This document shows positions 1 through 64,000 of a stretch of DNA of 64,000 bases, one piece after another. The stretch comes from Dehalococcoidia bacterium. Lineage in GTDB: Bacteria; Chloroflexota; Dehalococcoidia; UBA6926. The stretch's first letter is position 1. Every line of letters begins with the position of its first letter. The position numbers were made by a program, and so were the translations under genes. The notes below the pieces were generated by a model. It made no database searches. It worked only from the letters and a program-made list of their open reading frames with translations, and had not been told where the DNA came from. Location: positions 1,139,473 to 1,203,472 of the forward strand of contig CBDCQG010000001.1 in the NCBI GenBank assembly GCA_965220565.1, read 5' to 3'.

Positions 1-1
1 G

Positions 2-1144
2 CGCGTCGATTTCAACGTTCCGTTCGAACCCGGAACCACGACGATCTCCGACGATTCACGCATCCGCGCCGCCCTTCCCACCATCAACTACCTCCGTGAA
101 CGCGGCGCGCGCCTCATCCTTGCCACCCACGTGGGCAGGCCAAAGGGCATAGATGACGGGCTGCGTGTCGCACCCCTCGCCGCCCGGCTATCCGAGCTCC
201 TTGCATCACCTGTCACCATCGCGCCGGACTCGATCGGCGAAGAGACTGGACACATGGCCGCGGCTCTCAATCCCGGCGACGTTCTCATGCTTGAAAACAC
301 ACGGTTCCACCCGGAAGAGGAAAAGAATGACCCTGACCACGCGGCTGCCCTAGCCCGCCTCGCGGACATCTTCGTGAACGATGCCTTTGGGGCCGCGCAC
401 CGCGCCCACGCATCAACGGAGGGCGTCGCGCATATCTTGCCCGCCGTCGCCGGATTCCTACTTGACAAGGAGATCCGAATGTTGGGCGGCATTCTGGAGT
501 CGCCGCGCCGTCCGCTGGCAACACTCATGGGTGGCGCAAAGGTCGGCGACAAGATGGCGGTCATGGAGCGCCTGATCGAGAACGCGGACATGCTCATCGT
601 TGGCGGGGGCATGGCAGCCGCGTTCCTGGAGGCGCGCGGACTGCGCACCGGCAAGAGCCTTCTTGAAGACGACGGGCCGCAGATGGCGGGGCGCATCGAA
701 AGCGCCGCAAAGGCTCGCGGCATCCAGATGTTGATCCCGACTGACGTTGTCGTGGCCGCCGAACTCTCCGCAGAAGCTGAAGCATCCATCGTGAGCATCG
801 ACGCCATTCCCGATGATGCGATGCTGCTGGACATCGGCCCCGAGACGCGTGATACCTACACCCGCGCTATGCGCCTCTGTCAGACCGTCCTGTGGAACGG
901 CCCGATGGGCGTGTTTGAGTACGAGCAATTCGCGGGCGGCACCCGCGCCGTCGGAGAGAGTTTGGCGCAGCACGCGCGCGGGGGCGCGACCATTGTTGTT
1001 GGCGGCGGCTCAACTGCCGAGGCCGTCGATTCGCTGGGCTATGCGGACACAATGACGCACGTGTCCACGGGCGGCGGAGCAGCCCTTGAATTCCTCGAAG
1101 GCCGCACCCTCCCCGGCATCGCCGCCCTTATGGATGCCGACTAA
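2..1144 (+). CDS. pgk: Phosphoglycerate kinase, 5' end cut by the window edge
   Basis: Translation from position 2 reads RVDFNVPFEPGTTTISDDSRIRAALPTINYLRERGARLILATHVGRPKG, a PGK N-domain signature. It is in frame with the listed ORF 131..1144, which carries PGK C-domain motifs. Confidence 0.9.
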   Translation, partial: RVDFNVPFEPGTTTISDDSRIRAALPTINYLRERGARLILATHVGRPKGIDDGLRVAPLAARLSELLASPVTIAPDSIGEETGHMAAALNPGDVLMLENTRFHPEEEKNDPDHAAALARLADIFVNDAFGAAHRAHASTEGVAHILPAVAGFLLDKEIRMLGGILESPRRPLATLMGGAKVGDKMAVMERLIENADMLIVGGGMAAAFLEARGLRTGKSLLEDDGPQMAGRIESAAKARGIQMLIPTDVVVAAELSAEAEASIVSIDAIPDDAMLLDIGPETRDTYTRAMRLCQTVLWNGPMGVFEYEQFAGGTRAVGESLAQHARGGATIVVGGGSTAEAVDSLGYADTMTHVSTGGGAALEFLEGRTLPGIAALMDAD

Positions 1145-1212
1145 ACCTCCGTCCACCCTTTGACAGGCTCAGGGTGAACGGAGGGCCGCCCCGCTATACT
1201 GTCCACACTGAT

Positions 1213-2430
1213 ATGGCCGACTTTAAACTGATCAAGAGCCTCGCCCGCAAGACGGACACGAAGATCGTCCTGCTTGTCATGGACGGTTTGGGCGGCATCC
1301 CGCACCCGAAAACCCTGCGCACCGAGCTTGAGTCCGCCCAGAAGGACAATCTCGATCGACTGGCACGCGCCTCACAGACCGGCATGTCCATTCCCGTTGC
1401 GCACGGAATCACACCGGGCAGCGGCCCCGGCCACCTCGCCCTCTTTGGCTACGACCCCATCACGTACCTCATCGGCCGCGGCATCCTTGAAGCCCTTGGA
1501 CTGGACATGGACGTCCGTGACGGCGACATTGCCGCACGGGGAAATTTCTGCACCCTAGGCGAGGACGGCACGATAACCGACCGCCGCGCCGGCCGCATCG
1601 CTACCGAGTTCAACCGTGAACTGACGGAGCGGCTGAATGGCATCTCTGTCGACAATGCACAGCCAATCATTATGTCCGGCCGCGAGCACCGCTTTGCCCT
1701 GCTCCTCCGCCCCGAGGACGGCGGACCGCAGCTCAGTGATGCCCTGACGGACAGCGACCCTCAGCGCGAGGGATTGTCCCCGCTGGAAGTCACTCCGACT
1801 GAGCCATGGGCGGATAGCACCGCCACCATCGTGAATTCCTTCCTCAAGGCTGCGATGCCCGTCATTGCTGATGCCCACCCCGCAAACGGCCTCGTCCTGC
1901 GCGGATTTTCAACGATACCGGACCTCCCGCAGATGTCGGATGTTTACGGCCTGAATCCCGCCGCAATCGCCGCCTATCCCATGTATCGGGGCCTCGCGCA
2001 GCTGGTGGGTATGCGCGTGGTGCCAACGGGTGAGACCATCGACGACCAGATCGAAACCGCCCGTGAAACCTGGAACGACCACGATTTCTTTTTCATCCAC
2101 TACAAGTACACGGACAGCACCGGCGAGGACGGCGACTACGACGCCAAGGTGGCCGCCATTGAACGGCTTGATCGCGCCCTGCCCGCGCTGCTTGATCTGG
2201 ACCCGGACGTACTGGTTGTGGCGGGCGACCATTCCACACCGACCGCAATGGCCGCCCACAGCTGGCACCCGGTTCCCCTGATGATCCGGTCGCGGCAGAT
2301 CGCCGCCGGCTTTGCGGAGGCATTTACGGAGCGCGAATGCGCGAAAGGAATGCTGGGAACCATGCCGGCGACGGACATCATGCCGTTGGCGCTCGCCAAT
2401 GCCGGGAAGCTGGACAAATTCGGCGCATAG
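1213..2430 (+). CDS. apgM: Cofactor-independent phosphoglycerate mutase, archaeal-type (ApgM family)
   Basis: The N-terminus KIVLLVMDGLGG and overall ~400 aa length are typical of ApgM/iPGM-A. The start is chosen at the internal ATG (MADFKLIK), which sits downstream of a GGAGGG. Confidence 0.8.
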   Translation: MADFKLIKSLARKTDTKIVLLVMDGLGGIPHPKTLRTELESAQKDNLDRLARASQTGMSIPVAHGITPGSGPGHLALFGYDPITYLIGRGILEALGLDMDVRDGDIAARGNFCTLGEDGTITDRRAGRIATEFNRELTERLNGISVDNAQPIIMSGREHRFALLLRPEDGGPQLSDALTDSDPQREGLSPLEVTPTEPWADSTATIVNSFLKAAMPVIADAHPANGLVLRGFSTIPDLPQMSDVYGLNPAAIAAYPMYRGLAQLVGMRVVPTGETIDDQIETARETWNDHDFFFIHYKYTDSTGEDGDYDAKVAAIERLDRALPALLDLDPDVLVVAGDHSTPTAMAAHSWHPVPLMIRSRQIAAGFAEAFTERECAKGMLGTMPATDIMPLALANAGKLDKFGA

Positions 2431-2457
2431 CGCCATCCCAACGGAGAGGTACGGCCC

Positions 2458-3228
2458 ATGCCATCGATGCGAACGCCGCTGATTGCCGGCAACTGGAAGA
2501 TGAACACCACGCTTGCGGAAGCGCGGATCCTTGCCTACAACGTCGTCCATATGGTCGGCGTTCCCACGGGTGTGGACGTGGCGGTGTGCCCGCCCTTCGT
2601 CTCGCTGCCCATCGTTGCCGAGGCGCTGCGCGGATCACCCGTTGCGCTTGGCGCCCAGAACCTGTATCCGGCGGAGTCAGGCGCGTACACGGGAGAGGTT
2701 GCGCCGAACATGCTGCAAGGCCTGTGCCGGTACGTGATTGTCGGCCACTCGGAACGCCGCGCTTATTTCGCGGAGGCCGACGAGTTCGTCAATGCAAAGG
2801 TCCGCACTGCCCTGGAATACGACCTCACCCCGATCATGTGCGTCGGCGAAACGCTGCAACAGCGAGAGGCAGGCGAAACGGCAGAGGTCCTGAGAACCCA
2901 AACGTCCGGCGGGCTGGCGGACGTCGACGACGTGTCAGCAGTCGTTGTTGCCTACGAACCCGTGTGGGCTATCGGCACGGGCGTGGCGGCAACGCCGGAC
3001 GACGCGCGTGAGGGAATCGCCGTGATCCGCAACACAATTGCCGAGTCCCGTGGAGAAGAGGTTTCTAACTCCGTCCGCATCCTTTACGGCGGTTCCATGA
3101 ATCCCGAGAACGTTGCGTCGCTGCTTGCGCAGGCGGGCATTGACGGAGGGCTGATCGGCGGCGCGTCACTCAACGCGGAACAGTTCATTGCCCTGGTCCG
3201 GGCGGCGGAAGAACGCGAGCGCAACTAG
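2458..3228 (+). CDS. tpiA: Triosephosphate isomerase
   Basis: The motifs IAGNWKMN, VGHSERR and AYEPVWAIGTG are present. Confidence 0.9.
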   Translation: MPSMRTPLIAGNWKMNTTLAEARILAYNVVHMVGVPTGVDVAVCPPFVSLPIVAEALRGSPVALGAQNLYPAESGAYTGEVAPNMLQGLCRYVIVGHSERRAYFAEADEFVNAKVRTALEYDLTPIMCVGETLQQREAGETAEVLRTQTSGGLADVDDVSAVVVAYEPVWAIGTGVAATPDDAREGIAVIRNTIAESRGEEVSNSVRILYGGSMNPENVASLLAQAGIDGGLIGGASLNAEQFIALVRAAEERERN

Positions 3229-3309
3229 CGCTCGCCGCTTCCGACATGCGCCGCAGCCACACACCCCGTTGTCTATACTGAACGAACAATCCAGGAGGAA
3301 AGCAGCAGC

Positions 3310-4305
3310 ATGTCCACAGGTTCTACCCTTCGCATCGGTCTGGTTGGAGTCGGCCGATTCTCTACCCGCCGCGTCGTGCCGGAGTTCGCCAGGGTTCCGG
3401 GTATCGAGTTCGTCGCCGTTGCGAATAACAGCGCCGAATCGACCGCCCGCGTCGCCGAGCAATTCAACGTCGCCACACAGGCTTCCTCCTGGCAGGATGT
3501 CGTTTCCTCTCCGGACGTCGACCTCATTTTCAACGGGACCCAAGCCCCACAGCATCGCGACATCCTGCTTGGCGCGTTGGAGAACGACAAACATCTGCTC
3601 ACCATGAACCCCCTGGCCATGACCGGCGTGGAGGGGCGTGAGATCGTGGCGGCGCTTGAGGCCCGTCCGCAGCTAAAGGCGCGGCAATATCCGGCATTCC
3701 CCGGCGGCCCATACGACCGTGAAGACGCGCTTGTCCTGCGACTGTTGGCCGCGGGGCGCATCGGGCGTGTTCTGAGCGCGGAGATGCGGTGGCACACGCC
3801 TTTCCTCGCCTTTGGCAGCTACTTTGACATCCTGAACCGATGGCTTGGAGGACATCAGCGCCTGCTGGTCGTTCGCAAGCAACACGAGGTGGACAACCGG
3901 CGCGTTGGCTTCTCGGCCATCATCGCCGACCTCGGCGATGACATCGCTGTCCGATACGTGCATGACAATCTCGCCCCGAAGGCCGCGCACAATGCCCACA
4001 TTGCCCTGCACGGCGAGGAGGGCACAATCATCGTTGAGGGGTATCCTGCCGATCCGTTCTCGTCTGTGCGCATCGCTTCGGGTGATGGCGAGGCTGAGGT
4101 GGTGCCGGTGCCGGACGATCTACGGCAGGCATATGAGGAGGAGCGACGCGTCAATATCGAGGAGCAGTTCCTCGGATGGGTCATGGGCGGCGCGGAACCG
4201 ACGCCACTCCTTTTGACCCTGCAGCAGGGCCTGCAATCCATTGACGCTGCGGAAGCGTTCGTCTCCTCGATGCGGCAGGGCGGCGTGTGGGTGGAACTGC
4301 CGTAG
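3310..4305 (+). CDS. Gfo/Idh/MocA family NAD(P)-dependent oxidoreductase
   Basis: The N-terminal Rossmann stretch LRIGLVGVGRFSTRRVVPEF and ~330 aa length fit the family. Confidence 0.7.
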   Translation: MSTGSTLRIGLVGVGRFSTRRVVPEFARVPGIEFVAVANNSAESTARVAEQFNVATQASSWQDVVSSPDVDLIFNGTQAPQHRDILLGALENDKHLLTMNPLAMTGVEGREIVAALEARPQLKARQYPAFPGGPYDREDALVLRLLAAGRIGRVLSAEMRWHTPFLAFGSYFDILNRWLGGHQRLLVVRKQHEVDNRRVGFSAIIADLGDDIAVRYVHDNLAPKAAHNAHIALHGEEGTIIVEGYPADPFSSVRIASGDGEAEVVPVPDDLRQAYEEERRVNIEEQFLGWVMGGAEPTPLLLTLQQGLQSIDAAEAFVSSMRQGGVWVELP

Positions 4306-4358
4306 AACAGGTTCCTCCCGCGTACGCGCGCCGCATGGAATAAGGCCAGATTTCACCC

Positions 4359-5276
4359 ATGTGCACTCCGGTTCTTGCGCTTGTTGGGGCGACGGCAGTT
4401 GGAAAATCGGCTGCAGCAGTAGCGCTCGCTCGACGCATTGACGGCGAGATCATCAACGCGGACAGCAGGCAGGTCTACCGCGGCATGGCGATCGGTACGG
4501 GCATGCCTTCTGAGGAACAACGCGGCGGCGTTCCGCACCATCTCTATGGTATATCTGAGCCCGATGACGATTTCTCGCTGGGACGGTTCCTCAGTGCCGC
4601 CACGTGCGCCATAAAGGACATCCATGAGCGGGGAAAGACGCCAATCGTTGTGGGCGGCACGGGTCAATACGTGTGGGCTTTGGTTGAAGGATGGAACGTC
4701 CCGGAGGTTGCGCCGGACCCGGATCTACGGCAGGAGTTGATGGAGCGCGCCGAGGCCGACGGGCGCGAGGCGCTGCACGAGGAACTCCGCCGTCTGGATC
4801 ACGCCGCCGCGGAACTCATCCACCCCAACAACCTGATCCGCACCGTGCGCGCGCTGGAAGTTATCAAGACGACAGGCCGTCCCTTCTCGGAACAGCGCAC
4901 GCAAACTGCTCCGCCCTGGGACATACGCATCGTTGGCATCAGCATGGAGCGTGCGGCACTGGACGGGCGCATCGAGCAGCGAATTGATCGTCAATTGGAG
5001 ACCGGCTGGGTAGACGAAGTTCGGGCTCTATTGGCAGCCGGTTACTCACCGTCGCTGTCGTCATTCCGCAGCATCGGCTACAGGGAAATAGCGGCGCATA
5101 TTGAGGGTCGCATGCCCTTTGATGACATGCGGCAGGCTATCGTCAGTAAAACACGCCGATTCGCCCGCACGCAGTTCGCGTGGTTCCGCACGGATGATGA
5201 GCGCATTACGTGGGTGGATGCGAGCGAGGACTCGGAGCGGCTGGCGGAACAGATACAAACCAAGCTGGGACTGTGA
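4359..5276 (+). CDS. miaA: tRNA dimethylallyltransferase
   Basis: A P-loop GATAVGKS and the characteristic INADSRQVYRGMAIGT stretch are present. Confidence 0.85.
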   Translation: MCTPVLALVGATAVGKSAAAVALARRIDGEIINADSRQVYRGMAIGTGMPSEEQRGGVPHHLYGISEPDDDFSLGRFLSAATCAIKDIHERGKTPIVVGGTGQYVWALVEGWNVPEVAPDPDLRQELMERAEADGREALHEELRRLDHAAAELIHPNNLIRTVRALEVIKTTGRPFSEQRTQTAPPWDIRIVGISMERAALDGRIEQRIDRQLETGWVDEVRALLAAGYSPSLSSFRSIGYREIAAHIEGRMPFDDMRQAIVSKTRRFARTQFAWFRTDDERITWVDASEDSERLAEQIQTKLGL

Positions 5277-5301
5277 CGGCGGACGAAGGTATACTTGGCA
5301 C

Positions 5302-6177
5302 ATGAACTTCACGAAGATGCACGGTACGGGCAACGACTTCATCGTTGTCGAAGGCGGTCCCGCCGAGGCCGATTCAACGAATTGGCCGGATGTGGCGCGC
5401 GAGGCGTGCAGCCGCCGGTTCGGCGTCGGCGCGGATGGCATCCTCATCATTCGCCCCGCAGATGACGCCGCCCTGCGCATGCAGATCTTCAACCCGGACG
5501 GCTCCGAGGCGGAGATGTGCGGCAACGGCATCCGCTGTGTCACCAAGTACGCCGTCGAGCGCGGCATCGTCGACAGTTCAGCGCTCCGTAACGAGGCCGG
5601 ATTGCCAATCGAGACCCTCGGCGGTCTGATGACGGTGTGGCCGCAGAACGGAACCGTGGGCGGAGCCATCGAGGCCGTTCGCGTCGGCATGGGCGCGCCG
5701 ATCCTTGAGCCCCAGGACATACCCGTCGCCGTGGATGGCCCGGGACCTGTGCAGGGTCACCCGCTGGAGGTAGGCGGCTATGCCCTTACCCTTTCCTTTG
5801 TTTCCATGGGCAATCCGCACGCCATCGCATTCATCGACACGCCGGTCGCGGATTTCCCGCTTGAGACCATTGGGCCGATGGTGGAGAATCACTCCCTGTT
5901 CCCCGAGCGTGTCAACTTTGAAATCGTCAATGTGCAGTCACGTGAGGCGATAACCATGCGCGTGTGGGAGCGCGGCGCGGGCCTCACGATGGCCTGCGGA
6001 ACGGGCGCATGCGCCGCCGTTGTCGCGGCGCGCATCGCGGGCTTCGTGGATGATTGCGTGTCAGTGGAGTTGCCCGGCGGAGCGCTCACGATCGAGTGGG
6101 ACGGCAACCCGAACAGCCAGGTCTACATGACCGGCCCCGCCACAACGGTGTACGCCGGTCAATTGCTCACGAACTAG
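5302..6177 (+). CDS. dapF: Diaminopimelate epimerase
   Basis: MNFTKMHGTGNDFIVVE and two catalytic Cys regions (MCGNGIRC, CGTGACA) identify it. The start was moved to the internal ATG at 5302; the upstream extension in the listed ORF overlaps miaA. Confidence 0.85.
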   Translation: MNFTKMHGTGNDFIVVEGGPAEADSTNWPDVAREACSRRFGVGADGILIIRPADDAALRMQIFNPDGSEAEMCGNGIRCVTKYAVERGIVDSSALRNEAGLPIETLGGLMTVWPQNGTVGGAIEAVRVGMGAPILEPQDIPVAVDGPGPVQGHPLEVGGYALTLSFVSMGNPHAIAFIDTPVADFPLETIGPMVENHSLFPERVNFEIVNVQSREAITMRVWERGAGLTMACGTGACAAVVAARIAGFVDDCVSVELPGGALTIEWDGNPNSQVYMTGPATTVYAGQLLTN

Positions 6178-7450
6178 ACCGCTCTCCGCTCCCTGTTTCT
6201 GCGGCAGTCTCCGGTTCAACATACCTTTGCGCTAGGCGAGCGGGCAGCGCCGGCCGCTTCATTGTCATATACATGTACAGGGAGATTGTGGCCATCATTC
6301 CGAGCGCGAAGAACGCCCAGCGGTAGCCGTCCGCGCCGAACTCGTCATACATGAATCCGGCAAAGACTGGCGCAAAGATTCCTCCGAGGGCCGTAAAGGT
6401 GAATTGGAGGCCAAGCAGCTGGCCGTAAACCTGCCGGCCAAAGAGTTCGCCAAGGAGAGCGGATCGCGGCGGGTTGCCGAGGCCGAAACCGAATCCGAAG
6501 AACACAGCAAAGAGCACGGCTGTAATCGGGTCTCGCGCAAAGAAGAGCAACACCGCGCCGATTATCTGCATCGTGAACGATATCGAGACAATCTTGCGCT
6601 TGTCATACATATCGGCAAGGATGCCGCCCAGGATGCGGGCCGGGAAACTGGAAAGCGGGAGGAGCGTCACCAGGAACGTCACCCACCATGTGGAAAAACC
6701 AAACGACTCCCACAACACAAACTGGTGAATGATGAACGAGCCGAAGAAAATGAACCCGAAGATGTTCGCCACAACGTACTTCCAGTACGTCGTGGTTCGG
6801 ATGGCCTCCTTCACTGTGAACGTTGTATCGGCATAGCGCGCGTCCTGATCCGTTTCTGCATATCGAGCCGCCTCTTCGTCGCTCACTCCATCCGGCCTCA
6901 GTCCGTATTTCTCGGGAGCATCGCGCATCATGAGGCCGAGCGGCAGCCCGACAATGAACGTTGCGATGCCCAGGTACAGCAGAGCCTCCCTCCACGCAAA
7001 GAGGGCGATCAGGCCCACGATGAGCGGCACAATCAGGGCACTCACCCCCGCTCCGTAGGACACGATGGCCATGGCCGTGCCACGCCGTCGGATGAACCAG
7101 GCGTTGACAGCGGTGTTGACGGTGAGGAAGGAGCCGAATGCGAGGCCAAGGGCCATCACCGCGAAGGCGGCGAAGAATTGCCAGAGCTCCTGAACCATGC
7201 TCAAGCCGATGAATCCACACCCAAGGATGAACATCCCGCCAAGGACGGATTTTCTGGGTCCGAATCGATCGACGACGTAACCAACCAGTGGCCCGAAGAT
7301 GCCCTGCTCCATCCTCTGAAAGGCGAATGCAAAGGAGGCCACGCCCGCCGGCCACCCGAACTCATCCAGGATCTCCGCAAAGAACGGCGAGAATCCGTAG
7401 AAGAACACACCGGCCGTGTAAAAGAGGACGCCGAAACTCGCAATCGCCAA
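6167..7450 (-). CDS. MFS transporter, oxalate/formate-antiporter-like, paralog 1 of 3
   Basis: It is a 12-TM-like hydrophobic protein with a GPLVGYVVDRFGPRK loop (MFS motif A). The start is non-ATG (TTG). Confidence 0.75.
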   Translation of the reverse strand: MAIASFGVLFYTAGVFFYGFSPFFAEILDEFGWPAGVASFAFAFQRMEQGIFGPLVGYVVDRFGPRKSVLGGMFILGCGFIGLSMVQELWQFFAAFAVMALGLAFGSFLTVNTAVNAWFIRRRGTAMAIVSYGAGVSALIVPLIVGLIALFAWREALLYLGIATFIVGLPLGLMMRDAPEKYGLRPDGVSDEEAARYAETDQDARYADTTFTVKEAIRTTTYWKYVVANIFGFIFFGSFIIHQFVLWESFGFSTWWVTFLVTLLPLSSFPARILGGILADMYDKRKIVSISFTMQIIGAVLLFFARDPITAVLFAVFFGFGFGLGNPPRSALLGELFGRQVYGQLLGLQFTFTALGGIFAPVFAGFMYDEFGADGYRWAFFALGMMATISLYMYMTMKRPALPARLAQRYVEPETAAETGSGERSSS

Positions 7451-7608
7451 CCACCAGCCGTAGAAAACGCGGTTGGGGTGAACAAGAACCGATAATGCAG
7501 CGTTGACGGCGACCTCCCAATAAAAGCCAAAGCCCGCGAACGGGCGGATTGAATAAGTATAGCCCCGCTACACTACCCGGCGGCGCATTCCCCCCGGAGG
7601 CAGTCTGA

Positions 7609-8907
7609 TTATTCGGATGCCGGTGACGGCGCTGAAGGTTGTCTCGGTCGCGTGACCGTGAGCGTCAGCGGTATGGAGATGCTCAGGATCGCCGCGATTA
7701 TCACGAACCCGATAACGTAGCTTTCCGTTTGGTCGTAGAGCCAGCCGATGGCAACCGGCGACAGGATCGCGGGCAGTGAGGCCAGCCCCTGCTGTATGCC
7801 GGCCACTCGTCCGAATATCGCCAGTCCCCAATACTCCGCCTGGAGCGCCAGCCTCACCGATGATTGTGAGCCGATGGCGCTGCCCAGCAGGAACCCGGCA
7901 AGAATCGTCAACCAGGGCACGGTCGACATGGGTATCAGCACGATTGCGATGCCCTGCACCGTGATCCCCACGGCAAGCACCACGCGCTTGTCCACGTAGT
8001 CGGCCACCGTTCCGGCGATGACGCGAATGGGAATGCTTGAGCCGGTCTGCCACGCAAACATAAAGGCGATGAATTCCCTGGAGAACCCGTTCTTCTGCAG
8101 GATGAGCGCCTCGAACGTGATGATCGACCATGACGCGCCCAACAGCGCGCTCGCGATGACATATTGCCAATAGCCCCTGCTGCGCAGGACCTCTCTCAGG
8201 GTGAAATTGGCCTCCGGCAAAACGTTGAGCCGGGACGATTCTGCAATCTCACTGTCCGGCGCCTCGCCGCCGTCCGGCTCCATACCGTAGTCCTGCGGCC
8301 TGTTGCGGATGAGGGGAATCAGGATCATCCCCACAACCCAGAAGCCGACCCCCGCGCCGAAAAGCACTGACCGCCAGCCGAACTCCGGGATGATCCAAGC
8401 CCAGACTCCCGCCAGCAGGCCGGACATTCCCGGCCCGACGAGCATGATGCCGTTGGCGCGTCCCCGGAATCGCCGGAACCACGCATTGATTGCCGCTGCA
8501 GTGACGGTGAACGCGCCCGCGCTGAGGCCGAACGCAAAGACGATGAAGACGCCGTAGTATTGCCAGATATTCTCGACCTGGCTCATCAACATGCAGCCGC
8601 CGCCCGAAACGAAGTACCCAACGATGAGCACCTTGCGCGCGCCATATCGATCAACGAGGTAGCCGGTCAAGGGCGCGGTGATGCCGGACTCCAGCCGCTG
8701 CAGTGACGGGCCAATTCCTGCCAGTGCCTGCGACCACCCAAAGTGTCGGACCATCGCGGCGAAGAAGTTTGAGAAGCCCCAAAAGCCGATGCCGTCCGTG
8801 TAGGCGGCAAGCCCAGTTCCCGCCAGCGTCACCCACCAGCCGTAGAAGACCTGCCGGGGATGCCGCACGAACATCCACGCCGTCATGACGACCTTTTCGG
8901 TTCTCAC
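7609..8907 (-). CDS. MFS transporter, paralog 2 of 3
   Basis: It carries TGYLVDRYGARK and is clearly paralogous to the flanking MFS genes. Confidence 0.75.
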   Translation of the reverse strand: MRTEKVVMTAWMFVRHPRQVFYGWWVTLAGTGLAAYTDGIGFWGFSNFFAAMVRHFGWSQALAGIGPSLQRLESGITAPLTGYLVDRYGARKVLIVGYFVSGGGCMLMSQVENIWQYYGVFIVFAFGLSAGAFTVTAAAINAWFRRFRGRANGIMLVGPGMSGLLAGVWAWIIPEFGWRSVLFGAGVGFWVVGMILIPLIRNRPQDYGMEPDGGEAPDSEIAESSRLNVLPEANFTLREVLRSRGYWQYVIASALLGASWSIITFEALILQKNGFSREFIAFMFAWQTGSSIPIRVIAGTVADYVDKRVVLAVGITVQGIAIVLIPMSTVPWLTILAGFLLGSAIGSQSSVRLALQAEYWGLAIFGRVAGIQQGLASLPAILSPVAIGWLYDQTESYVIGFVIIAAILSISIPLTLTVTRPRQPSAPSPASE

Positions 8908-10193
8908 GCGGCGAGTCTCACAGTATCAGCAGCACCCCTCTGTGGGCGGGTCATCAGAAGAACCATAATCACCGCTAGAGCAAGAGGAATCACGACGGTC
9001 ATAAAGGCTATGCGGTAATCGTATATGTCTGCGAGCCAACCCACCAGCACAGGCGAGATGAGGCCGCCTACCGCCCCTGCCCCAACCTGCAGGCCCATCA
9101 GCGAGCCGAAGATGCCGCGCCCCCAGTAGTCGCCCTGCAATGACAGCCGCGCGGCGTTGCTGCCTCCCCAGCCAGTGCCATAGATGACCTCAAAGATGAT
9201 CGCCACCCAGATGTTGGCGATGAAGATGAAGAGGATTCCTCCGGCCAACTGGAAGCTCAGCATCGTCGCAACGACCAATTTCTTGTTGAACCTGTCGGCG
9301 AGCGCGCCGGAGAAGAAACGCATCGGGATGCTGGCGACGGTGAACACAACGACCATCGCGCCCGCCGTCTCCATGGAGAAGCCGTAGCTGACCAGCGCGG
9401 GAATGTGGTGGACGACCATCGCGGTGATGGCCACCTGCTGCATGGAGAGAGCGCCGACATAGAGCAGATATGAACGACTCAAAAGGATGGAACGCACCGC
9501 GCCGGGCGACGGCTCAGCGTCGGCCAGATCTCCGGCTTGCCCCGAGTTCGCGTCGTCCGGCTCCGGCGGATCGCCGTCCATGCGGAGGCCGTAATGCTCC
9601 GGTCGCCTCCTCAGAACCATCGCGAGCGGGATGCATGTTACCCAGGTGCCGATGCCGGTGAACAGGGCAGCATCACGCCAACCGTATTCCCGTATCAGGA
9701 CAACCAGAAGCGCCGTCATGATGCCCCCGAAACCCGGGCCGATGAACGTCAGGCCAAGCGCCTTGCCGCGGTTGCGCAGGAACCAGTTGCTGACGGCGGT
9801 CGCCACCATCACGTAGGATGTCGCGCCCATGCCGCTGCCGATGAGGATGAACGCGACGTAGTACTGCCATGCGTGCTCGACGTGGCTCAGCACGATAAAT
9901 CCCGCCCCGCCGCTGAACATCGCCACCGCCGTCACGAAGCGAGGGCCGAATCGGTCCGTGAGCGCTCCGATGGTCGGACTCAGGATCGCCGTGAACACAG
10001 CCATCATTGCGGGTCCGCGCGAGACCTGCTCCCGCGTCCAGTTCAGATCGAGTCGGATGCTGTCAAAGAACGCGCTGAACCCGAAGAAACTGACGCCAGT
10101 CGTGTAGAACATCAGGTACAGGCCGGACAGCGCCATCCACCAGCCATAGAAAAGGCGCGGACGGCGGCGAGTCACTTGTACATCGGCAGACAT
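8904..10193 (-). CDS. MFS transporter, paralog 3 of 3
   Basis: It carries GALTDRFGPRF and its stop overlaps the start of paralog 2 by 4 nt (ATGA). The start is taken at the internal Met (MSADVQ...). Confidence 0.7.
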   Translation of the reverse strand: MSADVQVTRRRPRLFYGWWMALSGLYLMFYTTGVSFFGFSAFFDSIRLDLNWTREQVSRGPAMMAVFTAILSPTIGALTDRFGPRFVTAVAMFSGGAGFIVLSHVEHAWQYYVAFILIGSGMGATSYVMVATAVSNWFLRNRGKALGLTFIGPGFGGIMTALLVVLIREYGWRDAALFTGIGTWVTCIPLAMVLRRRPEHYGLRMDGDPPEPDDANSGQAGDLADAEPSPGAVRSILLSRSYLLYVGALSMQQVAITAMVVHHIPALVSYGFSMETAGAMVVVFTVASIPMRFFSGALADRFNKKLVVATMLSFQLAGGILFIFIANIWVAIIFEVIYGTGWGGSNAARLSLQGDYWGRGIFGSLMGLQVGAGAVGGLISPVLVGWLADIYDYRIAFMTVVIPLALAVIMVLLMTRPQRGAADTVRLAA

Positions 10194-10317
10194 GCCCCAT
10201 GCTAGGCGCGTGGGTGATGCAAACACAAACGTAAGTCCAGGCGGCAGGCGGGTTGCTACAATAGGTTTCAGCGCGCAGGACACACGTCATTTCAAATAGC
10301 AGAGGAGACCCAGCCGA

Positions 10318-11499
10318 ATGCCACTACCAGAGCAGGCACGCCGCGTCGCGCAGTTGCCCCCGTATCTCTTTGTGGAGGTCACGCGCAAGATCAACGAGAA
10401 GCGCGCCCGCGGCGAGGATGTCATCTCCCTCGCCATCGGCGACCCCGACCTGCCCTCCGCGCCTCACATCATCAGCGCGCTCGTCACATCGTTGGAGGAT
10501 GTCGCCAATCACCGCTACCCGGAATCCGACGGCCTGCCGGCGTTCAGGCGTTCAGTCGCCGACTGGTACAAGAAGCGGTTCGGCGTGGAGTTCGACCCCG
10601 ACACGGAAGTCCTCCCGACCATCGGCTCGAAGGAGGGCATCGCCCACATCGCGTGGTGCTACATCGACCAGGGCGACATCGCGTTGGTGCCTGACCCCGG
10701 CTATCCCGTCTACAGCGTTGGCACGATGCTGGCAGGCGGCGAATCGTATTACATGCCGCTCCATCGCGAGACCGGTTTCCTGCCGGACCTCGATGCGATT
10801 CCGGAGGATGTGGCCCGAAAGGCCAAGCTGTTGTGGATCAACTACCCCAACAACCCCACGGCGGCTGTCGCGGAACTGGATTTCTACGAGCGCGTCGTCG
10901 AGTTCGCCAGGAAGTACGACATCGTGGTCTGCCACGACGGCCCCTACACAGAGGTTGCGTTTGACGGGTACCAGCCCGTGAGCTTCATGCAGGTGGACGG
11001 GGCGAAGGACGTGGGCATCGAGTTCCACTCCCTGTCCAAGTCGTACAACATGACCGGCTGGCGAATCGGCATGACCGTCGGCAACGCTGAGGTCACCAAC
11101 GCGCTGATGCGGATCAAGTCGAACGTGGACTCCGGCGTGTTCCAGGCGGTGCAGTTGGCGGGCATCGCCGCGCTGGAAGGGCCGCAGGACACCATCGACC
11201 ACCACAACGCCGTCTACCAGGCGAGGCGAGACAAGCTCATCCCTGCCCTGCGTAAGATGGGGCTTGAGGTCGATCCGCCCAAGGCAAGCCTGTATGTTTG
11301 GGCCAAGCTGCCGGACGGAGTGTTGTCCGGCGACTTTGCCTCGCGCCTCATCGAGGAAGCGAATGTCGTTGTGACGCCGGGCCGCGGCTACGGCGAGGCG
11401 GGCGAGGGATACATCCGCTGCTCGCTGACCGTTGGGGATGACGCCCTTGACCGCGCGCTGGAGCGGCTGGGCAACGTGAACGTCTCTGATCTGATGTGA
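10318..11499 (+). CDS. dapL: PLP-dependent aminotransferase class I, LL-diaminopimelate aminotransferase (DapL)-like
   Basis: [10 protein letters not shown] and AIGDPDLP DapL-like motifs and ~393 aa length. dapF lies 4 kb upstream. Confidence 0.65.
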
Positions 11500-11849
11500 G
11501 CGGACGAACCACTATGACGCAGGCGAGCAAACCGCAGCGCACGAAAAATACCGTCAGCCCATTCGATGCTGACGAGGAGCGTGTGATGCTCTTCCTGGCA
11601 CAGGCGGAACGGTCCATGACGCTGCGGGAATTGTCAGCCGGTCTTGAGACCTCCGCGGAGGGCCTGCGCGAGGCGATGCGTTCGCTTTATCGGCGTCATT
11701 TCCTGCTGGTATCTCGGGGCATCGGACAGATTGAAGACACGTACATTCTTCCCCAGTCTGCCCGCAAGTACGTCCGCCGTTACCTGCTGCCGGAGACGCC
11801 GGGCGAGCTGCCGATCGAGGTTCCCAGGATCACGGAAAAGCGGCGCTAA
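11496..11849 (+). CDS. Hypothetical small protein, possibly winged-helix
   Basis: The ORF is coupled to the upstream aminotransferase by an ATGA overlap. No recognisable catalytic motifs. Confidence 0.3.
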
Positions 11850-12565
11850 AGATCCGCGTTAAAGGCGAACCAGTTGACCCACCAGTAGTAGGTGATGTAG
11901 GCGCCCGCGCCGATGAGCATGACCGGGCTCGCCCACTCCACAATCGGCATCGCCTGGCGAATGACAACGCGAATCAGGTCTTTGAAGACCGCCGCTCCCA
12001 GCGTCAACCCAATCAGGCCGACGCCCATCCCCGCGCCGTAGATCAGGAACATGATGAATGCCGCATAGCCGCCGATGACCTGCCCCTGCGCAAGAATGGC
12101 CAGGAAGATGGGAAACGTGCAGCTCAATGTGGCAAGCGCATAGGCCAGTCCGAACAGGAAAACGGACGTCAGTCCCCGGCTTCCCGTTCCCCAGTTGACG
12201 CCGATGGTCGGAATGAGTGCGATAGAGCGCTTGTTGACCAGCATGAAAACGATCATGTACGCGCCCAGGAGCACGAGCGCGACGCCGACGATGATTGCGA
12301 TATAGGGAATAATGTCGCGCAAGACGGTTCCCACGGCGCTCCACACGACGCCAAACGCGCCGAATAAGAACAGGAACGCAAGGGCCGCCGTGCCGCCGAC
12401 AAGCATTGCCTGCCCAAGGCGGAGCACAATGGGCCGCTCTTCATAGCCCTCCTCGCGTGAACCGATGTAGTAGCCGATGTACGCGGGCAGCATCGCAACC
12501 CCGCACGGGCTGGCCAGGGCGACAAATCCGGCGCTAAACGCGAACGCGAAGGGGAGATTGAACAT
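11846..12565 (-). CDS. ccdA: Cytochrome c biogenesis protein CcdA / DsbD-like thiol:disulfide transporter
   Basis: A polytopic membrane protein with a conserved Cys in TM1 (ASPCGVAMLP) and a second Cys (LSCTFP). Confidence 0.7.
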   Translation of the reverse strand: MFNLPFAFAFSAGFVALASPCGVAMLPAYIGYYIGSREEGYEERPIVLRLGQAMLVGGTAALAFLFLFGAFGVVWSAVGTVLRDIIPYIAIIVGVALVLLGAYMIVFMLVNKRSIALIPTIGVNWGTGSRGLTSVFLFGLAYALATLSCTFPIFLAILAQGQVIGGYAAFIMFLIYGAGMGVGLIGLTLGAAVFKDLIRVVIRQAMPIVEWASPVMLIGAGAYITYYWWVNWFAFNADL

Positions 12566-12654
12566 TAGACGACCCTCATATACCAAAAGTATACGGAGGG
12601 AACATCATCCCTGTCGGCGGAGCCACTGGCGCTGTCGAGGCCGGGGCGGCTTTG

Positions 12655-13038
12655 CTAGGCGTTGACGGTCTCTTCGTCAATGACGGCGCAGGACATCAGG
12701 CGCTCGGCCGTCTCAGTGAGCATGGCATCACCGAGAACCAGGATATCCCTCACACGCTGATCCGTTACCGAATAGAAGACGTTGCGGCCGCGTCGGTCCG
12801 CGTCAACGAAACCGCACCACCGGAGGCAGGACAGATGGCTTGAGACACGGCCTTGCGGCGCTCCCAACATCTCCACAAGCTCCGAAACGCTGCGCTCTGA
12901 CTCCAGCAGGATGTGGAGGATGCGGAGCCGGGTGGGGTCTCCAAGGCCTCGGAAGAATCGCGCCGTTGCTTCTGCGCTCGATGGCGCGAGAACCATAGGT
13001 CCGGTCGGCGTGAGGCTCATGACGTGCATTGCGTTCAT
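12655..13038 (-). CDS. ArsR/SmtB family transcriptional regulator
   Basis: An HTH with LGDPTRLRILHIL...SVSELVEMLG. The exact start codon is uncertain. Confidence 0.7.
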   Translation of the reverse strand: MNAMHVMSLTPTGPMVLAPSSAEATARFFRGLGDPTRLRILHILLESERSVSELVEMLGAPQGRVSSHLSCLRWCGFVDADRRGRNVFYSVTDQRVRDILVLGDAMLTETAERLMSCAVIDEETVNA

Positions 13039-13181
13039 TGTGTGAGTCCGTCCAATCCCTGTTCGTCCATTTGGTCTAGCCGGCCCATTCCCGGGGGCGC
13101 ATACGGCGCTCCTCACATAGCATGGACTGATTAACTATATCGTATGTCATAGCCGGAGTCCGTCAGTACAATTGAACGCAG

Positions 13182-14348
13182 ATGCGCACGCCGACGTCAC
13201 CTGTTACGCACAATCGACATTCCCTGACTTCTTTGGGTCGTGTCCTCCTGTTTGTCACGGTCATTGCAGTCGCATTCGCAACAGCCTGCGCCGGCGAGCC
13301 AACACCGACTCCCACTGCTGAACCCACCGCAACGAGCACGCCGACGGTGACACCGGCCCCGACCGCGACCCCGCGCCCAAGGGCCGCGCACACACCCCGC
13401 CCAATCAGCCTGCCCGGGGATGAGGCGTCCCACACGGATCCGGTGGAGTGGTGGTATTACAGCGGCATCATGGAGGATGAGAGCAACGACGCCTACGGGT
13501 TCCACTTCGTCATATTCCAGGCGACGAGCCCGGAGACCGGCGTTGCGGGCTATATGTCCCACGCATCCGTGTTTGACGTCGGCGGAGAGCGCCGGGAACA
13601 GTCGGTGCGCTTCGGGGTGGACGCCCAACCGCAACCGGCTGCGGGATTTGATTTCTCCCTGGCGGACTGGACACTCAGCGGCAACGATGGAACACACTCA
13701 TTCGCCGCAACGACGGACACGTTTGGATTCAATCTCACCGTGGAGGCCACCAAGCCTGCCGTTCTCCATAACGAGACCGGCTACCTGGAGGCACTGAACG
13801 GTTGGACGTATTACTACAGCTGGACCGATATGGACCTGCACGGCACACTCACGGTCAATGGGCAGGAGTTGGCCGTTACCGGCGAAGCGTGGATGGACCA
13901 CCAGTGGGGCGACTTTGTCGTCAGCGGATACCCGAGCGGTTGGCAATGGTTCGCCGTCTCCATGGACAACAACTATGAGTTGATGGTGGCCGAGGCCCGT
14001 GAGTCCGACGGGCAGGTCATCACGTACAGCACGTTGGTCGACCCGTCCGGCGCAGCAACGCACATCGACGGCGAGGACATCACGATCGACGTTCTTGACA
14101 CATGGACAAGCCCGCACACCGGAGGGGAATACCCCGCGGGATGGCGGATCACTATCCCCGCGCACGAAATCTCCATGACGCTCACACCCTTGCTGGACGA
14201 CCAGGAATTCACGCTCGCCTTTCCGCCGAACACGATCTACTGGGAGGGGCTGACGGCAACGGACATCACTTTCCGTGGCGCGCCTGTCGGTGGTTCTGCG
14301 TACGTGGAGCTCGTGGGGTATGCGCCTCCCCCGACGCCGGACGCGTGA
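13182..14348 (+). CDS. Secreted CrtC/AttH-like (hydroxyneurosporene synthase family) lipocalin-fold protein
   Basis: Signal/TM segment, lipobox-like TAC, Pro/Thr linker, then WWYYSG and MDHQWGDF motifs as in CrtC/AttH. Confidence 0.5.
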   Translation: MRTPTSPVTHNRHSLTSLGRVLLFVTVIAVAFATACAGEPTPTPTAEPTATSTPTVTPAPTATPRPRAAHTPRPISLPGDEASHTDPVEWWYYSGIMEDESNDAYGFHFVIFQATSPETGVAGYMSHASVFDVGGERREQSVRFGVDAQPQPAAGFDFSLADWTLSGNDGTHSFAATTDTFGFNLTVEATKPAVLHNETGYLEALNGWTYYYSWTDMDLHGTLTVNGQELAVTGEAWMDHQWGDFVVSGYPSGWQWFAVSMDNNYELMVAEARESDGQVITYSTLVDPSGAATHIDGEDITIDVLDTWTSPHTGGEYPAGWRITIPAHEISMTLTPLLDDQEFTLAFPPNTIYWEGLTATDITFRGAPVGGSAYVELVGYAPPPTPDA

Positions 14349-14399
14349 GCATCTCCCTCACCCTAACCCTCCCTCACAAGGGGGAAGGGGATTTTGAGG

Positions 14400-15122
14400 T
14401 TAGTCGTCCTCGTCGTCCATTCCATAGGTGCGGAATGTTGCGCCCCACCGGTCTGAATGCTTGTACGTGAGATCCTCAAATAGCCCGGAGAATTGCGGCG
14501 TATCGATGGGATCAGTCGTCATGACGTAGGCGTCCTCGCCGTTGTCCGAGTAGTAGCGCTTGCGTCGCCCGACGATCTTGAAGCCGTATTTCCGGTAGAG
14601 ATTCTGGGCGATTTCGTTTGATACCCGAACCTCCAGCGTCACGGCCCGGCAATTGAGCAGCTTGCTCGCCTCCACCGCGCCGATGATGAGCAGTTCACCG
14701 ATCCCCTGTCCCCGGTGCGACGCGCGCACGCCCACGCTCGTCACATGGCCCTCATCGATGACCGCCCACAGACCGAGATAACCGGCGATCAGTTCCTCGG
14801 TTGGGGGCGGCGCGTCTCCGTCGACCCCGAGGAGCCGCTTGACGGTGGTCGTGATCCGTCCGCCGCGCCCCCGCCCGTTTCCTCCCGGTTTATCAGTAGG
14901 TGGAAGATCATTCTTGCGGGCATAATCGTTATAGGGCGCATCATGAGAAACGGCAACCAGATAATGCGCATACTTGCGTTCACGCAGATCACGCCGGAAC
15001 GGCGGCGCGTACCTGTTCTCGGGAAACGCGTCACGGTCTATCTGGGCAGCCTGAGTGATATCGCCCTCATGCATGGGGCGCAGCAGCCAGGGCATCGCGT
15101 CAAACGCGTCGTTGTCCACCAT
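14400..15122 (-). CDS. GNAT N-acetyltransferase, RimI-like, with a Gly/Arg-rich insertion
   Basis: Acetyl-CoA site HRGQGIGELLI and a RimI-like core are present. The insertion KPGGNGRGRGGRITTT is unusual. Confidence 0.65.
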   Translation of the reverse strand: MVDNDAFDAMPWLLRPMHEGDITQAAQIDRDAFPENRYAPPFRRDLRERKYAHYLVAVSHDAPYNDYARKNDLPPTDKPGGNGRGRGGRITTTVKRLLGVDGDAPPPTEELIAGYLGLWAVIDEGHVTSVGVRASHRGQGIGELLIIGAVEASKLLNCRAVTLEVRVSNEIAQNLYRKYGFKIVGRRKRYYSDNGEDAYVMTTDPIDTPQFSGLFEDLTYKHSDRWGATFRTYGMDDEDD

Positions 15123-15216
15123 TGACCTCTCGTTGCCTGCAAAGAGGATAAATTGAAACAGTCGTTAACGGACAGCTAACCCGAAGAGGAACCCAAACGT
15201 TATCTGGATGTAGTGA

Positions 15217-15831
15217 ATGAACCACGAGCCACGACGCATTCACTCGGGGGCGGGAACATCACTGACTGATGATGACATCGCAGCCATTGTTCAGCAGGCG
15301 CAGAACGGGGAGGCAGCTGCGTTTGGTCAACTCTATGAAATCTATTCCGACAGGGTCTTTCGATACGTCGCCTATCGCGTAGACAGTGACGCGGACGCGG
15401 AGGACATCACAGAGGATGTGTTCATTCGAATGTTAGAGGCAATCGGATCATTCAAGTGGAGGCAGGCGCCGTTCTCGGCGTGGCTCATGCGCATCGCGCA
15501 CAACCGCGTCATTGACCACTACCGCCGCAGCCGTCTCCGTACGGCAACGCCGCTTGATGATGCGCCCCCCCTTCCCTCTCGTGAGCGAGACCCGCAAGAC
15601 AGGGTTGACATATTCTCAGACCTCCAGGACCTGCGCGTGGCGATGGCCGGCCTGACGGACCTGCAGCGGCAGGTGATATCTCTCAGGTTCGGCTCAGACT
15701 TGTCAATCGCCGAGACAGCTCATGTGATGAACCGCAATGAAGGCGCGGTGAAGGCGCTGCAGCACAGCGCGATCCGCGCATTGCGCCGGCTCATGCTGCC
15801 CGGAAATGCGCACGGCGGTGCAACGCCATGA
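15217..15831 (+). CDS. ECF-type RNA polymerase sigma-70 factor
   Basis: Region 2 (VFRYVAYRV...EDITEDVFIRM) and a region 4 HTH (SIAETAHVMNRNEGAVKAL). Confidence 0.85.
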   Translation: MNHEPRRIHSGAGTSLTDDDIAAIVQQAQNGEAAAFGQLYEIYSDRVFRYVAYRVDSDADAEDITEDVFIRMLEAIGSFKWRQAPFSAWLMRIAHNRVIDHYRRSRLRTATPLDDAPPLPSRERDPQDRVDIFSDLQDLRVAMAGLTDLQRQVISLRFGSDLSIAETAHVMNRNEGAVKALQHSAIRALRRLMLPGNAHGGATP

Positions 15832-17204
15832 CGATGCTGCCGCCTGACGACCCCGCCCTTTCGGATATCGTGGATGAGTGCCTTGAGGCGCTCCGAAACG
15901 GTGAGTCCATTGACGACTGCCTGAGCCGTCATCCGGACATCGCGGACGAGCTGCGGCCCCTGCTGACCGCCGCCATGGCGCTGGCCGGCGTTGCTCCCAC
16001 GCGTGATGACACAACGCGCCGCATGGCGCATACACGCTTTGAGGGCGCCGTGCGGCATCACTTTTCCACAAACCGGCGCACGACATCCGGGCGATTCTCC
16101 ATCCGGGAATGGTGGAACAGCCGCGCCTCCGGGTGGTCGCGCGTGTGGGTCGTTGGATTCGCCACGATGGCGTTTTTCGCCATCCTGAGCACGGGCGCGG
16201 CGTATGCCTCAACGGACGCAATGCCCGATAGCCCGCTCTATCCCGTGAAGCGCGCCACGGAGCACGCGCGGCTGGCGATCACGTTCTCGGACGAGAGCCG
16301 CGCCATCTATCACCTGGAACTCATTGAACGACGCACGTTGGAGCTTGCGGCCGTCGCAGAGAGCGGCGACCAGCAAAAGGCGGAACAGCTCAGTCGTGAC
16401 GTGCTCAAGAATATCGAATTCGCGCGCGTGGAGGCGGGATACACGCACGACGATGAAACCCTTCACCAGGCGGCTTCGAGCCAGCAGGCCGTCATGTCGG
16501 AATCGGCGCCCGAATCCCAGGAGCAGGTGGAGCTGACCGCAGTCAGAGACGATCCGGGCGTGAGTCCGGAGGCGGCGCGACCGACACCACGCGATATCCG
16601 GCTCCGCGCCTATCTTGAAGCCGAACGCGCGACGGCCGCCCGAGCCTATGCAATGCTGCTGATCGCTCACCAGATCGCGCCGCCCCATATGCAGGTGCAT
16701 ACCCTTAACGCACTGACCCTCGCGGAACAACGCTATCGTCAGACGCGCTACGCCACCGAGCCCGCTCCGCTCTCACGGACGCTCTTCGCGCAGGGAATTG
16801 CGCGCATCAATGGCAGAGACATGACGATCGGCGGCGGCCTGCGATTCGAGATCTCTCACGATGCTCTGTGGAATCGGCCGCCGCGAGACGGAGACATGGT
16901 TGCGGTCGGAGGCTATGTGCGGGATGACGGGGTCCTGCTTGTGCTGCGCCTGTACGCCTTTGAGGCGGAGGGTGTGGCTGCAGATCAGATCTGGCTGCAG
17001 TCTGAAGCGCTTGGAGGGAACGAGGAATTCCTCTTCATCCCCGGGTTCAACGTTTCAGTGGACGATTGGTCGCACGTGGGGAACGCGGCAAGCGACCGAG
17101 GCCCCTGGGTCTACATACAAGGAACAGTGAGCGACTACGGCCAAGTTGACGGGGAAGACATTCAACTGCTTGGGCAAGGCCCCATTCTGTTCCCGCACCC
17201 GTAG
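15828..17204 (+). CDS. Putative anti-sigma factor, single TM, with a DUF5667-like periplasmic domain
   Basis: 4-nt overlap with the sigma gene. The central TM (WVVGFATMAFFAIL) is followed by SPLYPVKRATEHARL. Confidence 0.5.
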   Translation: MTMLPPDDPALSDIVDECLEALRNGESIDDCLSRHPDIADELRPLLTAAMALAGVAPTRDDTTRRMAHTRFEGAVRHHFSTNRRTTSGRFSIREWWNSRASGWSRVWVVGFATMAFFAILSTGAAYASTDAMPDSPLYPVKRATEHARLAITFSDESRAIYHLELIERRTLELAAVAESGDQQKAEQLSRDVLKNIEFARVEAGYTHDDETLHQAASSQQAVMSESAPESQEQVELTAVRDDPGVSPEAARPTPRDIRLRAYLEAERATAARAYAMLLIAHQIAPPHMQVHTLNALTLAEQRYRQTRYATEPAPLSRTLFAQGIARINGRDMTIGGGLRFEISHDALWNRPPRDGDMVAVGGYVRDDGVLLVLRLYAFEAEGVAADQIWLQSEALGGNEEFLFIPGFNVSVDDWSHVGNAASDRGPWVYIQGTVSDYGQVDGEDIQLLGQGPILFPHP

Positions 17205-17254
17205 GGCTTTCGCTTGGCGTTAGGCGGGCAAACCCAACGTAACTCGCGCTATAC

Positions 17255-19081
17255 TTGGATGTTATGAACCGTCCCGCCCAAAAGTCGGGCGTTTGGTATA
17301 ACGTTCGTATCTTTCTGCGCCTGCAGACTTTTCTCCTGCCGTATTGGCGTCGGGCAACACTCACCTACGTCCTGTTGTTCGTCTCCAGCGCCAGCGCCCT
17401 GGTGATTCCGTGGCTCTTCGGACGAGCAGTCGATCGACTCGTTGAGCAGGCATCCATCGGCACGATCCTAACGGTGGCCGGGTGGATCCTGGTTGCGGCC
17501 ATCATCCGCGGAGTCACGTCGTACGGTCAAAGCTACTTCAGCCAGGCCGTCTCACAGCTCGTTGCGTATGACCTGCGCAACGCCATGTATGACCGTTTCC
17601 AGCGGCAGAGTTTCTCATTCTTCGATACGTCGCGGACAGCGGAGTTGATGTCACGGGCGACGGCGGACGTGGAGTCCGTTCGCATGCTCATCAGCTTCGC
17701 GCTGGTCCGCATCGTGCAGGTCGCGGTGATGCTCTTGATGGTGACCGTCGTGCTGCTCCAATCCAATTGGCAGTTGGCATTGGTAACGCTGGTGGTCCTG
17801 CCGTTCATCGCCTATCGCACGACGCGAACAAGCCGCCGCCTGCGTCCCGTCTGGCTCTCCGTGCAGCAGGAAATGGCGGCCCTGAGCACAGTTCTTCAGG
17901 AAAGCCTGTCCGGCATGCGCGTTGTGAAAGCGTTCGGACGCGAGAAAGAGGAGACGGAGCGTTTCAACAAGCAGGCGCACGTACTCTACGAGCGCAACAT
18001 CACTGCCAATGACGAGCAGGCCCTCAACACGTCGCTGATGACGTTCTCCGTCTACTTTGCCGCGGGCATCCAGCTGCTGTACGGCGGGTACCTGGTTATG
18101 CAGGGCAATCTCACACCCGGCGACCTCACCGCCTTCCTGTTCTATTTGCTGACGATTACGGTCTACGTCCGCATGATCGGCTGGCTCGGCAACCAGCTTT
18201 CCCGCGCTGTCGCGTCCGGCGAACGCATCTTTGAGATCCTGGACGCCCGTCCGGAGGTGCGTGAGAAGCCGGATGCCACGGACAACGCCGTCGTCGCCGG
18301 CCGCATCGCATTCAATACCGTCTCGTTCGGCTACGGCGGGCGCGATGACGTGCTGAAGGACGTGACCTTCGTGGCGGAGCCGGGGCAGGTCATCGCCGTG
18401 GTTGGGGCGACGGGCAGCGGCAAGACAACCCTCGTCAGCCTCATTCCGCGGTTCTACGACCCGACGCGCGGGGCAGTCGTCATCGACGGCGAGGACGTGC
18501 GGAACATGACGCTGGACCACCTGCGCGGTTCAATCGGCCTTGTCCAGCAGGACGTGTTCCTCTTCTCAGCAACGATCCGCGACAACATCGCGTATGGAGT
18601 GCCCGGTGCGCCGGAGGAGGAGATCATCGCCGCCGCAAGCGCCGCACGCCTGGACAGCTTCATCCGCAGCCTGCCCGACCAATACGACACGTGGGTGGGC
18701 GAGCGCGGCATCAACCTCTCCGGCGGACAGCGGCAGCGACTCGCCATCGCCCGCACCCTGCTGCTGGACCCGCGCATCCTGATCCTGGATGATTCCCTCT
18801 CCAGCGTGGACGCGGAAACGGAGAGGTTGATCCAGCAGGCGCTCGACCGCGTGATGGAAGGGCGCACGACCATCGTCGTTGCACAGCGGTTGGCCAGCGT
18901 TCTGCGAGCCGACCAGATACTCGTGTTGGATGAGGGCCGCATCGTCCAGCGCGGGACGCACGCGGAACTTGTCGCGTATCCGGGGCCCTACCGCCAGATT
19001 TACGAGCTGCAGCTGCGCCACCAGGAAGAGGCATATGAGACCGCTCCGAACCCGATGACAGCCGGGGGGACGCGGCCATGA
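17255..19081 (+). CDS. ABC exporter, fused permease/ATPase, subunit 1 of a heterodimer
   Basis: Six-TM N-domain, then Walker A GATGSGKTT, signature LSGGQRQR and Walker B ILILDD. Confidence 0.85.
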   Translation: MDVMNRPAQKSGVWYNVRIFLRLQTFLLPYWRRATLTYVLLFVSSASALVIPWLFGRAVDRLVEQASIGTILTVAGWILVAAIIRGVTSYGQSYFSQAVSQLVAYDLRNAMYDRFQRQSFSFFDTSRTAELMSRATADVESVRMLISFALVRIVQVAVMLLMVTVVLLQSNWQLALVTLVVLPFIAYRTTRTSRRLRPVWLSVQQEMAALSTVLQESLSGMRVVKAFGREKEETERFNKQAHVLYERNITANDEQALNTSLMTFSVYFAAGIQLLYGGYLVMQGNLTPGDLTAFLFYLLTITVYVRMIGWLGNQLSRAVASGERIFEILDARPEVREKPDATDNAVVAGRIAFNTVSFGYGGRDDVLKDVTFVAEPGQVIAVVGATGSGKTTLVSLIPRFYDPTRGAVVIDGEDVRNMTLDHLRGSIGLVQQDVFLFSATIRDNIAYGVPGAPEEEIIAAASAARLDSFIRSLPDQYDTWVGERGINLSGGQRQRLAIARTLLLDPRILILDDSLSSVDAETERLIQQALDRVMEGRTTIVVAQRLASVLRADQILVLDEGRIVQRGTHAELVAYPGPYRQIYELQLRHQEEAYETAPNPMTAGGTRP

Positions 19082-20943
19082 TGGGCGGCGGCGGAGGCTA
19101 CAGCAGCTACGACGGCTGGGACGACGAGACCCTCGGCGCGGTTTACGACAAGCGCGTTGCCGTCAGGCTGATCCCGTACATCGCCCAATTCAAGCTGTGG
19201 GCGGCGATTGCCGTCGTGGGCATGTTGGCCGCAACGTTCAGCAGCGTCGCCATGCCGCTGTTCATCGGCCTCACCGTCGATACTGCCATCGCCACCGGCA
19301 ACACAACGCGCCTGGCGTGGATGGCGGGCGTTTTCTTCGGGCTCGTTGTCATCAACGCCATCGGTCTCTGGCTCCAATCGCGCTACATGGCGAAGGTGGC
19401 GCACGCGATGCTCGTCAACATCCGCACGCAGCTCTTTGGACACCTGCAGAAACAATCGCTGGGCTTCTATGACAAGCAGCAGGTGGGACGGCTCATGTCC
19501 CGCGTGGTGAGTGACGTTGAGCAGATCCAGCAGGTTATGACGGGCGGCGTCATCGGAACGCTCAGTGACGTTCTGACCCTGGTCGGCATCGTCGTCATCA
19601 TGTTCGTGATGGACTGGTCGCTAGCGACAGTGACGCTCAGCGTCGTCCCTGCCCTGATCATCATTGCGATCTTCTGGCAGAGGCGTGCCCGGGTGGCGTT
19701 CCTCCGCGTGCGCCGCGCCATTTCCGTCGTGAACGGAAGTTTGCAGGAGAACGTTTCCGGCGTACGGGTTGTCCAGAGCATGAACCGCGAAGACGAGAAC
19801 ATGCGCCGCTTTGACCGGATCAACTACGACCACCTTGACGCCAACCTGCGCGCGTCCCGCCTGACCGCCGGCATGTTCCCGGCGGTGGAGATCATGGTCG
19901 GCATCTCCATGGCCGTGGTGATCATCTACGGCGGATGGCAGGTTCTGCAGGGCGCGTTGACGGTTGGATTCCTCGTGGCGTTCACGTTGTGGGTGCAGCG
20001 TTTCTTTGATCCCATCCGCAACATCACCATGCAATACACGGAGCTGCAGCGCGCCATGGCGTCCGGCCAACGCATCTTTGAGTTGATGGACACACAGCCG
20101 CAGGTTGCCGACAAGGACGGCGCGCAGCCGATACCCCGCATCACCGGACGCGTCACCTTCGAGAACGTTTCATTCTCCTATGAAGACGACATCCCGGTGC
20201 TGCGAAACGTCTCGCTCGACGCCCAGCCCGGCGAGACTGTCGCGCTTGTGGGCGAGACGGGCGCAGGCAAGACCACGTTCGTCAGCCTCATCGCGCGTTT
20301 CTACGACGTGACGAGCGGACGCCTCACCATCGACGGCCATGACGTAAGGGATGTGCAGCATGAGAGCCTCGCGCACCAGATGGGCATCGTGCCGCAGGAA
20401 CCGTTCCTGTTCTCCGACACCATCGAAGCCAATATACGCTTCGGAAAGCCTGACGCGACACGCGCGGAGGTGGAGGCGGCGGCGCGCGGGGCCGGCCTGC
20501 ACGAGATCATCATGCACATGGACAACGGCTACGACACGGAGTTGCAGGAGCGCGGCGCCAACCTCAGCGTGGGCCACCGGCAGCTCGTCAGCTTCGCCCG
20601 CGCCATCCTCGCCGACCCGCGCATCCTGATCCTGGATGAGGCGACGGCCAACATCGATACACGCACGGAGGCCCGCATCCAGGACGCGCTGCGGCGGCTG
20701 TTGCCGGGTCGCACGTCATTCGTCATTGCCCACCGGCTCTCCACCATCCGTGAGGCGTCACGCATCGTGGTGATGGACAACGGCGCGATCGTGGAGATCG
20801 GCACGCACAATCAACTGCTGGCCAATGACGGCATCTATGCGCGCCTCAACGCGATCTCCTACGGCGCCGGGGAGTCCCTGAACGGCCACGCCGCGCCAAC
20901 AGCCCCTCTCCCCGCCCCCGCAGGCGGCGCAGAGGAGGAGTAG
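19078..20943 (+). CDS. ABC exporter, fused permease/ATPase, subunit 2
   Basis: GETGAGKTT, a degenerate signature LSVGHRQL and ILILDE. 4-nt overlap with subunit 1. Confidence 0.85.
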   Translation: MMGGGGGYSSYDGWDDETLGAVYDKRVAVRLIPYIAQFKLWAAIAVVGMLAATFSSVAMPLFIGLTVDTAIATGNTTRLAWMAGVFFGLVVINAIGLWLQSRYMAKVAHAMLVNIRTQLFGHLQKQSLGFYDKQQVGRLMSRVVSDVEQIQQVMTGGVIGTLSDVLTLVGIVVIMFVMDWSLATVTLSVVPALIIIAIFWQRRARVAFLRVRRAISVVNGSLQENVSGVRVVQSMNREDENMRRFDRINYDHLDANLRASRLTAGMFPAVEIMVGISMAVVIIYGGWQVLQGALTVGFLVAFTLWVQRFFDPIRNITMQYTELQRAMASGQRIFELMDTQPQVADKDGAQPIPRITGRVTFENVSFSYEDDIPVLRNVSLDAQPGETVALVGETGAGKTTFVSLIARFYDVTSGRLTIDGHDVRDVQHESLAHQMGIVPQEPFLFSDTIEANIRFGKPDATRAEVEAAARGAGLHEIIMHMDNGYDTELQERGANLSVGHRQLVSFARAILADPRILILDEATANIDTRTEARIQDALRRLLPGRTSFVIAHRLSTIREASRIVVMDNGAIVEIGTHNQLLANDGIYARLNAISYGAGESLNGHAAPTAPLPAPAGGAEEE

Positions 20944-20952
20944 GGCTGCACC

Positions 20953-21516
20953 CTATCCCGCCAGGTACTCCGCCAGACGTTGCAGCGCTGCTTTCCAGTA
21001 GGTTCGCCGCGCCTCAACATCCTCCGTGTCGACGAGCTTCGACTGCATCACCGTGATGCGACTCTTACTGTCGCCGCTCGCGTAATAGCTGACATCGAGG
21101 CTCGTTTCGGCGCCGTCGCCGTCCGTCCACGTCGCGCGAGTCGTTTTCTCGGGTGTGTCCTTGCGAACCGTGATCGGTGCTTCCGGCAGCCATTGGCCGC
21201 GTCGGGAGAGATCGGCGAACGCGCCATAGAGTTCCGAGAGCGGCACCGGGAGTGTCTTGCTCACGCTGACCTGGTAGCCACGCGTGGTCTGGTAACGCTC
21301 CCGCATCCCGCGCGACCGCTCATAGTCGACGGTCACGTGCTGGCTCCACCACGGAGAGACGCCGTGCTGCTCCCGGAGCATCGTCGCGATCTCCTTGTGC
21401 GTCAGGTCCCGCGCCCCCGCCGCGTCCAGGATGGAGTTCCACTCCTCCGGCGTCTTGCCGGTGGCCTTAACCACAGCCTCCGGCGAGGCTTCAGGACGCG
21501 GTTTACGCGTCGTCAT
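20953..21516 (-). CDS. DUF4287 + SRPBCC (AHSA1-like) domain protein
   Basis: N-terminus KATGKTPEEWNSILDA...HKEIATMLREQHGVSPWW is typical of DUF4287. Confidence 0.5.
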   Translation of the reverse strand: MTTRKPRPEASPEAVVKATGKTPEEWNSILDAAGARDLTHKEIATMLREQHGVSPWWSQHVTVDYERSRGMRERYQTTRGYQVSVSKTLPVPLSELYGAFADLSRRGQWLPEAPITVRKDTPEKTTRATWTDGDGAETSLDVSYYASGDSKSRITVMQSKLVDTEDVEARRTYWKAALQRLAEYLAG

Positions 21517-21787
21517 CTTCTGGTTCTTCCTCGCGTGTGTAGTAAACGTACTCAGCCAAAACAGCGACCGTCATATGCCCGGTTTGGGCGGTGTGCGCCT
21601 GACATGCCACTTCGGGGCGGCTGCCGAGGTCAGGCGGCCTCCAATCACATTCCTCGCACTTAGCCAGATGCCTCATGAAGGCGGGATCCGTATCGATCTC
21701 GACGACGTTATCGAATTCAACCCCGTAGAGGCCTGGCAGTGTTATTACCGGCCCCTGTTGCTCTGGCCCTTGAGAGGCAAAGCTCAT
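21503..21787 (-). CDS. Hypothetical 94-aa protein with Cys/His cluster and acidic tail
   Basis: An ORF only, containing AKCEECDW...CQAH. It lies between the restriction endonuclease gene and the DUF4287 gene on the same strand. Confidence 0.3.
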   Translation of the reverse strand: MSFASQGPEQQGPVITLPGLYGVEFDNVVEIDTDPAFMRHLAKCEECDWRPPDLGSRPEVACQAHTAQTGHMTVAVLAEYVYYTREEEPEDDDA

Positions 21788-21798
21788 GCCATCATCCC

Positions 21799-22545
21799 CT
21801 ATCCGTTCATGTTTCCGCTGTTGAACTCAACGAGCTTGGGCCAATCAATCAGGCCACGGTCATTGCAGAATCTATCAGTCAATTCAGCAGCCAACTTATT
21901 CACCAGCCCCTTCCTGAGTTCGCGAAACTCATCATTGCGCTCCTTTGCGCGATGACCAATGGGCTCCACGATGTCCTTGTAGAGATTCACATCGTCGCTG
22001 ATGAAATGCCAAAAGCTCTGACCTACAACCTTCTTCCAACCGTGATTTGTCTGTTCAACTGTCCTCGATCGGCCATAACAACAACCAAGAACGGTTCGGA
22101 CACTGGCGTTGCGATCATTCTGTCGGATTCGCGTTACGGCACTGTTCAGGTTCTGAGCCAAGCGCTCATGCTGCGAATTGTTGCCCCAATTCGGGCCAGA
22201 CTTGATGGATACCAGATAGTGCGTGCCGCCCTCAGTGAATTCAAGGTCAACACCCGGTACTGCCGATTTTCGTCCATCGGACGTTTGACCTGAGACAAAG
22301 ATCGCCAGGCCTTCAAGGAACTCACCAAATCTCTCCTCTTCTGAAGACGATAGAGAGGCGTCGAGGAAACTCTCGACTAGCTCTTGGCTTGACCCGATGT
22401 TCCTGGCACGGAAAAGGTATGGGTTCTTGCGCTTAAGCAGCTCATTCAACTTGAGTCCCTCAAGCTTCTGTACGCGGCCAGCGTGGAATGCTCCAATGTT
22501 GTCGTTGACATACGCACGGACTGCGTCCAAGCTGAGGGGCCTCAT
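21799..22545 (-). CDS. Putative Type II restriction endonuclease
   Basis: Coupled to the upstream methyltransferase by an ATGA overlap. GC ~51% against ~65% background. GVDLEF...YLVSIKS could be a PD-(D/E)xK core. The family cannot be assigned by eye. Confidence 0.5.
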   Translation of the reverse strand: MRPLSLDAVRAYVNDNIGAFHAGRVQKLEGLKLNELLKRKNPYLFRARNIGSSQELVESFLDASLSSSEEERFGEFLEGLAIFVSGQTSDGRKSAVPGVDLEFTEGGTHYLVSIKSGPNWGNNSQHERLAQNLNSAVTRIRQNDRNASVRTVLGCCYGRSRTVEQTNHGWKKVVGQSFWHFISDDVNLYKDIVEPIGHRAKERNDEFRELRKGLVNKLAAELTDRFCNDRGLIDWPKLVEFNSGNMNG

Positions 22546-23468
22546 GTCCGGCTCTCCACCTCTCCATACTCTCTAGTCGGCCTTTCGGCCAATGCCGGTA
22601 TCTTGACTTGTGTCTCATCGGTCCTGCGCCTGCTGAGTTCCACGAAATCGTTATTGGTATCGATACCCAAATATTGTCGGCCAAGCTCGACGGCAGCCAC
22701 TGCAGTGCTCCCCGAACCGATAAAGGGATCAAGCACAACATCACCCGGTTCTGTAAACAGCTTTATGAACCAGCTTGGCAAGGCGACTGGGAATGCTGCG
22801 CTATGATTCTGGTTCGACGATTCGGTTGCCAAGTGCAGAACATTGGTCGGATAAACCATGTCACGATCAATCCAGTTTGCAACCCGCTTACCGAAACCAC
22901 TGCCAACCTTCGACTCATCCCTGATCTTGTCAGTTTCGCTCAGATTTGCGAGTCGATGCTTGGCCCAACCACCAACCGGTGCCATCACTGATTCTTGAAA
23001 CATTTTGAATTGGCGCTGCCTATTGAACTGGAGCAGCCTCTCCCAATTGTTTCGGAAGCGGTTCGGCCACTTGCCGGGGTAAGAGTTCTTCTTATGCCAG
23101 ATGAATTCTTCGGTCCATAACCATCCCCGACGCCGCATCTCCAGAATCAGCTCCAATACGTAGGTATGGCGCTCTCCATTCACGGCAGGTTCCTTGATAT
23201 TCAGGATGAACGTTCCTTCAGGTTTGAGCACTCGAAAGAACTGGTCAGCCTTTGGCAAGAACCATTCGACATACTCGTCCGGACTGATACCGCCATAGCT
23301 GTTCTTTCTTTGGTCAGCATACGGTGGAGAAGTAACTATGAGGTCAACCGAATTAGGTGGGTAGGCAAGCAAGACATCCTGACAATCGCCCTCGAGAATG
23401 GTGTTGAACTTAGGGGTTTTCTCGCTCTTCCCAGTTCCAGTCAACGGGCGCCTAACCTCTATGCTCAT
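22542..23468 (-). CDS. DNA methyltransferase, beta-class N4-cytosine/N6-adenine (PF01555-like)
   Basis: Motif IV DLIVTSPPY precedes motif I VLDPFIGSGSTAVAA, the beta permutation order. Low GC. Confidence 0.85.
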   Translation of the reverse strand: MSIEVRRPLTGTGKSEKTPKFNTILEGDCQDVLLAYPPNSVDLIVTSPPYADQRKNSYGGISPDEYVEWFLPKADQFFRVLKPEGTFILNIKEPAVNGERHTYVLELILEMRRRGWLWTEEFIWHKKNSYPGKWPNRFRNNWERLLQFNRQRQFKMFQESVMAPVGGWAKHRLANLSETDKIRDESKVGSGFGKRVANWIDRDMVYPTNVLHLATESSNQNHSAAFPVALPSWFIKLFTEPGDVVLDPFIGSGSTAVAAVELGRQYLGIDTNNDFVELSRRRTDETQVKIPALAERPTREYGEVESRT

Positions 23469-23580
23469 TTCCCCTCCCCGCTTTCGTCAGTCTACACTAG
23501 CACGTGTGTTTCACACTGTCCATTGCACCCTTCCCCATTGACCGTCTGCGCGGCCTCTCATAGAGTGGTATGAGCTACCG

Positions 23581-23598
23581 ACCGACTGGTCAGTCGGT
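23581..23598. promoter_or_regulatory. Perfect palindrome ACCGACTG-GT-CAGTCGGT, candidate TetR operator
   Basis: An 8+2+8 inverted repeat sits 64 bp upstream of the TetR start, in the divergent intergenic region. Confidence 0.4.
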
Positions 23599-23661
23599 TG
23601 TGCCCGGAGGACGATCATCTCATCGACCGTTTCTGAAGATTCCAGGGGGCGCGCTGATGGC

Positions 23662-24297
23662 GTGTCCGGCGGCCCCGTGGACGCGGGAAAGGCCTCCACG
23701 CGGGAGCGCATCCTCGAGGCGGCGGCGCAGGTTTTCGCCGAGTCCGGCTACCACGGCGCAAGCGTGGATGACATCGCCACCGCCTCCGGCGGCTCCAAGG
23801 GCGGCATCTATTTCCATTTCCCCGGCAAGCGCGAGATCTTCTTTGCGCTCGTTAATCGCTTCGCCGATCGGCTCCTGTCCGATGCGCGCGAGTCAATAGA
23901 AAGCACGCAGAGCGGCGCGCATAAGGCGGGGGCGGTTATCGAATCGACACTGGAGACGTTCGCCAACCACGCGAAACTCGCCAAGGTTCTGCTGGCCAGC
24001 GGCGTGGGGCTGGGGCCCGCGTTCGATGAATCGCTGCTGCGGCTGCATGACCGGTTTGCCGGCCTGATTCGCGAGCGGCTGGACGCCGCCGTGGAAGACG
24101 GCTCAATCCCGGCGCTCGATACAACCCTGGCATCTTACGCGTGGATGGGGGCGCTGAACGAGATCATCCTCCGGTGGCTGTACACAGGCGAGCCTTCTCC
24201 GCTCACATCGGCAGCGCCGCAGCTGAAGTCGATCCTGCTTTCAAGCGTGGGCGTGAACACGGCGAGCATGACATCCACCGGCGCGGGAGCTAACTGA
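23662..24297 (+). CDS. TetR/AcrR family transcriptional regulator
   Basis: N-terminal HTH RERILEAAAQVFAESGYHGASVDDIATASGGSKGGIYFHF. Confidence 0.85.
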   Translation: MSGGPVDAGKASTRERILEAAAQVFAESGYHGASVDDIATASGGSKGGIYFHFPGKREIFFALVNRFADRLLSDARESIESTQSGAHKAGAVIESTLETFANHAKLAKVLLASGVGLGPAFDESLLRLHDRFAGLIRERLDAAVEDGSIPALDTTLASYAWMGALNEIILRWLYTGEPSPLTSAAPQLKSILLSSVGVNTASMTSTGAGAN

Positions 24298-24299
24298 CC

Positions 24300-25775
24300 A
24301 TGCCACAGGCGTATCGAAATCTCGACGAGTTCATCACGTTCCTGGAGGGGCGCGGCGAACTCAAGCGCATCAAAGCGCCCGTCACGTGGGACCTTGAGAT
24401 CACGGAGATTACGCAGCGAGTCCTGCGTGAGGGCGGCCCCGCCCTCCTCTTCGAGAACGTCGAGGGGTACGAGGGCACGCCGGTGCTCATCAACATGTAC
24501 GGCACGGAGCAGCGCGCGGCGTGGGCGCTTGGCGTGGAGAATCTGGATGAGCTCCCCGCGCAGATCGAGAAGATGATGGCAATGGCGCAGGGCGGGCCCC
24601 CCGAAGGCCTGATGGGCAAGCTGCGCATGCTGGGCGACCTGGTGAAGCTTGGCCGGATCGGCCCACGCACCGTGGAGCGTGAGGACGCGCCGGCGCAGGA
24701 AGTCATCATGCAGGGCGATGACGTCGATCTCCTCTCCCTGCCCATTCTCAAGACGTGGCCGCAGGACGCCGGACGCTACATCACCCTCCCGCTCGTCATC
24801 ACGAAAGACCCCGACACGGGCACCCACAATCTCGGCATGTATCGCATGCAGGTCTATGACAAGAACACCACCGGGATGCATTGGCAGACACACAAGGTCG
24901 GCACGCAACATGAGCGAGCGTCGGCAGAGCGCGGCGCGGGACGCATGGAGGTCGCGGTGGCGCTGGGCGGCGATCCGGCTCTCATTTGGGCCGGGTCCGC
25001 CCCGCTGCCCGCAGACGTGAGCGAGTATGTGCTGGCGGGATTCCTGCGCGGCCAACCCGTCCCCGTTGCCAAGGGCGTCACGGTCGATCTCGACGTGCCC
25101 GCGCAGGCGGAGTACATCCTCGAGGGATACGTCGATCCGTCTGAGCGCCGTCCGGAGGGCCCATTCGGCGACCACACCGGCTACTACTCCATCCAGGATG
25201 CGTATCCGGTCTTTCACGTGACGGCCATCACGCATCGCCGCAATCCGATCTACCCGACCATTGTCGTCGGACGGCCGCCGCAGGAGGACTATTGGATGGG
25301 CGTCGCGACGGAGCGGCTCTTCCTGCCCCTCATGCGGCTGATGCTGCCGGAGATCGTGGACGTTCACATGCCCGCAGAGGGCGTGTTCCACAACCTCGTG
25401 CTCGTCTCCATCAAGAAGGAGTATCCGGGCCACGTGCAGAAGACGGTGAGCGGCATGTGGGGACTGGGACTGATGTCCCTGGCGCGTGCTATCGCGGTTT
25501 TTGATGATGACGTGGATATCCATGACCCCTCCGAGGTGGTATGGCGGCTGTCCAACAACGTTGACCCGCGGCGGGACATCTTCTTCGCCGACGGGCCGAT
25601 TGACGACCTCGACGTTGCCTCACCCACGGCGCGCGTCGGCAGCAAGATCGGCATCGACGCCACGCGCAAGTCCGGCGAGGGCGAGATGGGCGAGCGTCAA
25701 TGGATGCCGGACATCATCATGGACCCGGCCATGGTTGAGCAGGTCACGCGGCGGTGGACGGAGTACGGAATCTGA
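24300..25775 (+). CDS. ubiD: UbiD-family prFMN-dependent decarboxylase (futalosine-pathway MqnL-like)
   Basis: LRDFITFLEGRGELKRIKAPV and PALLFENVEGY are UbiD N-terminal signatures, ~490 aa. It sits in an operon with UbiA-like and UbiX-like genes. Confidence 0.85.
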   Translation: MPQAYRNLDEFITFLEGRGELKRIKAPVTWDLEITEITQRVLREGGPALLFENVEGYEGTPVLINMYGTEQRAAWALGVENLDELPAQIEKMMAMAQGGPPEGLMGKLRMLGDLVKLGRIGPRTVEREDAPAQEVIMQGDDVDLLSLPILKTWPQDAGRYITLPLVITKDPDTGTHNLGMYRMQVYDKNTTGMHWQTHKVGTQHERASAERGAGRMEVAVALGGDPALIWAGSAPLPADVSEYVLAGFLRGQPVPVAKGVTVDLDVPAQAEYILEGYVDPSERRPEGPFGDHTGYYSIQDAYPVFHVTAITHRRNPIYPTIVVGRPPQEDYWMGVATERLFLPLMRLMLPEIVDVHMPAEGVFHNLVLVSIKKEYPGHVQKTVSGMWGLGLMSLARAIAVFDDDVDIHDPSEVVWRLSNNVDPRRDIFFADGPIDDLDVASPTARVGSKIGIDATRKSGEGEMGERQWMPDIIMDPAMVEQVTRRWTEYGI

Positions 25776-26671
25776 TGGATTCCATCGGACGCCCCCCTCT
25801 CCCCCGGCCGTGGTCGTTCATGGGCCGGCTTGGCGTCATGCTCGATTCCATCCGGTTCGAGCACTCCATCTTCGCCCTGCCCTTCGCCTATCTGGGCATG
25901 ATTCTCGCTGCGGGCGGCTGGCCGACGCTCTCACAATTCATCTGGATCACCGTGGCGATGGTCGCTGCGCGCACAGTCGCCATGAGCGCGAACCGCCTCA
26001 TCGACCGCGAAATGGACGCGGAGAATCCCCGCACGGCCATGCGCGCCCTGCCCCAGAAACTCCTCCGCCCGTCCGACATGCTCGGCATGCTGCTTGTCAG
26101 CCTGGTGATCTTCTTCTTTGCCGCATACATGCTGAACACTCTTGCGCTCATACTTGCGCCCGTCGCGGCCATCATTGTCATCACGTATTCCTACGCCAAG
26201 CGATTCACATGGACGGGGCACTATTGGCTGGGATTCGCGGACGGCATCGCACCGGCGGGCGGATGGATCGGCGTCTCGGGAGATCTGCCGCTTGAGGCTG
26301 TGGTTCTGGCGCTGGCCGTCACAACGTGGGTGGCCGGATTCGATCTCATCTACCAATGCATGGATTACGACTTCGATATTCCTCGCAAGATCCACACGAT
26401 CCCCGTCAAATGGGGCATCGCCGCGGCGCTCCGTTGGGCGCGCGTGACCCATCTCCTGACAATCGTGTTCCTTGTCGCGTTGGGAGTGATGATGAGCCTT
26501 GCGTGGCCGTACTACATCGGCGTCGCCATCGCAGCTGCTCTGCTCGCATGGGAGCATTCGCTCGTCAAGGCGGACGATTTCTCTCGCGTCACCATTGCTT
26601 TCTTCAACATCAACGGCGTCATCGCGATCATCGTCTTTGTCTTCACGGCAGTCGCCGTCCTGATGGGGTAA
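25775..26671 (+). CDS. ubiA: UbiA-family aromatic prenyltransferase (MqnP-like)
   Basis: A polytopic protein with NRLIDREMDAENPRT (first Asp-rich motif). The ATGA overlap with the ubiD-like stop sets the start at 25775. Confidence 0.8.
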   Translation: MDSIGRPPLPRPWSFMGRLGVMLDSIRFEHSIFALPFAYLGMILAAGGWPTLSQFIWITVAMVAARTVAMSANRLIDREMDAENPRTAMRALPQKLLRPSDMLGMLLVSLVIFFFAAYMLNTLALILAPVAAIIVITYSYAKRFTWTGHYWLGFADGIAPAGGWIGVSGDLPLEAVVLALAVTTWVAGFDLIYQCMDYDFDIPRKIHTIPVKWGIAAALRWARVTHLLTIVFLVALGVMMSLAWPYYIGVAIAAALLAWEHSLVKADDFSRVTIAFFNINGVIAIIVFVFTAVAVLMG

Positions 26672-26678
26672 GGCGCGG

Positions 26679-27353
26679 ATGCAGACACGACACGTATCAG
26701 ATCAACACCCGGTGGTCGTCGGCATCTCCGGCGGCAGCGGAGCGGCCATCGCCAAGCGGATCATCGACTCCCTGTTGGAGCGGCACGTGCCCGTCATCTG
26801 CACCATCACGTCCGGCGGACGGCAGGTGTGGGCGCAGGAGATGGATGAGCCGTTCTCGCGGGCACTCGATGAGTGGTCGACCAATGAGTGCTTCTCGTAC
26901 TACACGTCCAAACAACTTGGCGCGCCGATAGCGAGCGGCGGAATCCCGACGCGGGGAATGATCGTCGCGGCGTGCAGCATGGCCACGGTTGCAGCCATCT
27001 CGCACGGGCTTGGCGACAATCTGCTGCGACGCGCAGCGGACGTGACCATCAAGGAGCGTCGGCCGCTGGTGCTCATCCCCCGTGAATCGCCCTTGTCCGC
27101 CATTCACCTGGACAACATGAAGCGACTGGCGGAACTGGGCGCGACGATCCTGATGCCCGCCCCCGCCTTCTATCTGAAGCCGCGCACAGTCGATGACATT
27201 GTCGATTACTTCACGGCGCGGGCGCTCAACAGCATTGACCCTGCAACATTCCCGCTGCCCGCTTCCCTGCAATACGAGGGGATGGGCGGCAACGGGGCAC
27301 TCACTCATTTTGCGGACAAAGAAGCCGAAGACATGGACTTTGAGGAGGACTAG
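26679..27353 (+). CDS. ubiX: UbiX-family flavin prenyltransferase (MqnM-like)
   Basis: VVVGISGGSGAAIAKRII and ~200 aa flavoprotein fold signatures. Confidence 0.85.
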   Translation: MQTRHVSDQHPVVVGISGGSGAAIAKRIIDSLLERHVPVICTITSGGRQVWAQEMDEPFSRALDEWSTNECFSYYTSKQLGAPIASGGIPTRGMIVAACSMATVAAISHGLGDNLLRRAADVTIKERRPLVLIPRESPLSAIHLDNMKRLAELGATILMPAPAFYLKPRTVDDIVDYFTARALNSIDPATFPLPASLQYEGMGGNGALTHFADKEAEDMDFEED

Positions 27354-27355
27354 TT

Positions 27356-28369
27356 GTGAAACCAAGTCGCTTGAGTTGGGTTCTTGCCATTCTTGCAGTG
27401 GCGGCCATTACCGTTCTTGGAATGGCGTGCGATGCCTTTGCGGAAGATACGCCGACGCCTGAGCCAACGCCGGTGCCCCCCACACCAACACCCGAAGTTG
27501 ACGACACGCCGATCCGGGTGGGGCTGCTGCCAATCATCGACAGCGTGCCGTTCTACCTTGCTGAGGAAGAGGGCCTGTTCGAGGCTGCCGGGCTCAACGT
27601 CACTTTTGAAACGTTCAACAGCGCTCTTGACCGCAACGCTGCGCTCGAATCCGGCGCGATAGACGGCCAGCTTGCAGACCTGATCGCTACGGGGTTGATC
27701 AATGGCGAGCAACACAACGTTTCGATCGTGAAAACGACGTACCGCGCCACCGGCGACGTGGCGATGATCGCCCTGGTTGCCGGGGCGGACAGCGGTATCG
27801 AGTCGCCCGCCGACCTGGAGGGCAGGAGCGTTGGCATCTCCACCAACTCCCTGATTGAATACCACCTCGATCTGTACCTTGACGAGGCAGGTCTCGATCG
27901 CGATGCCGTTGAGAAGACGGAGGTCGCCGCGATCCCGGTACGCATGGAACTGCTGTCACAAGGGCAACTCGACGCGGCCGTACTGCCTGAGCCACTCATC
28001 ACGCTCGCCGTCAACGCGGGCGGGACAGTCATCCTCGATGACCGCCAGAGCCGCCTCGGCATGAGCGTGCTTGAATTCAACGTGGATTACCTGGCGGACC
28101 ACGAGGAAAACGTGAAGAAGTTCCTCGCAGTTCACGAGGAGGCGGTTCAGCGAATCAACGCGAACCCTGACGAGTATGCCTACCTCCTGCCGGCGAAGGC
28201 ACGCCTGCCTGAATTCCTTGTCGGAATCTTCAATGTTCCACCGTTCCCCAGCAACGATGTTCCGACTGCCGCTGAGATACAGCAGGCCTCAGATTGGCTC
28301 CTTGAAAAGGAGTTGATCGACCAGGCACGGGAGTACGGCCACTGGGTGCATCCGCGATTCATCCCGTAG
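27356..28369 (+). CDS. ABC transporter substrate-binding lipoprotein, NMT1/SsuA/TauA-like
   Basis: Signal peptide plus a Cys lipobox (GMAC), a PT linker, then VGLLPIIDSVPFYLAEEEGLF. Confidence 0.7.
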   Translation: MKPSRLSWVLAILAVAAITVLGMACDAFAEDTPTPEPTPVPPTPTPEVDDTPIRVGLLPIIDSVPFYLAEEEGLFEAAGLNVTFETFNSALDRNAALESGAIDGQLADLIATGLINGEQHNVSIVKTTYRATGDVAMIALVAGADSGIESPADLEGRSVGISTNSLIEYHLDLYLDEAGLDRDAVEKTEVAAIPVRMELLSQGQLDAAVLPEPLITLAVNAGGTVILDDRQSRLGMSVLEFNVDYLADHEENVKKFLAVHEEAVQRINANPDEYAYLLPAKARLPEFLVGIFNVPPFPSNDVPTAAEIQQASDWLLEKELIDQAREYGHWVHPRFIP

Positions 28370-28398
28370 AGACGAGTCTGAATGGTCGGCGGCCTGAC

Positions 28399-29169
28399 AT
28401 GTCTGACCGGAAGCCAATCGCAGTCCTCGGGGGCGTGACATTCGCGTACCCCGGGGGCACTGCGGTGCTTCGGGACTTCTCGTTGGAGGTGTCGGACGGT
28501 GAATCGTTGGCAATCATCGGGCCGTCAGGATGCGGCAAGACCACGCTGCTCTATATCCTGGCCGGCCTGCGGGTTCCTGACGCAGGCGCGATAACCGTCG
28601 CGGGAGAGCCTATCGTCGGCCCACGCCGGGACATCGGCCTTATCCTCCAGGATCACGGCCTCCTGCCGTGGGAGACCGCCCTCAATAACGTGGGGATGGG
28701 ATTGCGCCTGCGGGGCGTGCGCGGCCGCGAGTGGCGCGCCGAGGCGCAGTCGTGGCTTGACCGGCTGGGCCTCGGGGACCTGGCTCGCCGTTATCCGGGG
28801 CAGTTGTCCGGGGGGCAGAAGCAGCGTGTGGCCATCGCCCGCACACTCGCGCTGTCTCCAACGTTACTGCTCATGGATGAGCCGTTCAGCGCGCTTGACG
28901 CGCTTACACGAGGGACGCTGCAGCTGCTTGCCCTTGATCTTGGAATCGCGCAGGGTCGCAGCGCCGTCCTCATCACGCATGACATCAATGAAGCGGTAAC
29001 ACTCGGCAACAGGATCCTGATCATGGGCCGGGGGCCGGATGAGCCGTCTACCATCATCGACAACCCGGGCGCGGGACGGGACGGTTACATCGACTCCGAC
29101 GAGTTTCGCGCTCTGGCCAACGACGTGAGGGCACATCTCAACGTCACGTCTGAAACGACAGCGGCCTGA
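28399..29169 (+). CDS. ABC transporter ATP-binding protein (NitT/TauT family)
   Basis: GPSGCGKTT, LSGGQKQR and LLLMDEPFSALD. Confidence 0.85.
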   Translation: MSDRKPIAVLGGVTFAYPGGTAVLRDFSLEVSDGESLAIIGPSGCGKTTLLYILAGLRVPDAGAITVAGEPIVGPRRDIGLILQDHGLLPWETALNNVGMGLRLRGVRGREWRAEAQSWLDRLGLGDLARRYPGQLSGGQKQRVAIARTLALSPTLLLMDEPFSALDALTRGTLQLLALDLGIAQGRSAVLITHDINEAVTLGNRILIMGRGPDEPSTIIDNPGAGRDGYIDSDEFRALANDVRAHLNVTSETTAA

Positions 29170-29960
29170 TGAGACAATCGGCGTTCGGGGCAATTCCGAA
29201 TCGAGCCAAGGCCCTCACGGGCGCCGGCATTGGCAGCCTGGCAGTCCTGTGCGGGCTGCTTGTTTGGCTTGTGGGCTCCTGGGTTCTGGACTCCAGAATT
29301 CTACCCAGCCCCATCGCGGTGGCCTTTACCTTCGTTGACCAGCTCGACGAGGGTCTCCTGGGACATGCGGCGGTGAGCGCATATCGAATCCTTGTCGCCA
29401 TCGCAGTGTCAACTGCAATCGCTGCCCCACTGGGGCTTATCTTCGGCACAAGCAGCCGGTTCTACACGCTTTCCGCGCCCATCATCTACCTGAGCTACCC
29501 GATCCCCAAGATCGTTCTGCTGCCAATCGTCCTCGTTGTTCTCGGTCTGGGCGACGCAAGCAAGATCACCATGATTGCTCTCATCCTGTTCTTCCAGATT
29601 CTCATCCTCGTGCGCGACGAGGTCCGCACCGTGCGGCCGGAACTGGTTCTTTCCCTGCGCTCGCTTGGCGCAAACCGTCTTCAGCTGCTGCGCTATGTGT
29701 ATGTACCCGCCTCACTGCCGGGCCTCTTCACCGCGCTCCGCGTCAGCACCGGTGTCTCGATAGCAGTGCTGTTCTTCGTGGAGACGATAGGCGCGCGGCA
29801 GGGGCTGGGCTACTTCATCTATTCCGAGTCATGGCAACGGCTTGCCTATGAAGAGATGTACGCAGGTGTGATTGCAATGGCCCTGCTTGGGCTCGGCATC
29901 TACTACGCCGTGGATGGACTCGAACGCCGTCTGACTCGCTGGAATCGGGATGATCGATAG
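29169..29960 (+). CDS. ABC transporter permease (NitT/TauT family)
   Basis: Six-TM permease with an EAA-like loop. Overlaps the ATPase stop. Confidence 0.8.
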   Translation: MRQSAFGAIPNRAKALTGAGIGSLAVLCGLLVWLVGSWVLDSRILPSPIAVAFTFVDQLDEGLLGHAAVSAYRILVAIAVSTAIAAPLGLIFGTSSRFYTLSAPIIYLSYPIPKIVLLPIVLVVLGLGDASKITMIALILFFQILILVRDEVRTVRPELVLSLRSLGANRLQLLRYVYVPASLPGLFTALRVSTGVSIAVLFFVETIGARQGLGYFIYSESWQRLAYEEMYAGVIAMALLGLGIYYAVDGLERRLTRWNRDDR

Positions 29961-29978
29961 CCCGGCATCGGTGGACGG

Positions 29979-30968
29979 CTATTCCGCGTCCGGATCATTC
30001 CTGAGCCAGCTGGGATTCGAGTCATTGGCGGGATTGTTCGTCAGGCGAACCGGCTCAGCCTCGTCGCTCAGGCTCCACAGGTAGATCTCGTTATTGCCTT
30101 CACGATCGCTCACAAAGACGATGGTCTGGCCGTCCAGCACGTTGGACGATGACGGCTGGATGCTGTTGTAGGGCGCATCCGGCGTGCGATCTGCGCTCCT
30201 CCGCCCCTGGGACGAAACATACCAGAGGTGAATGGTGTTTCCGGGATTGGTGATCGCAGATGCGTTTGATTGCATGATGACGTCCCGACCGTTTGGCGTG
30301 TAGTCCGGGTAATCCTCCATGGAGTCCGGCGCCCTGAATTCTCCGGTTGGCCTCAAGAAGGTCTCCTGTGGGATAACGCGAATAAACCGTCCTTCGCTGT
30401 CAAGTACGTGAACGTCAACGGCTTCCGGGGAAAGACCGGCCGACACCGCAATCTCTTCACCGGCTGCATTCATGCGGGGGTTCCAGTAGGAATAGGCTGT
30501 GTCCTGACCGAGCAGGTTCATTCCCGTTCCATCCGCGGCCATGCCGTCCGCGCTCATCCAGTAGAGCTGGGGGCGACCGGACGCGAGGGTCATACTCCAA
30601 AGAGTAACGAGCAGCCGATCTCCATCCGGATACCAGGTCAATGACTCAACCGTCCCGCTCACGAGACCGTTCGTCAGGTTCCGTTCTTCCTCGTCACCCG
30701 CATCCATCAGGATGATGTCAGTCGCATTGCCTGAACGCCTGATAAACGCCAGCTTGGTCCCATCAGGGCTGACGGCAGGATAAATGTCATCAAGAGGGTG
30801 ATCGGTAACCTGTGTCTCCAGGGTGCCGTCATGCTCTATGGAATAGATGTCCCAGTTTCCGCCGCGATCGGACTGGAAATAGATCGTGTACGTATCTTCC
30901 CCGTTGCAACCGGACACGATAACTGCTCCCAGAAGGAACGCCGCCACAAAGGCAAATGACCATTTCAT
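29979..30968 (-). CDS. TolB-like WD40/PD40 beta-propeller lipoprotein
   Basis: A signal peptide with SGC, then repeated PD40-like units (IYFQSDRGGNWDIY, IVFVSDREGNNEIY). Confidence 0.6.
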   Translation of the reverse strand: MKWSFAFVAAFLLGAVIVSGCNGEDTYTIYFQSDRGGNWDIYSIEHDGTLETQVTDHPLDDIYPAVSPDGTKLAFIRRSGNATDIILMDAGDEEERNLTNGLVSGTVESLTWYPDGDRLLVTLWSMTLASGRPQLYWMSADGMAADGTGMNLLGQDTAYSYWNPRMNAAGEEIAVSAGLSPEAVDVHVLDSEGRFIRVIPQETFLRPTGEFRAPDSMEDYPDYTPNGRDVIMQSNASAITNPGNTIHLWYVSSQGRRSADRTPDAPYNSIQPSSSNVLDGQTIVFVSDREGNNEIYLWSLSDEAEPVRLTNNPANDSNPSWLRNDPDAE

Positions 30969-31036
30969 GGGTTCAAGCGCCTCACTGCATTAACCGCTAA
31001 AACAGGCACTCTCTGTGCTTCCACCTTAGCACCAAA

Positions 31037-31062
31037 TGACCCCGGCTGGAGCGCCGGGGTCA
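31037..31062 (-). terminator. GC-rich hairpin downstream of dppC (10-bp stem TGACCCCGGC/GCCGGGGTCA)
   Basis: The stem-loop lies 56 nt past the dppC stop. T-rich flanks are weak on both sides (ATTCTTT on +, ATTTGG on -). Confidence 0.4.
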
Positions 31063-31117
31063 TTCTTTCACCGGTCTTGTGGATGATCGATCCGGTATCG
31101 AAACATCCTCTTAGGGA

Positions 31118-32053
31118 TCAGCGTCCACGCAGGCGCGGATCCAGGACGTCCCGCAGCGCGTCTCCAAACACATTGAATCCAAACACCGCCATGCTGAGAG
31201 CAAGGCCGGGGAACACAATGATGTGCGGAGCAAGCTCGGCAAAGTCGAGCGCGCTGGCATTAAGCATGCCGCCCCATGACGGGTGCGGTTCCGGAACTCC
31301 CAGACCCAGGAAGCTCAGCGAGGCCTCAGTCGTGATTGCAGAGCCCAGCCGGCCCGTCACAACGATGATCCACGGCGCCATGGAGTTGGGCATGATGTAT
31401 CTGAAGATGAGGCGGAGGTGGCTGGCGCCGATGGTTCGGCCGGCCAGCACATAGTCCGTCTTCGTGACGGACAATGCTTGCCCGCGTACAACGCGAATCA
31501 TGGCGGGCAACGCCGGAATCGAAATCGCAATGATCGTGACTTCAATGCTGAAGGTCTGAAGGATGGCGACAATGGCCATCGCAAGAATCAGGCCCGGGAA
31601 TGCCTGGAGCACGTCAACGAGGCGCTGGCCCAGCAGGTCAACCCAGCCGCCGAAGTAGGCGCTTGTGATTCCGAGGATACCGGCAACGGTCCCCGCTCCC
31701 ATCGCTACTGCGAAGCCAACATACAGGGAGATCTGGGCCCCGAACACAATCCGGGTAAACAGGTCGCGTCCGTACCGGTCACCGCCCAACCAGTGCTCCG
31801 CATTCGGCGGAACCAACTGCGCCGAAATCTGTGACGCATAGCGGTATTCGATAAAACCGTCATAACTGGCGGTGGCGGCGGTCACGATCTCCCATAGCGA
31901 CGCGGTTGCCGCCATGAGAATCAGGAGGAAGACCAATCCTAATCCCACTAATCCAAGCGGTCGGCTCTTCCAGAGCAGCCAGTTACGCTGCAGGATATTG
32001 CGCCGTCGCCGCTGGCCGATAATCTCTGCGACCGCTTCAGTCTGTGCCGCCAT
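31118..32053 (-). CDS. dppC: ABC oligopeptide/dipeptide permease DppC/OppC-like
   Basis: N-terminal extension then a TM core with an EAA motif region (GAQISLYVGF...). Confidence 0.8.
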   Translation of the reverse strand: MAAQTEAVAEIIGQRRRRNILQRNWLLWKSRPLGLVGLGLVFLLILMAATASLWEIVTAATASYDGFIEYRYASQISAQLVPPNAEHWLGGDRYGRDLFTRIVFGAQISLYVGFAVAMGAGTVAGILGITSAYFGGWVDLLGQRLVDVLQAFPGLILAMAIVAILQTFSIEVTIIAISIPALPAMIRVVRGQALSVTKTDYVLAGRTIGASHLRLIFRYIMPNSMAPWIIVVTGRLGSAITTEASLSFLGLGVPEPHPSWGGMLNASALDFAELAPHIIVFPGLALSMAVFGFNVFGDALRDVLDPRLRGR

Positions 32054-32135
32054 CTCTTTGCTCCCTCTGAGTGCCGTCTACTCGATTTGCAGCCTGACCG
32101 TGGCTGGTTCCGTTCTCACACACCTGCCGGACGGC

Positions 32136-33095
32136 CTAGTACCTGATCCTTGGATCAAGCCAACCGTACAGCAGGTCCACGCCCAGATTCGCAGCGACGA
32201 CGGCAAAGCCGGTAAGCGTCACGACGAGCTGAACGACAGGGAAATCTCGCTGGTTGATGGAGTCCACCATCATGCGGCCAATGCCCGGAAGGCCGAAGAC
32301 CTGTTCCGTGACGACGAGGCCGGTCACGGTGATGGGCAGGAAGATGCCGATCAGGGTAAGCACCGGGATCAGGGCGTTCCGCATTGCGTGGCGGACGATG
32401 ATCACGCGCTCCTTGAGGCCTTTCGCGCGCGCCGTGCGGATGTAGTCCTCACGCATGACCTCAAGCATGGTTGCTCTCATCATGCGCAGCGGCACGCCCA
32501 TCAGGAACCCAAGGCCGATGATCAGAGCCGGCCAGATCAGCTGCGCGAGGTTGGCAACCGGGTCTTCCCAGATGGGGATGTATCCCTGCCGGGGAATCCA
32601 GTCAAACAGCCGGACGAAGATGAGGATCAGCATCATGCCGCTCCAGAAGGTCGGGACGGAGATGCCGAGGATCGCGATGCCGCGAATGAGGTAGTCGAAG
32701 AACGTGTCCTGCTTGAGCGCGGCAACGACGCCACCGGCGATACCCAGGATGCTGCCGATGATGAGGCCCATCAGGCCGACTTGCAGGCTTAGGGGAGCTT
32801 TACGTCCAATCAACTGGGACATGTCGGCGTTGTAGAAGAAGGACTTGCCAAAGTCGAGAGTGAACAGTCCGTAGATCCACCCCAGGTACTGTTCATAGAG
32901 CGGTTTGTTCAGGCCTAACTCGGTGCGAATCCGCTCGAGCGCCTCAGGGTCAATGCCTCCGCCGCCTTCGCCGCCGCCAAGCATCATAATGGCCACGTCT
33001 CCCGGCGCGATGCGCATGATCAAAAAGACCACGATGGTCACGCCAAGGATTGTTGGCACTGCCAACAAAATACGGCGTATTACATATGCCCACAT
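32136..33095 (-). CDS. dppB: ABC oligopeptide/dipeptide permease DppB/OppB-like, copy 1
   Basis: A 319-aa polytopic BPD-transporter with the ATMLEVMREDYIRTARAKGL EAA loop. Confidence 0.8.
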   Translation of the reverse strand: MWAYVIRRILLAVPTILGVTIVVFLIMRIAPGDVAIMMLGGGEGGGGIDPEALERIRTELGLNKPLYEQYLGWIYGLFTLDFGKSFFYNADMSQLIGRKAPLSLQVGLMGLIIGSILGIAGGVVAALKQDTFFDYLIRGIAILGISVPTFWSGMMLILIFVRLFDWIPRQGYIPIWEDPVANLAQLIWPALIIGLGFLMGVPLRMMRATMLEVMREDYIRTARAKGLKERVIIVRHAMRNALIPVLTLIGIFLPITVTGLVVTEQVFGLPGIGRMMVDSINQRDFPVVQLVVTLTGFAVVAANLGVDLLYGWLDPRIRY

Positions 33096-33254
33096 CTGCT
33101 TTCGCCCCTCCCCGTTAGGCTACAAGCCAGTCTGCGTCACTGGTAAACGGGCCGTTGCTTGCGCCACGGCTTGTTTCCCGTGTTTCGCACCATGCTATGG
33201 ATGCCCCCCTACCGTGTCAAGCATTTTAGTGCTCGCCTTACGGGATTGACGGCA

Positions 33255-33294
33255 GGTCGTCCCGACAGTGATCAGCGTCGGGACGACCTTTTTT
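33255..33294 (+). terminator. Strong intrinsic-terminator-like hairpin (12-bp stem GGTCGTCCCGAC, 10-nt loop) followed by TTTTTT
   Basis: A perfect stem plus T6 in the plus orientation, inside the 230-bp spacer between the two minus-strand dppB copies. No plus-strand gene lies upstream. Confidence 0.45.
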
Positions 33295-33324
33295 GAGGTC
33301 CGGATGCCGGGAAGTTCCTCACTC

Positions 33325-34284
33325 CTAATACCGGATGCGCGGGTCAAGCCAGCCGTAGAGCATGTCCACGCCGAGATTCGCCAGCACCACCGCGAATCCC
33401 GTCATCGTGACCACGAGCTGGACAACGGGGTAGTCCCGCTGATTGATGGCATCCACCATCATGCGGCCGATGCCGGGCAGGCCAAACACCTGCTCCGTCA
33501 CCACGAGTCCCGTCACCGTGATCGGCAAGAATATTCCGATCAGGGTGAGCACGGGGATCAGGGCGTTGCGCATGGCGTGGCGGACGATGATGACTCGTTC
33601 CTTGAGCCCCTTGGATCGCGCTGTGCGGACGTAGTCCTCGCGCATGACCTCCAGCATGGTCGCCCGCATCATGCGAAGCGGCACACCCATGAGGAAGCCG
33701 AGGCCGATGATGAGCGCCGGCCACATCAACTGCGTCAGGTTGGCGACCGGGTCCTCCCAGATGGGGATGTAGCCCTGCCGCGGAATCCAGTCAAACATCC
33801 GCACGAAGATCAGGATGAGCATCATGCCGCTCCAGAACGTCGGAACGGAGATGCCGAGGATTGCCGTGCCGCGAATCACGTAGTCGGTGAAGGTGTCCTG
33901 CTTGAGAGCCGCGATGACCCCGCCCGCAATGCCGAGGAAACTGCCGAACAGCAGCCCCATCAGCCCAACTTGCAGGCTTAGCGGGGCCTTGCGCGCAAGC
34001 AGCGTGGACATCTCAGCGTTGTAGAAGAACGACCGCCCGAAGTCCAGCGTGAGTATCCCGAACAGCCAGTCGAAGTACTGAACGTAGAGCGGCCTATTCA
34101 GCCCGAGTTCCTCGCGGATCCGATCAAGGGTAGGCTGATCGAAACTACAGCCTTCACCCGTAGGACAAACTATCATCAACGCCAGGTCGCCCGGCGCAAC
34201 CCGCATGATCAGAAAGACAACGACCGTAACGCCCAGGAGTGTCGGTACTGCCAGCAACAGCCGGCGCACAATATATGCCCACAT
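33325..34284 (-). CDS. dppB: DppB/OppB-like permease, copy 2 (tandem paralog)
   Basis: About 90% identical to copy 1 over the C-terminal two-thirds. The N-terminal third has diverged and carries a CPTGEGCSFDQ insertion. Confidence 0.8.
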   Translation of the reverse strand: MWAYIVRRLLLAVPTLLGVTVVVFLIMRVAPGDLALMIVCPTGEGCSFDQPTLDRIREELGLNRPLYVQYFDWLFGILTLDFGRSFFYNAEMSTLLARKAPLSLQVGLMGLLFGSFLGIAGGVIAALKQDTFTDYVIRGTAILGISVPTFWSGMMLILIFVRMFDWIPRQGYIPIWEDPVANLTQLMWPALIIGLGFLMGVPLRMMRATMLEVMREDYVRTARSKGLKERVIIVRHAMRNALIPVLTLIGIFLPITVTGLVVTEQVFGLPGIGRMMVDAINQRDYPVVQLVVTMTGFAVVLANLGVDMLYGWLDPRIRY

Positions 34285-34523
34285 GGTTCACGCCCTCCCC
34301 GTGCGATTCACCTTCTGCGCATGCCTGCCACGGAGCGGTGTCGTCCTTCATCGCTCCGGATATTCAGGCCAGTCTAACCATCGGATTACAAGGGTCAAGG
34401 CGAACGCCGGCGAAAAGGCCGTTTTGTACGAATCGACGCGGAAAAATAGCGTCAAGGGGTGTCAAGGGGCAGGGCTGTTTGAGGCAAAAACCGGCACCAC
34501 TTCGTGCGGTTTCACTCACAAAC

Positions 34524-34551
34524 GAGAGGGCGGCCCGTGAGCCGCCCTCTC
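34524..34551 (-). terminator. Hairpin (11-bp stem GAGAGGGCGGC, loop CCGTGA) downstream of the hydrolase gene
   Basis: Lies 20 nt after the stop of the minus-strand alpha/beta hydrolase. The downstream tract on the minus strand is only modestly T-rich. Confidence 0.4.
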
Positions 34552-34570
34552 ATCTGACAGTGGCTTCCTA

Positions 34571-35410
34571 TTAGGTTGTCGGCTTGTTCTCGCTCAGAAA
34601 AGCCAGGAGGGTTCTGTTGTATTCCTCGTGGCGCTCGAACGGCGTGCCGTGCCGGGTGGGAAACACCTCGACACCGGCCTGCGTGCCCGTCATCGCAGCC
34701 GCAAGGTCGTGCGCAGCCTCAGGGCCGGTGTACTGATCCCCTGCCCCAACGATGATCAACGTGGGGGACGTGATATTGGCCACATCCACGCCGGACGGAC
34801 CGCCCATGCCCGCCATGACACGAACATATTTCTCCGCGTCGTTGGACGTTGTGATGGCGTGGTGCGCCATCACGATCTGGGGGCGCGCCTCCCGGAACTC
34901 CGGCGTATAGACCTGTTCAAGCCATCCGTTCCACACGAATTCCATCCCGCCTGCGCGAATGCCCGCCATTCGCTCGTCTCGCATTGCCTGCGCGGCTTTT
35001 GCTTCCTCCTCGTTTGCGGGAGGAGGCGGATCGAGCCGTCCGCCGTTGGATATCACCGCGCCCCATACCCGATCGGGATGCGTCGCGGCAAAGTTGCGTA
35101 CGATGCCGCCGCCCATCGAATAGCCGATAAGCGCCGTGCGCTCGATGCCCAAACCGTCCAGCAAGGCGGCAAGGTCATCGATGAACGTCTTCTGGCTGAG
35201 CGAGTCGTCCTCCGGGGTCTCGGTGTCCCCGTGCCCGCGCACGTCATAGGTCAGGACGCGGAAGGACTCCGCCAGCGCCGGAACCTGCAGCCACCAGCCG
35301 TTGCGGTTGTCCCCGGAGCCGTGGATAAGCGTCACCCACGGCGCGCCCTCCGAGCCTCTCGTCTCATAGCACTGTTCGATGCCGTTTGCCGTGATCATCT
35401 GCGCCGCCAT
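34571..35410 (-). CDS. Alpha/beta-fold hydrolase
   Basis: HGSGDNRNGW, the nucleophile elbow GYSMGG, and HD in the C-terminal part. The start is placed at the internal Met (MAAQMITANG). Confidence 0.7.
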   Translation of the reverse strand: MAAQMITANGIEQCYETRGSEGAPWVTLIHGSGDNRNGWWLQVPALAESFRVLTYDVRGHGDTETPEDDSLSQKTFIDDLAALLDGLGIERTALIGYSMGGGIVRNFAATHPDRVWGAVISNGGRLDPPPPANEEEAKAAQAMRDERMAGIRAGGMEFVWNGWLEQVYTPEFREARPQIVMAHHAITTSNDAEKYVRVMAGMGGPSGVDVANITSPTLIIVGAGDQYTGPEAAHDLAAAMTGTQAGVEVFPTRHGTPFERHEEYNRTLLAFLSENKPTT

Positions 35411-35463
35411 ACTCCCCCCAATCCCCTGTCCTGTGTCTTGTGTTCGTAACGGCCCACGCTCGG

Positions 35464-35501
35464 ATTGTAGCGCGGCGACCCGTGACACGCCGCACTACAA
35501 T
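35464..35501. promoter_or_regulatory. Imperfect 14-bp inverted repeat ATTGTAGCGCGGCG-N10-CGCCGCACTACAAT
   Basis: 13 of 14 arm positions match. It sits in the divergent region between the hydrolase and the SAM-methyltransferase genes. Confidence 0.35.
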
Positions 35502-35630
35502 ACTGATTGAGCCCGGAACTTTGACGGGTGCAAACGAGGCGGGGAGTAGCGTCATGGCAATCGAGTTCAACGTGGAAGTCCATAGGGACTACCGCGCCCT
35601 CGCCAACCACCTGGCCGCGCAAACCAACGA

Positions 35631-36383
35631 ATGACGTTCTTCAACACGAGTGGGCGCAACCGCCTCTACGGCGATCTCGCCTGGCTCTGGCCGCTGATGA
35701 GCCCGCCGGACGAGTACGTGGACGAATCCCCGCACTGGCGCAACCAGATCCTGACACGTTTCGATAGGCGCCCCATACGCGCCCTGGAACTCGGCACCGG
35801 CGGCGGCCATTTCATCTCTCACCTGACCGACATCCTGAGCGTGACTGCCGTCGATCTATCGGAGGCAATGCTGGAGAATGCGCGGCAACTCAATCCGAAC
35901 GTTGAACATATCGTTGGGGATATGCGGTCGATCCGCCTTGATCGGACATTTGACGTTGTCCTGATCCACGACGCCATCGCCTATATGACATCAGAGGATG
36001 ACCTGGCCGCCACGTTCGCCACCGCCCGCGCGCACCTTGAGCCGGGTGGGCTGTTCATCACGATGCCGGACCACTACATCGACCGCCCCGTCTGGCCGTA
36101 CATCAACCATCGGACGCACGCGCGAGATGACAGGGAACTCACCTACATCGAATACTCAGCGCCGGACGTGAATGACCCGTCTCTGCTGCAATCATCGTTC
36201 CTGTTTGTCATCACGGAGAACGGAGAGCGGCGCATGGAACTCGACCACCACACGACCGGGCTGTTTCCGGTTGATACGTGGCGGCGGCTGATCGAGGAGG
36301 CCGGTTTCAGCGTTGAGCGGCTGAACTACCCCGTCGCGGACGGCCCCATCAGCCAATACCTCTGGGTGGCAACCGCGGTTTAG
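35631..36383 (+). CDS. Class I SAM-dependent methyltransferase
   Basis: Motif I ALELGTGGGHF and motif post-I VTAVDLSEAML. Confidence 0.7.
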   Translation: MTFFNTSGRNRLYGDLAWLWPLMSPPDEYVDESPHWRNQILTRFDRRPIRALELGTGGGHFISHLTDILSVTAVDLSEAMLENARQLNPNVEHIVGDMRSIRLDRTFDVVLIHDAIAYMTSEDDLAATFATARAHLEPGGLFITMPDHYIDRPVWPYINHRTHARDDRELTYIEYSAPDVNDPSLLQSSFLFVITENGERRMELDHHTTGLFPVDTWRRLIEEAGFSVERLNYPVADGPISQYLWVATAV

Positions 36384-37420
36384 GGGAACAGCGCGAACTC
36401 TTCCAGGCCCTCGGTTTCAGGCGCGCCAAACATCAGGTTCATGTTCTGGATCGCTTGCCCCGCCGCCCCTTTAACAAGGTTGTCCAACGCCGTGACAATG
36501 ATGATCCGCCCCGTCCGCTGATCAATCACCGGGTAAACCTGCGTCATGTTGCTTCCGGACGTCTGCTTGGTCTGCGGCGGCTTCTGCGTCACCCGCACGA
36601 ACGGCTCACCGGCGTAATAGTCCTCGTACAGGTCGCGCAAGCGCTGCGCCCCCTCGGGGCTCGCGGGAATGCGGCCGTCAGACGGCGTCACGTAGATGGT
36701 GCTCAGGATGCCGCGCGTCATCGGAATCAGGTGCGGCGTGAACGTGACGCTCCACTTCTGGGACGGGTCGATCTCGTGGAGTTCCTGCGTGATCTCCGGC
36801 AGGTGGCGATGGCCGGACAGCCCGTAGGCGGACACGTTCTCATTCACCTCGGAAAAATGGACGGTCTGGCTCAGCGAGCGGCCCGCGCCGGACACGCCCG
36901 ATTTTGAATCGACAATGACGTTCGGTTCGATGAGCTTTTCCTTAACAAGGGGAGCGAGTCCGAGCAGCGCGCCCGTCGGATAGCAGCCCGGGTTGGCGAC
37001 CAACCGCGCCTCCTTGATCTGGTCGCGGTGCAGCTCCGGCAGGCCGTAGACCGCCTCTTCAAGGTAGGATGGCACGGGGTGCGGCTGATACCACGCCTCG
37101 TATTCCTCCACGTTGTGGAGACGGAAATCGGCGGCGATATCTACCACGCGGGCATTCTTGCCGAGCATGGCGACGCATGCCTCCGCGGACGCCTTGTGCG
37201 GCAGCGCGGAGAACGCGACGTCCACGTCATCGAGTTCATCCTGCTCGACGATGGGCAGACCCATCTTGTCCAGGTGCGGCAGGTATTCGTCCAGCTGCTC
37301 ACCGGCGGCGGATCGCCCCGTGACGGCGGTCAGTTCGACATCGGAATGACCGCGCAGAATCCGCGCGAGCTCCATCCCCGCATACCCCGTCACATTGATG
37401 ATCCCCGCCTTGATGGTCAT
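36380..37420 (-). CDS. argC: N-acetyl-gamma-glutamyl-phosphate reductase
   Basis: GIINVTGYAGMELARIL, the catalytic Cys region ANPGCYPTG, and ~346 aa. Confidence 0.85.
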   Translation of the reverse strand: MTIKAGIINVTGYAGMELARILRGHSDVELTAVTGRSAAGEQLDEYLPHLDKMGLPIVEQDELDDVDVAFSALPHKASAEACVAMLGKNARVVDIAADFRLHNVEEYEAWYQPHPVPSYLEEAVYGLPELHRDQIKEARLVANPGCYPTGALLGLAPLVKEKLIEPNVIVDSKSGVSGAGRSLSQTVHFSEVNENVSAYGLSGHRHLPEITQELHEIDPSQKWSVTFTPHLIPMTRGILSTIYVTPSDGRIPASPEGAQRLRDLYEDYYAGEPFVRVTQKPPQTKQTSGSNMTQVYPVIDQRTGRIIIVTALDNLVKGAAGQAIQNMNLMFGAPETEGLEEFALFP

Positions 37421-37465
37421 GGTGCGTGTTCCTTGCCGTATTGCGACGCTATCTACCGTGATTGG

Positions 37466-37480
37466 TGAATACCCATTCTA
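37466..37480. promoter_or_regulatory. ARG-box-like site TGAATACCCATTCTA upstream of argC
   Basis: Matches the TGAAT-N4-ATTCA ArgR/AhrC half-site arrangement and lies ~46-60 bp upstream of the argC start codon. Confidence 0.4.
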
Positions 37481-37557
37481 GCAGGACGGAGCGGAACCAT
37501 ACGTGGTAGAAGAGCAAATCGCACACACGGAGGTACCGTATTTGTTACCATATAATC

Positions 37558-37734
37558 GTGATAGAACTCCAAGAGTACCTTGACGAGTCAGGCCGAAGTC
37601 CGTTCGGTCGATGGTTTGACCGCCTGGATTCACTAGCGGCAGCAAGAGTGAGCACCGCGCTTGCCCGAATGGAGGCTAGTCATGGCATTGACGCGAAGTT
37701 TCAAAGAGACGGTTCAAGCGCGGGCACAGCGTGA
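37558..37734 (+). pseudogene. Truncated RelE/ParE-type addiction-module killer gene (N-terminal 41 codons only)
   Basis: GTG-IELQEYLDESGRSPFGRWFDRLDSLAAARVSTALARMEAS matches the conserved N-terminus of COG3657-type toxins. After that the frame runs into unrelated sequence and ends at 37734. A TATAAT box sits at 37551-37556. Confidence 0.5.
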
Positions 37735-37999
37735 TGCCGCGTTTCGCGAGGGCCTGCTAAGAGAAGCTATTGAATGTCTGCTCACCGGCGAGATCGAAAC
37801 CGGCAAGATTCTTCTCCGTGATTATATCAACGCCACGATTGGCTTCGAAGAACTGGCGGCGCGTACGGAGAAACCCTCAAAGAGCCTGATGCGGATGTTT
37901 GGGCCGAAAGGCAACCCCAACGCTCGCAACCTCTTTGACGTGATCGGATGTCTCCAAGAGCACGAGGGCGTTCATCTGGAAGTTCACGCCGTGCGTTGA
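37682..37999 (+). CDS. Addiction-module antidote protein (HigA/COG3636-like antitoxin), apparently intact
   Basis: LTRSFKETVQARAQRDAAFREGLL...LRDYINATIGFEELAARTEKPSKSLMRMFGPKGNPNARNLFDVIGCL is typical of this antitoxin family. Confidence 0.65.
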   Translation: MALTRSFKETVQARAQRDAAFREGLLREAIECLLTGEIETGKILLRDYINATIGFEELAARTEKPSKSLMRMFGPKGNPNARNLFDVIGCLQEHEGVHLEVHAVR

Positions 38000-38007
38000 G
38001 ACTGCCC

Positions 38008-38694
38008 CTACCTCTTCTCCGTGCTGCTTGGGCAGAGGTTTGAGAGGATGCAATCCGGGCAGTTGGGGCGGCGGGCGTGGCAGACTTTGCGGCCATGTTC
38101 GATGAGGTCCACATGAAATTGGTAGACCTGTGACTCATCGAGGTGCGACTCAAGCATGTAGTGGGCCTTATCCGCGTTCATCTTCTTTGGGATGAGGCCG
38201 AGGCGGCCCGAGACACGGTGAACGTGCGTATCGACGGGCAGCGCCGGGCGGCCGAGGCTAAACAGCAGCACACACGCCGCCGTCTTCTCTCCCACCCCCG
38301 GCAGGCTCAACAGCCACTTGCGCGCCTCATCAAACGGCATTTCTGCTAGAAAGTCGATACTGAACTCGCCACGCTGGCGATGAATCTCTTGCAATATGGC
38401 CTGGACGCGCGGGGCCTTGATCTTCGATAGCCCGCCATGCTTGATCGTCTCTTGGATCGCCTCCGTCGGCGCGTCGACAACGTCCTGCCATGTGGGGAAC
38501 GTTTCGCGCAGATCCGCGAATGTGCGGTCGGTATTCAGGTCGGATGTGTGCTGCGAGAGAACGGTATAGATCAGCTCGTCCATCGGCTCGGCGCGCCTGA
38601 ACCACGGACGCTCTCCGTTCTGCTCATACAGCAGCGCAAAGACATCCTGCGCCCGCTGTGCGCGGACGGTTGGACGGCGGCGTTTCGTGGTCAT
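38008..38694 (-). CDS. nth: Endonuclease III (HhH-GPD glycosylase with 4Fe-4S cluster)
   Basis: An HhH-GPD motif LPGVGEKTAACVL and a C-terminal CxxxxxxCxxCxxxxxC cluster. Confidence 0.85.
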   Translation of the reverse strand: MTTKRRRPTVRAQRAQDVFALLYEQNGERPWFRRAEPMDELIYTVLSQHTSDLNTDRTFADLRETFPTWQDVVDAPTEAIQETIKHGGLSKIKAPRVQAILQEIHRQRGEFSIDFLAEMPFDEARKWLLSLPGVGEKTAACVLLFSLGRPALPVDTHVHRVSGRLGLIPKKMNADKAHYMLESHLDESQVYQFHVDLIEHGRKVCHARRPNCPDCILSNLCPSSTEKR

Positions 38695-38798
38695 CGCGTG
38701 CTAGACTCTCCCTATGAGTTTCCCGTTCATTCTAGGCATGGCTCTCGATTATTCGCCGCCATTCCGGCAGTTGCAGACCTTCACCACGGTAGACGCCC

Positions 38799-40157
38799 AT
38801 GCGTGACGAGATGACGCAGGCCCTCAGCGGCCACAGCGCGGACTACATCGAACTGCGGCTGGAAGAACTGGCCACGAATCATATCTCCATGCGGGGACAT
38901 GAGATCGACGACATCGGTGGCTCATCGAGCAGAGGCGGCGCAGCGCGGGCATACGTGAACGGCGCATGGGGTTTTGTGACGTTCACGCAGTCGGACAATC
39001 TCCGGGAGCGCGTTGCGACGGCCGTCCGGCAAGCGCACCTTGCCTCCGGCGAGGGTGGAGAGCTTGTGCGCGGCGAGCCGGTCATCGCTGAACCCGCCCC
39101 CGTCCTGGACAACGACCCGTTCCTTGTCCCTCTCGACAAGAGAGTCGGCTTGCTGCAGGAATACGTCGAGGCGATGTGGGCCGTGCCGAACATCCAGAGC
39201 ACGGCCATCGGCTCCGGCAACCGCCGCCGCGTAACGCATTTCGCCAACTCGGAGGGTTCGTACATCCGGCAGGAGCGCGTGGACGTGACCTTCAATGCGC
39301 GCGCCATGGCCCGCAGGGACAACGATGTCCAGCAGTACGGCGTCAGCGTGGGCAGCCTCGGCGACTATGCCGTTCTTGAGGGCCGTCACGACGAGATGCG
39401 CGAGATCGCGGAAAAGGCCGTCGCGCTGCTGGACGCGCCGCAGGTTGAGGGGCGCGAGTACACGGTGATTTGCGACCCCATCCTCGGCGGTGTGTTCGCG
39501 CATGAGGCGTTCGGGCACCTCTCGGAGTCGGATTTCGTGTATGAAAACGACCGTATGAAGGAGATCATGGTGCTGGGACGGCGATTCGGCGGGCAGCACC
39601 TGAATATCGTGGACGGCGCGTCAGTCCCCGGCCTGCGCGGCTCCTTTGACTACGACGACGAGGGCATCGCAGCGCGAAAGTCCGACCTGATCCGCGAGGG
39701 CGTGCTGGTGGGACGTCTGCATTCGCGTGAGACGGCGGGCAAGATGGGCGAGGGCGTGACGGGCAACGCGCGCGCCATGGACTATCGATTCGCGCCCATC
39801 GTCCGCATGACCAACACGTTCATCGAGCCGGGCACGGCCACGGCGGAGGAGTTGATCTCCGAGGTCAAGGACGGCGTGTACTGCAAGAACTGGTACGGCG
39901 GCATGACGTCCATGGAGATGTTCACGTTCTCCGCCGGCGAGGCGTATCGCATCCGCAACGGGCGCATCGAGGAACTGCTGCGGCCTGTCGTGCTGTCCGG
40001 CAACGTCTTCACCACCCTTGAGAACCTCGATGCCGTCGCGAATGATCTCGACATGAACCAGGGCGGAGGATGCGGCAAGGCGGGACAATCCCCCCTGCCC
40101 GTCTCCAACGGCAGTCCGCATATCCGCATACAGAACTGCCTCGTCGGGGGTGCCTAG
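38799..40157 (+). CDS. tldD: TldD family metalloprotease
   Basis: About 450 aa with TldD/PmbA conserved regions (HEAFGHLSE, GG.CGKAGQ). Confidence 0.8.
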   Translation: MRDEMTQALSGHSADYIELRLEELATNHISMRGHEIDDIGGSSSRGGAARAYVNGAWGFVTFTQSDNLRERVATAVRQAHLASGEGGELVRGEPVIAEPAPVLDNDPFLVPLDKRVGLLQEYVEAMWAVPNIQSTAIGSGNRRRVTHFANSEGSYIRQERVDVTFNARAMARRDNDVQQYGVSVGSLGDYAVLEGRHDEMREIAEKAVALLDAPQVEGREYTVICDPILGGVFAHEAFGHLSESDFVYENDRMKEIMVLGRRFGGQHLNIVDGASVPGLRGSFDYDDEGIAARKSDLIREGVLVGRLHSRETAGKMGEGVTGNARAMDYRFAPIVRMTNTFIEPGTATAEELISEVKDGVYCKNWYGGMTSMEMFTFSAGEAYRIRNGRIEELLRPVVLSGNVFTTLENLDAVANDLDMNQGGGCGKAGQSPLPVSNGSPHIRIQNCLVGGA

Positions 40158-40160
40158 GCC

Positions 40161-41513
40161 ATGACGCAGAGGCCAACCGACGAGGATCTGGCGCTGCTGG
40201 AGCGGGCGCTTGCCTATGCGCGCGGAAAGACAACCGCCGCCGAGGTGTTTGTCAGCGAAGGCGCGTCCACGCCCGTCAGCTTCGAAGCCGAAAAGCTGAA
40301 GGAGATTTCAACCCGCCAGACGTGGGGACTCGGCATCCGCGTCTTCGTCGATGGGCGCATGGGCGTCTCATCCACGAACGACCCCGACAAGCTGGATGAA
40401 CTTGTCGATCGCGCCATCGAACTCGCCCGCTACGGCCCTGAATCAGAACTGAACCTCCCCAAGCCGTCGCCGGGCACTCCCGCCATCGAAACGTATGACC
40501 CCGCCATCGAGGAGGTCACGACGGAGGCGATGGTGGAGGCGGGACGGCGGTTGCTGGGTGACGCCAAGCCGCTGGAGCCGGAGGCGCTGTACGGCGCAAG
40601 TCTGACCCACAGCACAAGCAGCTTCGCATTCCTCAATTCCAACGGCGTCAGCTTCGGCCATCGCAAGAGCGGCTTTGGGCTGTTCGTTTCCGGAACGCTG
40701 ATCCGCGGCACGGATATGTTCTTCATCGGTGAGGGCGACCGCGGCTGCAGCCCGGATTGGGATATGCAGCGGCACATTGACGGCATGCGCCAGCAGATCG
40801 AGTGGGGCAAGGAGATCGCCCCCACCCCCGCCGGCCACATGCCCGTCCTCTTCATGCCGCGCGCCGTCGCATCCGTCCTGCTTGGCCCGTTCCTCTCCGG
40901 CATCAACGGCAAGACGGTGCTGCAGGGATCATCACCGCTTGGTGGTCGCATCGGCGAGCAGGTCTTTGACTCGCGGCTGTCCATCGTCGATGACCCTACC
41001 ATCCCGCTCAAGCCGCCGTCACGCTCCTACGACGACGAGGGCGTGCCGAGCCGCCGCCAATTCCTTGTGGAGGACGGCGTGCTCCGCACCATCCTGTACG
41101 AACTCCAATCGGCGTCAAAGGCGGGCGTTGAGCCGACGGGCAGCGCCTCGCGCGGACTCGGCGCGATGCCGGGCGCGGGCACAAGCCATCTCACCATCGA
41201 ACCCGGTGACGCCTCGTTCGATGACATGCTCCGCACGATGGGCGACGGTGTGATCGTCGAACGTCTCATCGGCATGGGACAGGGCAACGTGTTGGGCGGC
41301 GACGCGGGCGGCAACATCCTTCTCGGCTACCGCGTGCAGGGCGGCGAGGTGGTGGGCCGCGTCAAGGACACCATGCTCCACTGCAACATCTATGACATCC
41401 TCAAAGACATCACAGCCATCGGGGCCGAAACGACGGAGTTGGGCGGGTCGCTATCCACACCCGCGATCCTCTGCGACGGCGTTTCAATCGCCCCAAAGAC
41501 GGACTCCGACTAG
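40161..41513 (+). CDS. pmbA: PmbA/TldE family metalloprotease partner
   Basis: A paralogous 450-aa protein immediately downstream of tldD. Confidence 0.8.
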   Translation: MTQRPTDEDLALLERALAYARGKTTAAEVFVSEGASTPVSFEAEKLKEISTRQTWGLGIRVFVDGRMGVSSTNDPDKLDELVDRAIELARYGPESELNLPKPSPGTPAIETYDPAIEEVTTEAMVEAGRRLLGDAKPLEPEALYGASLTHSTSSFAFLNSNGVSFGHRKSGFGLFVSGTLIRGTDMFFIGEGDRGCSPDWDMQRHIDGMRQQIEWGKEIAPTPAGHMPVLFMPRAVASVLLGPFLSGINGKTVLQGSSPLGGRIGEQVFDSRLSIVDDPTIPLKPPSRSYDDEGVPSRRQFLVEDGVLRTILYELQSASKAGVEPTGSASRGLGAMPGAGTSHLTIEPGDASFDDMLRTMGDGVIVERLIGMGQGNVLGGDAGGNILLGYRVQGGEVVGRVKDTMLHCNIYDILKDITAIGAETTELGGSLSTPAILCDGVSIAPKTDSD

Positions 41514-41533
41514 CCGCGCGGGGAACACTCTTC

Positions 41534-42595
41534 ATGCAGTCGGACGGTGTCGAAAGCGTTATCAACGCAATACGACAAGACCCCGGCGGCGTCACAGCCG
41601 CTGCTCTCGCTGAGCTGTCCGACCCAGACCGTGACGAGTTGGGCCAGGTCATCGACACCCTGCGCGACATTGATTTTGAATACCGGCGCTCCATCGTCGG
41701 TCAGTTGGTGGAACTCGCAGAGGAGAACGTCGATTACAGCTTTGACCGCATCTTCATAATCCTGATGGAGGATGAGGACGAGGAGGTGCGGGAAGCCGCA
41801 ATCCTGGGGCTGTGGGAGAGCGAGGATCGCTCGTTGATTGAACCGCTCTTTGAGCGGCTTCTCTTTGACGGCGAAGAGCGTGTACGGGCCGTCGCCGCCC
41901 AATCGCTCGGCCGCTTCGCCGTCCTTGCCGAACTTGGCGACCTCCTGGAACGTGATATAAACCGCGTCCGTGAGGGCCTGCTTGACGTGATTCGCAACGA
42001 GCAGGAGCCGTCATTCGAGGTGCGTCGCCGCGTGATTGAGGCAGTCTCCGCCTTCACCTCCGAGGAGGTGCGGGAACTCATCCTGGAAACCTATGACAGC
42101 GCCAGTGAAACCCTGCGCGCGTCCGCCCTCTATTCCATGGGACAGAACGCGGACACGTCCTGGCTGACTTATATCCGCGAGGAGATGGAAAGCGAGTCCG
42201 AGGAGGTGCGGTTTGAGGCCGCAGGCGCAGCCGGGCGCATCGGCGATGAGCGGCTGATCCCGGCCCTCGCCCGCATGGGCATGGAGGAGAACACGGAGAT
42301 CCAGGGCGCCGTCGTCACGGCCCTGAGCGCCATCGGCGGCCCCGCGGCGCAACGCGTGCTGCGCCGCTTCCTCCAGCATTCGGACGAGAACTTTCGCGAA
42401 CTCGCCCTGGACGCGTTGGAAAGCATGCAGAGTTTCGAGACCAACGCCGAGATCCTGCGAAAGTCCGCCGGCGGCGCGGCGGACGCCGTTTCTCCGCTCA
42501 CCGACGACCCGGGGGATGATGCCTTCGAGAACTTCGATGACGATCTCGGCATCAATGAGGACCTTGACGACGACGAGTTCGAGGACGAGTGGTAA
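41534..42595 (+). CDS. HEAT/PBS-repeat protein with a poly-acidic C-terminal tail
   Basis: Repeated EEVRxxAxxxLG units and a DDDLGINEDLDDDEFEDEW tail. Confidence 0.55.
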   Translation: MQSDGVESVINAIRQDPGGVTAAALAELSDPDRDELGQVIDTLRDIDFEYRRSIVGQLVELAEENVDYSFDRIFIILMEDEDEEVREAAILGLWESEDRSLIEPLFERLLFDGEERVRAVAAQSLGRFAVLAELGDLLERDINRVREGLLDVIRNEQEPSFEVRRRVIEAVSAFTSEEVRELILETYDSASETLRASALYSMGQNADTSWLTYIREEMESESEEVRFEAAGAAGRIGDERLIPALARMGMEENTEIQGAVVTALSAIGGPAAQRVLRRFLQHSDENFRELALDALESMQSFETNAEILRKSAGGAADAVSPLTDDPGDDAFENFDDDLGINEDLDDDEFEDEW

Positions 42596-43083
42596 GCCTC
42601 ATGGCTGAGAAACATGCAGAAGATGGGCGCGGCGTCCAGTACGATGTCTCGGCAGGCGGAGCGGTCGTCCGATGCACAGCGGACGCGCGGCTTGAGGTCG
42701 TTATCTGCCGCCGCGCCGCCACCGGCCTCCTGGCACTGCCGAAGGGCACGCCGGAGCCCGGCGAGACGCGGGAGGAGACGGCGCTGCGCGAGGTCCGTGA
42801 GGAGACCGGACTGAGCGTCGCCATCATCGGGGAACTCGGCAGCGTGCGCTATACATTCATGGCAGAGGGAGTGCTGCACGACAAACGGGTCTACCATTAC
42901 CTGATGGAGCCGATCAGCGGCAGCGTTGACGACCATGACAGTGAGTTTGATAGCGTTGAGTGGCTGCCCCTTGAACCCGTTACGCTGGCCAGGATGACGT
43001 ACGATACGGATGTGGAGATTCTTAACAGGGCCATTCTCGCGATGGCGAACAACCCGGACAGAGCCGATGGTCGCACGGACTAA
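42589..43083 (+). CDS. NUDIX hydrolase
   Basis: NUDIX box GTPEPGETREETALREVREETGL. Confidence 0.75.
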   Translation: MVSLMAEKHAEDGRGVQYDVSAGGAVVRCTADARLEVVICRRAATGLLALPKGTPEPGETREETALREVREETGLSVAIIGELGSVRYTFMAEGVLHDKRVYHYLMEPISGSVDDHDSEFDSVEWLPLEPVTLARMTYDTDVEILNRAILAMANNPDRADGRTD

Positions 43084-43624
43084 GCCGCTCATCGTCACCG
43101 GACAGCGCGTCGGCCTGAGAGACAAGGCCGAGTTTGACGCGTGGAACGATTTCCTGTGGCGCTCGGACGATGAGCTGGCCGAGCTGGACGCCACCTACCC
43201 GCTCAAGATGTCCTATGAACAATACGCTCCCATTCACAAGGACGACCTGAATTACATCTCAAAGCGCAGCCACCGCTTCGCCATCGTTGAGTTGTCTGAG
43301 GGCAAGCACATCGGCAACTGCATGTATTACGACCTTGACCGGCGCGCCAAGGAGGCTGAACTCGGCATCATGATCGGCGACCGCGCCTATTGGAACGGCG
43401 GGTACGGCACGGATGCCGTAAGACTCCTGACAAGCTGGATGTTCAACAAGCTGGAACTGAATCGCGTCTACCTCAAGACGCTGGACTGGAACGTCCGCGC
43501 CCAACGCGCGTTCGGGAAAGCGGGATTCACACAGACCGGTTTCCGTGACCAGGGCCGCTACCGCTTCATGCTGATGGACATCAAGCGGGACGTTTGGGAG
43601 GACATGCAGGGGGACGAAGGCTAA
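43067..43624 (+). CDS. GNAT family N-acetyltransferase (RimJ/RimL-like)
   Basis: ELGIMIGDRAYWNGGYGTDAVRLL is an acetyl-CoA-binding motif. The start is set at the ATG after the NUDIX stop. Confidence 0.7.
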   Translation: MVARTKPLIVTGQRVGLRDKAEFDAWNDFLWRSDDELAELDATYPLKMSYEQYAPIHKDDLNYISKRSHRFAIVELSEGKHIGNCMYYDLDRRAKEAELGIMIGDRAYWNGGYGTDAVRLLTSWMFNKLELNRVYLKTLDWNVRAQRAFGKAGFTQTGFRDQGRYRFMLMDIKRDVWEDMQGDEG

Positions 43625-43637
43625 ACCGCCACATTCC

Positions 43638-44078
43638 CTAGGTCGGGATGAGGGACGAAAGCCTGTCACCGCATTCCGCGACGATTATCCTGCTCTCGGA
43701 TTCTCCTAGCGTCACAGTTCGTCCTCGAAGTGCTCTGCGGGGATCCTTTTCGCTACGATGCACAAGAATGGGAAAGAAATGGTCGACGATCTGACCATCC
43801 AAACTATTGACGAGCATATCCAAGCCATTCTGAATCTGCTCTACGATCTGTTTGGTTCTCAGTTGCTGCCCACCTTTGAGTTCAATCATCGCGATCCAAC
43901 GACTGTCGTTGGACAACACGGCAAAGTCTGCCGTCCGACCCGGGGCCCTGAGCACTCTCTTCGCGCAGTCCATTGAGAGAACGCTAATCGAGCCCTGCAT
44001 CCCTCGCAGGCTGAGGCTGCAACCCTCTTCTTCACACCTATCAGTCAGACAGTTGTTCAACCTCGCGGGAACGTCCAC
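43638..44078 (-). CDS. Small protein with a PD-(D/E)xK-like core, putative nuclease effector
   Basis: GTG start 2 nt after the ATPase stop. The motif D(FAVL)-N12-IAMIELKGG resembles the Hjc/RecB-type hD...hhhExK core. The region is ~50% GC. Confidence 0.4.
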   Translation of the reverse strand: MDVPARLNNCLTDRCEEEGCSLSLRGMQGSISVLSMDCAKRVLRAPGRTADFAVLSNDSRWIAMIELKGGQQLRTKQIVEQIQNGLDMLVNSLDGQIVDHFFPILVHRSEKDPRRALRGRTVTLGESESRIIVAECGDRLSSLIPT

Positions 44079-44080
44079 CC

Positions 44081-45511
44081 TTACCGTCCCGCGTATTCGA
44101 GGTCTATCGCCTCGTCGTAGATTTCGGTGTGAACCTCCGTGAACGAGTCCAGCGGAATTCCACGCTCCGCATCCACCGCCAGTGGACGCGCGACTGACCC
44201 GTCTGGGCCGGGCTCAAACATATACGCTCCGACATCGTCCGGTTGAAGGACCTCTTCGGCCTTGTACCGCCTCGCCGCCCGTCGCCGCTTCGATATTCCG
44301 CTCAGCATGACAAGGTTGCCCAACTGCGAGACGAGAAAATCGCTGTGTGTCGTGATAAGCACCTTCACGCCAGCGTTGACCAACATGGCAATCGCCCGTG
44401 CAAGACGACGCTGGTTGCCCGCATCGATATGCGACTCCGGCTCCTCGATGATGAACATATCCCCAGGCTCAACCATGTGTTTCAAATACAAGACGATGGG
44501 TGCGATTTCGGAAACCATCGACGAGGCCTCATGGAGCTGGAGTCTGCCCGCTTCGCCTTCAAAATAGACGGATGGGTATTCAGAAGAATCATCCAGCCTG
44601 ATTGAGCCGTGGGCCATCTTGTCCTCAAGATAATCAATAATCTCGTCCAATTGCGTTCCATGAGGTGCGTCTGGCGTCATCAACAAAAGATCCTGGATCA
44701 GGTCCGTCACGAAGCCGGGAAGGCGCGGAATCTCCAGCGAGCGTATCCATGCCCGCGAAGCTTGACCAACGATGAGGCTGGAGAACGTCTTGTGTCCAAG
44801 CAGAATGCCGGATCTGCTCGCTGGCATATAGTGCGCATGATCCAAGACTTTGGGGGGAGGGAATATCCCCAAGTTGGAGAACAGCATGCCCATCAAAAGG
44901 TTCTCGGAAATGTCTTCGAATTGAGGCAAGCGCGAGTTAAATGTCTGATCTGCCAGACTGTTCTGCCAGATTTCCGTGCCGAGATCACCACCTGCCGCCC
45001 TCGTCTCCCATTTGAACGCCCTGGCGTGCTGCTCAATTTCGATAGTCAGCTTTGGACGCTGCTTCCCATTGGCGCGCCGTCGAACCCTCTCTATGTCAGT
45101 GCCGTAAACCCGCTTGATTTCAGATGAGAGCATTTGTGCTAATCCTGCAGCAAACGCTTGGGACGCTCCTTCAAAGAGAGCTTGGATGCTCTGTGGCAGT
45201 TGCTCAATCTTCGGATTGTCAGGAAGCCGGCCTCCTCCGATCGAACGACCATCTGGGAAGATCCTCTCGACATCTTCCTTGGCCTTTAGGAGGAGTTCAG
45301 GGTTTATGAAATCGCCGAAATTCAGGTCGAATTCCCTCCAAGGCATCCTGCCGCCAAGCCTTCTTTCGGCAAGCGTCCTGGACAGGCAGTAGATTGCGAG
45401 AGCCATGTACGACTTGCCCGAATTGTTCGGGCCGACGAACACAGTCAAAGGCTTGATGTCCACCGAGGCCCGTCCTATCGGGCCCAGATCGCTCACACTG
45501 ACCGTTGTCAT
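44081..45511 (-). CDS. AAA15/ABC-type (OLD/SMC-like) ATPase
   Basis: Walker A GPNNSGKSY, YMPASRSG (Y.PA.R motif), Walker B MFIIEEPESHID and H-loop ITTHSDF. Low GC. Confidence 0.7.
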   Translation of the reverse strand: MTTVSVSDLGPIGRASVDIKPLTVFVGPNNSGKSYMALAIYCLSRTLAERRLGGRMPWREFDLNFGDFINPELLLKAKEDVERIFPDGRSIGGGRLPDNPKIEQLPQSIQALFEGASQAFAAGLAQMLSSEIKRVYGTDIERVRRRANGKQRPKLTIEIEQHARAFKWETRAAGGDLGTEIWQNSLADQTFNSRLPQFEDISENLLMGMLFSNLGIFPPPKVLDHAHYMPASRSGILLGHKTFSSLIVGQASRAWIRSLEIPRLPGFVTDLIQDLLLMTPDAPHGTQLDEIIDYLEDKMAHGSIRLDDSSEYPSVYFEGEAGRLQLHEASSMVSEIAPIVLYLKHMVEPGDMFIIEEPESHIDAGNQRRLARAIAMLVNAGVKVLITTHSDFLVSQLGNLVMLSGISKRRRAARRYKAEEVLQPDDVGAYMFEPGPDGSVARPLAVDAERGIPLDSFTEVHTEIYDEAIDLEYAGR

Positions 45512-45599
45512 CTCACGTCGTCCATCCTCTGATCGTGTCTCAGCATGAATCCACTATACGCCCCTGATGCGATGGGCAGCACGGGAATGACGGAGGGGG

Positions 45600-45983
45600 C
45601 TACTCCAAAACCGCCGTGGCTTCTATTTCTATGAGGTAGTCCGGGTGGGCGAGGCCGCTGATGAATAGCAGCGTGCTCGCGGGCGGGTCGTGAGGGATAT
45701 GGCGCTGGCGCGCCGCCCGATAGCCCTCGAGGTCCTCTCGCCGCGTGAGAAACGTCGTGACCTTGATCACATTCGCCCACGTTGCGCCGACAGACCCAAG
45801 CGCGACCTCAAGGTTGCTGAACACCTGCTCCGCCTGCTCTTCAATGCTGCCGACACCGACAATCTCGCCGGCCGCATTCTGGGATGTCTGGCCGGCAATG
45901 TGGATGAAGTTGCCAACCTTCACGACCTGCGTGTAGGCCGCCGGTTTGCTCAGCCCGTCCGGTTGTAGTCGCTCGATAGCCAT
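45600..45983 (-). CDS. ridA: RidA/YjgF family reactive-intermediate deaminase
   Basis: About 128 aa with PAAYTQVVKVGNFIHIAGQ and ARQRHIP...PASTL. Confidence 0.8.
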   Translation of the reverse strand: MAIERLQPDGLSKPAAYTQVVKVGNFIHIAGQTSQNAAGEIVGVGSIEEQAEQVFSNLEVALGSVGATWANVIKVTTFLTRREDLEGYRAARQRHIPHDPPASTLLFISGLAHPDYLIEIEATAVLE

Positions 45984-46003
45984 GATGTTTCCCCTTCCCC
46001 TAT

Positions 46004-47152
46004 TCAATTCTGCGTCATTCTGAGGGCAGCGGCGATAGATTCCCCGAACTCGCGCGCTTGCCATTCTCGCACGACGGATGCCCCTTCTCCCATCTCATCA
46101 TTCAGCAGCGACGGATCACGCGCCAGCCGTTCCAGGCTCGGCATCGGCCAGATGAGAGCGGGATCGAGTTCCAATTCTTCGCCCCGATCGTTCCGCCATG
46201 CCTTGAGGTCACGGAGGCGGTCAATCTGCTCCCGGGTTGGTCGACCCTCAGCACCGCCGGAGTTTGCATTGCCGTTTCGCGGTCGTGTAACCGGCGGGGA
46301 GGCAAGGCCGCGTTCTCGCGCTCGCTGCAGCCGTTTGCCGTACCGACGCAGCGAGTTCGGCGGTATGCCCTCGATCTCGGTCAGATGATCACGTCCCGCG
46401 GCTGCGATGGTGGTCAGAACCGCGTCGCTCATGATCTTGAACGGTGGCATATCGCGCCGCACTCCTTCGTTGTGACGAAAGACGTACAGCTCGCGAAGCA
46501 CAGCCAGTTCCTGCGGCCCCAGCGCCCGGCTGCCCTTGGCGTTCAGGAAGGCGATATCGGGCGGATCAGGCACGCGATAGCGCACGCTTTCCAGACGCCG
46601 GAATTCCTCTTCAACCCACTCAAGCCGCCCCAGGTCTTCAAGCCGGCGTCCCAGTTCGGCGCGCAGGTCCTGCAGATGCAGCACATCGTCGACGGCGTAT
46701 TGGAGCGCCTCATCAGGCAGCGGCCTCACCGTCCAGTCCGCGCGCTGAAGGCTCTTGGACTTGACGATGGCGACGCCGAGCGCATCCAGCAGGACGGAGT
46801 CCAGCCCCACACGCCGCATGCCGCAGAATTGCGCCGCGATGCTCGTATCAAAGACGTTGGCAACGCGGAACGACCATTCCTTGTCCAGGACACGGATGTC
46901 ATTGGAGGCGGCGTGGATGACTTTTTCGACGTTCGGATTGGCCATCAGCGCGCCCAGCGGCGCGATGTCATCCGCCGTCATCTCAAGCGGGTCAAGGACC
47001 CATGCCCTGCCCCCCGTGGCTATCTGCACCAGGCAGACCCGATCGGGAAAGCGATGGAAGCTGTTGGATTCCGTGTCGATGACGATGCACTGCTCCAAGG
47101 ACAAACGCTCAACGAGCGCAGCCAGCCCCTCGGCATCATCGATAATGTCCAC
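46004..47152 (-). CDS. rnd: Ribonuclease D (DEDDy 3'-5' exonuclease + HRDC)
   Basis: VIDTESNSFHRF (Exo I), HAASNDIRVL (Exo II) and YAVDDV (Exo III). Confidence 0.8.
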   Translation of the reverse strand: MDIIDDAEGLAALVERLSLEQCIVIDTESNSFHRFPDRVCLVQIATGGRAWVLDPLEMTADDIAPLGALMANPNVEKVIHAASNDIRVLDKEWSFRVANVFDTSIAAQFCGMRRVGLDSVLLDALGVAIVKSKSLQRADWTVRPLPDEALQYAVDDVLHLQDLRAELGRRLEDLGRLEWVEEEFRRLESVRYRVPDPPDIAFLNAKGSRALGPQELAVLRELYVFRHNEGVRRDMPPFKIMSDAVLTTIAAAGRDHLTEIEGIPPNSLRRYGKRLQRARERGLASPPVTRPRNGNANSGGAEGRPTREQIDRLRDLKAWRNDRGEELELDPALIWPMPSLERLARDPSLLNDEMGEGASVVREWQAREFGESIAAALRMTQN

Positions 47153-47175
47153 CCGCGCAGGGCGGTTGCTCCAGG

Positions 47176-49398
47176 TCAGTTCAGTTTCTCCAATCCGGCA
47201 AGTCCGGCCAGCAGGCGCTTGACGCCCTGGCCCTTGAACGCGACTGTTACCTCAAAATCGTCCCGCGTCGGCGTTTCTAGGCATGCGACGACGACACCCT
47301 GTCCGAACTTCGCATGACCCACGTGGTCGCCGGGCCTGAACGGCGCGGGGGCCTTTGGCACGTCCAACTGCGGCTCCGGCATCGGCTCCCGCGGGCCGGA
47401 GAGTCCGAACATCGACGGCATCCGCCGCTTGACCAGGTTGTCCGGCAGGTCCTGGAGAAAGCGTGATGCCTTGCGCGGGCCGTATTGCCCGCGGGTGTTG
47501 CGCCGCAGCGCGTATGTCATGTAGAGACGCTCCATCGCCCGCGTCATGCCGACGTAGCACAGGCGCCGCTCCTCCTCCATCTCAGCCGGATCATCCGAAT
47601 CGATGGATCGGATATGCGGCAGCAGTTCTTCCTCGCAGCCCACGATGAAGCCAACGGGAAACTCCAGCCCCTTGGCCTGGTGCAAAGTGATGAGGGTCAC
47701 TGCATCCTGCCGCTCTGAGCCCTCCTCGCGTATCGCGGCATCAAGGTCGGTGGACAGCGCCACCTGGTCAAGGAATGCCGCGAACGCCTCCTCCGGCGCG
47801 AGCGCCTGGTATTGGGCCGCGACGTTGCGCAGCTCTTCAACATTGTCTAGCCGATCCTCCGCGTTCTCGTCCGCCTCAAGGAAATCTCTATAGCCGGTCT
47901 TGGTCAGAACCTGGTCAAAGAACTCCAGAATGTTCTCACCCTGCAGGGCCTCAAGGAGTTCCGTCATCATTTGGACGAATGCGCGGACCGGGCCTTGCGA
48001 CTGCGATGGCAGATTCGGGGCATTTGCCTCTTGCCCGTCCGCCGCGACCTGCATGGCCGCGTACAGTGGCAAGCCGCTGGCCTCCGCCCATTGCTGCAGG
48101 AGGTCCAGTGACCGTTTTCCGATGCCGCGCGTGGGAACATTGACGATGCGCAGCAAGCTGATGTCGTCGAACGGATTCCGCAGGACGCGCAGGTATGCGA
48201 CGACATCCTTGATCTCACGCCGTTCCCAGAAGCGCAGTCCGCCGATGATGCGGTAACGGATACCCGCCCGGTTGAAGGCGTCCTCAAACGCGCGAGATTG
48301 GGCGTTTGTGCGGTACATGATGGCGCAGTCGCCGTACCGGGCAGAATCCTCGTTGACCAGCCGCTCGATCTCCTCCGCGACGTAGAGGGCCTCGTACTCC
48401 TCATCGTCAGTCGGCTCAATAGTGACCCTGGAGCCAGCGCCTTTATTCGCGACCAGTTCAATCTCTTTGCGGTCCTTATTTGTCTTCACAAGCGCATGGG
48501 CGGCATCAACAATGGTGGACGTGGAGCGGTAGTTGCGCCCCAGTGACACGGTCTTCCCTTCCGGGAAGTCCTTTTCGAATCGCAGGATATTCTGAATGTC
48601 TGCCTGTCGCCACGAGTAAATGGACTGGTCGGGGTCGCCGACGACACAGAGATTGTGGTGCTTTCCGGCAACGAGATGAGTTAACTCATACTGCGCGCGG
48701 TTCGTGTCCTGCCACTCATCAACCATCATGTGGCTATAGCGATTCTGGAGTTTGTCTCGTACTTCAGGATTTGAACGCAGCAGAAGAACCAGCTTCATCA
48801 GCAAATCATCGAAGTCAACCGCATGCGCAGCCTGCAAGAGTTGCTCATAGCGGTCATAACAGGCGGCCACGATCTTCTCGTACCGGTTTCCCGCCTGCGA
48901 CGTGTAGTCGCCGACGGTGAGCATCATGTTCTTCGCCCCACTCACCGCATTAAGGATGGCTGCCGGTCGATACATCCGCGGATCAAGTCCCTCAGCCTCA
49001 ACAACACGCCGCATCAGGTTTGTCTGATCATCCTGGTCGTAGATAACGAAATCGTCGGGAACGTGTATCTCCTCGCCATACTGCCGCAGGATGCGCGCTC
49101 CAAAAGCGTGAAAGGTGCCCATCGTCAATTGATTCGCCTGCTCACCGATGAGTCCTTCAATGCGGGAGCGCATCTCTCGCGCTGCCCTGTTTGTGAACGT
49201 GACTGCAAGGATGCGCCGCGGATTAACGCCGAGTGTTCGCACAAGGTAGGCGATGCGGTGGGTGATAACGCGGGTCTTACCGGAACCGGGCCCGGCGATG
49301 ATCAGAATGGGGCCCTCGACAGTCTCAACTGCCTCACTTTGTTCTTTGTTCAGGTTTTCGAGAATATCGCGCGCTGCGGTAGTCATAGGAGAAACCAA
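47176..49398 (-). CDS. pcrA: ATP-dependent DNA helicase PcrA/UvrD (SF1A)
   Basis: LNKEQSEAV, Walker A AGPGSGKT, DEWQDTN, and ~740 aa. Confidence 0.85.
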   Translation of the reverse strand: MVSPMTTAARDILENLNKEQSEAVETVEGPILIIAGPGSGKTRVITHRIAYLVRTLGVNPRRILAVTFTNRAAREMRSRIEGLIGEQANQLTMGTFHAFGARILRQYGEEIHVPDDFVIYDQDDQTNLMRRVVEAEGLDPRMYRPAAILNAVSGAKNMMLTVGDYTSQAGNRYEKIVAACYDRYEQLLQAAHAVDFDDLLMKLVLLLRSNPEVRDKLQNRYSHMMVDEWQDTNRAQYELTHLVAGKHHNLCVVGDPDQSIYSWRQADIQNILRFEKDFPEGKTVSLGRNYRSTSTIVDAAHALVKTNKDRKEIELVANKGAGSRVTIEPTDDEEYEALYVAEEIERLVNEDSARYGDCAIMYRTNAQSRAFEDAFNRAGIRYRIIGGLRFWERREIKDVVAYLRVLRNPFDDISLLRIVNVPTRGIGKRSLDLLQQWAEASGLPLYAAMQVAADGQEANAPNLPSQSQGPVRAFVQMMTELLEALQGENILEFFDQVLTKTGYRDFLEADENAEDRLDNVEELRNVAAQYQALAPEEAFAAFLDQVALSTDLDAAIREEGSERQDAVTLITLHQAKGLEFPVGFIVGCEEELLPHIRSIDSDDPAEMEEERRLCYVGMTRAMERLYMTYALRRNTRGQYGPRKASRFLQDLPDNLVKRRMPSMFGLSGPREPMPEPQLDVPKAPAPFRPGDHVGHAKFGQGVVVACLETPTRDDFEVTVAFKGQGVKRLLAGLAGLEKLN

Positions 49399-49445
49399 TC
49401 TCCGTTAAGCATACCAGCGGCGCGTCCGGCAATGTTGCCGAAAAC

Positions 49446-49480
49446 AGCAGTCGGGGCGGTTCTCGAACCGCCCCGACTCG
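49446..49480 (-). terminator. Intrinsic terminator downstream of the ThDP enzyme gene (13-bp stem AGTCGGGGCGGTT, loop CTCG, then U-run on the minus strand)
   Basis: A perfect stem lies 30 nt after the stop at 49507. The minus-strand transcript reads GCUGUUUU after the stem. Confidence 0.5.
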
Positions 49481-49506
49481 CTTGGGTCACCCTCAGTGGG
49501 AGGAAC

Positions 49507-51168
49507 CTAACTCTGCTTGGCCAGCGCCGCTGCGCGCTCCATCATGTCCGGCGGTGGCCCGAAGATCTGGAACGGGTTGGGCATGACGCCCAACGGCACC
49601 TCGATGAGCGCCGGCGCATCCGCCTTGAGGGCTTCTTCCACCTGCGTCGTCAACTGTTCCGGCGTCTCGGCCCGCCTGCCCTGCGCGCCGAACGCCTCCG
49701 CGAACTTCACAAAGTCCGGGTTATGCAGGTCGGACGCGATGAGGCGGTGGTTGAATGCGGTGTCCTGGGTGCGGCGGACGTTGCCGTACGCGCCATCATT
49801 GAACACCACTGTCACGAGGTTGATGCCATACCGGACGGCTGTTGACAGCTCTTGCGCGCCGTACAGGAAACCGCCGTCTCCGGAGATTGCGACGACGGGT
49901 CGATCCGGGTTGCCGACCTTGACGCCGAGCGCCGTGTTGAAACCGTATCCGAGCGTGCCCTGGTAGCCCGCGCCGATGTAGCTGCGCGGTGAATAGACCG
50001 GAAAGCCCTGGTTGGAGAAGTACCCGACCTGCGTGACCTCCGTCACGAAGATGCCCTCCTCCGGCAACGCCGTTCGAATCGCACCTGCGAACTCGGAAAC
50101 GGGCGACATGGACGCCAGCTTTTCCTGCACCGTGGCGCGGGCTGCGGCCATCTCGTCATCACGTGATTCACGCGACTTGTTGTGGCGTGGCACACGCCGA
50201 ATGAGATCGGCAAGCGCCACCTTCGCATCGGAAACGATGCCAAGATCCGGCGCGACATTCCTGTCCAGTTCGGACTCATCAATATCAACGTGGATGACTG
50301 TCTGATCCTCGTCCGTTGGATACGGATTGGGGCCGGGCATCACGAATCGCGTTCCCACCGCCAGCACGACGTCTGCGTTGGGCAGCAGGTCATAGGCAGC
50401 GATGGACGGCAGGGCCAGAGGGTGGCGGTCTGAAAGCGCGCCCCGTCCGTTCTGGGAAACAATCACCGGCGCGCCGAGCATCTCCGCCAGCTCCTGCACT
50501 TCCGCAGTCGCTTCGCTCGTGATGATCCCCCCGCCGACGAAGATCAATGGCCGCTCGGCGTTTCCGAGCGCCTGCGCCGCCTTTTCCAGCAGCTCCGGGT
50601 CTCCCTCGATCGCGCGGGGCATGCCGGGTTCATAGAACTCAACGTCGGTCTCTGTCATCAGGACATCCACCGGCACTTCAATCTCCACCGGGCGCGGCCT
50701 GCCGGACTTGAGTTGATAAAAGGCCTCATTGACCAGCCCCGGCACATCGGCAGCATCCATGGCGCGTCCGGCCCACTTGGTGACGGCGTCAATGGTCTCA
50801 AGCTGGTTCTTGATCTCATGCAGCGCGCCCCTGCCCTTGCCGAGATGGTGCGTGGGAATCTGTCCGGCAATGCAGAGCACGCGGGAGTTGGTGGCGTACG
50901 CGGTTGACAGCCCCGCCGCCGCGTTCAAGAGCCCCGGGCCCGGAACAACGAGGCAGACGCCGATCTTGCCGGTTGAGCGCGCGTAGCCGTCCGCCATGTA
51001 TGACGTGCCCTGCTCATGCCGGGTGTGAATCACGCGGATGGAGTCTTGTTCGTCATACAGCGCATCGAACGCCCAATCGAGCTGCACGCCCGGCAGTCCG
51101 AAGACCACCTCCACACCCTCGCGCTTGAGCGCTTGCACAAGAGCCTGTCCTCCGGTTAGACGCGGCAT
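49507..51168 (-). CDS. Thiamine-diphosphate-dependent enzyme, acetolactate-synthase-large-subunit-like
   Basis: A three-domain ThDP protein with a G-D-G...N ThDP motif (ISGDGGFLYGAQELSTA...NDGAYGNV). Confidence 0.75.
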   Translation of the reverse strand: MPRLTGGQALVQALKREGVEVVFGLPGVQLDWAFDALYDEQDSIRVIHTRHEQGTSYMADGYARSTGKIGVCLVVPGPGLLNAAAGLSTAYATNSRVLCIAGQIPTHHLGKGRGALHEIKNQLETIDAVTKWAGRAMDAADVPGLVNEAFYQLKSGRPRPVEIEVPVDVLMTETDVEFYEPGMPRAIEGDPELLEKAAQALGNAERPLIFVGGGIITSEATAEVQELAEMLGAPVIVSQNGRGALSDRHPLALPSIAAYDLLPNADVVLAVGTRFVMPGPNPYPTDEDQTVIHVDIDESELDRNVAPDLGIVSDAKVALADLIRRVPRHNKSRESRDDEMAAARATVQEKLASMSPVSEFAGAIRTALPEEGIFVTEVTQVGYFSNQGFPVYSPRSYIGAGYQGTLGYGFNTALGVKVGNPDRPVVAISGDGGFLYGAQELSTAVRYGINLVTVVFNDGAYGNVRRTQDTAFNHRLIASDLHNPDFVKFAEAFGAQGRRAETPEQLTTQVEEALKADAPALIEVPLGVMPNPFQIFGPPPDMMERAAALAKQS

Positions 51169-51253
51169 GATCCACCTACCTCCCGTGCGCCTGTCGCACC
51201 ATAGTGATCGTGAGTGTCATTATGACGCACATCGCTTGATGCCGCGCATCCAT

Positions 51254-52285
51254 TTAAGGAACGAGGAGCGGATGTTCCTCGGTGACGATCCACGTCTCCG
51301 CAGCCAACGCGTCTCGCAGCGGCTTTGGCAGCGAGAAGATGTGGCGATGCGTCATCCCGTCGTAATAGCGGAGGCTCACAGTGATGCGATCCGCGATGAG
51401 CGTGTCAACCCGCTCCGGTGCGAGTCCGGCAGGATCCTCGCCACTCTTCGACGCCAGCACAAAGCTCCACGCGCCGCCAAAGTCCATGATCACCGGGCTG
51501 TAGCCGGTGACGATCGGGAAGACGGAGTCCAGTGTGTGATAGAGGGCCGTGAATCCCCGCACGAGGTCAGTGAGCGCCTCGGGCTCATGGCTGTTGGCGT
51601 CCGTGGCCGGTCCCGCCGTCATGCCCGCGATGGCCGGGCCGGACTGCACAACGAGCGCGCCGTGGTCCGTCAGGCGTTCACTCGCCATGCGATAGAACTC
51701 CTGCGTATAGAGGCGGTAGGCAGGGCCGGCCTCCATCGGGTCCACGAGGTCGAGAATCATCACGTCGAACGGTTCCTCGGCGTTTTCAAGGTAGGCAAGC
51801 GCATCCTCATGACGCAGTTCGACGCGCGGATCGTCAAACGCCCCCTGGTGCCACGTGGGCAGATAGTGTTTGCAGAGGTCCACGACCTCTTCATCGAGGT
51901 CGACCATCACAACATGCTCAACGGAACGATGCCGCAGCACTTCCCTTAATGTGGCCCCTTCTCCGCCGCCGCCGATGAACACGCGGCGCGGCGCGGGGTG
52001 ATGGAGCATCACCGGATGAACAAGAGCCTCGTGATAGACGTACTCATCCGACTGGCTGGACTGCGTTTTGCCATCGAGGCGCAGGACACGGCCAAACGGC
52101 TCCGTGTCGAAAATCTCAACCTGCTGGTACCTGGTGCGGCCTGAATAGACGATGCTGCTGATGCGAGTCAGTTGATGGAGGGCAGGTGTGACGGCTTCCG
52201 TCGTCCACTCATTGCTGGAATACGGAAGCGCGTTTTGGCTGGCCGGACCGTTGTCCGCAGCCGGTTGATCAGGCGCCCGCGACAC
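51254..52285 (-). CDS. speE: Spermidine synthase / polyamine aminopropyltransferase
   Basis: VFIGGGGEGATLREVLRH and VVMVDLDEEVV. Confidence 0.8.
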   Translation of the reverse strand: MSRAPDQPAADNGPASQNALPYSSNEWTTEAVTPALHQLTRISSIVYSGRTRYQQVEIFDTEPFGRVLRLDGKTQSSQSDEYVYHEALVHPVMLHHPAPRRVFIGGGGEGATLREVLRHRSVEHVVMVDLDEEVVDLCKHYLPTWHQGAFDDPRVELRHEDALAYLENAEEPFDVMILDLVDPMEAGPAYRLYTQEFYRMASERLTDHGALVVQSGPAIAGMTAGPATDANSHEPEALTDLVRGFTALYHTLDSVFPIVTGYSPVIMDFGGAWSFVLASKSGEDPAGLAPERVDTLIADRITVSLRYYDGMTHRHIFSLPKPLRDALAAETWIVTEEHPLLVP

Positions 52286-52736
52286 CGGCGAAGTCGTGCT
52301 CCGAGCGAGCCACGGCGCTCAGGGACGGATCCAACTGGCCGCGCTGCAACGTGACAACCGACCGATCTTGAGAACGGAAAGCCTCGGCGATGTGCCGGGT
52401 AGCCTCATCGAGGCGTGACGTGTCGCCGCAGGTGAAGATGTCAACAGCGGCGTAACCGTGCTCCGGCCACGTGTGGATACAGATGTGAGATTCGGCGATG
52501 ATGACGACGCCGGTGACGCCCTGGGGGCTGAACTGGTGAAATGCGTGCCCGATAATGGTGGCGCCAATACGTTTTGCCGTGTCTATGAGCGTGGATTCAA
52601 CGATCTGCAGATCATCAAGCGCATTGGCATCACAATCGCGGAGTTCCACCAGCACATGCGTCCCTAGAGCATTCAATCTCACCTTCCCCCACATCAAGAT
52701 TTTTGGCGCAAGCGCCATTATACGGGCGGCGTTCAC
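52269..52736 (-). CDS. speH: S-adenosylmethionine decarboxylase proenzyme (class 1, pyruvoyl)
   Basis: ESHICIHTWPE processing/active-site motif. The true start is probably an internal Met at 52694 or 52718. Confidence 0.8.
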   Translation of the reverse strand: MNAARIMALAPKILMWGKVRLNALGTHVLVELRDCDANALDDLQIVESTLIDTAKRIGATIIGHAFHQFSPQGVTGVVIIAESHICIHTWPEHGYAAVDIFTCGDTSRLDEATRHIAEAFRSQDRSVVTLQRGQLDPSLSAVARSEHDFAGVAGA

Positions 52737-53054
52737 GCCGAATCAATAGGAAAAACACGCGTCCTGAGGCAAGGGCTCCTCTAATAAGACTGCGGCGGAA
52801 CGCTTGGGCGTTCCGCCGCATCTCTTTGGCACTTTCCCCTACCCTCGGGAAGCGCCTTTCCCCCATCCATCCTTTTGCGCGGGGAGATGGCTATGGGAGA
52901 AGGAGGAGTGAACCCACTTTAGCGAACGCACGTTCGCTTGTCAACCCTTTTTGGATGATTTGTTCCATTTTGGTCCGGGCATGACCTTGATTGGCAGGCA
53001 GAATCGGGCGCATAGTGGCGGCGCGGGCACGCGGGAATGACGGAGGATAGCATC

Positions 53055-54245
53055 ATGGATTTCAGTTACTCCGAGCAGGATGAGGCTCTCAAGCGAGAGG
53101 TGCAGGAGTTCGTGGAGGCAAACTGGCACTCCCCCTACGAGTCACACATCAATTCCGTCTATTCCTACGACGTCGATACGCCGGAGGATGAGGTACTGTT
53201 CCAGGAGTTCACGCGCAAGCTGGCCGACAAGGGCTGGTACACCATGCACTGGCCCCGTGAGTACGGCGGGCAGGCCGTTCCCTTCACGACGCAGATCGCC
53301 TACCGCGAAGAGATGGCCTACCGCGGCGCGCCCATCGCCCAGCCCGGCTTTGAAGCGCCCATGCTCATGTTCCACGGGCAGCCCTGGCAGAGAGACTTCT
53401 TCCTGCCAAAGATCGCCAGCGGCGAACTTATCTCATGGTCGCAGGGTTTCAGCGAGCCCAACGCGGGCGCCGACCTGGCAAACCTCCAGACTCGAGCCGT
53501 GCGTGACGGTGATGACTGGGTTGTCACAGGACAAAAAATCTGGAACAGCCAGGGGCACCATCCGTGGGTCGACTGGGGTCACTACCTGGTGCGGACGGAC
53601 CCGGACGCGCCGAAACACCGCGGCATTTCGTATCTCATCATCGACATGAACACGCCCGGAGTCGTCAAGCGACCCTTGATGGACGCGCTTGGACGACGGC
53701 GATGGAGCGAGATCTTTCTGGACAACGTCCGCGTTCCGTCTCGCAACGTCATCGGCGAGGAGAATCGCGGTTGGTACGCCGCCATGACGACGCTCTCCTT
53801 TGAACGCTCGCAGATCGAGGCCCCGGCGCGGCGGCTCCGCGACCTAGAGCGGTTCATCGATTACGCCCGCGAGGCCCGCGTCGACGGGGGTCGGCTTATC
53901 GACGACGCGCGAGCACGGCATCTGCTGGCAGAGGTGCGCATATTGATTGAGACCGGACGGATGCTCGCGCTGCAGGTGGCGTCGATCCAGAGCAAGGGCG
54001 AGGTCCCGATGATGGAGGCGGCGTTCTCCAAGCTCTTCCACGACGAGATGACGCCCCGGGTGTATGAGACGATCGCGCGGATACTCGGACAGGACTCCGC
54101 CATGACTGTCGGCGAGCCGCGCGCGCCGCTGGGCGGATACCCCGCCGTCAACTCCTACCTGAGCTGGATGAACCGTTTCGCCGGCGGCGGGCGTGAGATC
54201 CAGCTGAACATCATTGCACAACGGGGGCTAGGCCTCCCCCGCTAG
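53055..54245 (+). CDS. Acyl-CoA dehydrogenase family protein, paralog A
   Basis: WSQGFSEPNAGADL and DDWVVTGQKIWNS. The start is set at the second ATG (MDFSYSEQD), which aligns with paralog B (MDFRFTAED) and sits after GGAGGA. Confidence 0.8.
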   Translation: MDFSYSEQDEALKREVQEFVEANWHSPYESHINSVYSYDVDTPEDEVLFQEFTRKLADKGWYTMHWPREYGGQAVPFTTQIAYREEMAYRGAPIAQPGFEAPMLMFHGQPWQRDFFLPKIASGELISWSQGFSEPNAGADLANLQTRAVRDGDDWVVTGQKIWNSQGHHPWVDWGHYLVRTDPDAPKHRGISYLIIDMNTPGVVKRPLMDALGRRRWSEIFLDNVRVPSRNVIGEENRGWYAAMTTLSFERSQIEAPARRLRDLERFIDYAREARVDGGRLIDDARARHLLAEVRILIETGRMLALQVASIQSKGEVPMMEAAFSKLFHDEMTPRVYETIARILGQDSAMTVGEPRAPLGGYPAVNSYLSWMNRFAGGGREIQLNIIAQRGLGLPR

Positions 54246-54308
54246 ACAGCCACTTGCCCACTCAATGTAAACGGGCGCATAGTAGCGGCGATTGGGGGGT
54301 AAAGGCTT

Positions 54309-56720
54309 ATGGCTACAGATACTGCGCCGTTGAGCGGACTGCGCGTGCTGGAGATCGCGGGCGAACTCATTGAGCCTGTCGGGCGGCATCTCGTTGATCT
54401 CGGCGCGGACGTGACCCTTATCGAACCGCCGGGCGGCAGCCCGTCACGCCACATCGCGCCACACCCGACTCACCCAACAACCGAGCCGCGCAGCCTCTAT
54501 TTCCTGCGGTTCAACCTCGGCAAGCGCAGCGTCGTCCTCGACCTCGACACGGAAGAGGGCCTGACCGTCCTCCGGGAATCGCTGCTTCCGAACGCTGATG
54601 TCCTGATGACATCATTCAACCAGCAGGAACTGGAGTCGCGCGGCCTCGACCACGCCTCTCTCACGGCCATCAATCCCAACCTGATCCTGACCACCGTCAC
54701 GCCATACGGCCGTACGGGAATCCACTCAGGATTCGCGGGCAACGATTTCACTGCCGGGGCGGCAGGCGGCATGACATTCATGGAAGGAGAACGCGACGGC
54801 CTCCCCGCCGCGCAGCCGCACTACCAGGGTGTGCAGATGACGGCGCTGCACGCGGCATACGGCACGCTCCTGGCGTGGTGGCACGTGCGAAACGGCGGAC
54901 GCGGGCAAGAGGTGGATGTCTCTCTGCAGGACGTTGTGGCGCACGAGTATTTCAACCTGGTCTATTACGGTTCGTACGGCGAGATCGTCCAGCGCGTCGG
55001 CGGGCTGAGCGGCGGACGCCCCACCAACTACTTCCCCTGCTCCGACGGCTGGATACTGATGTCCCTCATCCTGCCGCACCAGTGGAAGGCGTTCGCGGAA
55101 TGGACTGAGGACCCGCTGATCATGGACGAGATGTTTGAGGATCAGGCGCTTCGGGCGGAGTCGGTTGAGTTTCTCGATGAGCGCATGTCCGAGTTCACGC
55201 GGTCGATGACCGTGCAGCAATTCCTTGAGGGTTCCATCCCGCGCCGGATTCCCGCCGGGCCGGTGAATGACATCGTCGGACTCATCAACCACCCGCACAC
55301 CATCGCGCGCAACGTCATGACGGAGGTTGACGACCCCGTCATCGGCGCGTACGCATCACAGGGCGCGCCGTTCAGACTGAGCCGCACGCCGTGGGAGATC
55401 AAGGGCCCTGCCCCAACCATCGGCCAGCACAACGACGATCTGGCAGCTATCTCTGCCCACCCGCACGAGAACGGCCATGTTTCGCCCGCAAACTCCGGCG
55501 CCGCTGAACGCGCGCTGCCGCTTGAGGGGATCCGCATCGTCGATCTGACGAAGTCGTGGGCGGGGCCGTACGGAGCGCGTTATTTGGCCGATTTCGGCGC
55601 GGAGGTCATCCGCATCGAGTCCACCAAGTTCCCCGAGGGACGCATCCTCGAGCAGGACGACTATGACGCCTGGCTCCGCTCCAACACCATGTATGCGGAG
55701 ATCAACCGCAACAAGTATTCCATCGCGCTCGATCTGCACTCGGATGAGGGCAAGGACATCTTCAGGAAACTGGTCGCCGAGAGCGACATCGTGCTCGAGA
55801 ATTTCCACTATGCCACCCTGCCCCGATGGGGCATGGCATACGACGACCTTAAAGAATTCAACCCGCGCATCATCGTGCTGAGCGCCCCCGGCTACGGCTA
55901 CGAGGGGCCGATCCGCGACTACTTTGCCTACGGCGGGTGCATCGGCGCGTTCGCGGGCATCTCAACGCTGTGGGGACATGCGGGTTCCGCCGTGAATGAG
56001 CGGCCCAAGCAGGCCTACACGGACTACGTGACGGCAGGTCATCTCGCCCTGTCCGTGATGGCCGCGCTTCATGAGCGCGAGCAGTCCGGCGAGGGGCAGC
56101 ACATCGAACTCACGCAGATCGACTCCGCCGCGGCCATGATGGGCACAGCCATCCTTGAACACACCATTAATGGAGAGACGCCGCAGCCCATCGGCAATCG
56201 CAGCCCGCATGCCGCGCCGCAGGGCGTGTATGCGTGCAGGGGCGATGACAAGTGGGTGGCCATCTCATGCGAGTCGGACGAGGAATGGCAGGCGCTGGCA
56301 AAACTCATGGGCATGGCGCTGCCGTCCGAGCTCCGTGAGAAGACCGCAACTGTGCAGTCGCGCCGCGAACTGCATGATGAAATCGACGACGCCATCGGCG
56401 AGTGGACGTCCGTCTGTACGCCGGGGCAGGTGATGCAGGCCTGCCAGAAGATTGGCGTCAAGGCAGCCATCGTCGCGTCCGGCGAGGATCTTTATCACGA
56501 CCCGCACCTGCGGTCGCGGGGGTACGTCGTGGAGATCGACCATCCGTGGCCGGGCAAGCTCCAGCACCCGGGCATGACCGTGCGGCTGACGCAGACGCCG
56601 GGGCAGGTGCGCCTGCCCGCGCCGCTCACGGGCCAACACACGGCGGAGGTGCTGGAGCACGTGCTCGGCATCACGAGCGATGAGGCAGAGGAACTGACAA
56701 AGGCCGGCGTGCTGGTCTAG
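54309..56720 (+). CDS. Tandem-fused double family III CoA-transferase (CaiB/BaiF x2)
   Basis: Two complete ~400-aa CoA-transferase modules. Each begins with GLRVLEIAG / GIRIVDLTKSWAG and contains the conserved Asp region. Confidence 0.8.
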   Translation: MATDTAPLSGLRVLEIAGELIEPVGRHLVDLGADVTLIEPPGGSPSRHIAPHPTHPTTEPRSLYFLRFNLGKRSVVLDLDTEEGLTVLRESLLPNADVLMTSFNQQELESRGLDHASLTAINPNLILTTVTPYGRTGIHSGFAGNDFTAGAAGGMTFMEGERDGLPAAQPHYQGVQMTALHAAYGTLLAWWHVRNGGRGQEVDVSLQDVVAHEYFNLVYYGSYGEIVQRVGGLSGGRPTNYFPCSDGWILMSLILPHQWKAFAEWTEDPLIMDEMFEDQALRAESVEFLDERMSEFTRSMTVQQFLEGSIPRRIPAGPVNDIVGLINHPHTIARNVMTEVDDPVIGAYASQGAPFRLSRTPWEIKGPAPTIGQHNDDLAAISAHPHENGHVSPANSGAAERALPLEGIRIVDLTKSWAGPYGARYLADFGAEVIRIESTKFPEGRILEQDDYDAWLRSNTMYAEINRNKYSIALDLHSDEGKDIFRKLVAESDIVLENFHYATLPRWGMAYDDLKEFNPRIIVLSAPGYGYEGPIRDYFAYGGCIGAFAGISTLWGHAGSAVNERPKQAYTDYVTAGHLALSVMAALHEREQSGEGQHIELTQIDSAAAMMGTAILEHTINGETPQPIGNRSPHAAPQGVYACRGDDKWVAISCESDEEWQALAKLMGMALPSELREKTATVQSRRELHDEIDDAIGEWTSVCTPGQVMQACQKIGVKAAIVASGEDLYHDPHLRSRGYVVEIDHPWPGKLQHPGMTVRLTQTPGQVRLPAPLTGQHTAEVLEHVLGITSDEAEELTKAGVLV

Positions 56721-56737
56721 GGGAGATTGGGGGAGCG

Positions 56738-57928
56738 ATGGATTTCAGATTCACTGCCGAGGATCAGCAGTTGCGCGACGAGGTAAAGAACTTCGTCGAG
56801 AGCGAGTGGGACGCGCAAGGCATCGACTCGTTCAGCAACTCCGTCTATTCCTATGACGTCCACCACGTCGAGGACGACCGGCGCATCCATGAGTACACGA
56901 AGAAGCTTGCCGACCGCGGCTGGTACACCATGCACTGGCCGGAGGAGTTCGGCGGGCAGAACGCGCCGCTGAGCCGCGTGCTGGCCTACCGCGAGGAGGC
57001 CGCCTATCGCGGCTCGCCCGTCACCACGCCAACCTTCTTTGCCCACACGCTCATGTACTACGGGCAGGACTGGCAGAAGGAAGAGATACTCGGCAAGATC
57101 GCGAGCGGCGAGCTGATCAACTTCTCGCAGGGGTTCAGCGAGCCGAACGCCGGGGCGGACCTCGGCAGCCTGCAGACGCGCGCCGTGCAGGACGGCGACG
57201 ATTGGGTCATCACCGGCCAGAAGATCTGGAACACCGGCGGGCACATGGCGGACATCGGCCACTACCTCGTGCGCACCGACCCACAGGCGCCCAAGCACCG
57301 CGGCATCTCCTATTTCATTGTTGATATGCACGACCCCGGAATCACGCTCAGGCCGTTGTTCGATGCTCTCGGAAAACAGCGATGGGTTGAGGTGTTCCTG
57401 GACGGCGCGCGCGTGCCCTCACGCAACCTGGTTGGTGAACTGAATCGCGGCTGGTATGCCGCCATGACGAACATGTCGTTTGAGCGGTCGAACGTCGAGG
57501 CCCCGTCGTACCGCCTCCGCGACCTCGAAAATTTTTTGGACTATGCCCGTGAGACGCGCCTGTCGGACGGCAGTCTTATCCTTGACGATCCCATCGCGCG
57601 GCACGTTCTGGCGGACGCGCGGGTGCTGATCGAGCTTGGGCGGATGATCTCGTACCAGGTGGCGTGGATCCAGAGCAAGGGCGAGGTTCCGGCGATGGAG
57701 TCGGCGTTCTCCAAGTTGTTCCACGACGAGATGACGCCCACCGTGTTCGGGTCGCTGAACCGCCTGCTGCGGGAGTCCGGCATCTTCAACGTGGGTGACC
57801 CGCGCGCGCCGATGAACGGCTACCCACAGGTGAACTCCTACCTGAGCTGGATGAACCGCTTCGCCGGCGGCGGCCGGGAGATCGAGCTGAATATCATCGC
57901 GCAACGGGGGTTGGGTTTGCCGCGGTAG
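56738..57928 (+). CDS. Acyl-CoA dehydrogenase family protein, paralog B
   Basis: FSQGFSEPNAGADL. The C-terminus NSYLSWMNRFAGGGREIELNIIAQRGLGLPR is nearly identical to paralog A. Confidence 0.8.
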   Translation: MDFRFTAEDQQLRDEVKNFVESEWDAQGIDSFSNSVYSYDVHHVEDDRRIHEYTKKLADRGWYTMHWPEEFGGQNAPLSRVLAYREEAAYRGSPVTTPTFFAHTLMYYGQDWQKEEILGKIASGELINFSQGFSEPNAGADLGSLQTRAVQDGDDWVITGQKIWNTGGHMADIGHYLVRTDPQAPKHRGISYFIVDMHDPGITLRPLFDALGKQRWVEVFLDGARVPSRNLVGELNRGWYAAMTNMSFERSNVEAPSYRLRDLENFLDYARETRLSDGSLILDDPIARHVLADARVLIELGRMISYQVAWIQSKGEVPAMESAFSKLFHDEMTPTVFGSLNRLLRESGIFNVGDPRAPMNGYPQVNSYLSWMNRFAGGGREIELNIIAQRGLGLPR

Positions 57929-57979
57929 CGATTACCGAGGTTCTATCCTAATTCGCATCTACTCCCCACAGACCGACAT

Positions 57980-60187
57980 ATGGCCCGTGCCCGATACATC
58001 ACATGCAGTGTATGCAGAGTCAGCATGCACAACTATGCGTACGACTATCACGAGCACAACTCCCGCCGAAAGCCCGTCCCGGATAATTCAGAACGCTGCA
58101 CCGGCTGTCACGGTACCGGCCTGATACAAGGCGGCCAAGCCCACTATCTGGGCGGTCGAGTCCTACGGTGCACGCGCTGTGGCGGTCATGGATGGGTACG
58201 TGCCACGTATACCGCTCGCCCGTCACCTCGCGGAGGCATATCGTTCCTCAAGCCCAACCCGGATCTGGACCTATCACCGTCGGGCCGCGAACGGCTGATG
58301 GAAGAGGTGGAGCAAGTCGCGTCCGATGCGGAAAAAGAAGCAGAAGAGGAACGGCTGGCACGCTTACATGAGCGCATAGAGGAGCAAGAGCGTCGAGCGG
58401 AAGAAAGACGATTAGCGCGCGAGCGAAAGCAAACAGAAAGGCAAGAGCGCCGAGCGGAAGAAAGACGCACAGTACCCGAGCCCCGGCAAGAGATGACGAT
58501 GGAGCAAAAGGCACGGGAATTGGAGGAGCGAACATGGCGACATTCGTCCATCTGCCAGTGCGAGGCTTGTGCCGAGAAGCGCAGACTTCAGAGGCACTTG
58601 TCATACAGCAAGCGAAGGAGACGGGGTGAGAGGCCGTCTCCGAATAATCCACAGACTGACCCTGCCGAGATATGGGGTGAGGCAGCCAGGCGGCCCATTT
58701 TCGCCCCCGGCATGAGCTCACAGCAAATAGATGAAATTGGGGCTGCGCGTTCGCGGTCCCGCAAGCGGTTCCCCACCAAGTTCCTAATGTTCATTCTCGC
58801 GCTGGGCCTGCTTGGCGGCGGCGCTTACCTTGCCGCAACGCCGGCCGGAAACGATCTCCTTGATCGGGCGATGGACACTTTCCAGGATTGGACAAGCGGC
58901 GGAGGAAATTCCGCAGGATCGCCTGACGACGGCGGCTCCGGCAGCGGGGGTGGCAGTCTCCCAGCGGCGGCGCCGCCCGATACACCCACGCCAACTGCGA
59001 CCGCAACCTCAATTCCCACCGCCACACCCGCGCCAACACCTACCGTTGTGCCCGTGGGTCCGTGGGCAGGTTTCACGATAACGTCGGCCACCTTGGGCAA
59101 GGAGGTCCTGGACCGCCTGTCAGACGATGAGGTTGCCTGTCTGCAATTGGCAAATACATTTGTACATCCGCATCACTTTGCAACTTATCCACTGGGGATT
59201 CGAATCGACACTAACCCACCCGTCCGCGATGCCACCGACCTGCCGGAACTGTTTGACTGCCTGACATCCGAAAGCGCTCAGCATCTCGATTGGGCGATTG
59301 CGGTATTTCATGATCCGACGTTGGCGCCGACGCCCGAGCCAACAGTCAACCCGGAACCAACGCCTGAGCCGACGGAGGCGCCCAAGCCAACAGTAGAACC
59401 GGAGCCAACGCCCAAGCCGACAGCAACGCCGAAGCCAACACCCGGAGCTCATCTCCTCCATCTGGATGAGAAGAAATATATGTTGGAACTGATCAACAAT
59501 GTGCGCAGAGCAAATGGGCTTACAGAGCTGGAACTCGGAGACAATATCGCCGCGCAACTGCATGCCGAAAGCGCCCTCAAGAACTGTGTCTCATCACATT
59601 GGGGTTTGGACGGCTTAAAGCCCGGCATGCGCTACAGCCTCGCAGGCGGATATCAGTCCAATGGAGAAAATGTGTCCGGGTTGGACTATTGCTACAGCGC
59701 AAGAGACCGGGTGGCAACTATAGGAAGCGTACGCCAGAAAATCTTGCAGGCTCATCAGGGTTTGATGGGCAGCCCGGGACATCGAGCCAATATCCTGCGC
59801 GAGACTCATCGCAAGGTGAATATCGGACTGGCATGGGATCGTTACAACCTCTACCTGGCCCAACATTTTGAAGGCGGCCACGTTGAATATGAGCAGTTGC
59901 CTGAGATTTCAAACGGGGTCCTGCAAGTGAAAGGGAGCCTGGCTTCGGATTTCCGTTTTACGGGTGATGATGCGCTCGGTCTTCAGATCTACTATGACCC
60001 GCCTCCCCATAACCTGACACGCGGCCAGGTTTCACGGACGTACTGCTACGACAATGGCCGGCAGGTCGCCGCTCTGCGTCCACCACTATCCGGCGGATTC
60101 TACTATCCAACGCACTCGTTCACGACGAACCAGCAATTCTGCCCAAGCCCCTATGATGTTCCATCCACGGCTCAAGCTCCACGCTAG
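57980..60187 (+). CDS. Multidomain membrane protein: N-terminal DnaJ-type CxxCxGxG zinc-finger, charged coiled-coil, TM helix, PT linkers, C-terminal CAP/SCP/PR1-like domain
   Basis: CSVC, CTGCHGTG, CTRCGGHG, a 19-aa E/R repeat, the TM FLMFILALGLLGGGAYLAA, and a C-terminal ELINNVRRANGL...HRANIL...LAQHFEGGH (CAP-like). GC ~55%. Confidence 0.55.
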   Translation: MARARYITCSVCRVSMHNYAYDYHEHNSRRKPVPDNSERCTGCHGTGLIQGGQAHYLGGRVLRCTRCGGHGWVRATYTARPSPRGGISFLKPNPDLDLSPSGRERLMEEVEQVASDAEKEAEEERLARLHERIEEQERRAEERRLARERKQTERQERRAEERRTVPEPRQEMTMEQKARELEERTWRHSSICQCEACAEKRRLQRHLSYSKRRRRGERPSPNNPQTDPAEIWGEAARRPIFAPGMSSQQIDEIGAARSRSRKRFPTKFLMFILALGLLGGGAYLAATPAGNDLLDRAMDTFQDWTSGGGNSAGSPDDGGSGSGGGSLPAAAPPDTPTPTATATSIPTATPAPTPTVVPVGPWAGFTITSATLGKEVLDRLSDDEVACLQLANTFVHPHHFATYPLGIRIDTNPPVRDATDLPELFDCLTSESAQHLDWAIAVFHDPTLAPTPEPTVNPEPTPEPTEAPKPTVEPEPTPKPTATPKPTPGAHLLHLDEKKYMLELINNVRRANGLTELELGDNIAAQLHAESALKNCVSSHWGLDGLKPGMRYSLAGGYQSNGENVSGLDYCYSARDRVATIGSVRQKILQAHQGLMGSPGHRANILRETHRKVNIGLAWDRYNLYLAQHFEGGHVEYEQLPEISNGVLQVKGSLASDFRFTGDDALGLQIYYDPPPHNLTRGQVSRTYCYDNGRQVAALRPPLSGGFYYPTHSFTTNQQFCPSPYDVPSTAQAPR

Positions 60188-60475
60188 GGAGAGGAGTCCC
60201 ACCGCTTTTGGGCGAGCGCCAAGGCCGAAAGTGAAAGACTGGGCACTGTTCCTGTAACCGTTCCCTGGATTACTGCCAGCAGGCTACAAGCACGCGGGCA
60301 GGGTTTTGAGGCACGGGCATCGATACAGGATGTGCTGAATCGGTATGGACCAGGCGTTTATTCCATCATTGTTTGGGGTGATTTGGCCGGTCATGATGAA
60401 TCAGTCGTTATTTCACAGTATTCACTGTTCTACCAAATCGACCCACCTGCAACATACGATCCGTAACCGTTGATG

Positions 60476-60513
60476 GTGACAACATGCCCTGCTTATGTCA
60501 CTGTGTCCGCAAC
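60476..60513. promoter_or_regulatory. Conserved upstream element GTGACAAC-N13-TATGTCACTGTGTCCGCAAC (copy 1, upstream of maoC-N)
   Basis: Contains the inverted repeat GTGACA...TGTCAC. It is paralogous to 62410-62446. Confidence 0.45.
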
Positions 60514-60538
60514 ATGGGGGTTGAGAGGGGGCATCGCT

Positions 60539-61072
60539 ATGGCATCTGAGCCTGAGACGTATATCACGCCGGAGGTGGAGGTGTATATCGGGACGGAGAG
60601 TCCGCCGCTTGTCTCGCCGCCGGTGTCCGAGAGCGAGATCCGCCGGTTCGCCATCGCCGCGTATTGGCCGGAGGTGCCGCCGCGCCGCTTCTGGGACGAG
60701 GAGTACGCCAGGGAAACCCGCTTCGGCGGGATCGTCGCGCCGGATGAGTTCAACCCGTTCGGGTGGATGGTCGGGCGGGCGCACATCGGCCCGCAGCCTA
60801 CGCACATCGACGATGCCCAGGGAGAGCTTGAGGAGGCGCGCAACCTGCGGCCGCCCGGCGCGCCGGAGCGGTATCTCTATGCAGGGTCATCGTCCGAGTA
60901 CCACGCGCCCATCCGCCCCGGCGACGTCATCACGTCCATCCTGAAACTGACGGAGGTGTATGAGCGGCAGGGCGGGCTGGGGCTGATGCTGTTCTACGTC
61001 GTTGAGGAGCGCATGACGAACCAGAACGGCGAGCTGGTTCGCGTGTTTCGCACCAATAACATCCTGTACTAG
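60539..61072 (+). CDS. MaoC-like dehydratase N-terminal-domain protein (hot-dog hydratase subunit, ChsH2/HadA-like)
   Basis: About 178 aa with a MaoC N-domain architecture. The ATG at 60539 follows GAGAGGGGG. Confidence 0.6.
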   Translation: MASEPETYITPEVEVYIGTESPPLVSPPVSESEIRRFAIAAYWPEVPPRRFWDEEYARETRFGGIVAPDEFNPFGWMVGRAHIGPQPTHIDDAQGELEEARNLRPPGAPERYLYAGSSSEYHAPIRPGDVITSILKLTEVYERQGGLGLMLFYVVEERMTNQNGELVRVFRTNNILY

Positions 61073-61133
61073 GGTGTGGGATTTGCGGTACGGGGGTTTG
61101 GTTGGGCAATGAGTTCTGGATTCCCGCTTTCGC

Positions 61134-61180
61134 GGGAATGACGGGTGGGAGTCGGGAATGACGGGTGGCGGGGATGACGG
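61134..61180 (+). repeat. 20-nt-period direct repeats (GGGAATGACGGGTGG x2 plus degenerate GGGGATGACGG) immediately upstream of maoC-C
   Basis: Seen directly in the sequence. They are preceded by a hairpin ATTCCCGC-TTTC-GCGGGAAT at 61120-61139. Confidence 0.5.
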
Positions 61181-61194
61181 AGAGGAGAGAGACG

Positions 61195-61620
61195 ATGACA
61201 CTCTACTGGCAAGACGTTGACGAGGGCGCGGAGATTCCGGCGTTCTCACGCACGACGACCCTGATGAACTGGAACCGGTGGGCATCCGTGAACGATGAGT
61301 TCGTGCCGATGCACATGGACGACGACGATGCCCGCGCGAACGGCCAGCAGGCCGCGTTCGGCGAGGGGCCGCTGCGGTATTCATACCTGCACAGCGCGCT
61401 GCGCGAGTGGATCGGCGACGACGGGGACATCGTGTTCGTCAACGCGCAGTACCGCGGCATCAACTACAAGGGCGACACCTTGACCGTCTCAGGCCGCGTG
61501 ACCGGCAAGCGTGAGGAGAACGGCCGCCATCTCGTGGACGTGGACCTCGCCATCACCAATCAGCGCGGCGAGGCAGTCACGCCGGGCAACGCGACGGTGG
61601 CGCTGCCGAGCAGGGGCTAA
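61195..61620 (+). CDS. MaoC-like (R)-specific enoyl-CoA hydratase hot-dog subunit (ChsH1/HadB-like)
   Basis: About 141 aa hot-dog fold with NDEFVPMHMDDDDARANG (hydratase motif region). RBS GGAGAGGAGAG. Confidence 0.65.
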   Translation: MTLYWQDVDEGAEIPAFSRTTTLMNWNRWASVNDEFVPMHMDDDDARANGQQAAFGEGPLRYSYLHSALREWIGDDGDIVFVNAQYRGINYKGDTLTVSGRVTGKREENGRHLVDVDLAITNQRGEAVTPGNATVALPSRG

Positions 61621-61623
61621 CCA

Positions 61624-62061
61624 CTACCGGCTTACTGTCAGCGGGTTATGCCAGCGGAGGCCGGAAAAGCGGCCAAAGTCGTTGTCACCGGAATGAACCT
61701 CAGCCTGGTGCTCCATGGCCAGCGCCGCGATGTGCGCGTCAGTCGTCAGGTTTCCCCCAACGGCCGCTGCCAGAAGGGCCTGTCGCAAGAAGATCATGTG
61801 CCGCGCGCCGGGGTTTAGCGGCATGACATGTGGATAGCTGAACCACTCATCCACAGCATCCACGGCTTCCCCAAGCGTTGCGGGCCGTGTGAGGACGGCT
61901 CTACTCGTCATCAGTCGGATAAATCCCGCAGCAACAATCCACGGAATCCCAACTCGCTCGTCCCCATCCACCACGCCTTCCCACCAACGGCTGGCAGTAT
62001 CGTGGCGGGGCGCGTGGGGGTTGTAGGCGTAGATGAGCAGATTGGTGTCAGGAATAATCAC
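61624..62061 (-). CDS. vapC: PIN-domain toxin VapC
   Basis: IIPDTNLLIY, TTDAHIAA and SGDNDF acidic residues. GTG start overlapping the vapB stop. Confidence 0.8.
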   Translation of the reverse strand: MIIPDTNLLIYAYNPHAPRHDTASRWWEGVVDGDERVGIPWIVAAGFIRLMTSRAVLTRPATLGEAVDAVDEWFSYPHVMPLNPGARHMIFLRQALLAAAVGGNLTTDAHIAALAMEHQAEVHSGDNDFGRFSGLRWHNPLTVSR

Positions 62062-62345
62062 TCAGCGGGTTTTTCCTCAGTGTGCTGTCCCTCGGGATGC
62101 TTCTCGAGGAACGACTGTATCTCAAGTTCATCGTAGAGTTGATTGAGGCGGAAGGGATCAATATCCGGGCGGAATCCGCCGCCTATGGGACGAACCCTAA
62201 AGGGCTTGCGTTTCTCCGCTTGCGTAGGCGAAAGGCCTCGCCGCAACGCGTCATTCACAACCTCCTTGAAAGACACGTTGTACAGCGCAGCCTGCTCACG
62301 CAGGCTATGCGCAACATCCTCATCAAGCGTCAATGTCGTTCTCAT
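62058..62345 (-). CDS. vapB: VapB-type antitoxin (RHH-like)
   Basis: MRTTLTLDEDVAHSLREQAALYNVSFKEVVNDALRRGL, and a 4-nt overlap with vapC. Confidence 0.65.
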   Translation of the reverse strand: MRTTLTLDEDVAHSLREQAALYNVSFKEVVNDALRRGLSPTQAEKRKPFRVRPIGGGFRPDIDPFRLNQLYDELEIQSFLEKHPEGQHTEEKPAE

Positions 62346-62409
62346 GTAGACATCATGATGCCTTGCATCCATGCTGTCAAGATGCTTCCCTTCTCCGCCC
62401 ACCGCCCGC

Positions 62410-62446
62410 GTGACAACCCTGCCCTTCCTATGTCACTGTGTGCGCA
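62410..62446. promoter_or_regulatory. Conserved upstream element, copy 2 (upstream of the thiolase, divergent from vapB)
   Basis: GTGACAACCCTGCCCTTCCTATGTCACTGTGTGCGCA, with an extra GTGACAAG downstream. Confidence 0.45.
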
Positions 62447-62486
62447 GCGGGTGACAAGCGCCCACGTGGGGGAGGGGGAACAGTCT

Positions 62487-63656
62487 ATGACAACTGCAAG
62501 TGATCTATCGCGCGTGGCGGCGATTATCGGGGTGGATGAGTCCGATGAGATGGGGCACGTGCCGCACAAATCGTCGATGCAGCATCACGCGGAGGCAGCA
62601 GATAACGCGCTGCGCGACGCGGGCCTGACGCTGGATGACGTCGATGCGCTGTTCTGCGCCGGCGTCGGAACGGTCTCCGTCGCTGAGTATCTCGGCATCG
62701 TTCCCAAGTACACGGACACCACGTCCATCGGCGGCTCGTCGTTCCTTGCGCACGTGGAGCATGCGATGGCCGCCATCAACGCGGGGCTCATCGATGTCGC
62801 GCTGATCACGCACGGCGAGGCGGGGCGTTCATCCCGTGCTCGCGCGGGCCGCGACCCAACGGCGGCAGGCTCACAATTTGAGGCGCCCTACGGCATGATC
62901 GGCGCGCCGGTTGCGTATGCCATGGCATGCAGCCGCTACATGCACATGTACGGCGCAGAGCGTGTGCGGCAGGGCATGGCGGACGTGTCCATCGCCACGC
63001 GCAAGTGGGCCCTCAAGAATGAAAAATCGTTCGTCAATCATCCCTCCTGGATCGGCCCCGCAGACGTGGGCTATGAGGAATACCACGATTCCCGCTGGAT
63101 CGCGTGGCCGTTCCACATCATGGACTGCTGCCTGGTGACGGACGGCGGCGGGGCATGCGTGGTGGTGTCGGCGGACGTTGCCCGCAACGCGAAGAAGAAG
63201 CCTGCGTGGATCCTTGGCTCCGCGGAGGGGCACGACCACCAGATCATCAGCCAGATGCCGGACCTCACGCGCACCATCGCGCATGAGACCGGACCGCGCG
63301 CGTTGGAAATGGCGGGCGTCACACACGACGATATCGACCTCGCGATGATCTACGACTCGTTCACCTACACGGTGCTGACAACGCTGGAGAGCCTGGGGTT
63401 CTGCGGGCCGGGCGAGGCGCCGGATTTCGTGGCGAACCTGCGCACCGGGCCGGGCGGCGACTTCCCGATGAACACCAGCGGCGGCGGCCTGTCCTATGCC
63501 CACACGGGCATGTACGGCATGTTCCTGCTGATTGAGGCGACGCGGCAGCTGCGCGGCGAAAGCGGGGATCGGCAGGTTGAAGACTGCAACCTGTCGCTGG
63601 TGCATGGCACCGGCGGCGAGCTTTCCTCCACCGCGACGCTGGTCTTGGGCAACTAA
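62487..63656 (+). CDS. SCP-x-type thiolase / lipid-transfer protein (Ltp-like)
   Basis: A thiolase fold without a classical Cys-His-Cys triad arrangement, 390 aa. A DUF35 partner follows directly. Confidence 0.7.
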   Translation: MTTASDLSRVAAIIGVDESDEMGHVPHKSSMQHHAEAADNALRDAGLTLDDVDALFCAGVGTVSVAEYLGIVPKYTDTTSIGGSSFLAHVEHAMAAINAGLIDVALITHGEAGRSSRARAGRDPTAAGSQFEAPYGMIGAPVAYAMACSRYMHMYGAERVRQGMADVSIATRKWALKNEKSFVNHPSWIGPADVGYEEYHDSRWIAWPFHIMDCCLVTDGGGACVVVSADVARNAKKKPAWILGSAEGHDHQIISQMPDLTRTIAHETGPRALEMAGVTHDDIDLAMIYDSFTYTVLTTLESLGFCGPGEAPDFVANLRTGPGGDFPMNTSGGGLSYAHTGMYGMFLLIEATRQLRGESGDRQVEDCNLSLVHGTGGELSSTATLVLGN

Positions 63657-63669
63657 TAGGAGAACCACC

Positions 63670-64000
63670 ATGACAACTCAACCACCGACGGGAATGCCGA
63701 AGCCCCTGCCGACGCCGACGCAGGAAAACGACTTCTACTGGGAGAAATGCCACGAGCACGAGTTGTGGCTGCGAAGCTGCAACACCTGCGATGAGACGTA
63801 CTTCTACCCGCGGGATCTGTGCCCGATATGCCACTCCCGTGATACCACGTGGGTGCAGGCGAGCGGACGCGGCGAGGTGCATGCGTATGCCGTCGTTGAG
63901 CGGCCGCCGACGCCCGCCTTTGCGCAGGAGGTGCCGTTCATCACGGCGCTGATCAAGCTGGAGGAGGGGCCGATCCTGCCGACAAAGATTGTCGGCGTAG
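63670..64000 (+). CDS. DUF35 Zn-ribbon/OB-fold protein (thiolase partner), 3' end beyond the window
   Basis: CNTCDETYFYPRDLCPICHS zinc ribbon. RBS TAGGAGAA. Confidence 0.65.
   Translation, partial: MTTQPPTGMPKPLPTPTQENDFYWEKCHEHELWLRSCNTCDETYFYPRDLCPICHSRDTTWVQASGRGEVHAYAVVERPPTPAFAQEVPFITALIKLEEGPILPTKIVGV

Follow-up and report, generated by a model that had tools for sequence, protein, structure and literature searches.

The two-gene cassette described here lies in a window of 64,000 nucleotides from a Dehalococcoidia bacterium, and it is best explained, with a probability of roughly two in three, as an anti-phage module in which an OLD-type ABC ATPase would license a nuclease of the small restriction-fold class to bring about abortive infection, within a large unnamed sister clade of the PD-T4-4 and WonAB systems. 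Judged by its sequence, the pair is a divergent branch of a known class and not a new architecture. On this point the initial annotation, which had proposed a distinct and undescribed ATPase–nuclease architecture, has to be corrected, because the same architecture has been published for PD-T4-4, WonAB and the operon termed 'OLD-ABC ATPase + novel REase'. Its proposal of an anti-phage or abortive-infection role is credible as a prediction by homology only, a homology that is remote and that, for the nuclease, becomes detectable by profile–profile comparison alone. The two genes themselves are intact and translationally coupled; they are inherited together and evolve under purifying selection. 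Both open reading frames are confirmed on the minus strand (476 and 146 aa), as is the GTG start of the second gene 2 nt past the ATPase stop, where TAA is followed by GG and then by GTG (Table 1).

Table 1. Features of the cassette and its borders, in window coordinates.
Feature	Position	Strand	Remarks
OLD/AAA15-type ABC ATPase, 476 aa, ATG start	44081..45511	-	Pfam AAA_15/AAA_21; predicted sensor/regulator
Walker A, G27-PNNSGKS-34	45410..45433	-	G27, N29, G32, K33, S34 invariant (21-sequence family alignment)
YMPASRSG, residues 228-235, OLD-type Q-loop-region motif	44807..44830	-	Y228, P230, A231, R233, S234 invariant (21 sequences)
Walker B / D-loop MFIIEEPESHID, residues 352-363	44423..44458	-	I354, E356, E357, P358, E359, H361, D363 invariant (21 sequences)
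H-loop TTHS, residues 387-390	44342..44353	-	T387, T388, H389, S390 invariant (21 sequences)
ATPase C-terminal extension, ~residues 401-476	44084..44311	-	alignable with PD-T4-4_A; candidate nuclease docking surface
PD-(D/E)xK (restriction-endonuclease-fold) protein, 146 aa, GTG start	43638..44078	-	predicted effector
N-terminal Cys hairpin C15-x4-C20	44019..44036	-	C15 95%, C20 94% conserved (192 family members)
Catalytic Asp D51	43926..43928	-	99% conserved in 192 family members; invariant in 43 homologues
Catalytic E66-L67-K68	43875..43883	-	E66 99%, L67 85%, K68 97% (192 family members)
Leader, 88 bp	45512..45599	-	upstream of ATPase gene, part of insert
Whole inserted cassette, ~1.97 kb	43631..45599	-	88-bp leader + ATPase gene + nuclease gene + 13-bp tail
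Cassette borders			RidA stop codon / GNAT stop codon
RidA (Ribonuc_L-PSP) gene	45600..46064	-	native left border; Pfam 2.4e-24
GNAT acetyltransferase gene	43010..43624	+	native right border; Pfam Acetyltransf_3 5.4e-21

The ATPase matches Pfam AAA_15 (E 1.1e-15) and AAA_21 (6.9e-15) and has more than 1,664 homologues. All the motifs by which it had been placed in the AAA15/OLD-like class are present, and they are invariant in the alignment of 21 sequences. The closest solved folds to its AF2 model (pLDDT 78.8) are PtuA of Septu and retron systems and the heads of SMC/Rad50 proteins; the solved structures detectable by sequence are generic ABC matches only. About 250 residues in its centre cannot be aligned with any validated system.

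The small protein is a predicted PD-(D/E)xK nuclease, as had been suggested from its motifs: its AF2 model (pLDDT 94.8) displays a confident nuclease fold and the D/E/K triad is conserved, D51 and E66 being the sole invariant columns among 43 homologues. The motif had been written as D(FAVL)-N12-IAMIELKGG; the D51...E66-L-K68 signature is real but the spacing is slightly inaccurate, with 6 residues between DFAVL and IAMIELKGG. The ELK of this signature and that of WonB align with each other. The PD-(D/E)xK fold also agrees with the earlier view that the partner is not an HNH, TOPRIM or helicase protein and not obviously RloB, and it is indeed none of the four: no HNH, TOPRIM or helicase domain was matched in it by Pfam, and an OLD-type TOPRIM effector is absent. 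The N-terminal 26 residues, with the Cys-rich hairpin among them, are conserved in the homologues, which supports the GTG start; the public annotations P0001 and P0004 begin at M27, giving 120 aa.

In the model, C15 and C20 each open one strand of a beta-hairpin, and together with C136 (43671-43673), which is 89% conserved in the nuclease family, they suggest a putative structural metal site. The window nuclease lacks C50 and C52, present in 83% and 71% of the family. It could be speculated, though we consider it rather doubtful, that the Cys set of these ~150-aa nucleases (the C15/C20 hairpin, C136 and usually C50/C52 flanking the Asp) forms a Zn or Fe-S centre absent from WonB and PD-T4-4_B, so that they would be an effector class that is metal-stapled or redox-sensitive and occurs widely in Chloroflexota and archaea, and that the central inserts of their ATPases sense a trigger other than that of PD-T4-4 and WonAB. 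If this is true, the Cys centre would define a mechanistically distinct effector class.

The window nuclease matches no model of PADLOC (0 at E<=1), Pfam, NCBIfam or PHROG, so standard tools would call no system at this locus. No solved structure for it is detectable by sequence. A fold search of BFVD returned nothing significant (best E 1.1e-3). The nuclease family nevertheless counts 1,777 representatives when clustered at 50% identity, in bacteria and archaea, every inspected member being annotated as 'hypothetical protein', and its genes almost always come after an ATPase gene of this type. The appearance of a near-orphan, given by a word-indexed search with 6 and then 19 matches, was rejected as an index artefact on the basis of an exhaustive profile search and of locus mining. 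Outside this genome, the pair recurs in ~50 others, whose contexts are unrelated, and the clade is chromosomal, with members in Chloroflexota, Spirochaetia, Acidimicrobiia, Nitrospirota and archaea. A tightly coupled downstream ORF of 140-200 aa follows the ATPase gene in ~45 of 55 loci, and in 35 of them it is a recognisable nuclease homologue; when divergent nuclease homologues are taken as the start, an AAA_15 ATPase lies immediately upstream in every case. No conserved third gene occurs among the 55 loci, and an obligatory three-gene system was rejected for lack of a recurrent one. At some other loci the surroundings are those of defence genes (type I HsdS, Prok-E2/ThiF, or GmrSD_N beside a DUF3696 ATPase), in favour of an anti-phage role; in this genome and at most Chloroflexota loci the neighbours are metabolic genes and no defence island, which speaks against it. 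Both genes are under purifying selection, with a dN/dS of ~0.15 for each against the relative L004 (0.06-0.13 for the flanks). Searching viral contigs through the ATPase alignment returned canonical PD-T4-4 pairs alone and no nuclease of the short type.

The mechanism proposed for the module is modelled on WonAB. The 476-aa ATPase would dimerise via its ABC heads, as the biology of ABC ATPases and the models of WonAB suggest, and its lineage-specific central inserts (~residues 45-320) may sense the infection cue. Its conserved C-terminal extension, the candidate docking surface, would hold the 146-aa nuclease as in the WonAB models, and the genetics of WonAB point to ATP binding or hydrolysis as the step that would be needed to license it. 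The nuclease would then carry out metal-dependent phosphodiester cleavage through D51, E66 and K68, and this cleavage of nucleic acid would arrest the infected cell ahead of phage release, that is, by abortive infection. RNA, or something linked to translation, is no less plausible a target than DNA, because with WonAB translation comes to a halt while genomic DNA remains intact (PMC12137116). Trigger, target and outcome, whether abortive or direct, are predictions for the pair.

It could be argued that the pair is a selfish toxin–antitoxin or addiction module instead, with the nuclease as toxin and the ATPase as antitoxin or stabiliser, kept by post-segregational killing and without a primary anti-phage role. 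A mobile and compact cassette of two genes, one of them for a potentially toxic nuclease, would suit such a module, AAA_21 is the Pfam 'putative AbiEii toxin, type IV TA' family, and the pairs are scattered among housekeeping genes, with no defence-island enrichment in Chloroflexota. In addition, an apparently intact ATPase stands beside a decayed nuclease gene in L006, L012, L014, L016 and L020, a pattern also known from the decay of toxin–antitoxin modules. We nevertheless consider this reading unlikely in view of the WonAB precedent, where a test of the toxin–antitoxin model led to its rejection: WonB is toxic only together with WonA and the ATPase activity of the latter, so that WonA does not neutralise WonB (PMC12137116). 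In the same sense, the gene order and the conserved catalytic motifs of the ATPase fit an activator or sensor, not an antitoxin. Toxin–antitoxin and abortive-infection roles are not mutually exclusive.

A restriction-modification-like function, in which the pair would restrict unmodified foreign DNA and rely on a cognate methyltransferase, is more improbable still. It is brought to mind by the restriction-endonuclease fold of the nuclease, by the relative L004, in which the pair is accompanied by an extra gene, an N6_N4_Mtase-HNH fusion directly adjoining the nuclease gene, and by a type I HsdS gene ~3.6 kb upstream of the pair in L012, L019 and L021. However, only 2 of the 55 loci have the MTase-HNH neighbour, which the window lacks; no methyltransferase is consistently linked to the pair, and none is present in the insert. 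The restriction-modification cassette of the window, 20 kb from the pair, is a self-contained EcoO109I-type pair, and both PD-T4-4 (PMC9519451) and WonAB (PMC12137116) work as two genes without a methylase.

The cassette is a horizontally acquired, free-standing two-gene insert between housekeeping genes. Its GC content, 55.2%, falls below the window mean (61.5%) by 2.8 SD and compares with 59-65% in the flanking genes; values as low are seen in 1.5% of windows of the same size, and GC3 is 63-65% in its genes compared with 72-83% in the flanks. The compositionally foreign character recognised in the initial annotation is thus real, although the figures given there, ~50% against ~65%, were wrong. 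The foreign origin is independently confirmed by the presence/absence comparison proposed for the GNAT–RidA junction, which is occupied in the window and in L004 and empty in the close relative L062. In the latter, RidA and GNAT are ~11 bp apart with nothing inserted; the TAG of RidA is directly followed by GCCGTTT..., and homology with the window restarts at GGCGGTTT (window ~43630). The flanking proteins of L062 are 82-96% identical to those of the window, with amino-acid identities for RidA of 86% in L062 and 81% in L004, and for GNAT of 88% and 87%, respectively. The 88-bp leader belongs to the insert because it is missing from L062; its 3' half (GATCAGAGGATGGRCGRCGTGAG-ATG) is kept in L004, and a sigma-70 consensus scan found no promoter in it. 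The insert shows no integrase, transposase or tRNA. At its borders, a terminal-repeat search picked up an imperfect direct repeat of 21 nt, 8 nt of which form an exact core; it was rejected as a target-site duplication because counterparts of its two halves lie next to each other in the empty site. A housekeeping role in DNA repair or recombination, like that of SbcCD or of RecN/RecF-type ABC ATPases with a nuclease, might be read from the similarity of the ATPase model to SMC/Rad50 heads, from the presence of pcrA, rnd and RidA among the neighbours and from purifying selection counted as strong as on the flanks, but it is the least probable reading and is rejected on the empty site of L062, with further arguments against it in the deviant GC and GC3, the contexts that vary across ~50 genomes, the lack of a long coiled coil in the ATPase and the defence systems that are its best profile matches.

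Understood as an anti-phage module, the cassette extends the emerging superfamily of ABC-ATPase sensors with small restriction-fold nucleases by a large unannotated clade, and its Cys set and divergent ATPase inserts are handles on how this superfamily diversifies sensing and effector control. The three-state locus (empty, pair, and pair with MTase-HNH) is a clean natural example of an integrase-free defence hotspot between core genes. To our knowledge, almost no defence systems have been validated in Chloroflexota and archaea. Because PADLOC-DB v2.0.0, the release whose models were used here, misses the nuclease, counts of such systems are probably too low, above all in uncultured Chloroflexota and in archaeal MAGs.

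Among the known systems, Septu offers the best structural matches to the ATPase, ABC heads with inserts (8eea, 8sux and the retron-Septu structures 9n6b/9n69), with Foldseek E values of ~1e-11 to 1e-9 against PtuA structures and TM-scores of only 0.3-0.4; its partner PtuB is an HNH protein, whereas the window partner is of the PD-(D/E)xK type, and PADLOC PtuA is not among the best 25 of the 83 families matched by the window ATPase. Scores against AriA and GajA are 1e-18 to 1e-7 only (GajA ~1e-7), and membership in Septu, Gabija or PARIS was rejected on the wrong partner domain and the weak HMM scores. HEC-02, an ABC ATPase with a NERD nuclease, both genes of which are required for defence (bioRxiv 2024.01.29.577857), likewise pairs an ABC ATPase with a nuclease of the PD-(D/E)xK superfamily, but its partner is of the NERD type and its ATPase is ~340 aa long; the window ATPase matches HEC-02A weakly (5.6e-14), a similarity at the superfamily level only. 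The PADLOC-DB candidate PDC-M47, for which no literature was found, could be compared by HMM alone: the ATPase matches PDC-M47A with E 4.4e-36; 4 of 43 nuclease family members match PDC-M47B weakly (best 1e-3), but the window nuclease does not.

WonAB, from the V. cholerae WASA-1 prophage, confers phage defence that needs both genes, the ATPase motifs and K71 of WonB, a 16.1-kDa protein inactivated by the K71A mutation and predicted to bind the C-terminal extensions of dimerised WonA (PMC12137116). It shares with the pair an OLD-type ABC ATPase and a ~16-kDa restriction-fold nuclease, K71 of WonB having its equivalent in K68 of the 146-aa window protein, as does the operon 'OLD-ABC ATPase + novel REase', attributed to Krishnan et al. 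2020 in PMC12137116. WonA homologues have the GKS, IPASRS (IFIPASRS), IEEPE and TTHS motifs in common with the window ATPase, whose K33, R233, E356/E357 and H389 would correspond to K34, R182, E300 and H333 of WonA, the match of R233 to R182 being probable. The nuclease profiles, with the MacSyFinder WonB and Novel REase hits of Supplementary Tables 4 and 5 (PMC12137116) on the WonB side, align by hhalign with 95.8% probability (E 6.6e-9) over 69 columns, N-terminal strands included, and the nuclease HMM gives 15-23 bits against the WonB and Novel REase sequences themselves. On the other hand, WonA is shorter (~330-395 aa) with a canonical-looking SSGQQ signature, the similarity of the ATPase profile to WonA/OLD-ABC is just 55-74 bits and confined to the termini, so that it is doubtful whether both proteins would pass the published MacSyFinder HMMs of the system, and WonB lacks the C15/C20/C136 pattern. 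WonAB homologues are reported mainly in Gram-negative bacteria, and there are no Chloroflexota names among the rows listed from the distribution tables (PMC12137116).

PD-T4-4, described as 'ATPase, nuclease' with 1,973 bp (Vassallo 2022, Table S1; PMC9519451), also confers phage defence. As to a confident mapping onto this named system, the ATPase matches PD-T4-4_A (PDLC04033, E 3.6e-46, 156 bits) but the nuclease does not match any of the four PD-T4-4_B models, and the pair is therefore treated as belonging to a sister clade and not as a member of PD-T4-4 or WonAB. The 156 bits come from two stretches at the termini, whereas genuine members score 364-613 bits over their full length, and the central ~250 residues of the ATPase are not alignable. 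PD-T4-4_B is longer (193-209 aa), with its own ~70-aa N-terminal domain where the window nuclease has the Cys hairpin, and its models are matched by 2 of 43 nuclease family members (best 3.5e-5). Plasmids, P2-like phages and ICEs carry PD-T4-4, whereas the clade of the window is chromosomal. In both systems, the gene of an ABC (AAA_15/21) ATPase of ~460-475 aa precedes that of a small PD-(D/E)xK nuclease; the two genes are adjacent, co-oriented and tightly coupled and together span ~1.9-2.0 kb. The homology with PD-T4-4_A covers the Walker A region and the C-terminal ~140 aa with Walker B, H-loop and C-terminal extension (38% identity over residues 341-465; profile domain 320-460), and the ATPase profile gives 131-138 bits against authentic PD-T4-4_A. 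The degenerate 'SSxVS' signature of the ATPase is similar in both, and the nuclease core CD...ELK...Q aligns with that of PD-T4-4_B with an hhalign probability of 92.7%.

The best explanation for the ATPase gene and the small nuclease gene inserted between RidA and GNAT is an anti-phage module gained by horizontal transfer, of the class that combines an ABC ATPase sensor with a small restriction-fold nuclease. Both reading frames lie exactly where the initial annotation, made by a model from the sequence alone, had placed them, and they are translationally coupled, the TAA stop of the ATPase gene being followed by two bases and then by the GTG of the small gene. This GTG start is confirmed by a Cys-rich N-terminal segment that is conserved in homologues, so that the public proteins P0001 and P0004, in which the small gene is begun at Met27 to give 120 aa devoid of the Cys-rich hairpin, are truncated annotations. 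Catalytic motifs are intact in both proteins. The ATPase is assigned to Pfam AAA_15 and AAA_21, and all the motifs previously quoted from it were found and are invariant across 21 full-length homologues, whose alignment has G27/N29/G32/K33/S34, Y228/P230/A231/R233/S234, E356/E357/P358/E359/H361/D363 and T387-D391 as invariant residues.

The small protein has no match in Pfam, NCBIfam, PADLOC or PHROGs, and no solved structure related to it is detectable by sequence. A word-indexed search returned only 6 relatives, but this rarity was an artefact of the method, as 1.84 billion representatives, searched exhaustively with a profile, gave 1,777 members (1,056 at E<=1e-10), all of those inspected being annotated as hypothetical protein. 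Only D51 and E66 are invariant in 43 aligned homologues, with K68 and C20 above 90%; among 192 family members, conservation reaches 99% for D51 and E66, 97% for K68, 95% for C15, 94% for C20 and 89% for C136, and in the nuclease family alignment it is 83% for C50 and 71% for C52. The full C15, C20, C50, C52, C136 pattern is present in 85 of the 192 members, and at least four of six candidate cysteines in 170. The window nuclease carries C10, C15, C20, C38 and C136, with Ala50 and Phe52 in place of C50 and C52. The conservation of this pattern suggests a candidate Zn or Fe-S site in the family, which may be a structural one that ties the hairpin of the N-terminus to the C-terminal strand close to the active site.

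The genome scan with the ATPase alignment yielded 55 loci, of which only L004, from a Dehalococcoidia MAG (on the same contig as L001), shares flanking genes with the window, in the order TPP enzyme-PcrA-Rnd-RidA-ATPase-nuclease-[N6/N4 MTase-HNH fusion]-GNAT-NUDIX-HEAT-PmbA/TldD. The MTase-HNH gene and ~630 bp of extra sequence between the nuclease gene and GNAT are missing in the window and in L062, a second close relative, found when metagenomes were scanned with the neighbouring RNase D. The flanking proteins of L062 are 82-96% identical to those of the window, and its RidA-GNAT junction is a gap of ~11 bp from which ATPase, nuclease and MTase are all absent. The comparison with relatives proposed in the initial annotation therefore gives a three-state hotspot (empty, pair, and pair plus MTase-HNH), the pair being mobile between genomes and polymorphic in its presence among close relatives. 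By nucleotide alignment, the insert runs from the RidA stop to a GGC[G/C]GTTT motif just past the end of the GNAT gene: a leader of 88 bp comes first, then the two genes, then a tail of 13 bp. It carries neither integrase nor transposase, and shows no convincing terminal repeat. It is bracketed by a direct repeat of 21 nt, an imperfect one (71% identity, with AAACCGCC as its exact core); the reading of this repeat as a target-site duplication was rejected, since counterparts of both halves lie next to each other in the empty site, and native microhomology is its probable nature. For both genes, dN/dS between the window and L004 is ~0.15, as against 0.06-0.13 for the flanking genes, showing that the pair is being maintained under purifying selection. 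The dS to L004 is 0.38 for the ATPase, 0.90 for the nuclease and 0.64-0.92 for the flanking genes; the low ATPase value may be a trace of recent exchange or gene conversion, or of constraints on its codons.

Coordinates of the features discussed
Feature	Location	Strand	Description
ATPase gene	window 44081-45511	minus	ORF, 476 aa
Small nuclease gene	window 43638-44078	minus	ORF, 146 aa, GTG start
Conserved Cys of the nuclease	window 43671-43673 and 44019-44036		
Start of the small gene, with the Cys-rich hairpin	window 44000-44078		
Insert	window ~43631-45599		
21-nt direct repeat	window 43610-43630 and 45595-45615		
pcrA, 5' part	window 48400-49400		
Type II R-M cassette	window 21799-23468	minus	complete
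N6_N4 MTase with C-terminal HNH nuclease domain	L004:7913-9391 (= L001:8402-9880)	minus	492 aa
ATPase region compared for dS	L004:6001-7431		compared with window 44081-45511
Pair in other lineages	L156:6549-9684		defence genes adjoining or near
Pair in other lineages	L158:908-1957		defence genes adjoining or near
Canonical PD-T4-4 pair	L061:2020-4051		P2-like Vibrio phage 1.202.O

The foreign composition claimed for this segment (~50% GC) was qualitatively right, but the size of the dip had been exaggerated; direct proof of foreign origin comes from the empty junction of L062. The ~1.97-kb insert has 55.2% GC, where the window averages 61.5%; it stands 2.8 SD under the mean of same-size windows, only 1.5% of which are equally low, and GC3 is 63-65% in the pair versus 72-83% in neighbouring genes. 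The 5' part of the housekeeping gene pcrA also falls to 53-57% GC, so such dips are not exclusive to acquired cassettes. Nowhere is the window lower in GC (52-55%) than in the patch that holds an R-M cassette, made up of a restriction endonuclease of the EcoO109I family (Pfam E 9e-72) and an N6/N4 DNA methyltransferase (E 9e-42); regions of low GC in this genome thus coincide with acquired defence genes.

The ATPase-nuclease pairing is a conserved unit of obligate co-occurrence. At about 45 of the 55 loci the ATPase gene is followed by a tightly coupled ORF of 140-200 aa, which phmmer recognises as a nuclease homologue at 35, and divergent nuclease homologues used as queries had a ~500-aa AAA_15/AAA_21 ATPase immediately upstream every time. 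In L006, L012, L014, L016 and L020 the nuclease gene appears frameshifted, truncated or replaced next to a full-length ATPase ORF, which may reflect decay of a toxic partner or assembly errors. Neighbour clustering showed consistent linkage for the ATPase and the small protein only, the other recurrent neighbours (SDR, GGT, luciferase-like monooxygenase, acyl-CoA dehydrogenase, amidohydrolase) being metabolic genes common to related genomes. An R-M-type module dependent on a methylase is a rival reading, against which stand this absence of consistent MTase linkage and the presence of an L004-type MTase-HNH neighbour in only 2 of the 55 loci. In other lineages, the pair adjoins a GmrSD_N (DUF262) protein, a second AAA_15/DUF3696 ATPase and an unannotated 311-aa protein, or lies beside or near Prok-E2_A/ThiF genes, and type I HsdS genes are near it at three Spirochaetia loci; the GmrSD_N/DUF3696, Prok-E2/ThiF and HsdS neighbourhoods are defence-island contexts.

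WonAB of V. cholerae consists of an OLD-type ABC ATPase and a 16.1-kDa PD-(D/E)xK protein with catalytic K71; defence cannot dispense with either gene or with the ATPase motifs, WonB is toxic only in the presence of active WonA, translation is shut down with genomic DNA left intact, and the predicted WonB docking site is formed by the dimerised C-terminal extensions of WonA (PMC12137116). These genetics argue against a pure TA or addiction module. A housekeeping repair role is contradicted by the empty site in L062 and the scattered contexts. As an anti-phage module, the pair would operate through a dimerised ATPase, on whose C-terminal extension the nuclease would dock and be licensed in an ATP-dependent manner, with a presumably abortive outcome.

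In E. coli, the validated PD-T4-4 system has the description 'ATPase, nuclease', its ORFs spanning 1,973 bp (PMC9519451). The authors of the WonAB study assign WonAB, PD-T4-4 and the 'OLD-ABC ATPase + novel REase' operon of Krishnan et al. to one larger uncharacterised family (PMC12137116). The best PADLOC matches of the ATPase are PD-T4-4_A (E 3.6e-46) and PDC-M47A of a candidate system (4.4e-36), with NsnB, AriA, HEC-02A and GajA scoring far below both. Its predicted model (pLDDT 78.8) has PtuA of Septu, retron-Septu complexes and SMC/Rad50 heads as closest solved structures, at low TM-scores. The PD-T4-4 comparators were the pairs of two plasmids, a Col plasmid of E. coli and one of Serratia, and of a P2-like Vibrio phage, all of these verified with PADLOC, together with the pairs of two viral contigs; for WonAB and Novel REase, sequences were taken from the supplementary tables of the WonAB paper. 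Canonical PD-T4-4 pairs account for the greater part of what Col-type plasmids of 4-8 kb carry in E. coli and Klebsiella (L059, E. coli plasmid NZ_CP051743), and one occupies the repressor-integrase hotspot of the Vibrio phage (NC_048066). The ATPase profile scored 131-138 bits against PD-T4-4_A, in matches confined to ~65 residues at the N-terminus and ~140 at the C-terminus, and 55-74 bits against WonA/OLD-ABC. The nuclease profile aligned with WonB/Novel REase at 95.8% probability (E 6.6e-9, 69 columns) and with PD-T4-4_B at 92.7% (E 4.2e-7, 78 columns), both alignments spanning the CD...ELK...Q core. A few family members match the PD-T4-4_B or PDC-M47B models directly, but the window nuclease matches neither. 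By the B-gene criterion, the window pair falls outside strict PD-T4-4 membership, and is therefore filed neither under that system nor under a new architecture. The homology with validated defence systems supports the candidate anti-phage reading of the initial annotation; its proposal of an undescribed architecture gives way to these published systems. PD-T4-4 is the closer of the two in its ATPase, whereas WonB is nearer to the window nuclease in size and in the position of the catalytic Lys (68 vs K71) than PD-T4-4_B (~195-210 aa, Lys at about 99). The pair is outside PD-T4-4 proper and of known architecture, and is best placed in a large clade, as yet unnamed, that is sister to PD-T4-4 and WonAB.

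Follow-up and report, generated by a model that had tools for sequence, protein, structure and literature searches.

Seven plus-strand genes of a Dehalococcoidia bacterium may well make up a single operon for the breakdown of a carboxylic acid beyond the reach of ordinary β-oxidation, a reading to which we assign a probability of roughly 0.55. Judging from the predicted functions of the gene products, the acid, which is probably bulky, branched or dicarboxylic, would undergo CoA transfer, dehydrogenation, (R)-hydration and retro-aldol cleavage. The genes lie in a stretch of 64,000 nt (GCA_965220565.1, CBDCQG010000001.1:1139473-1203472), here called the window, and encode in order the acyl-CoA dehydrogenase (ACAD) ACAD-A, a tandem-fused family III CoA-transferase, ACAD-B, a MaoC-N type protein, a MaoC protein, a thiolase-like protein and a DUF35 protein. 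All ten genes that an earlier, sequence-only reading of the window had located were found at or near the positions that it gave, as judged by open reading frames, Pfam and NCBIfam. The features of the locus are as follows.

53055..54245, plus strand: ACAD-A, an α-type, ChsE4-like acyl-CoA dehydrogenase with three ACAD Pfam domains; the ORF opens at 53037
54309..56720, plus strand: single-chain tandem family III CoA-transferase, PF02515 twice (609 bits)
56738..57928, plus strand: ACAD-B, paralogue of ACAD-A, α-type with the catalytic Glu (Pfam)
57980..60187, plus strand: CAP/YkwD-domain membrane protein, PF00188 27.2 bits (cut-off 21.1), TIGR02909 35 bits
60476..60511, plus strand: conserved intergenic motif, copy 1, upstream of the MaoC-N gene
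60539..61072, plus strand: MaoC-N type hot-dog protein, PF13452 83.9 bits
61195..61620, plus strand: MaoC-type hot-dog protein, PF01575 24.6 bits, just below the cut-off of 27; the ORF opens at 61165
61624..62061, minus strand: VapC PIN-domain toxin, TIGR00028 136 bits (cut-off 73.6), PF01850
62058..62345, minus strand: putative VapB antitoxin, ORF to 62402, overlapping vapC by 4 nt
62410..62446, plus strand: conserved intergenic motif, copy 2, 45-60 nt upstream of the thiolase-like gene
62484..63656, plus strand: thiolase-fold protein without catalytic cysteines, PF22691 208 bits
63670..64000, plus strand: DUF35 protein, the gene cut by the end of the window, zf-ChsH2 35.9 bits, OB_ChsH2_C 51.1 bits

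The likely start of ACAD-A is at 53055, because a GGAGG ribosome-binding site lies upstream and the orthologues have 396 aa, and that of the MaoC gene is at 61195, because its orthologues have 141-146 aa. The order and strand of the core genes are the same in 17/17 related Dehalococcoidia genomes, in one of which (L017) the locus ends before the thiolase-like gene. In two of the 17 (L008 and L010) the operon is uninterrupted and its genes are separated by gaps of 64, 20-22, 51-64, 28-31, 111-112 and 17 nt. Between species the core proteins are 85-100% identical, compared with 73-94% for the flanking speE; for ACAD-A the identity across 17 species is 94-99%. Neither a 3-hydroxyacyl-CoA dehydrogenase nor a true thiolase is encoded in the operon of the window, and a dehydrogenase, a true thiolase and an acyl-CoA ligase are absent from the operon in every genome compared. 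Further afield, an ACAD still clusters with the CoA-transferase and with the MaoC-N/MaoC pair at 60% CoA-transferase identity. Fused CoA-transferases at 46% identity or less are found in unrelated gene contexts, which counts against the proposed pathway. In a more distant genome (L028) the cluster consists of two α-type ACADs, a MaoC-N/MaoC pair and a thiolase-like protein of the Sal type (YDCY). The lineage is uncultivated, genome size within it is only ~1.9 Mb and at least two of the relatives are bins of sponge symbionts (Ircinia ramosa, Aplysina aerophoba).

As the sequence-only reading had proposed, the cluster in the window is split by a CAP-domain gene and a vapBC module; the compact operons lack both, and among the 17 genomes the content of the junctions depends on the species. 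Relatives of the CAP gene, 43-70% identical where measured, occupy the same junction in eight of the 17, the gene is missing in L008, L010 and L013, and in others HNH or HicAB genes are found at the junction. In the CAP protein the CAP/YkwD domain is accompanied by an N-terminal CxxC zinc ribbon, a coiled coil of charged residues, a TM segment and a linker rich in Pro and Thr. Besides the window, only 4/17 genomes carry vapC at the junction between the MaoC and thiolase-like genes. The candidate VapB matches no Pfam or NCBIfam family; its gene is preceded by a promoter-like site (TTGACA-17-CATGAT, minus strand, 62380-62352), and a PIN toxin with a small overlapping gene upstream is the arrangement of a VapBC type II toxin-antitoxin system. 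The GC content is 0.62-0.66 in the core genes as against 0.54-0.60 in vapB and in the latter half of the CAP gene. The CAP gene and vapBC lie outside the core pathway, at junctions whose content turns over rapidly in the lineage, with selfish or fast-evolving genes coming and going between the genes of the operon.

The two ACADs were placed by bit-score rank, which is not a phylogeny, and in this check both score highest against the α subunits of steroid side-chain dehydrogenases. ACAD-A is closest among solved structures to ChsE4 (4x28_A, 203 bits) and Tcur3483 (6wy9_A, 167 bits), with the next ACAD at 125 bits, and ACAD-B matches the same two at 176 and 177 bits, with the next at 112, so that the lead of the steroid α subunits is 42-78 bits and 64-65 bits respectively. 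Both proteins retain the catalytic Glu (in ACAD-A that of SFERS, which aligns with Glu247 of ChsE4), the SEPNAGAD and GQKIWN segments and a proline, found in RGAPI of ACAD-A, that matches Pro89, the residue that widens the ChsE4/LCAD pocket. They are 66% identical along their entire length, with peaks of divergence at residues 1-45, 76-105 (the Pro-loop and helix E) and 331-345, of which the Pro-loop region lines the pocket. It had been suggested that the two form a heteromeric pair, marked by a near-identical C-terminus and perhaps by loss of the catalytic Glu in one of them. None of this was borne out: since they are 66% identical and both carry the Glu, they are not an α/β pair, and the C-terminus is common to the whole family, being present also in ChsE4, Tcur3483 and the ACADs of L028. 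Nor does the shared C-terminus stem from gene conversion. No β-type ACAD was found in the 64-kb window. The igr/chs system, in contrast, has an α2β2 ACAD with a diverged β subunit that lacks the catalytic Glu, where here there are two α-type paralogues.

The MaoC-N protein is presumed to be the non-catalytic partner, and the MaoC protein the catalytic subunit, of an (R)-specific enoyl-CoA hydratase. In the latter the His is conserved. Of the 15 closest family members, 14 have Glu in place of the motif Asp (NDEFVPMH), and the other, P0276-like group has Trp there. A profile built from 30 homologues of the MaoC-N protein matched HadA with 37 bits, the N-terminal part of itaconyl-CoA hydratase with 33 and chain A of ChsH1-ChsH2 with 28; the MaoC profile matched 4v12 with 68 bits, HadB with 52 and chain B of ChsH1-ChsH2 with 44. 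A split hydratase resembling ChsH1/ChsH2 had been proposed, and the pairing of PF13452 with PF01575 stands, though the pair is no closer to ChsH than to HadAB: the scores for HadB/HadA are slightly above those for the ChsH1/ChsH2 chains and do not discriminate between them. In ChsH1-ChsH2 the DUF35 domain is, moreover, fused to the non-catalytic hydratase subunit, whereas here it is encoded by a separate gene after that of the putative aldolase. Two features of the pair count against the proposed pathway, the Glu in place of the motif Asp and the scores of the biosynthetic HadAB, which are at least as high. A biosynthetic dehydratase system of the HadAB type would fit these slightly better profile matches, but the ACP, ketosynthase and reductase genes are missing and, like the carnitine metabolism considered below, it seems very improbable.

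The thiolase-like protein is predicted to be a retro-aldolase of a distinct type, with YDSF and a His in its active site. Its best match among solved structures is 4u4e (447 bits), followed by Sal (9myr, 166 bits), which is the best functionally characterised one, Ltp2 (6ok1, 157 bits) and BbsB (92 bits); true thiolases reach at most 92 bits, below both Sal and Ltp2. PDB entry 4U4E, named ‘Thiolase’, shares the GGSS, YDSF and SY(T)H(P)GMYG motifs; the entry name gives no function, and a literature search found neither a function nor a paper. Across 121 homologues there is no variation in GG, in YDSF or in the His of SY.H.GMYG. The position of the nucleophilic Cys is taken by Gly (IGGSS) and YDSF stands at the position of the HDCF acid/base motif, which sets the protein apart from SCP-x thiolases, and since the catalytic cysteines are missing it cannot carry out thiolysis. 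Of the SCP-x-type thiolase named in the sequence-only reading there remains the thiolase fold, here closer to the Sal and Ltp2 aldolases, with an active site that is neither that of Ltp2 nor that of Sal. The invariant Tyr of YDSF is equivalent to the proven bases Tyr294 of Ltp2 and Tyr302 of Sal. Ltp2 has YDHF with Tyr344, and Sal has YDCY with an essential Cys304 (PMC12329534); here a His is found at the position of Tyr344, and Ser and His replace Cys304 and Gln352 of Sal. As the C304S variant of Sal is inactive (PMC12329534), the YDSF site, in which the Ser is natural, cannot work exactly like that of Sal. As to the acid catalyst, our guess is the invariant His. The DUF35 orthologues have 142 aa, and the full-length one of L010 matches zf-ChsH2 and OB_ChsH2_C; the zinc ribbon is a canonical C4 one with Cys-x2-Cys-x10-Cys-x2-Cys spacing. 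In the proteobacterial bile-acid side-chain hydratase/aldolase Shy-Sal (PMC12329534, PMC11321319), the aldolase likewise has Gly in place of the nucleophile and a Tyr as its base. There, MaoC and DUF35 are fused in the one protein Shy, whose zinc site is of the Cys3His type, whereas here the domains are encoded by separate genes.

In other Chloroflexota a thiolase-like/DUF35 pair with 63-69% identity occurs by itself, surrounded by housekeeping genes (tRNA synthetase, ribosomal and others), so it may have a function unconnected with the other five genes. This counts against the single pathway, as does a conserved motif of about 36 nt that lies upstream of the pair in all species. The motif consists of GTGACAAC and, after 10-12 nt, YTRTGYCACTGTGTSSGCA; its core occurs in two exact copies in the window, against 0.02 matches expected by chance. 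Copy 2 is present in 16/16 related genomes whose locus reaches the thiolase-like gene (that of L017 stops short), and copy 1 only where there is an insertion between ACAD-B and the MaoC-N gene. The locus might thus hold two unrelated neighbours, an ACAD/CoA-transferase/hydratase set and a separate pair, widespread in Chloroflexota, of unrelated function. Besides the solitary occurrence of the pair elsewhere, its own conserved motif would fit this, as would the gap of 111 nt that precedes it even where the operon is compact. We think this unlikely, as the pair is adjacent and in the same order in all 16 genomes that reach it, despite the heavy turnover at the junction, and in L028 the ACAD and MaoC families are again found together with thiolase-like proteins, there of a different (YDCY) clade. 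The motif itself is also found before ACAD-B or the MaoC-N gene where insertions cut those genes off, and its presence both there and before the thiolase-like gene suggests common regulation. The motif probably keeps genes downstream of insertions expressed or co-regulated.

The operon resembles steroid side-chain operons only partly. The order of chemistry is the same as in igr/chs of M. tuberculosis (ChsE1-ChsE2, ChsH1-ChsH2, Ltp2) and its T. curvata homologues, with which it shares steroid-α-like ACADs, the missing nucleophilic Cys, the Tyr of YDxF and the C4 zinc ribbon; it differs in having a CoA-transferase within the operon, YDSF with a His at the Tyr344 position and no steroid gene context. 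The igr/chs logic put forward in the sequence-only reading therefore holds for an ACAD, a two-protein MaoC-type hydratase and a cysteine-less thiolase-fold protein with DUF35, and fails in several details and in the steroid context. A true sterol or bile-acid side-chain module, equivalent to ChsE/ChsH/Ltp2 or Scd/Shy/Sal and acting for instance on sterols of a sponge host, would explain why the best solved relatives of both ACADs, each with the pocket-widening Pro, are steroid α subunits and why Sal and Ltp2, rather than thiolases, are the nearer relatives of the thiolase-like protein. The gene order also parallels that of igr, which runs ACADs, MaoC-N type, MaoC, thiolase-like, and sponges, the source of the symbiont bins among the relatives, are rich in sterols. 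Such a module is nevertheless quite improbable here, given that a β-type ACAD partner is lacking, DUF35 is unfused, the hydratase pair shows no specific likeness to ChsH and the aldolase motif differs both from YDHF plus Tyr and from YDCY. Known steroid pathways use acyl-CoA ligases, in place of which there is a BbsEF-like CoA-transferase. Neither steroid-ring genes (kstD, ksh/kshAB, hsa, ipd-like) nor cyp125 were found in the 64-kb window or in the 10-kb flanks of the relatives. The genomes are, besides, small.

As expected of family III, the CoA-transferase combines the PF02515 fold with a catalytic Asp equivalent to Asp169 of Frc. This residue, Asp146, lies in the N-terminal half (about residues 1-395), and its counterparts in the alignments are the Asp of 9fn0_A and that of GYD in 4ed9; the C-terminal half (about residues 396-803) has Gly542 at the equivalent position, as does 9fn0_B. 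The asymmetry is kept in 118 fused proteins, the N-terminal half having Asp or Glu in 111 and the C-terminal half Gly in 114. The two halves match the two chains of benzylsuccinate CoA-transferase best, the C-terminal half 9fn0_B (231 bits) and the N-terminal half 9fn0_A (152 bits), and the neighbours in NCBIfam are succinyl-CoA-dependent dicarboxylate transferases (succinate-glutarate, succinyl-CoA:mesaconate), with scores far below the equivalog cut-offs. A link to bile acids had been drawn from the name BaiF; that is only part of the family name, and the nearest characterised enzymes act on dicarboxylates, so the link was dropped.

These matches would suit a pathway for substituted succinates or small branched dicarboxylates (alkyl- or aryl-succinates, methylsuccinate, itaconate-like acids), with succinyl-CoA-dependent activation followed by dehydrogenation, hydration and aldol cleavage; as cleavage would regenerate succinyl-CoA or give acetyl- or propionyl-CoA, CoA would cycle within the pathway. 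The ACADs also match methylsuccinyl-CoA dehydrogenase (6es9, 103-111 bits), the MaoC-N profile matches itaconyl-CoA hydratase, and DUF35 stands free beside a thiolase-fold protein, as it does beside the thiolase in BbsAB. The Bbs system likewise includes an ACAD and a transferase one part of which lacks the Asp, with the difference that its two transferase subunits are here fused into one chain. It relies, however, on a crotonase (BbsH), a dehydrogenase (BbsCD) and a Cys-containing BbsB, families that are absent from the operon in any genome; the hydratase here is of the MaoC type and the BbsB match of 92 bits is much weaker than that of Sal or Ltp2. With all equivalog scores so low, and a widened ACAD pocket that favours a bulky acyl group over a C5 diacid, we regard such a dicarboxylate pathway as unlikely.

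Homologues of the transferase are labelled ‘CaiB-like’ in their sources. Expansions of CaiB/BaiF family III CoA-transferases have been reported in SAR202 and sponge Chloroflexi, for which ATP-free shuffling of CoA into degradation pathways was proposed, and the enrichment of CaiB in sponge symbionts was interpreted as carnitine use (PMC6306507). That study concerns the same protein family in related lineages and habitats; it covers the enrichment of the family only, and the fused architecture with one active site and the conserved operon are not described there. Carnitine or crotonobetaine metabolism of the CaiA/CaiB kind would agree with the label and with that interpretation, but it calls for CaiB and CaiA equivalogs, and the scores here are 196 bits against a cut-off of 413 for CaiB and 74-82 against 540 for CaiA, with CaiC, CaiD and CaiT missing.

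From the functions predicted for the conserved, tightly spaced genes we infer a pathway of four steps. The CoA-transferase would load the free acid with CoA from a donor thioester at its single intact active site, a step that would be free of ATP and whose donor would most likely be succinyl-CoA or the acyl-CoA released in the last step. ACAD-A or ACAD-B, as α-type flavoenzymes with a widened acyl pocket, would then introduce the 2,3-double bond, the two probably serving two related substrates or isomers, and a heteromer of the MaoC-N and MaoC proteins would hydrate the product to a (3R)-hydroxyacyl-CoA. Finally, the cysteine-less thiolase-fold protein, held by DUF35, would break the bond between Cα and Cβ in a retro-aldol reaction, with the Tyr of YDSF as the base and the invariant His as the likely acid, and would release a short acyl-CoA together with a ketone or aldehyde. 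A pathway of this kind would need neither a 3-hydroxyacyl-CoA dehydrogenase nor a true thiolase.

The core of the region is a seven-gene operon on the forward strand, encoding ACAD-A, a fused CoA-transferase, ACAD-B, MaoC-N, MaoC, a thiolase-like protein and a DUF35 protein. All the genes named in the sequence-only reading, which took this for a steroid side-chain-like β-oxidation cluster, were present in the ORF listing and profile searches.

Genes of the operon and its insertions (window positions; from ORF listing and profile searches, except the small gene upstream of vapC, which is from the ORF listing)
53037 or 53055 to 54245, + strand: ACAD-A
54309–56720, + strand: CoA-transferase of 803 amino acids, two family III units
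56738–57928, + strand: ACAD-B
57980–60187, + strand: CAP/YkwD-domain protein of 735 amino acids
60539–61072, + strand: PF13452 'MaoC-N' hot-dog protein
61195–61620, + strand: MaoC hot-dog protein
61624–62061, − strand: vapC PIN gene, between the MaoC and thiolase-like genes
62058–62345 or 62402, − strand: small gene upstream of vapC and overlapping it
62484–63656, + strand: thiolase-fold protein
from 63670, + strand: DUF35 protein, running past the window end

The GC content is 0.62–0.66 in the core genes against 0.54–0.60 in the CAP gene and around vapB. No further ACAD, thiolase or steroid-type gene was seen elsewhere in the 64-kb window, the remainder of which is housekeeping, and 52000–64000 gave no Rfam match to a known RNA. 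A 476-residue AAA_15/AAA_21 ATPase of an AbiEii-like domain family (44081–45511, − strand), which neighbours RNase D-like and UvrD genes and has an orthologue in the related locus L001, is possibly a defence-related gene.

Orthologues of the fused CoA-transferase with 80–95% identity were found in 16 species-level Dehalococcoidia genomes (~1.9 Mb) and in the metagenome contig L002, and at least two of these related genomes come from sponge symbionts, namely the bins SB0661 (Ircinia ramosa) and APA (Aplysina aerophoba). The order and strand of the seven core genes are kept in 17 of 17, downstream of a divergent speD-speE pair, with one locus (L017) stopping short of the last two core genes. Two relatives, L008 and L010, have the seven genes without interruption, the gaps being 64, 20–22, 51–64, 28–31, 111–112 and 17 nt. 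Between species the core proteins are 85–100% identical, against 73–94% for the neighbouring speE.

The two ACADs are 66% identical over their whole length and both find their best matches in the alpha subunits of steroid α2β2 ACADs. ACAD-A scores 203 bits with ChsE4 (4x28_A), 167 with Tcur3483 (6wy9_A) and 125 with the next best; for ACAD-B the values are 176, 177 and 112. The segments SEPNAGAD and GQKIWN are retained in both. The glutamate of 'SFERS' is aligned with residue 247 of ChsE4, its catalytic base. The position is of the LCAD/IVD type, on helix G (PMC11153573). Because this glutamate is kept by both proteins rather than lost from one, and because they are so similar, an alpha/beta pair can be ruled out; the two are predicted to be alpha-type enzymes, and the proposed heteromer resembling FadE28-FadE29 was not borne out. 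The near-identical C-terminus that had suggested such a heteromer is indeed shared, but it is also common to ChsE4, Tcur3483 and the ACADs of a distant relative (L028), so it is not a heteromer signature. Its synonymous third-position identity (0.65) is similar to that of the remainder of the gene, which also excludes gene conversion, and the shared segment reflects constraint. The proteins diverge most strongly at residues 1–45, 76–105, covering the Pro-loop and helix E region, and 331–345, a pattern that fits a difference in acyl specificity. The proline of 'RGAPI' and 'RGSPV' aligns with Pro89 of ChsE4, by which helix E is unwound and the pocket enlarged (PMC11153573), and the widened pocket suggests that the substrate may be a bulky or branched acyl group.

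The closest solved relatives of the CoA-transferase are the two chains of benzylsuccinate CoA-transferase (C-half with 9fn0_B, 231 bits; N-half with 9fn0_A, 152 bits), which in the benzylsuccinate (Bbs) pathway are separate and here are fused in one chain. A literature search for 9FN0 gave nothing useful. Asp146 of the N-half aligns with the catalytic aspartate of 9fn0_A ('GSD') and 4ed9 ('GYD'), while the C-half has Gly542 at this position, as does 9fn0_B. Of 118 fused proteins, 111 have Asp or Glu at the N-half position and 114 have Gly in the C-half, an asymmetry that argues for a single-chain heterodimer in which only one active site is predicted to be intact. Dehalococcoidia have many such fused transferases; at identities of 46% or below they lie in unrelated gene contexts, and no conserved context was found for the more distant paralogues. 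The bile-acid association drawn from BaiF comes from the name alone. In NCBIfam the transferase falls near succinyl-CoA-dependent dicarboxylate transferases, with scores far under each cut-off, and scores for the carnitine pathway are likewise far under cut-off; carnitine or biosynthetic readings of the operon are very improbable. The transferase's relatives do suggest that the substrate may be a dicarboxylate, and a variant of the pathway acting on a substituted succinate or other dicarboxylate would follow from this, but the widened ACAD pocket points instead to a bulky or branched group and we consider this variant unlikely.

MaoC-N and MaoC form a two-protein hydratase of the architecture seen in HadA-HadB and ChsH2N-ChsH1. 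The MaoC profile scores 68 bits with 4v12, 52 with HadB and 44 with a ChsH chain, and the MaoC-N profile 37 with HadA, 33 with itaconyl-CoA hydratase and 28 with a ChsH chain; a search of the PDB with the single MaoC-N sequence gave no match, matches being obtained only with a profile. The catalytic histidine is conserved in MaoC, with a glutamate at the aspartate position of the motif. The split hydratase described previously is thus present, though profile scores do not favour its identification as ChsH1/ChsH2 over HadAB, and, judged by these scores, the pair would not be assigned to one known family over another.

Among solved structures the best match of the thiolase-like protein is 4U4E (447 bits), for which no literature was found, followed by Sal (9myr, 166 bits) and Ltp2 (6ok1, 157 bits), with true thiolases at 92 bits or less. 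Glycine replaces the nucleophilic cysteine, 'YDSF' replaces the 'HDCF' of SCP2, and a histidine occupies the position of Tyr344 in Ltp2 and Gln352 in Sal; none of the three varies among 121 homologues. With these replacements the protein is predicted to be incapable of acting as a thiolase, so that its description as an SCP-x-type thiolase does not hold. In Ltp2 (YDHF) and Sal (YDCY) the tyrosine is the base, and the acid is Tyr344 in the former and Cys304 in the latter, the C304S mutant of Sal being inactive (PMC12329534). The protein therefore shares the aldolase base, and would have to use a different acid from Ltp2 or Sal, for which the invariant histidine is the obvious candidate.

DUF35 is encoded by a free-standing gene and has a canonical C4 zinc ribbon. 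At 63–69% identity the thiolase-like/DUF35 pair is found alone in housekeeping neighbourhoods of other Chloroflexota (L021 9001–11781; L022–L024), as it would be if the operon were two unrelated units with this pair separate. Such a division seems improbable given that the pair stays next to the core in every related genome whose locus extends that far, despite heavy junction turnover, and that an ACAD, the transferase and the MaoC-N/MaoC pair are still clustered in a relative whose CoA-transferase is only 60% identical. The more distant L028 (597–10432) also argues against it: here a MaoC-N/MaoC pair with 68% and 72% identity to the one in the window is clustered with two alpha-type ACADs (both SFERS), a thiolase-like protein of the Sal type (YDCY), two crotonases and an NMO-type protein; no DUF35 gene was seen in this stretch. 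In two of three neighbourhoods examined, a small GBBH-like_N (PF06155) protein is encoded on the opposite strand at or close to the YDSF-type pair, adjoining it in L022–L024 and one gene away in L021.

Taking the seven genes as one pathway, we propose a four-step mechanism, to which we give a probability of roughly 0.55. CoA transfer would activate the acid without ATP, one of the two pocket-divergent ACADs would dehydrogenate it, (R)-hydration would follow, and retro-aldol cleavage would release a carbonyl compound together with a short acyl-CoA, which could be reused as CoA donor. It fits this mechanism that no 3-hydroxyacyl-CoA dehydrogenase, true thiolase or ligase is present in the operon in any of the genomes. 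The cluster would work like the aldolytic steroid side-chain modules igr/chs and Sal, and to this extent the steroid interpretation stands; it differs from them in several features that mark membership, with YDSF and His here where Ltp2 has YDHF and the acid Tyr344, and Sal has YDCY, the acid Cys304 and Gln352. A true steroid pathway is accordingly a rather remote prospect. The operon is better described as a variation on known aldolytic modules, and the sequence-only interpretation is supported in part. A broader possibility, which we put forward tentatively and regard as doubtful, is that the YDSF/His proteins are a third class of retro-aldolase, working with a one-site transferase and twin ACADs in a closed CoA cycle.

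The claim that foreign insertions interrupt the cluster is supported and can be extended, because junction content differs between species: four of the six junctions are variable among the 17 related genomes. Between ACAD-B and MaoC-N, eight of the 17 encode a CAP-domain protein of 575–871 amino acids on the same strand, as in the window; others have HNH endonucleases with or without HicB, or HicAB, and three are empty. The MaoC/thiolase-like junction holds vapBC in four of the 17 besides the window, and elsewhere a DUF433/DUF5615 pair, HicAB, RNase H, an ORF of no known family, or nothing. The CoA-transferase/ACAD-B junction is usually 20 nt, with a PPC-domain protein or two ORFs of no known family in some genomes, and that between ACAD-A and the CoA-transferase usually 64 nt, with an ORF of no known family or a ResIII helicase in single genomes. 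The gap between speD and ACAD-A is widened to ~1.15 kb in three loci (L007, L016 and L017). The junctions at the loci L001–L018 are hot spots at which closely related species carry different small selfish or accessory genes; the core genes are never disrupted.

The three empty ACAD-B/MaoC-N gaps are not homologous to one another, and therefore the CAP gene, instead of having arrived recently, may be a long-standing and fast-evolving resident that some genomes have lost. Within this family (57980–60187 and its counterparts in L004, L011, L012 and L014–L018) identity is 43–70% where measured, against 93–99% for the neighbours. The N-terminus is modular (a DnaJ-type CxxCxGxG zinc ribbon in the window, a full J-domain in L011); after it come a TM segment, a linker rich in Pro and Thr, and the CAP domain. 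In sponge symbionts the protein could act at the surface or in interaction with the host. The putative antitoxin VapB had no match in Pfam or NCBIfam. A promoter-like site, TTGACA-17-CATGAT (62345–62380, − strand), has its end 7 nt ahead of the likely start codon of vapB (MRTTLTLDED), which suggests a leaderless transcript. The operon illustrates how toxin-antitoxin, HNH and surface-protein genes can repeatedly settle inside a conserved operon without destroying it.

Each of the 16 related genomes whose locus extends to the thiolase-like gene has, 45–60 nt upstream of it, a 36-nt element, GTGACAAC, 10–12 nt, YTRTGYCACTGTGTSSGCA. The half-sites of the element are inverted (GTGACA, 14 nt, TGTCAC, then TGTGT). 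The window has copies before the MaoC-N gene (60476–60511) and the thiolase-like gene (62410–62446), its two exact copies of the core comparing with 0.02 expected by chance, and the motif appears operon-specific. The copy before MaoC-N is shared with seven relatives and two relatives have one before ACAD-B, such extra copies being found only where an insertion separates the gene from those upstream. A scan for sigma-70 promoters gave no match and manual spacing checks failed. The motif was rejected as an integron attC-like cassette boundary, because many insertions lack it and it precedes the thiolase-like gene in compact operons. We read it as an operator or promoter that would keep the separated parts of the operon co-expressed.

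On the other side of ACAD-A, between it and speD (52737–52945, − strand), is a candidate for a new cis-regulatory leader of the speD-speE polyamine operon, with no match in Rfam. A promoter-like TTGACA-17-TAAAGT precedes a leader of ~130 nt with almost no variation among 12 species, in which a CU-rich stretch, ACUCCUCCUUCUCCC, is paired to GGGAGAA. A 13-bp GC hairpin (52820–52791) has a U-rich tail after it and shows compensatory double changes in up to seven of 12 sequences per pair.

Among the families that have expanded most in marine and sponge-associated Chloroflexi are the CaiB/BaiF-type CoA-transferases, the ACADs and the thiolase-like proteins, and their tie to the degradation of recalcitrant organic matter has so far been loose; a literature search combining SAR202 with these enzyme names returned nothing specific. 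The operon gives a seven-gene unit, well defined and strongly conserved, for which predictions can be made at the level of residues, namely one Asp-bearing transferase site, two pocket-divergent ACADs and a Tyr/His aldolase, and it would supply a function for a very large orphan clade in which a structure has already been solved. If the broader reading is true, the YDSF/His class of CoA-ester retro-aldolases would have thousands of members across Chloroflexota and include the orphan structure 4U4E. The closed CoA cycle would then cut side chains from branched or alicyclic acids with need of neither ATP nor NAD, giving a concrete enzymatic route to the breakdown of recalcitrant dissolved organic matter that SAR202-like and sponge Chloroflexi have long been proposed to carry out.
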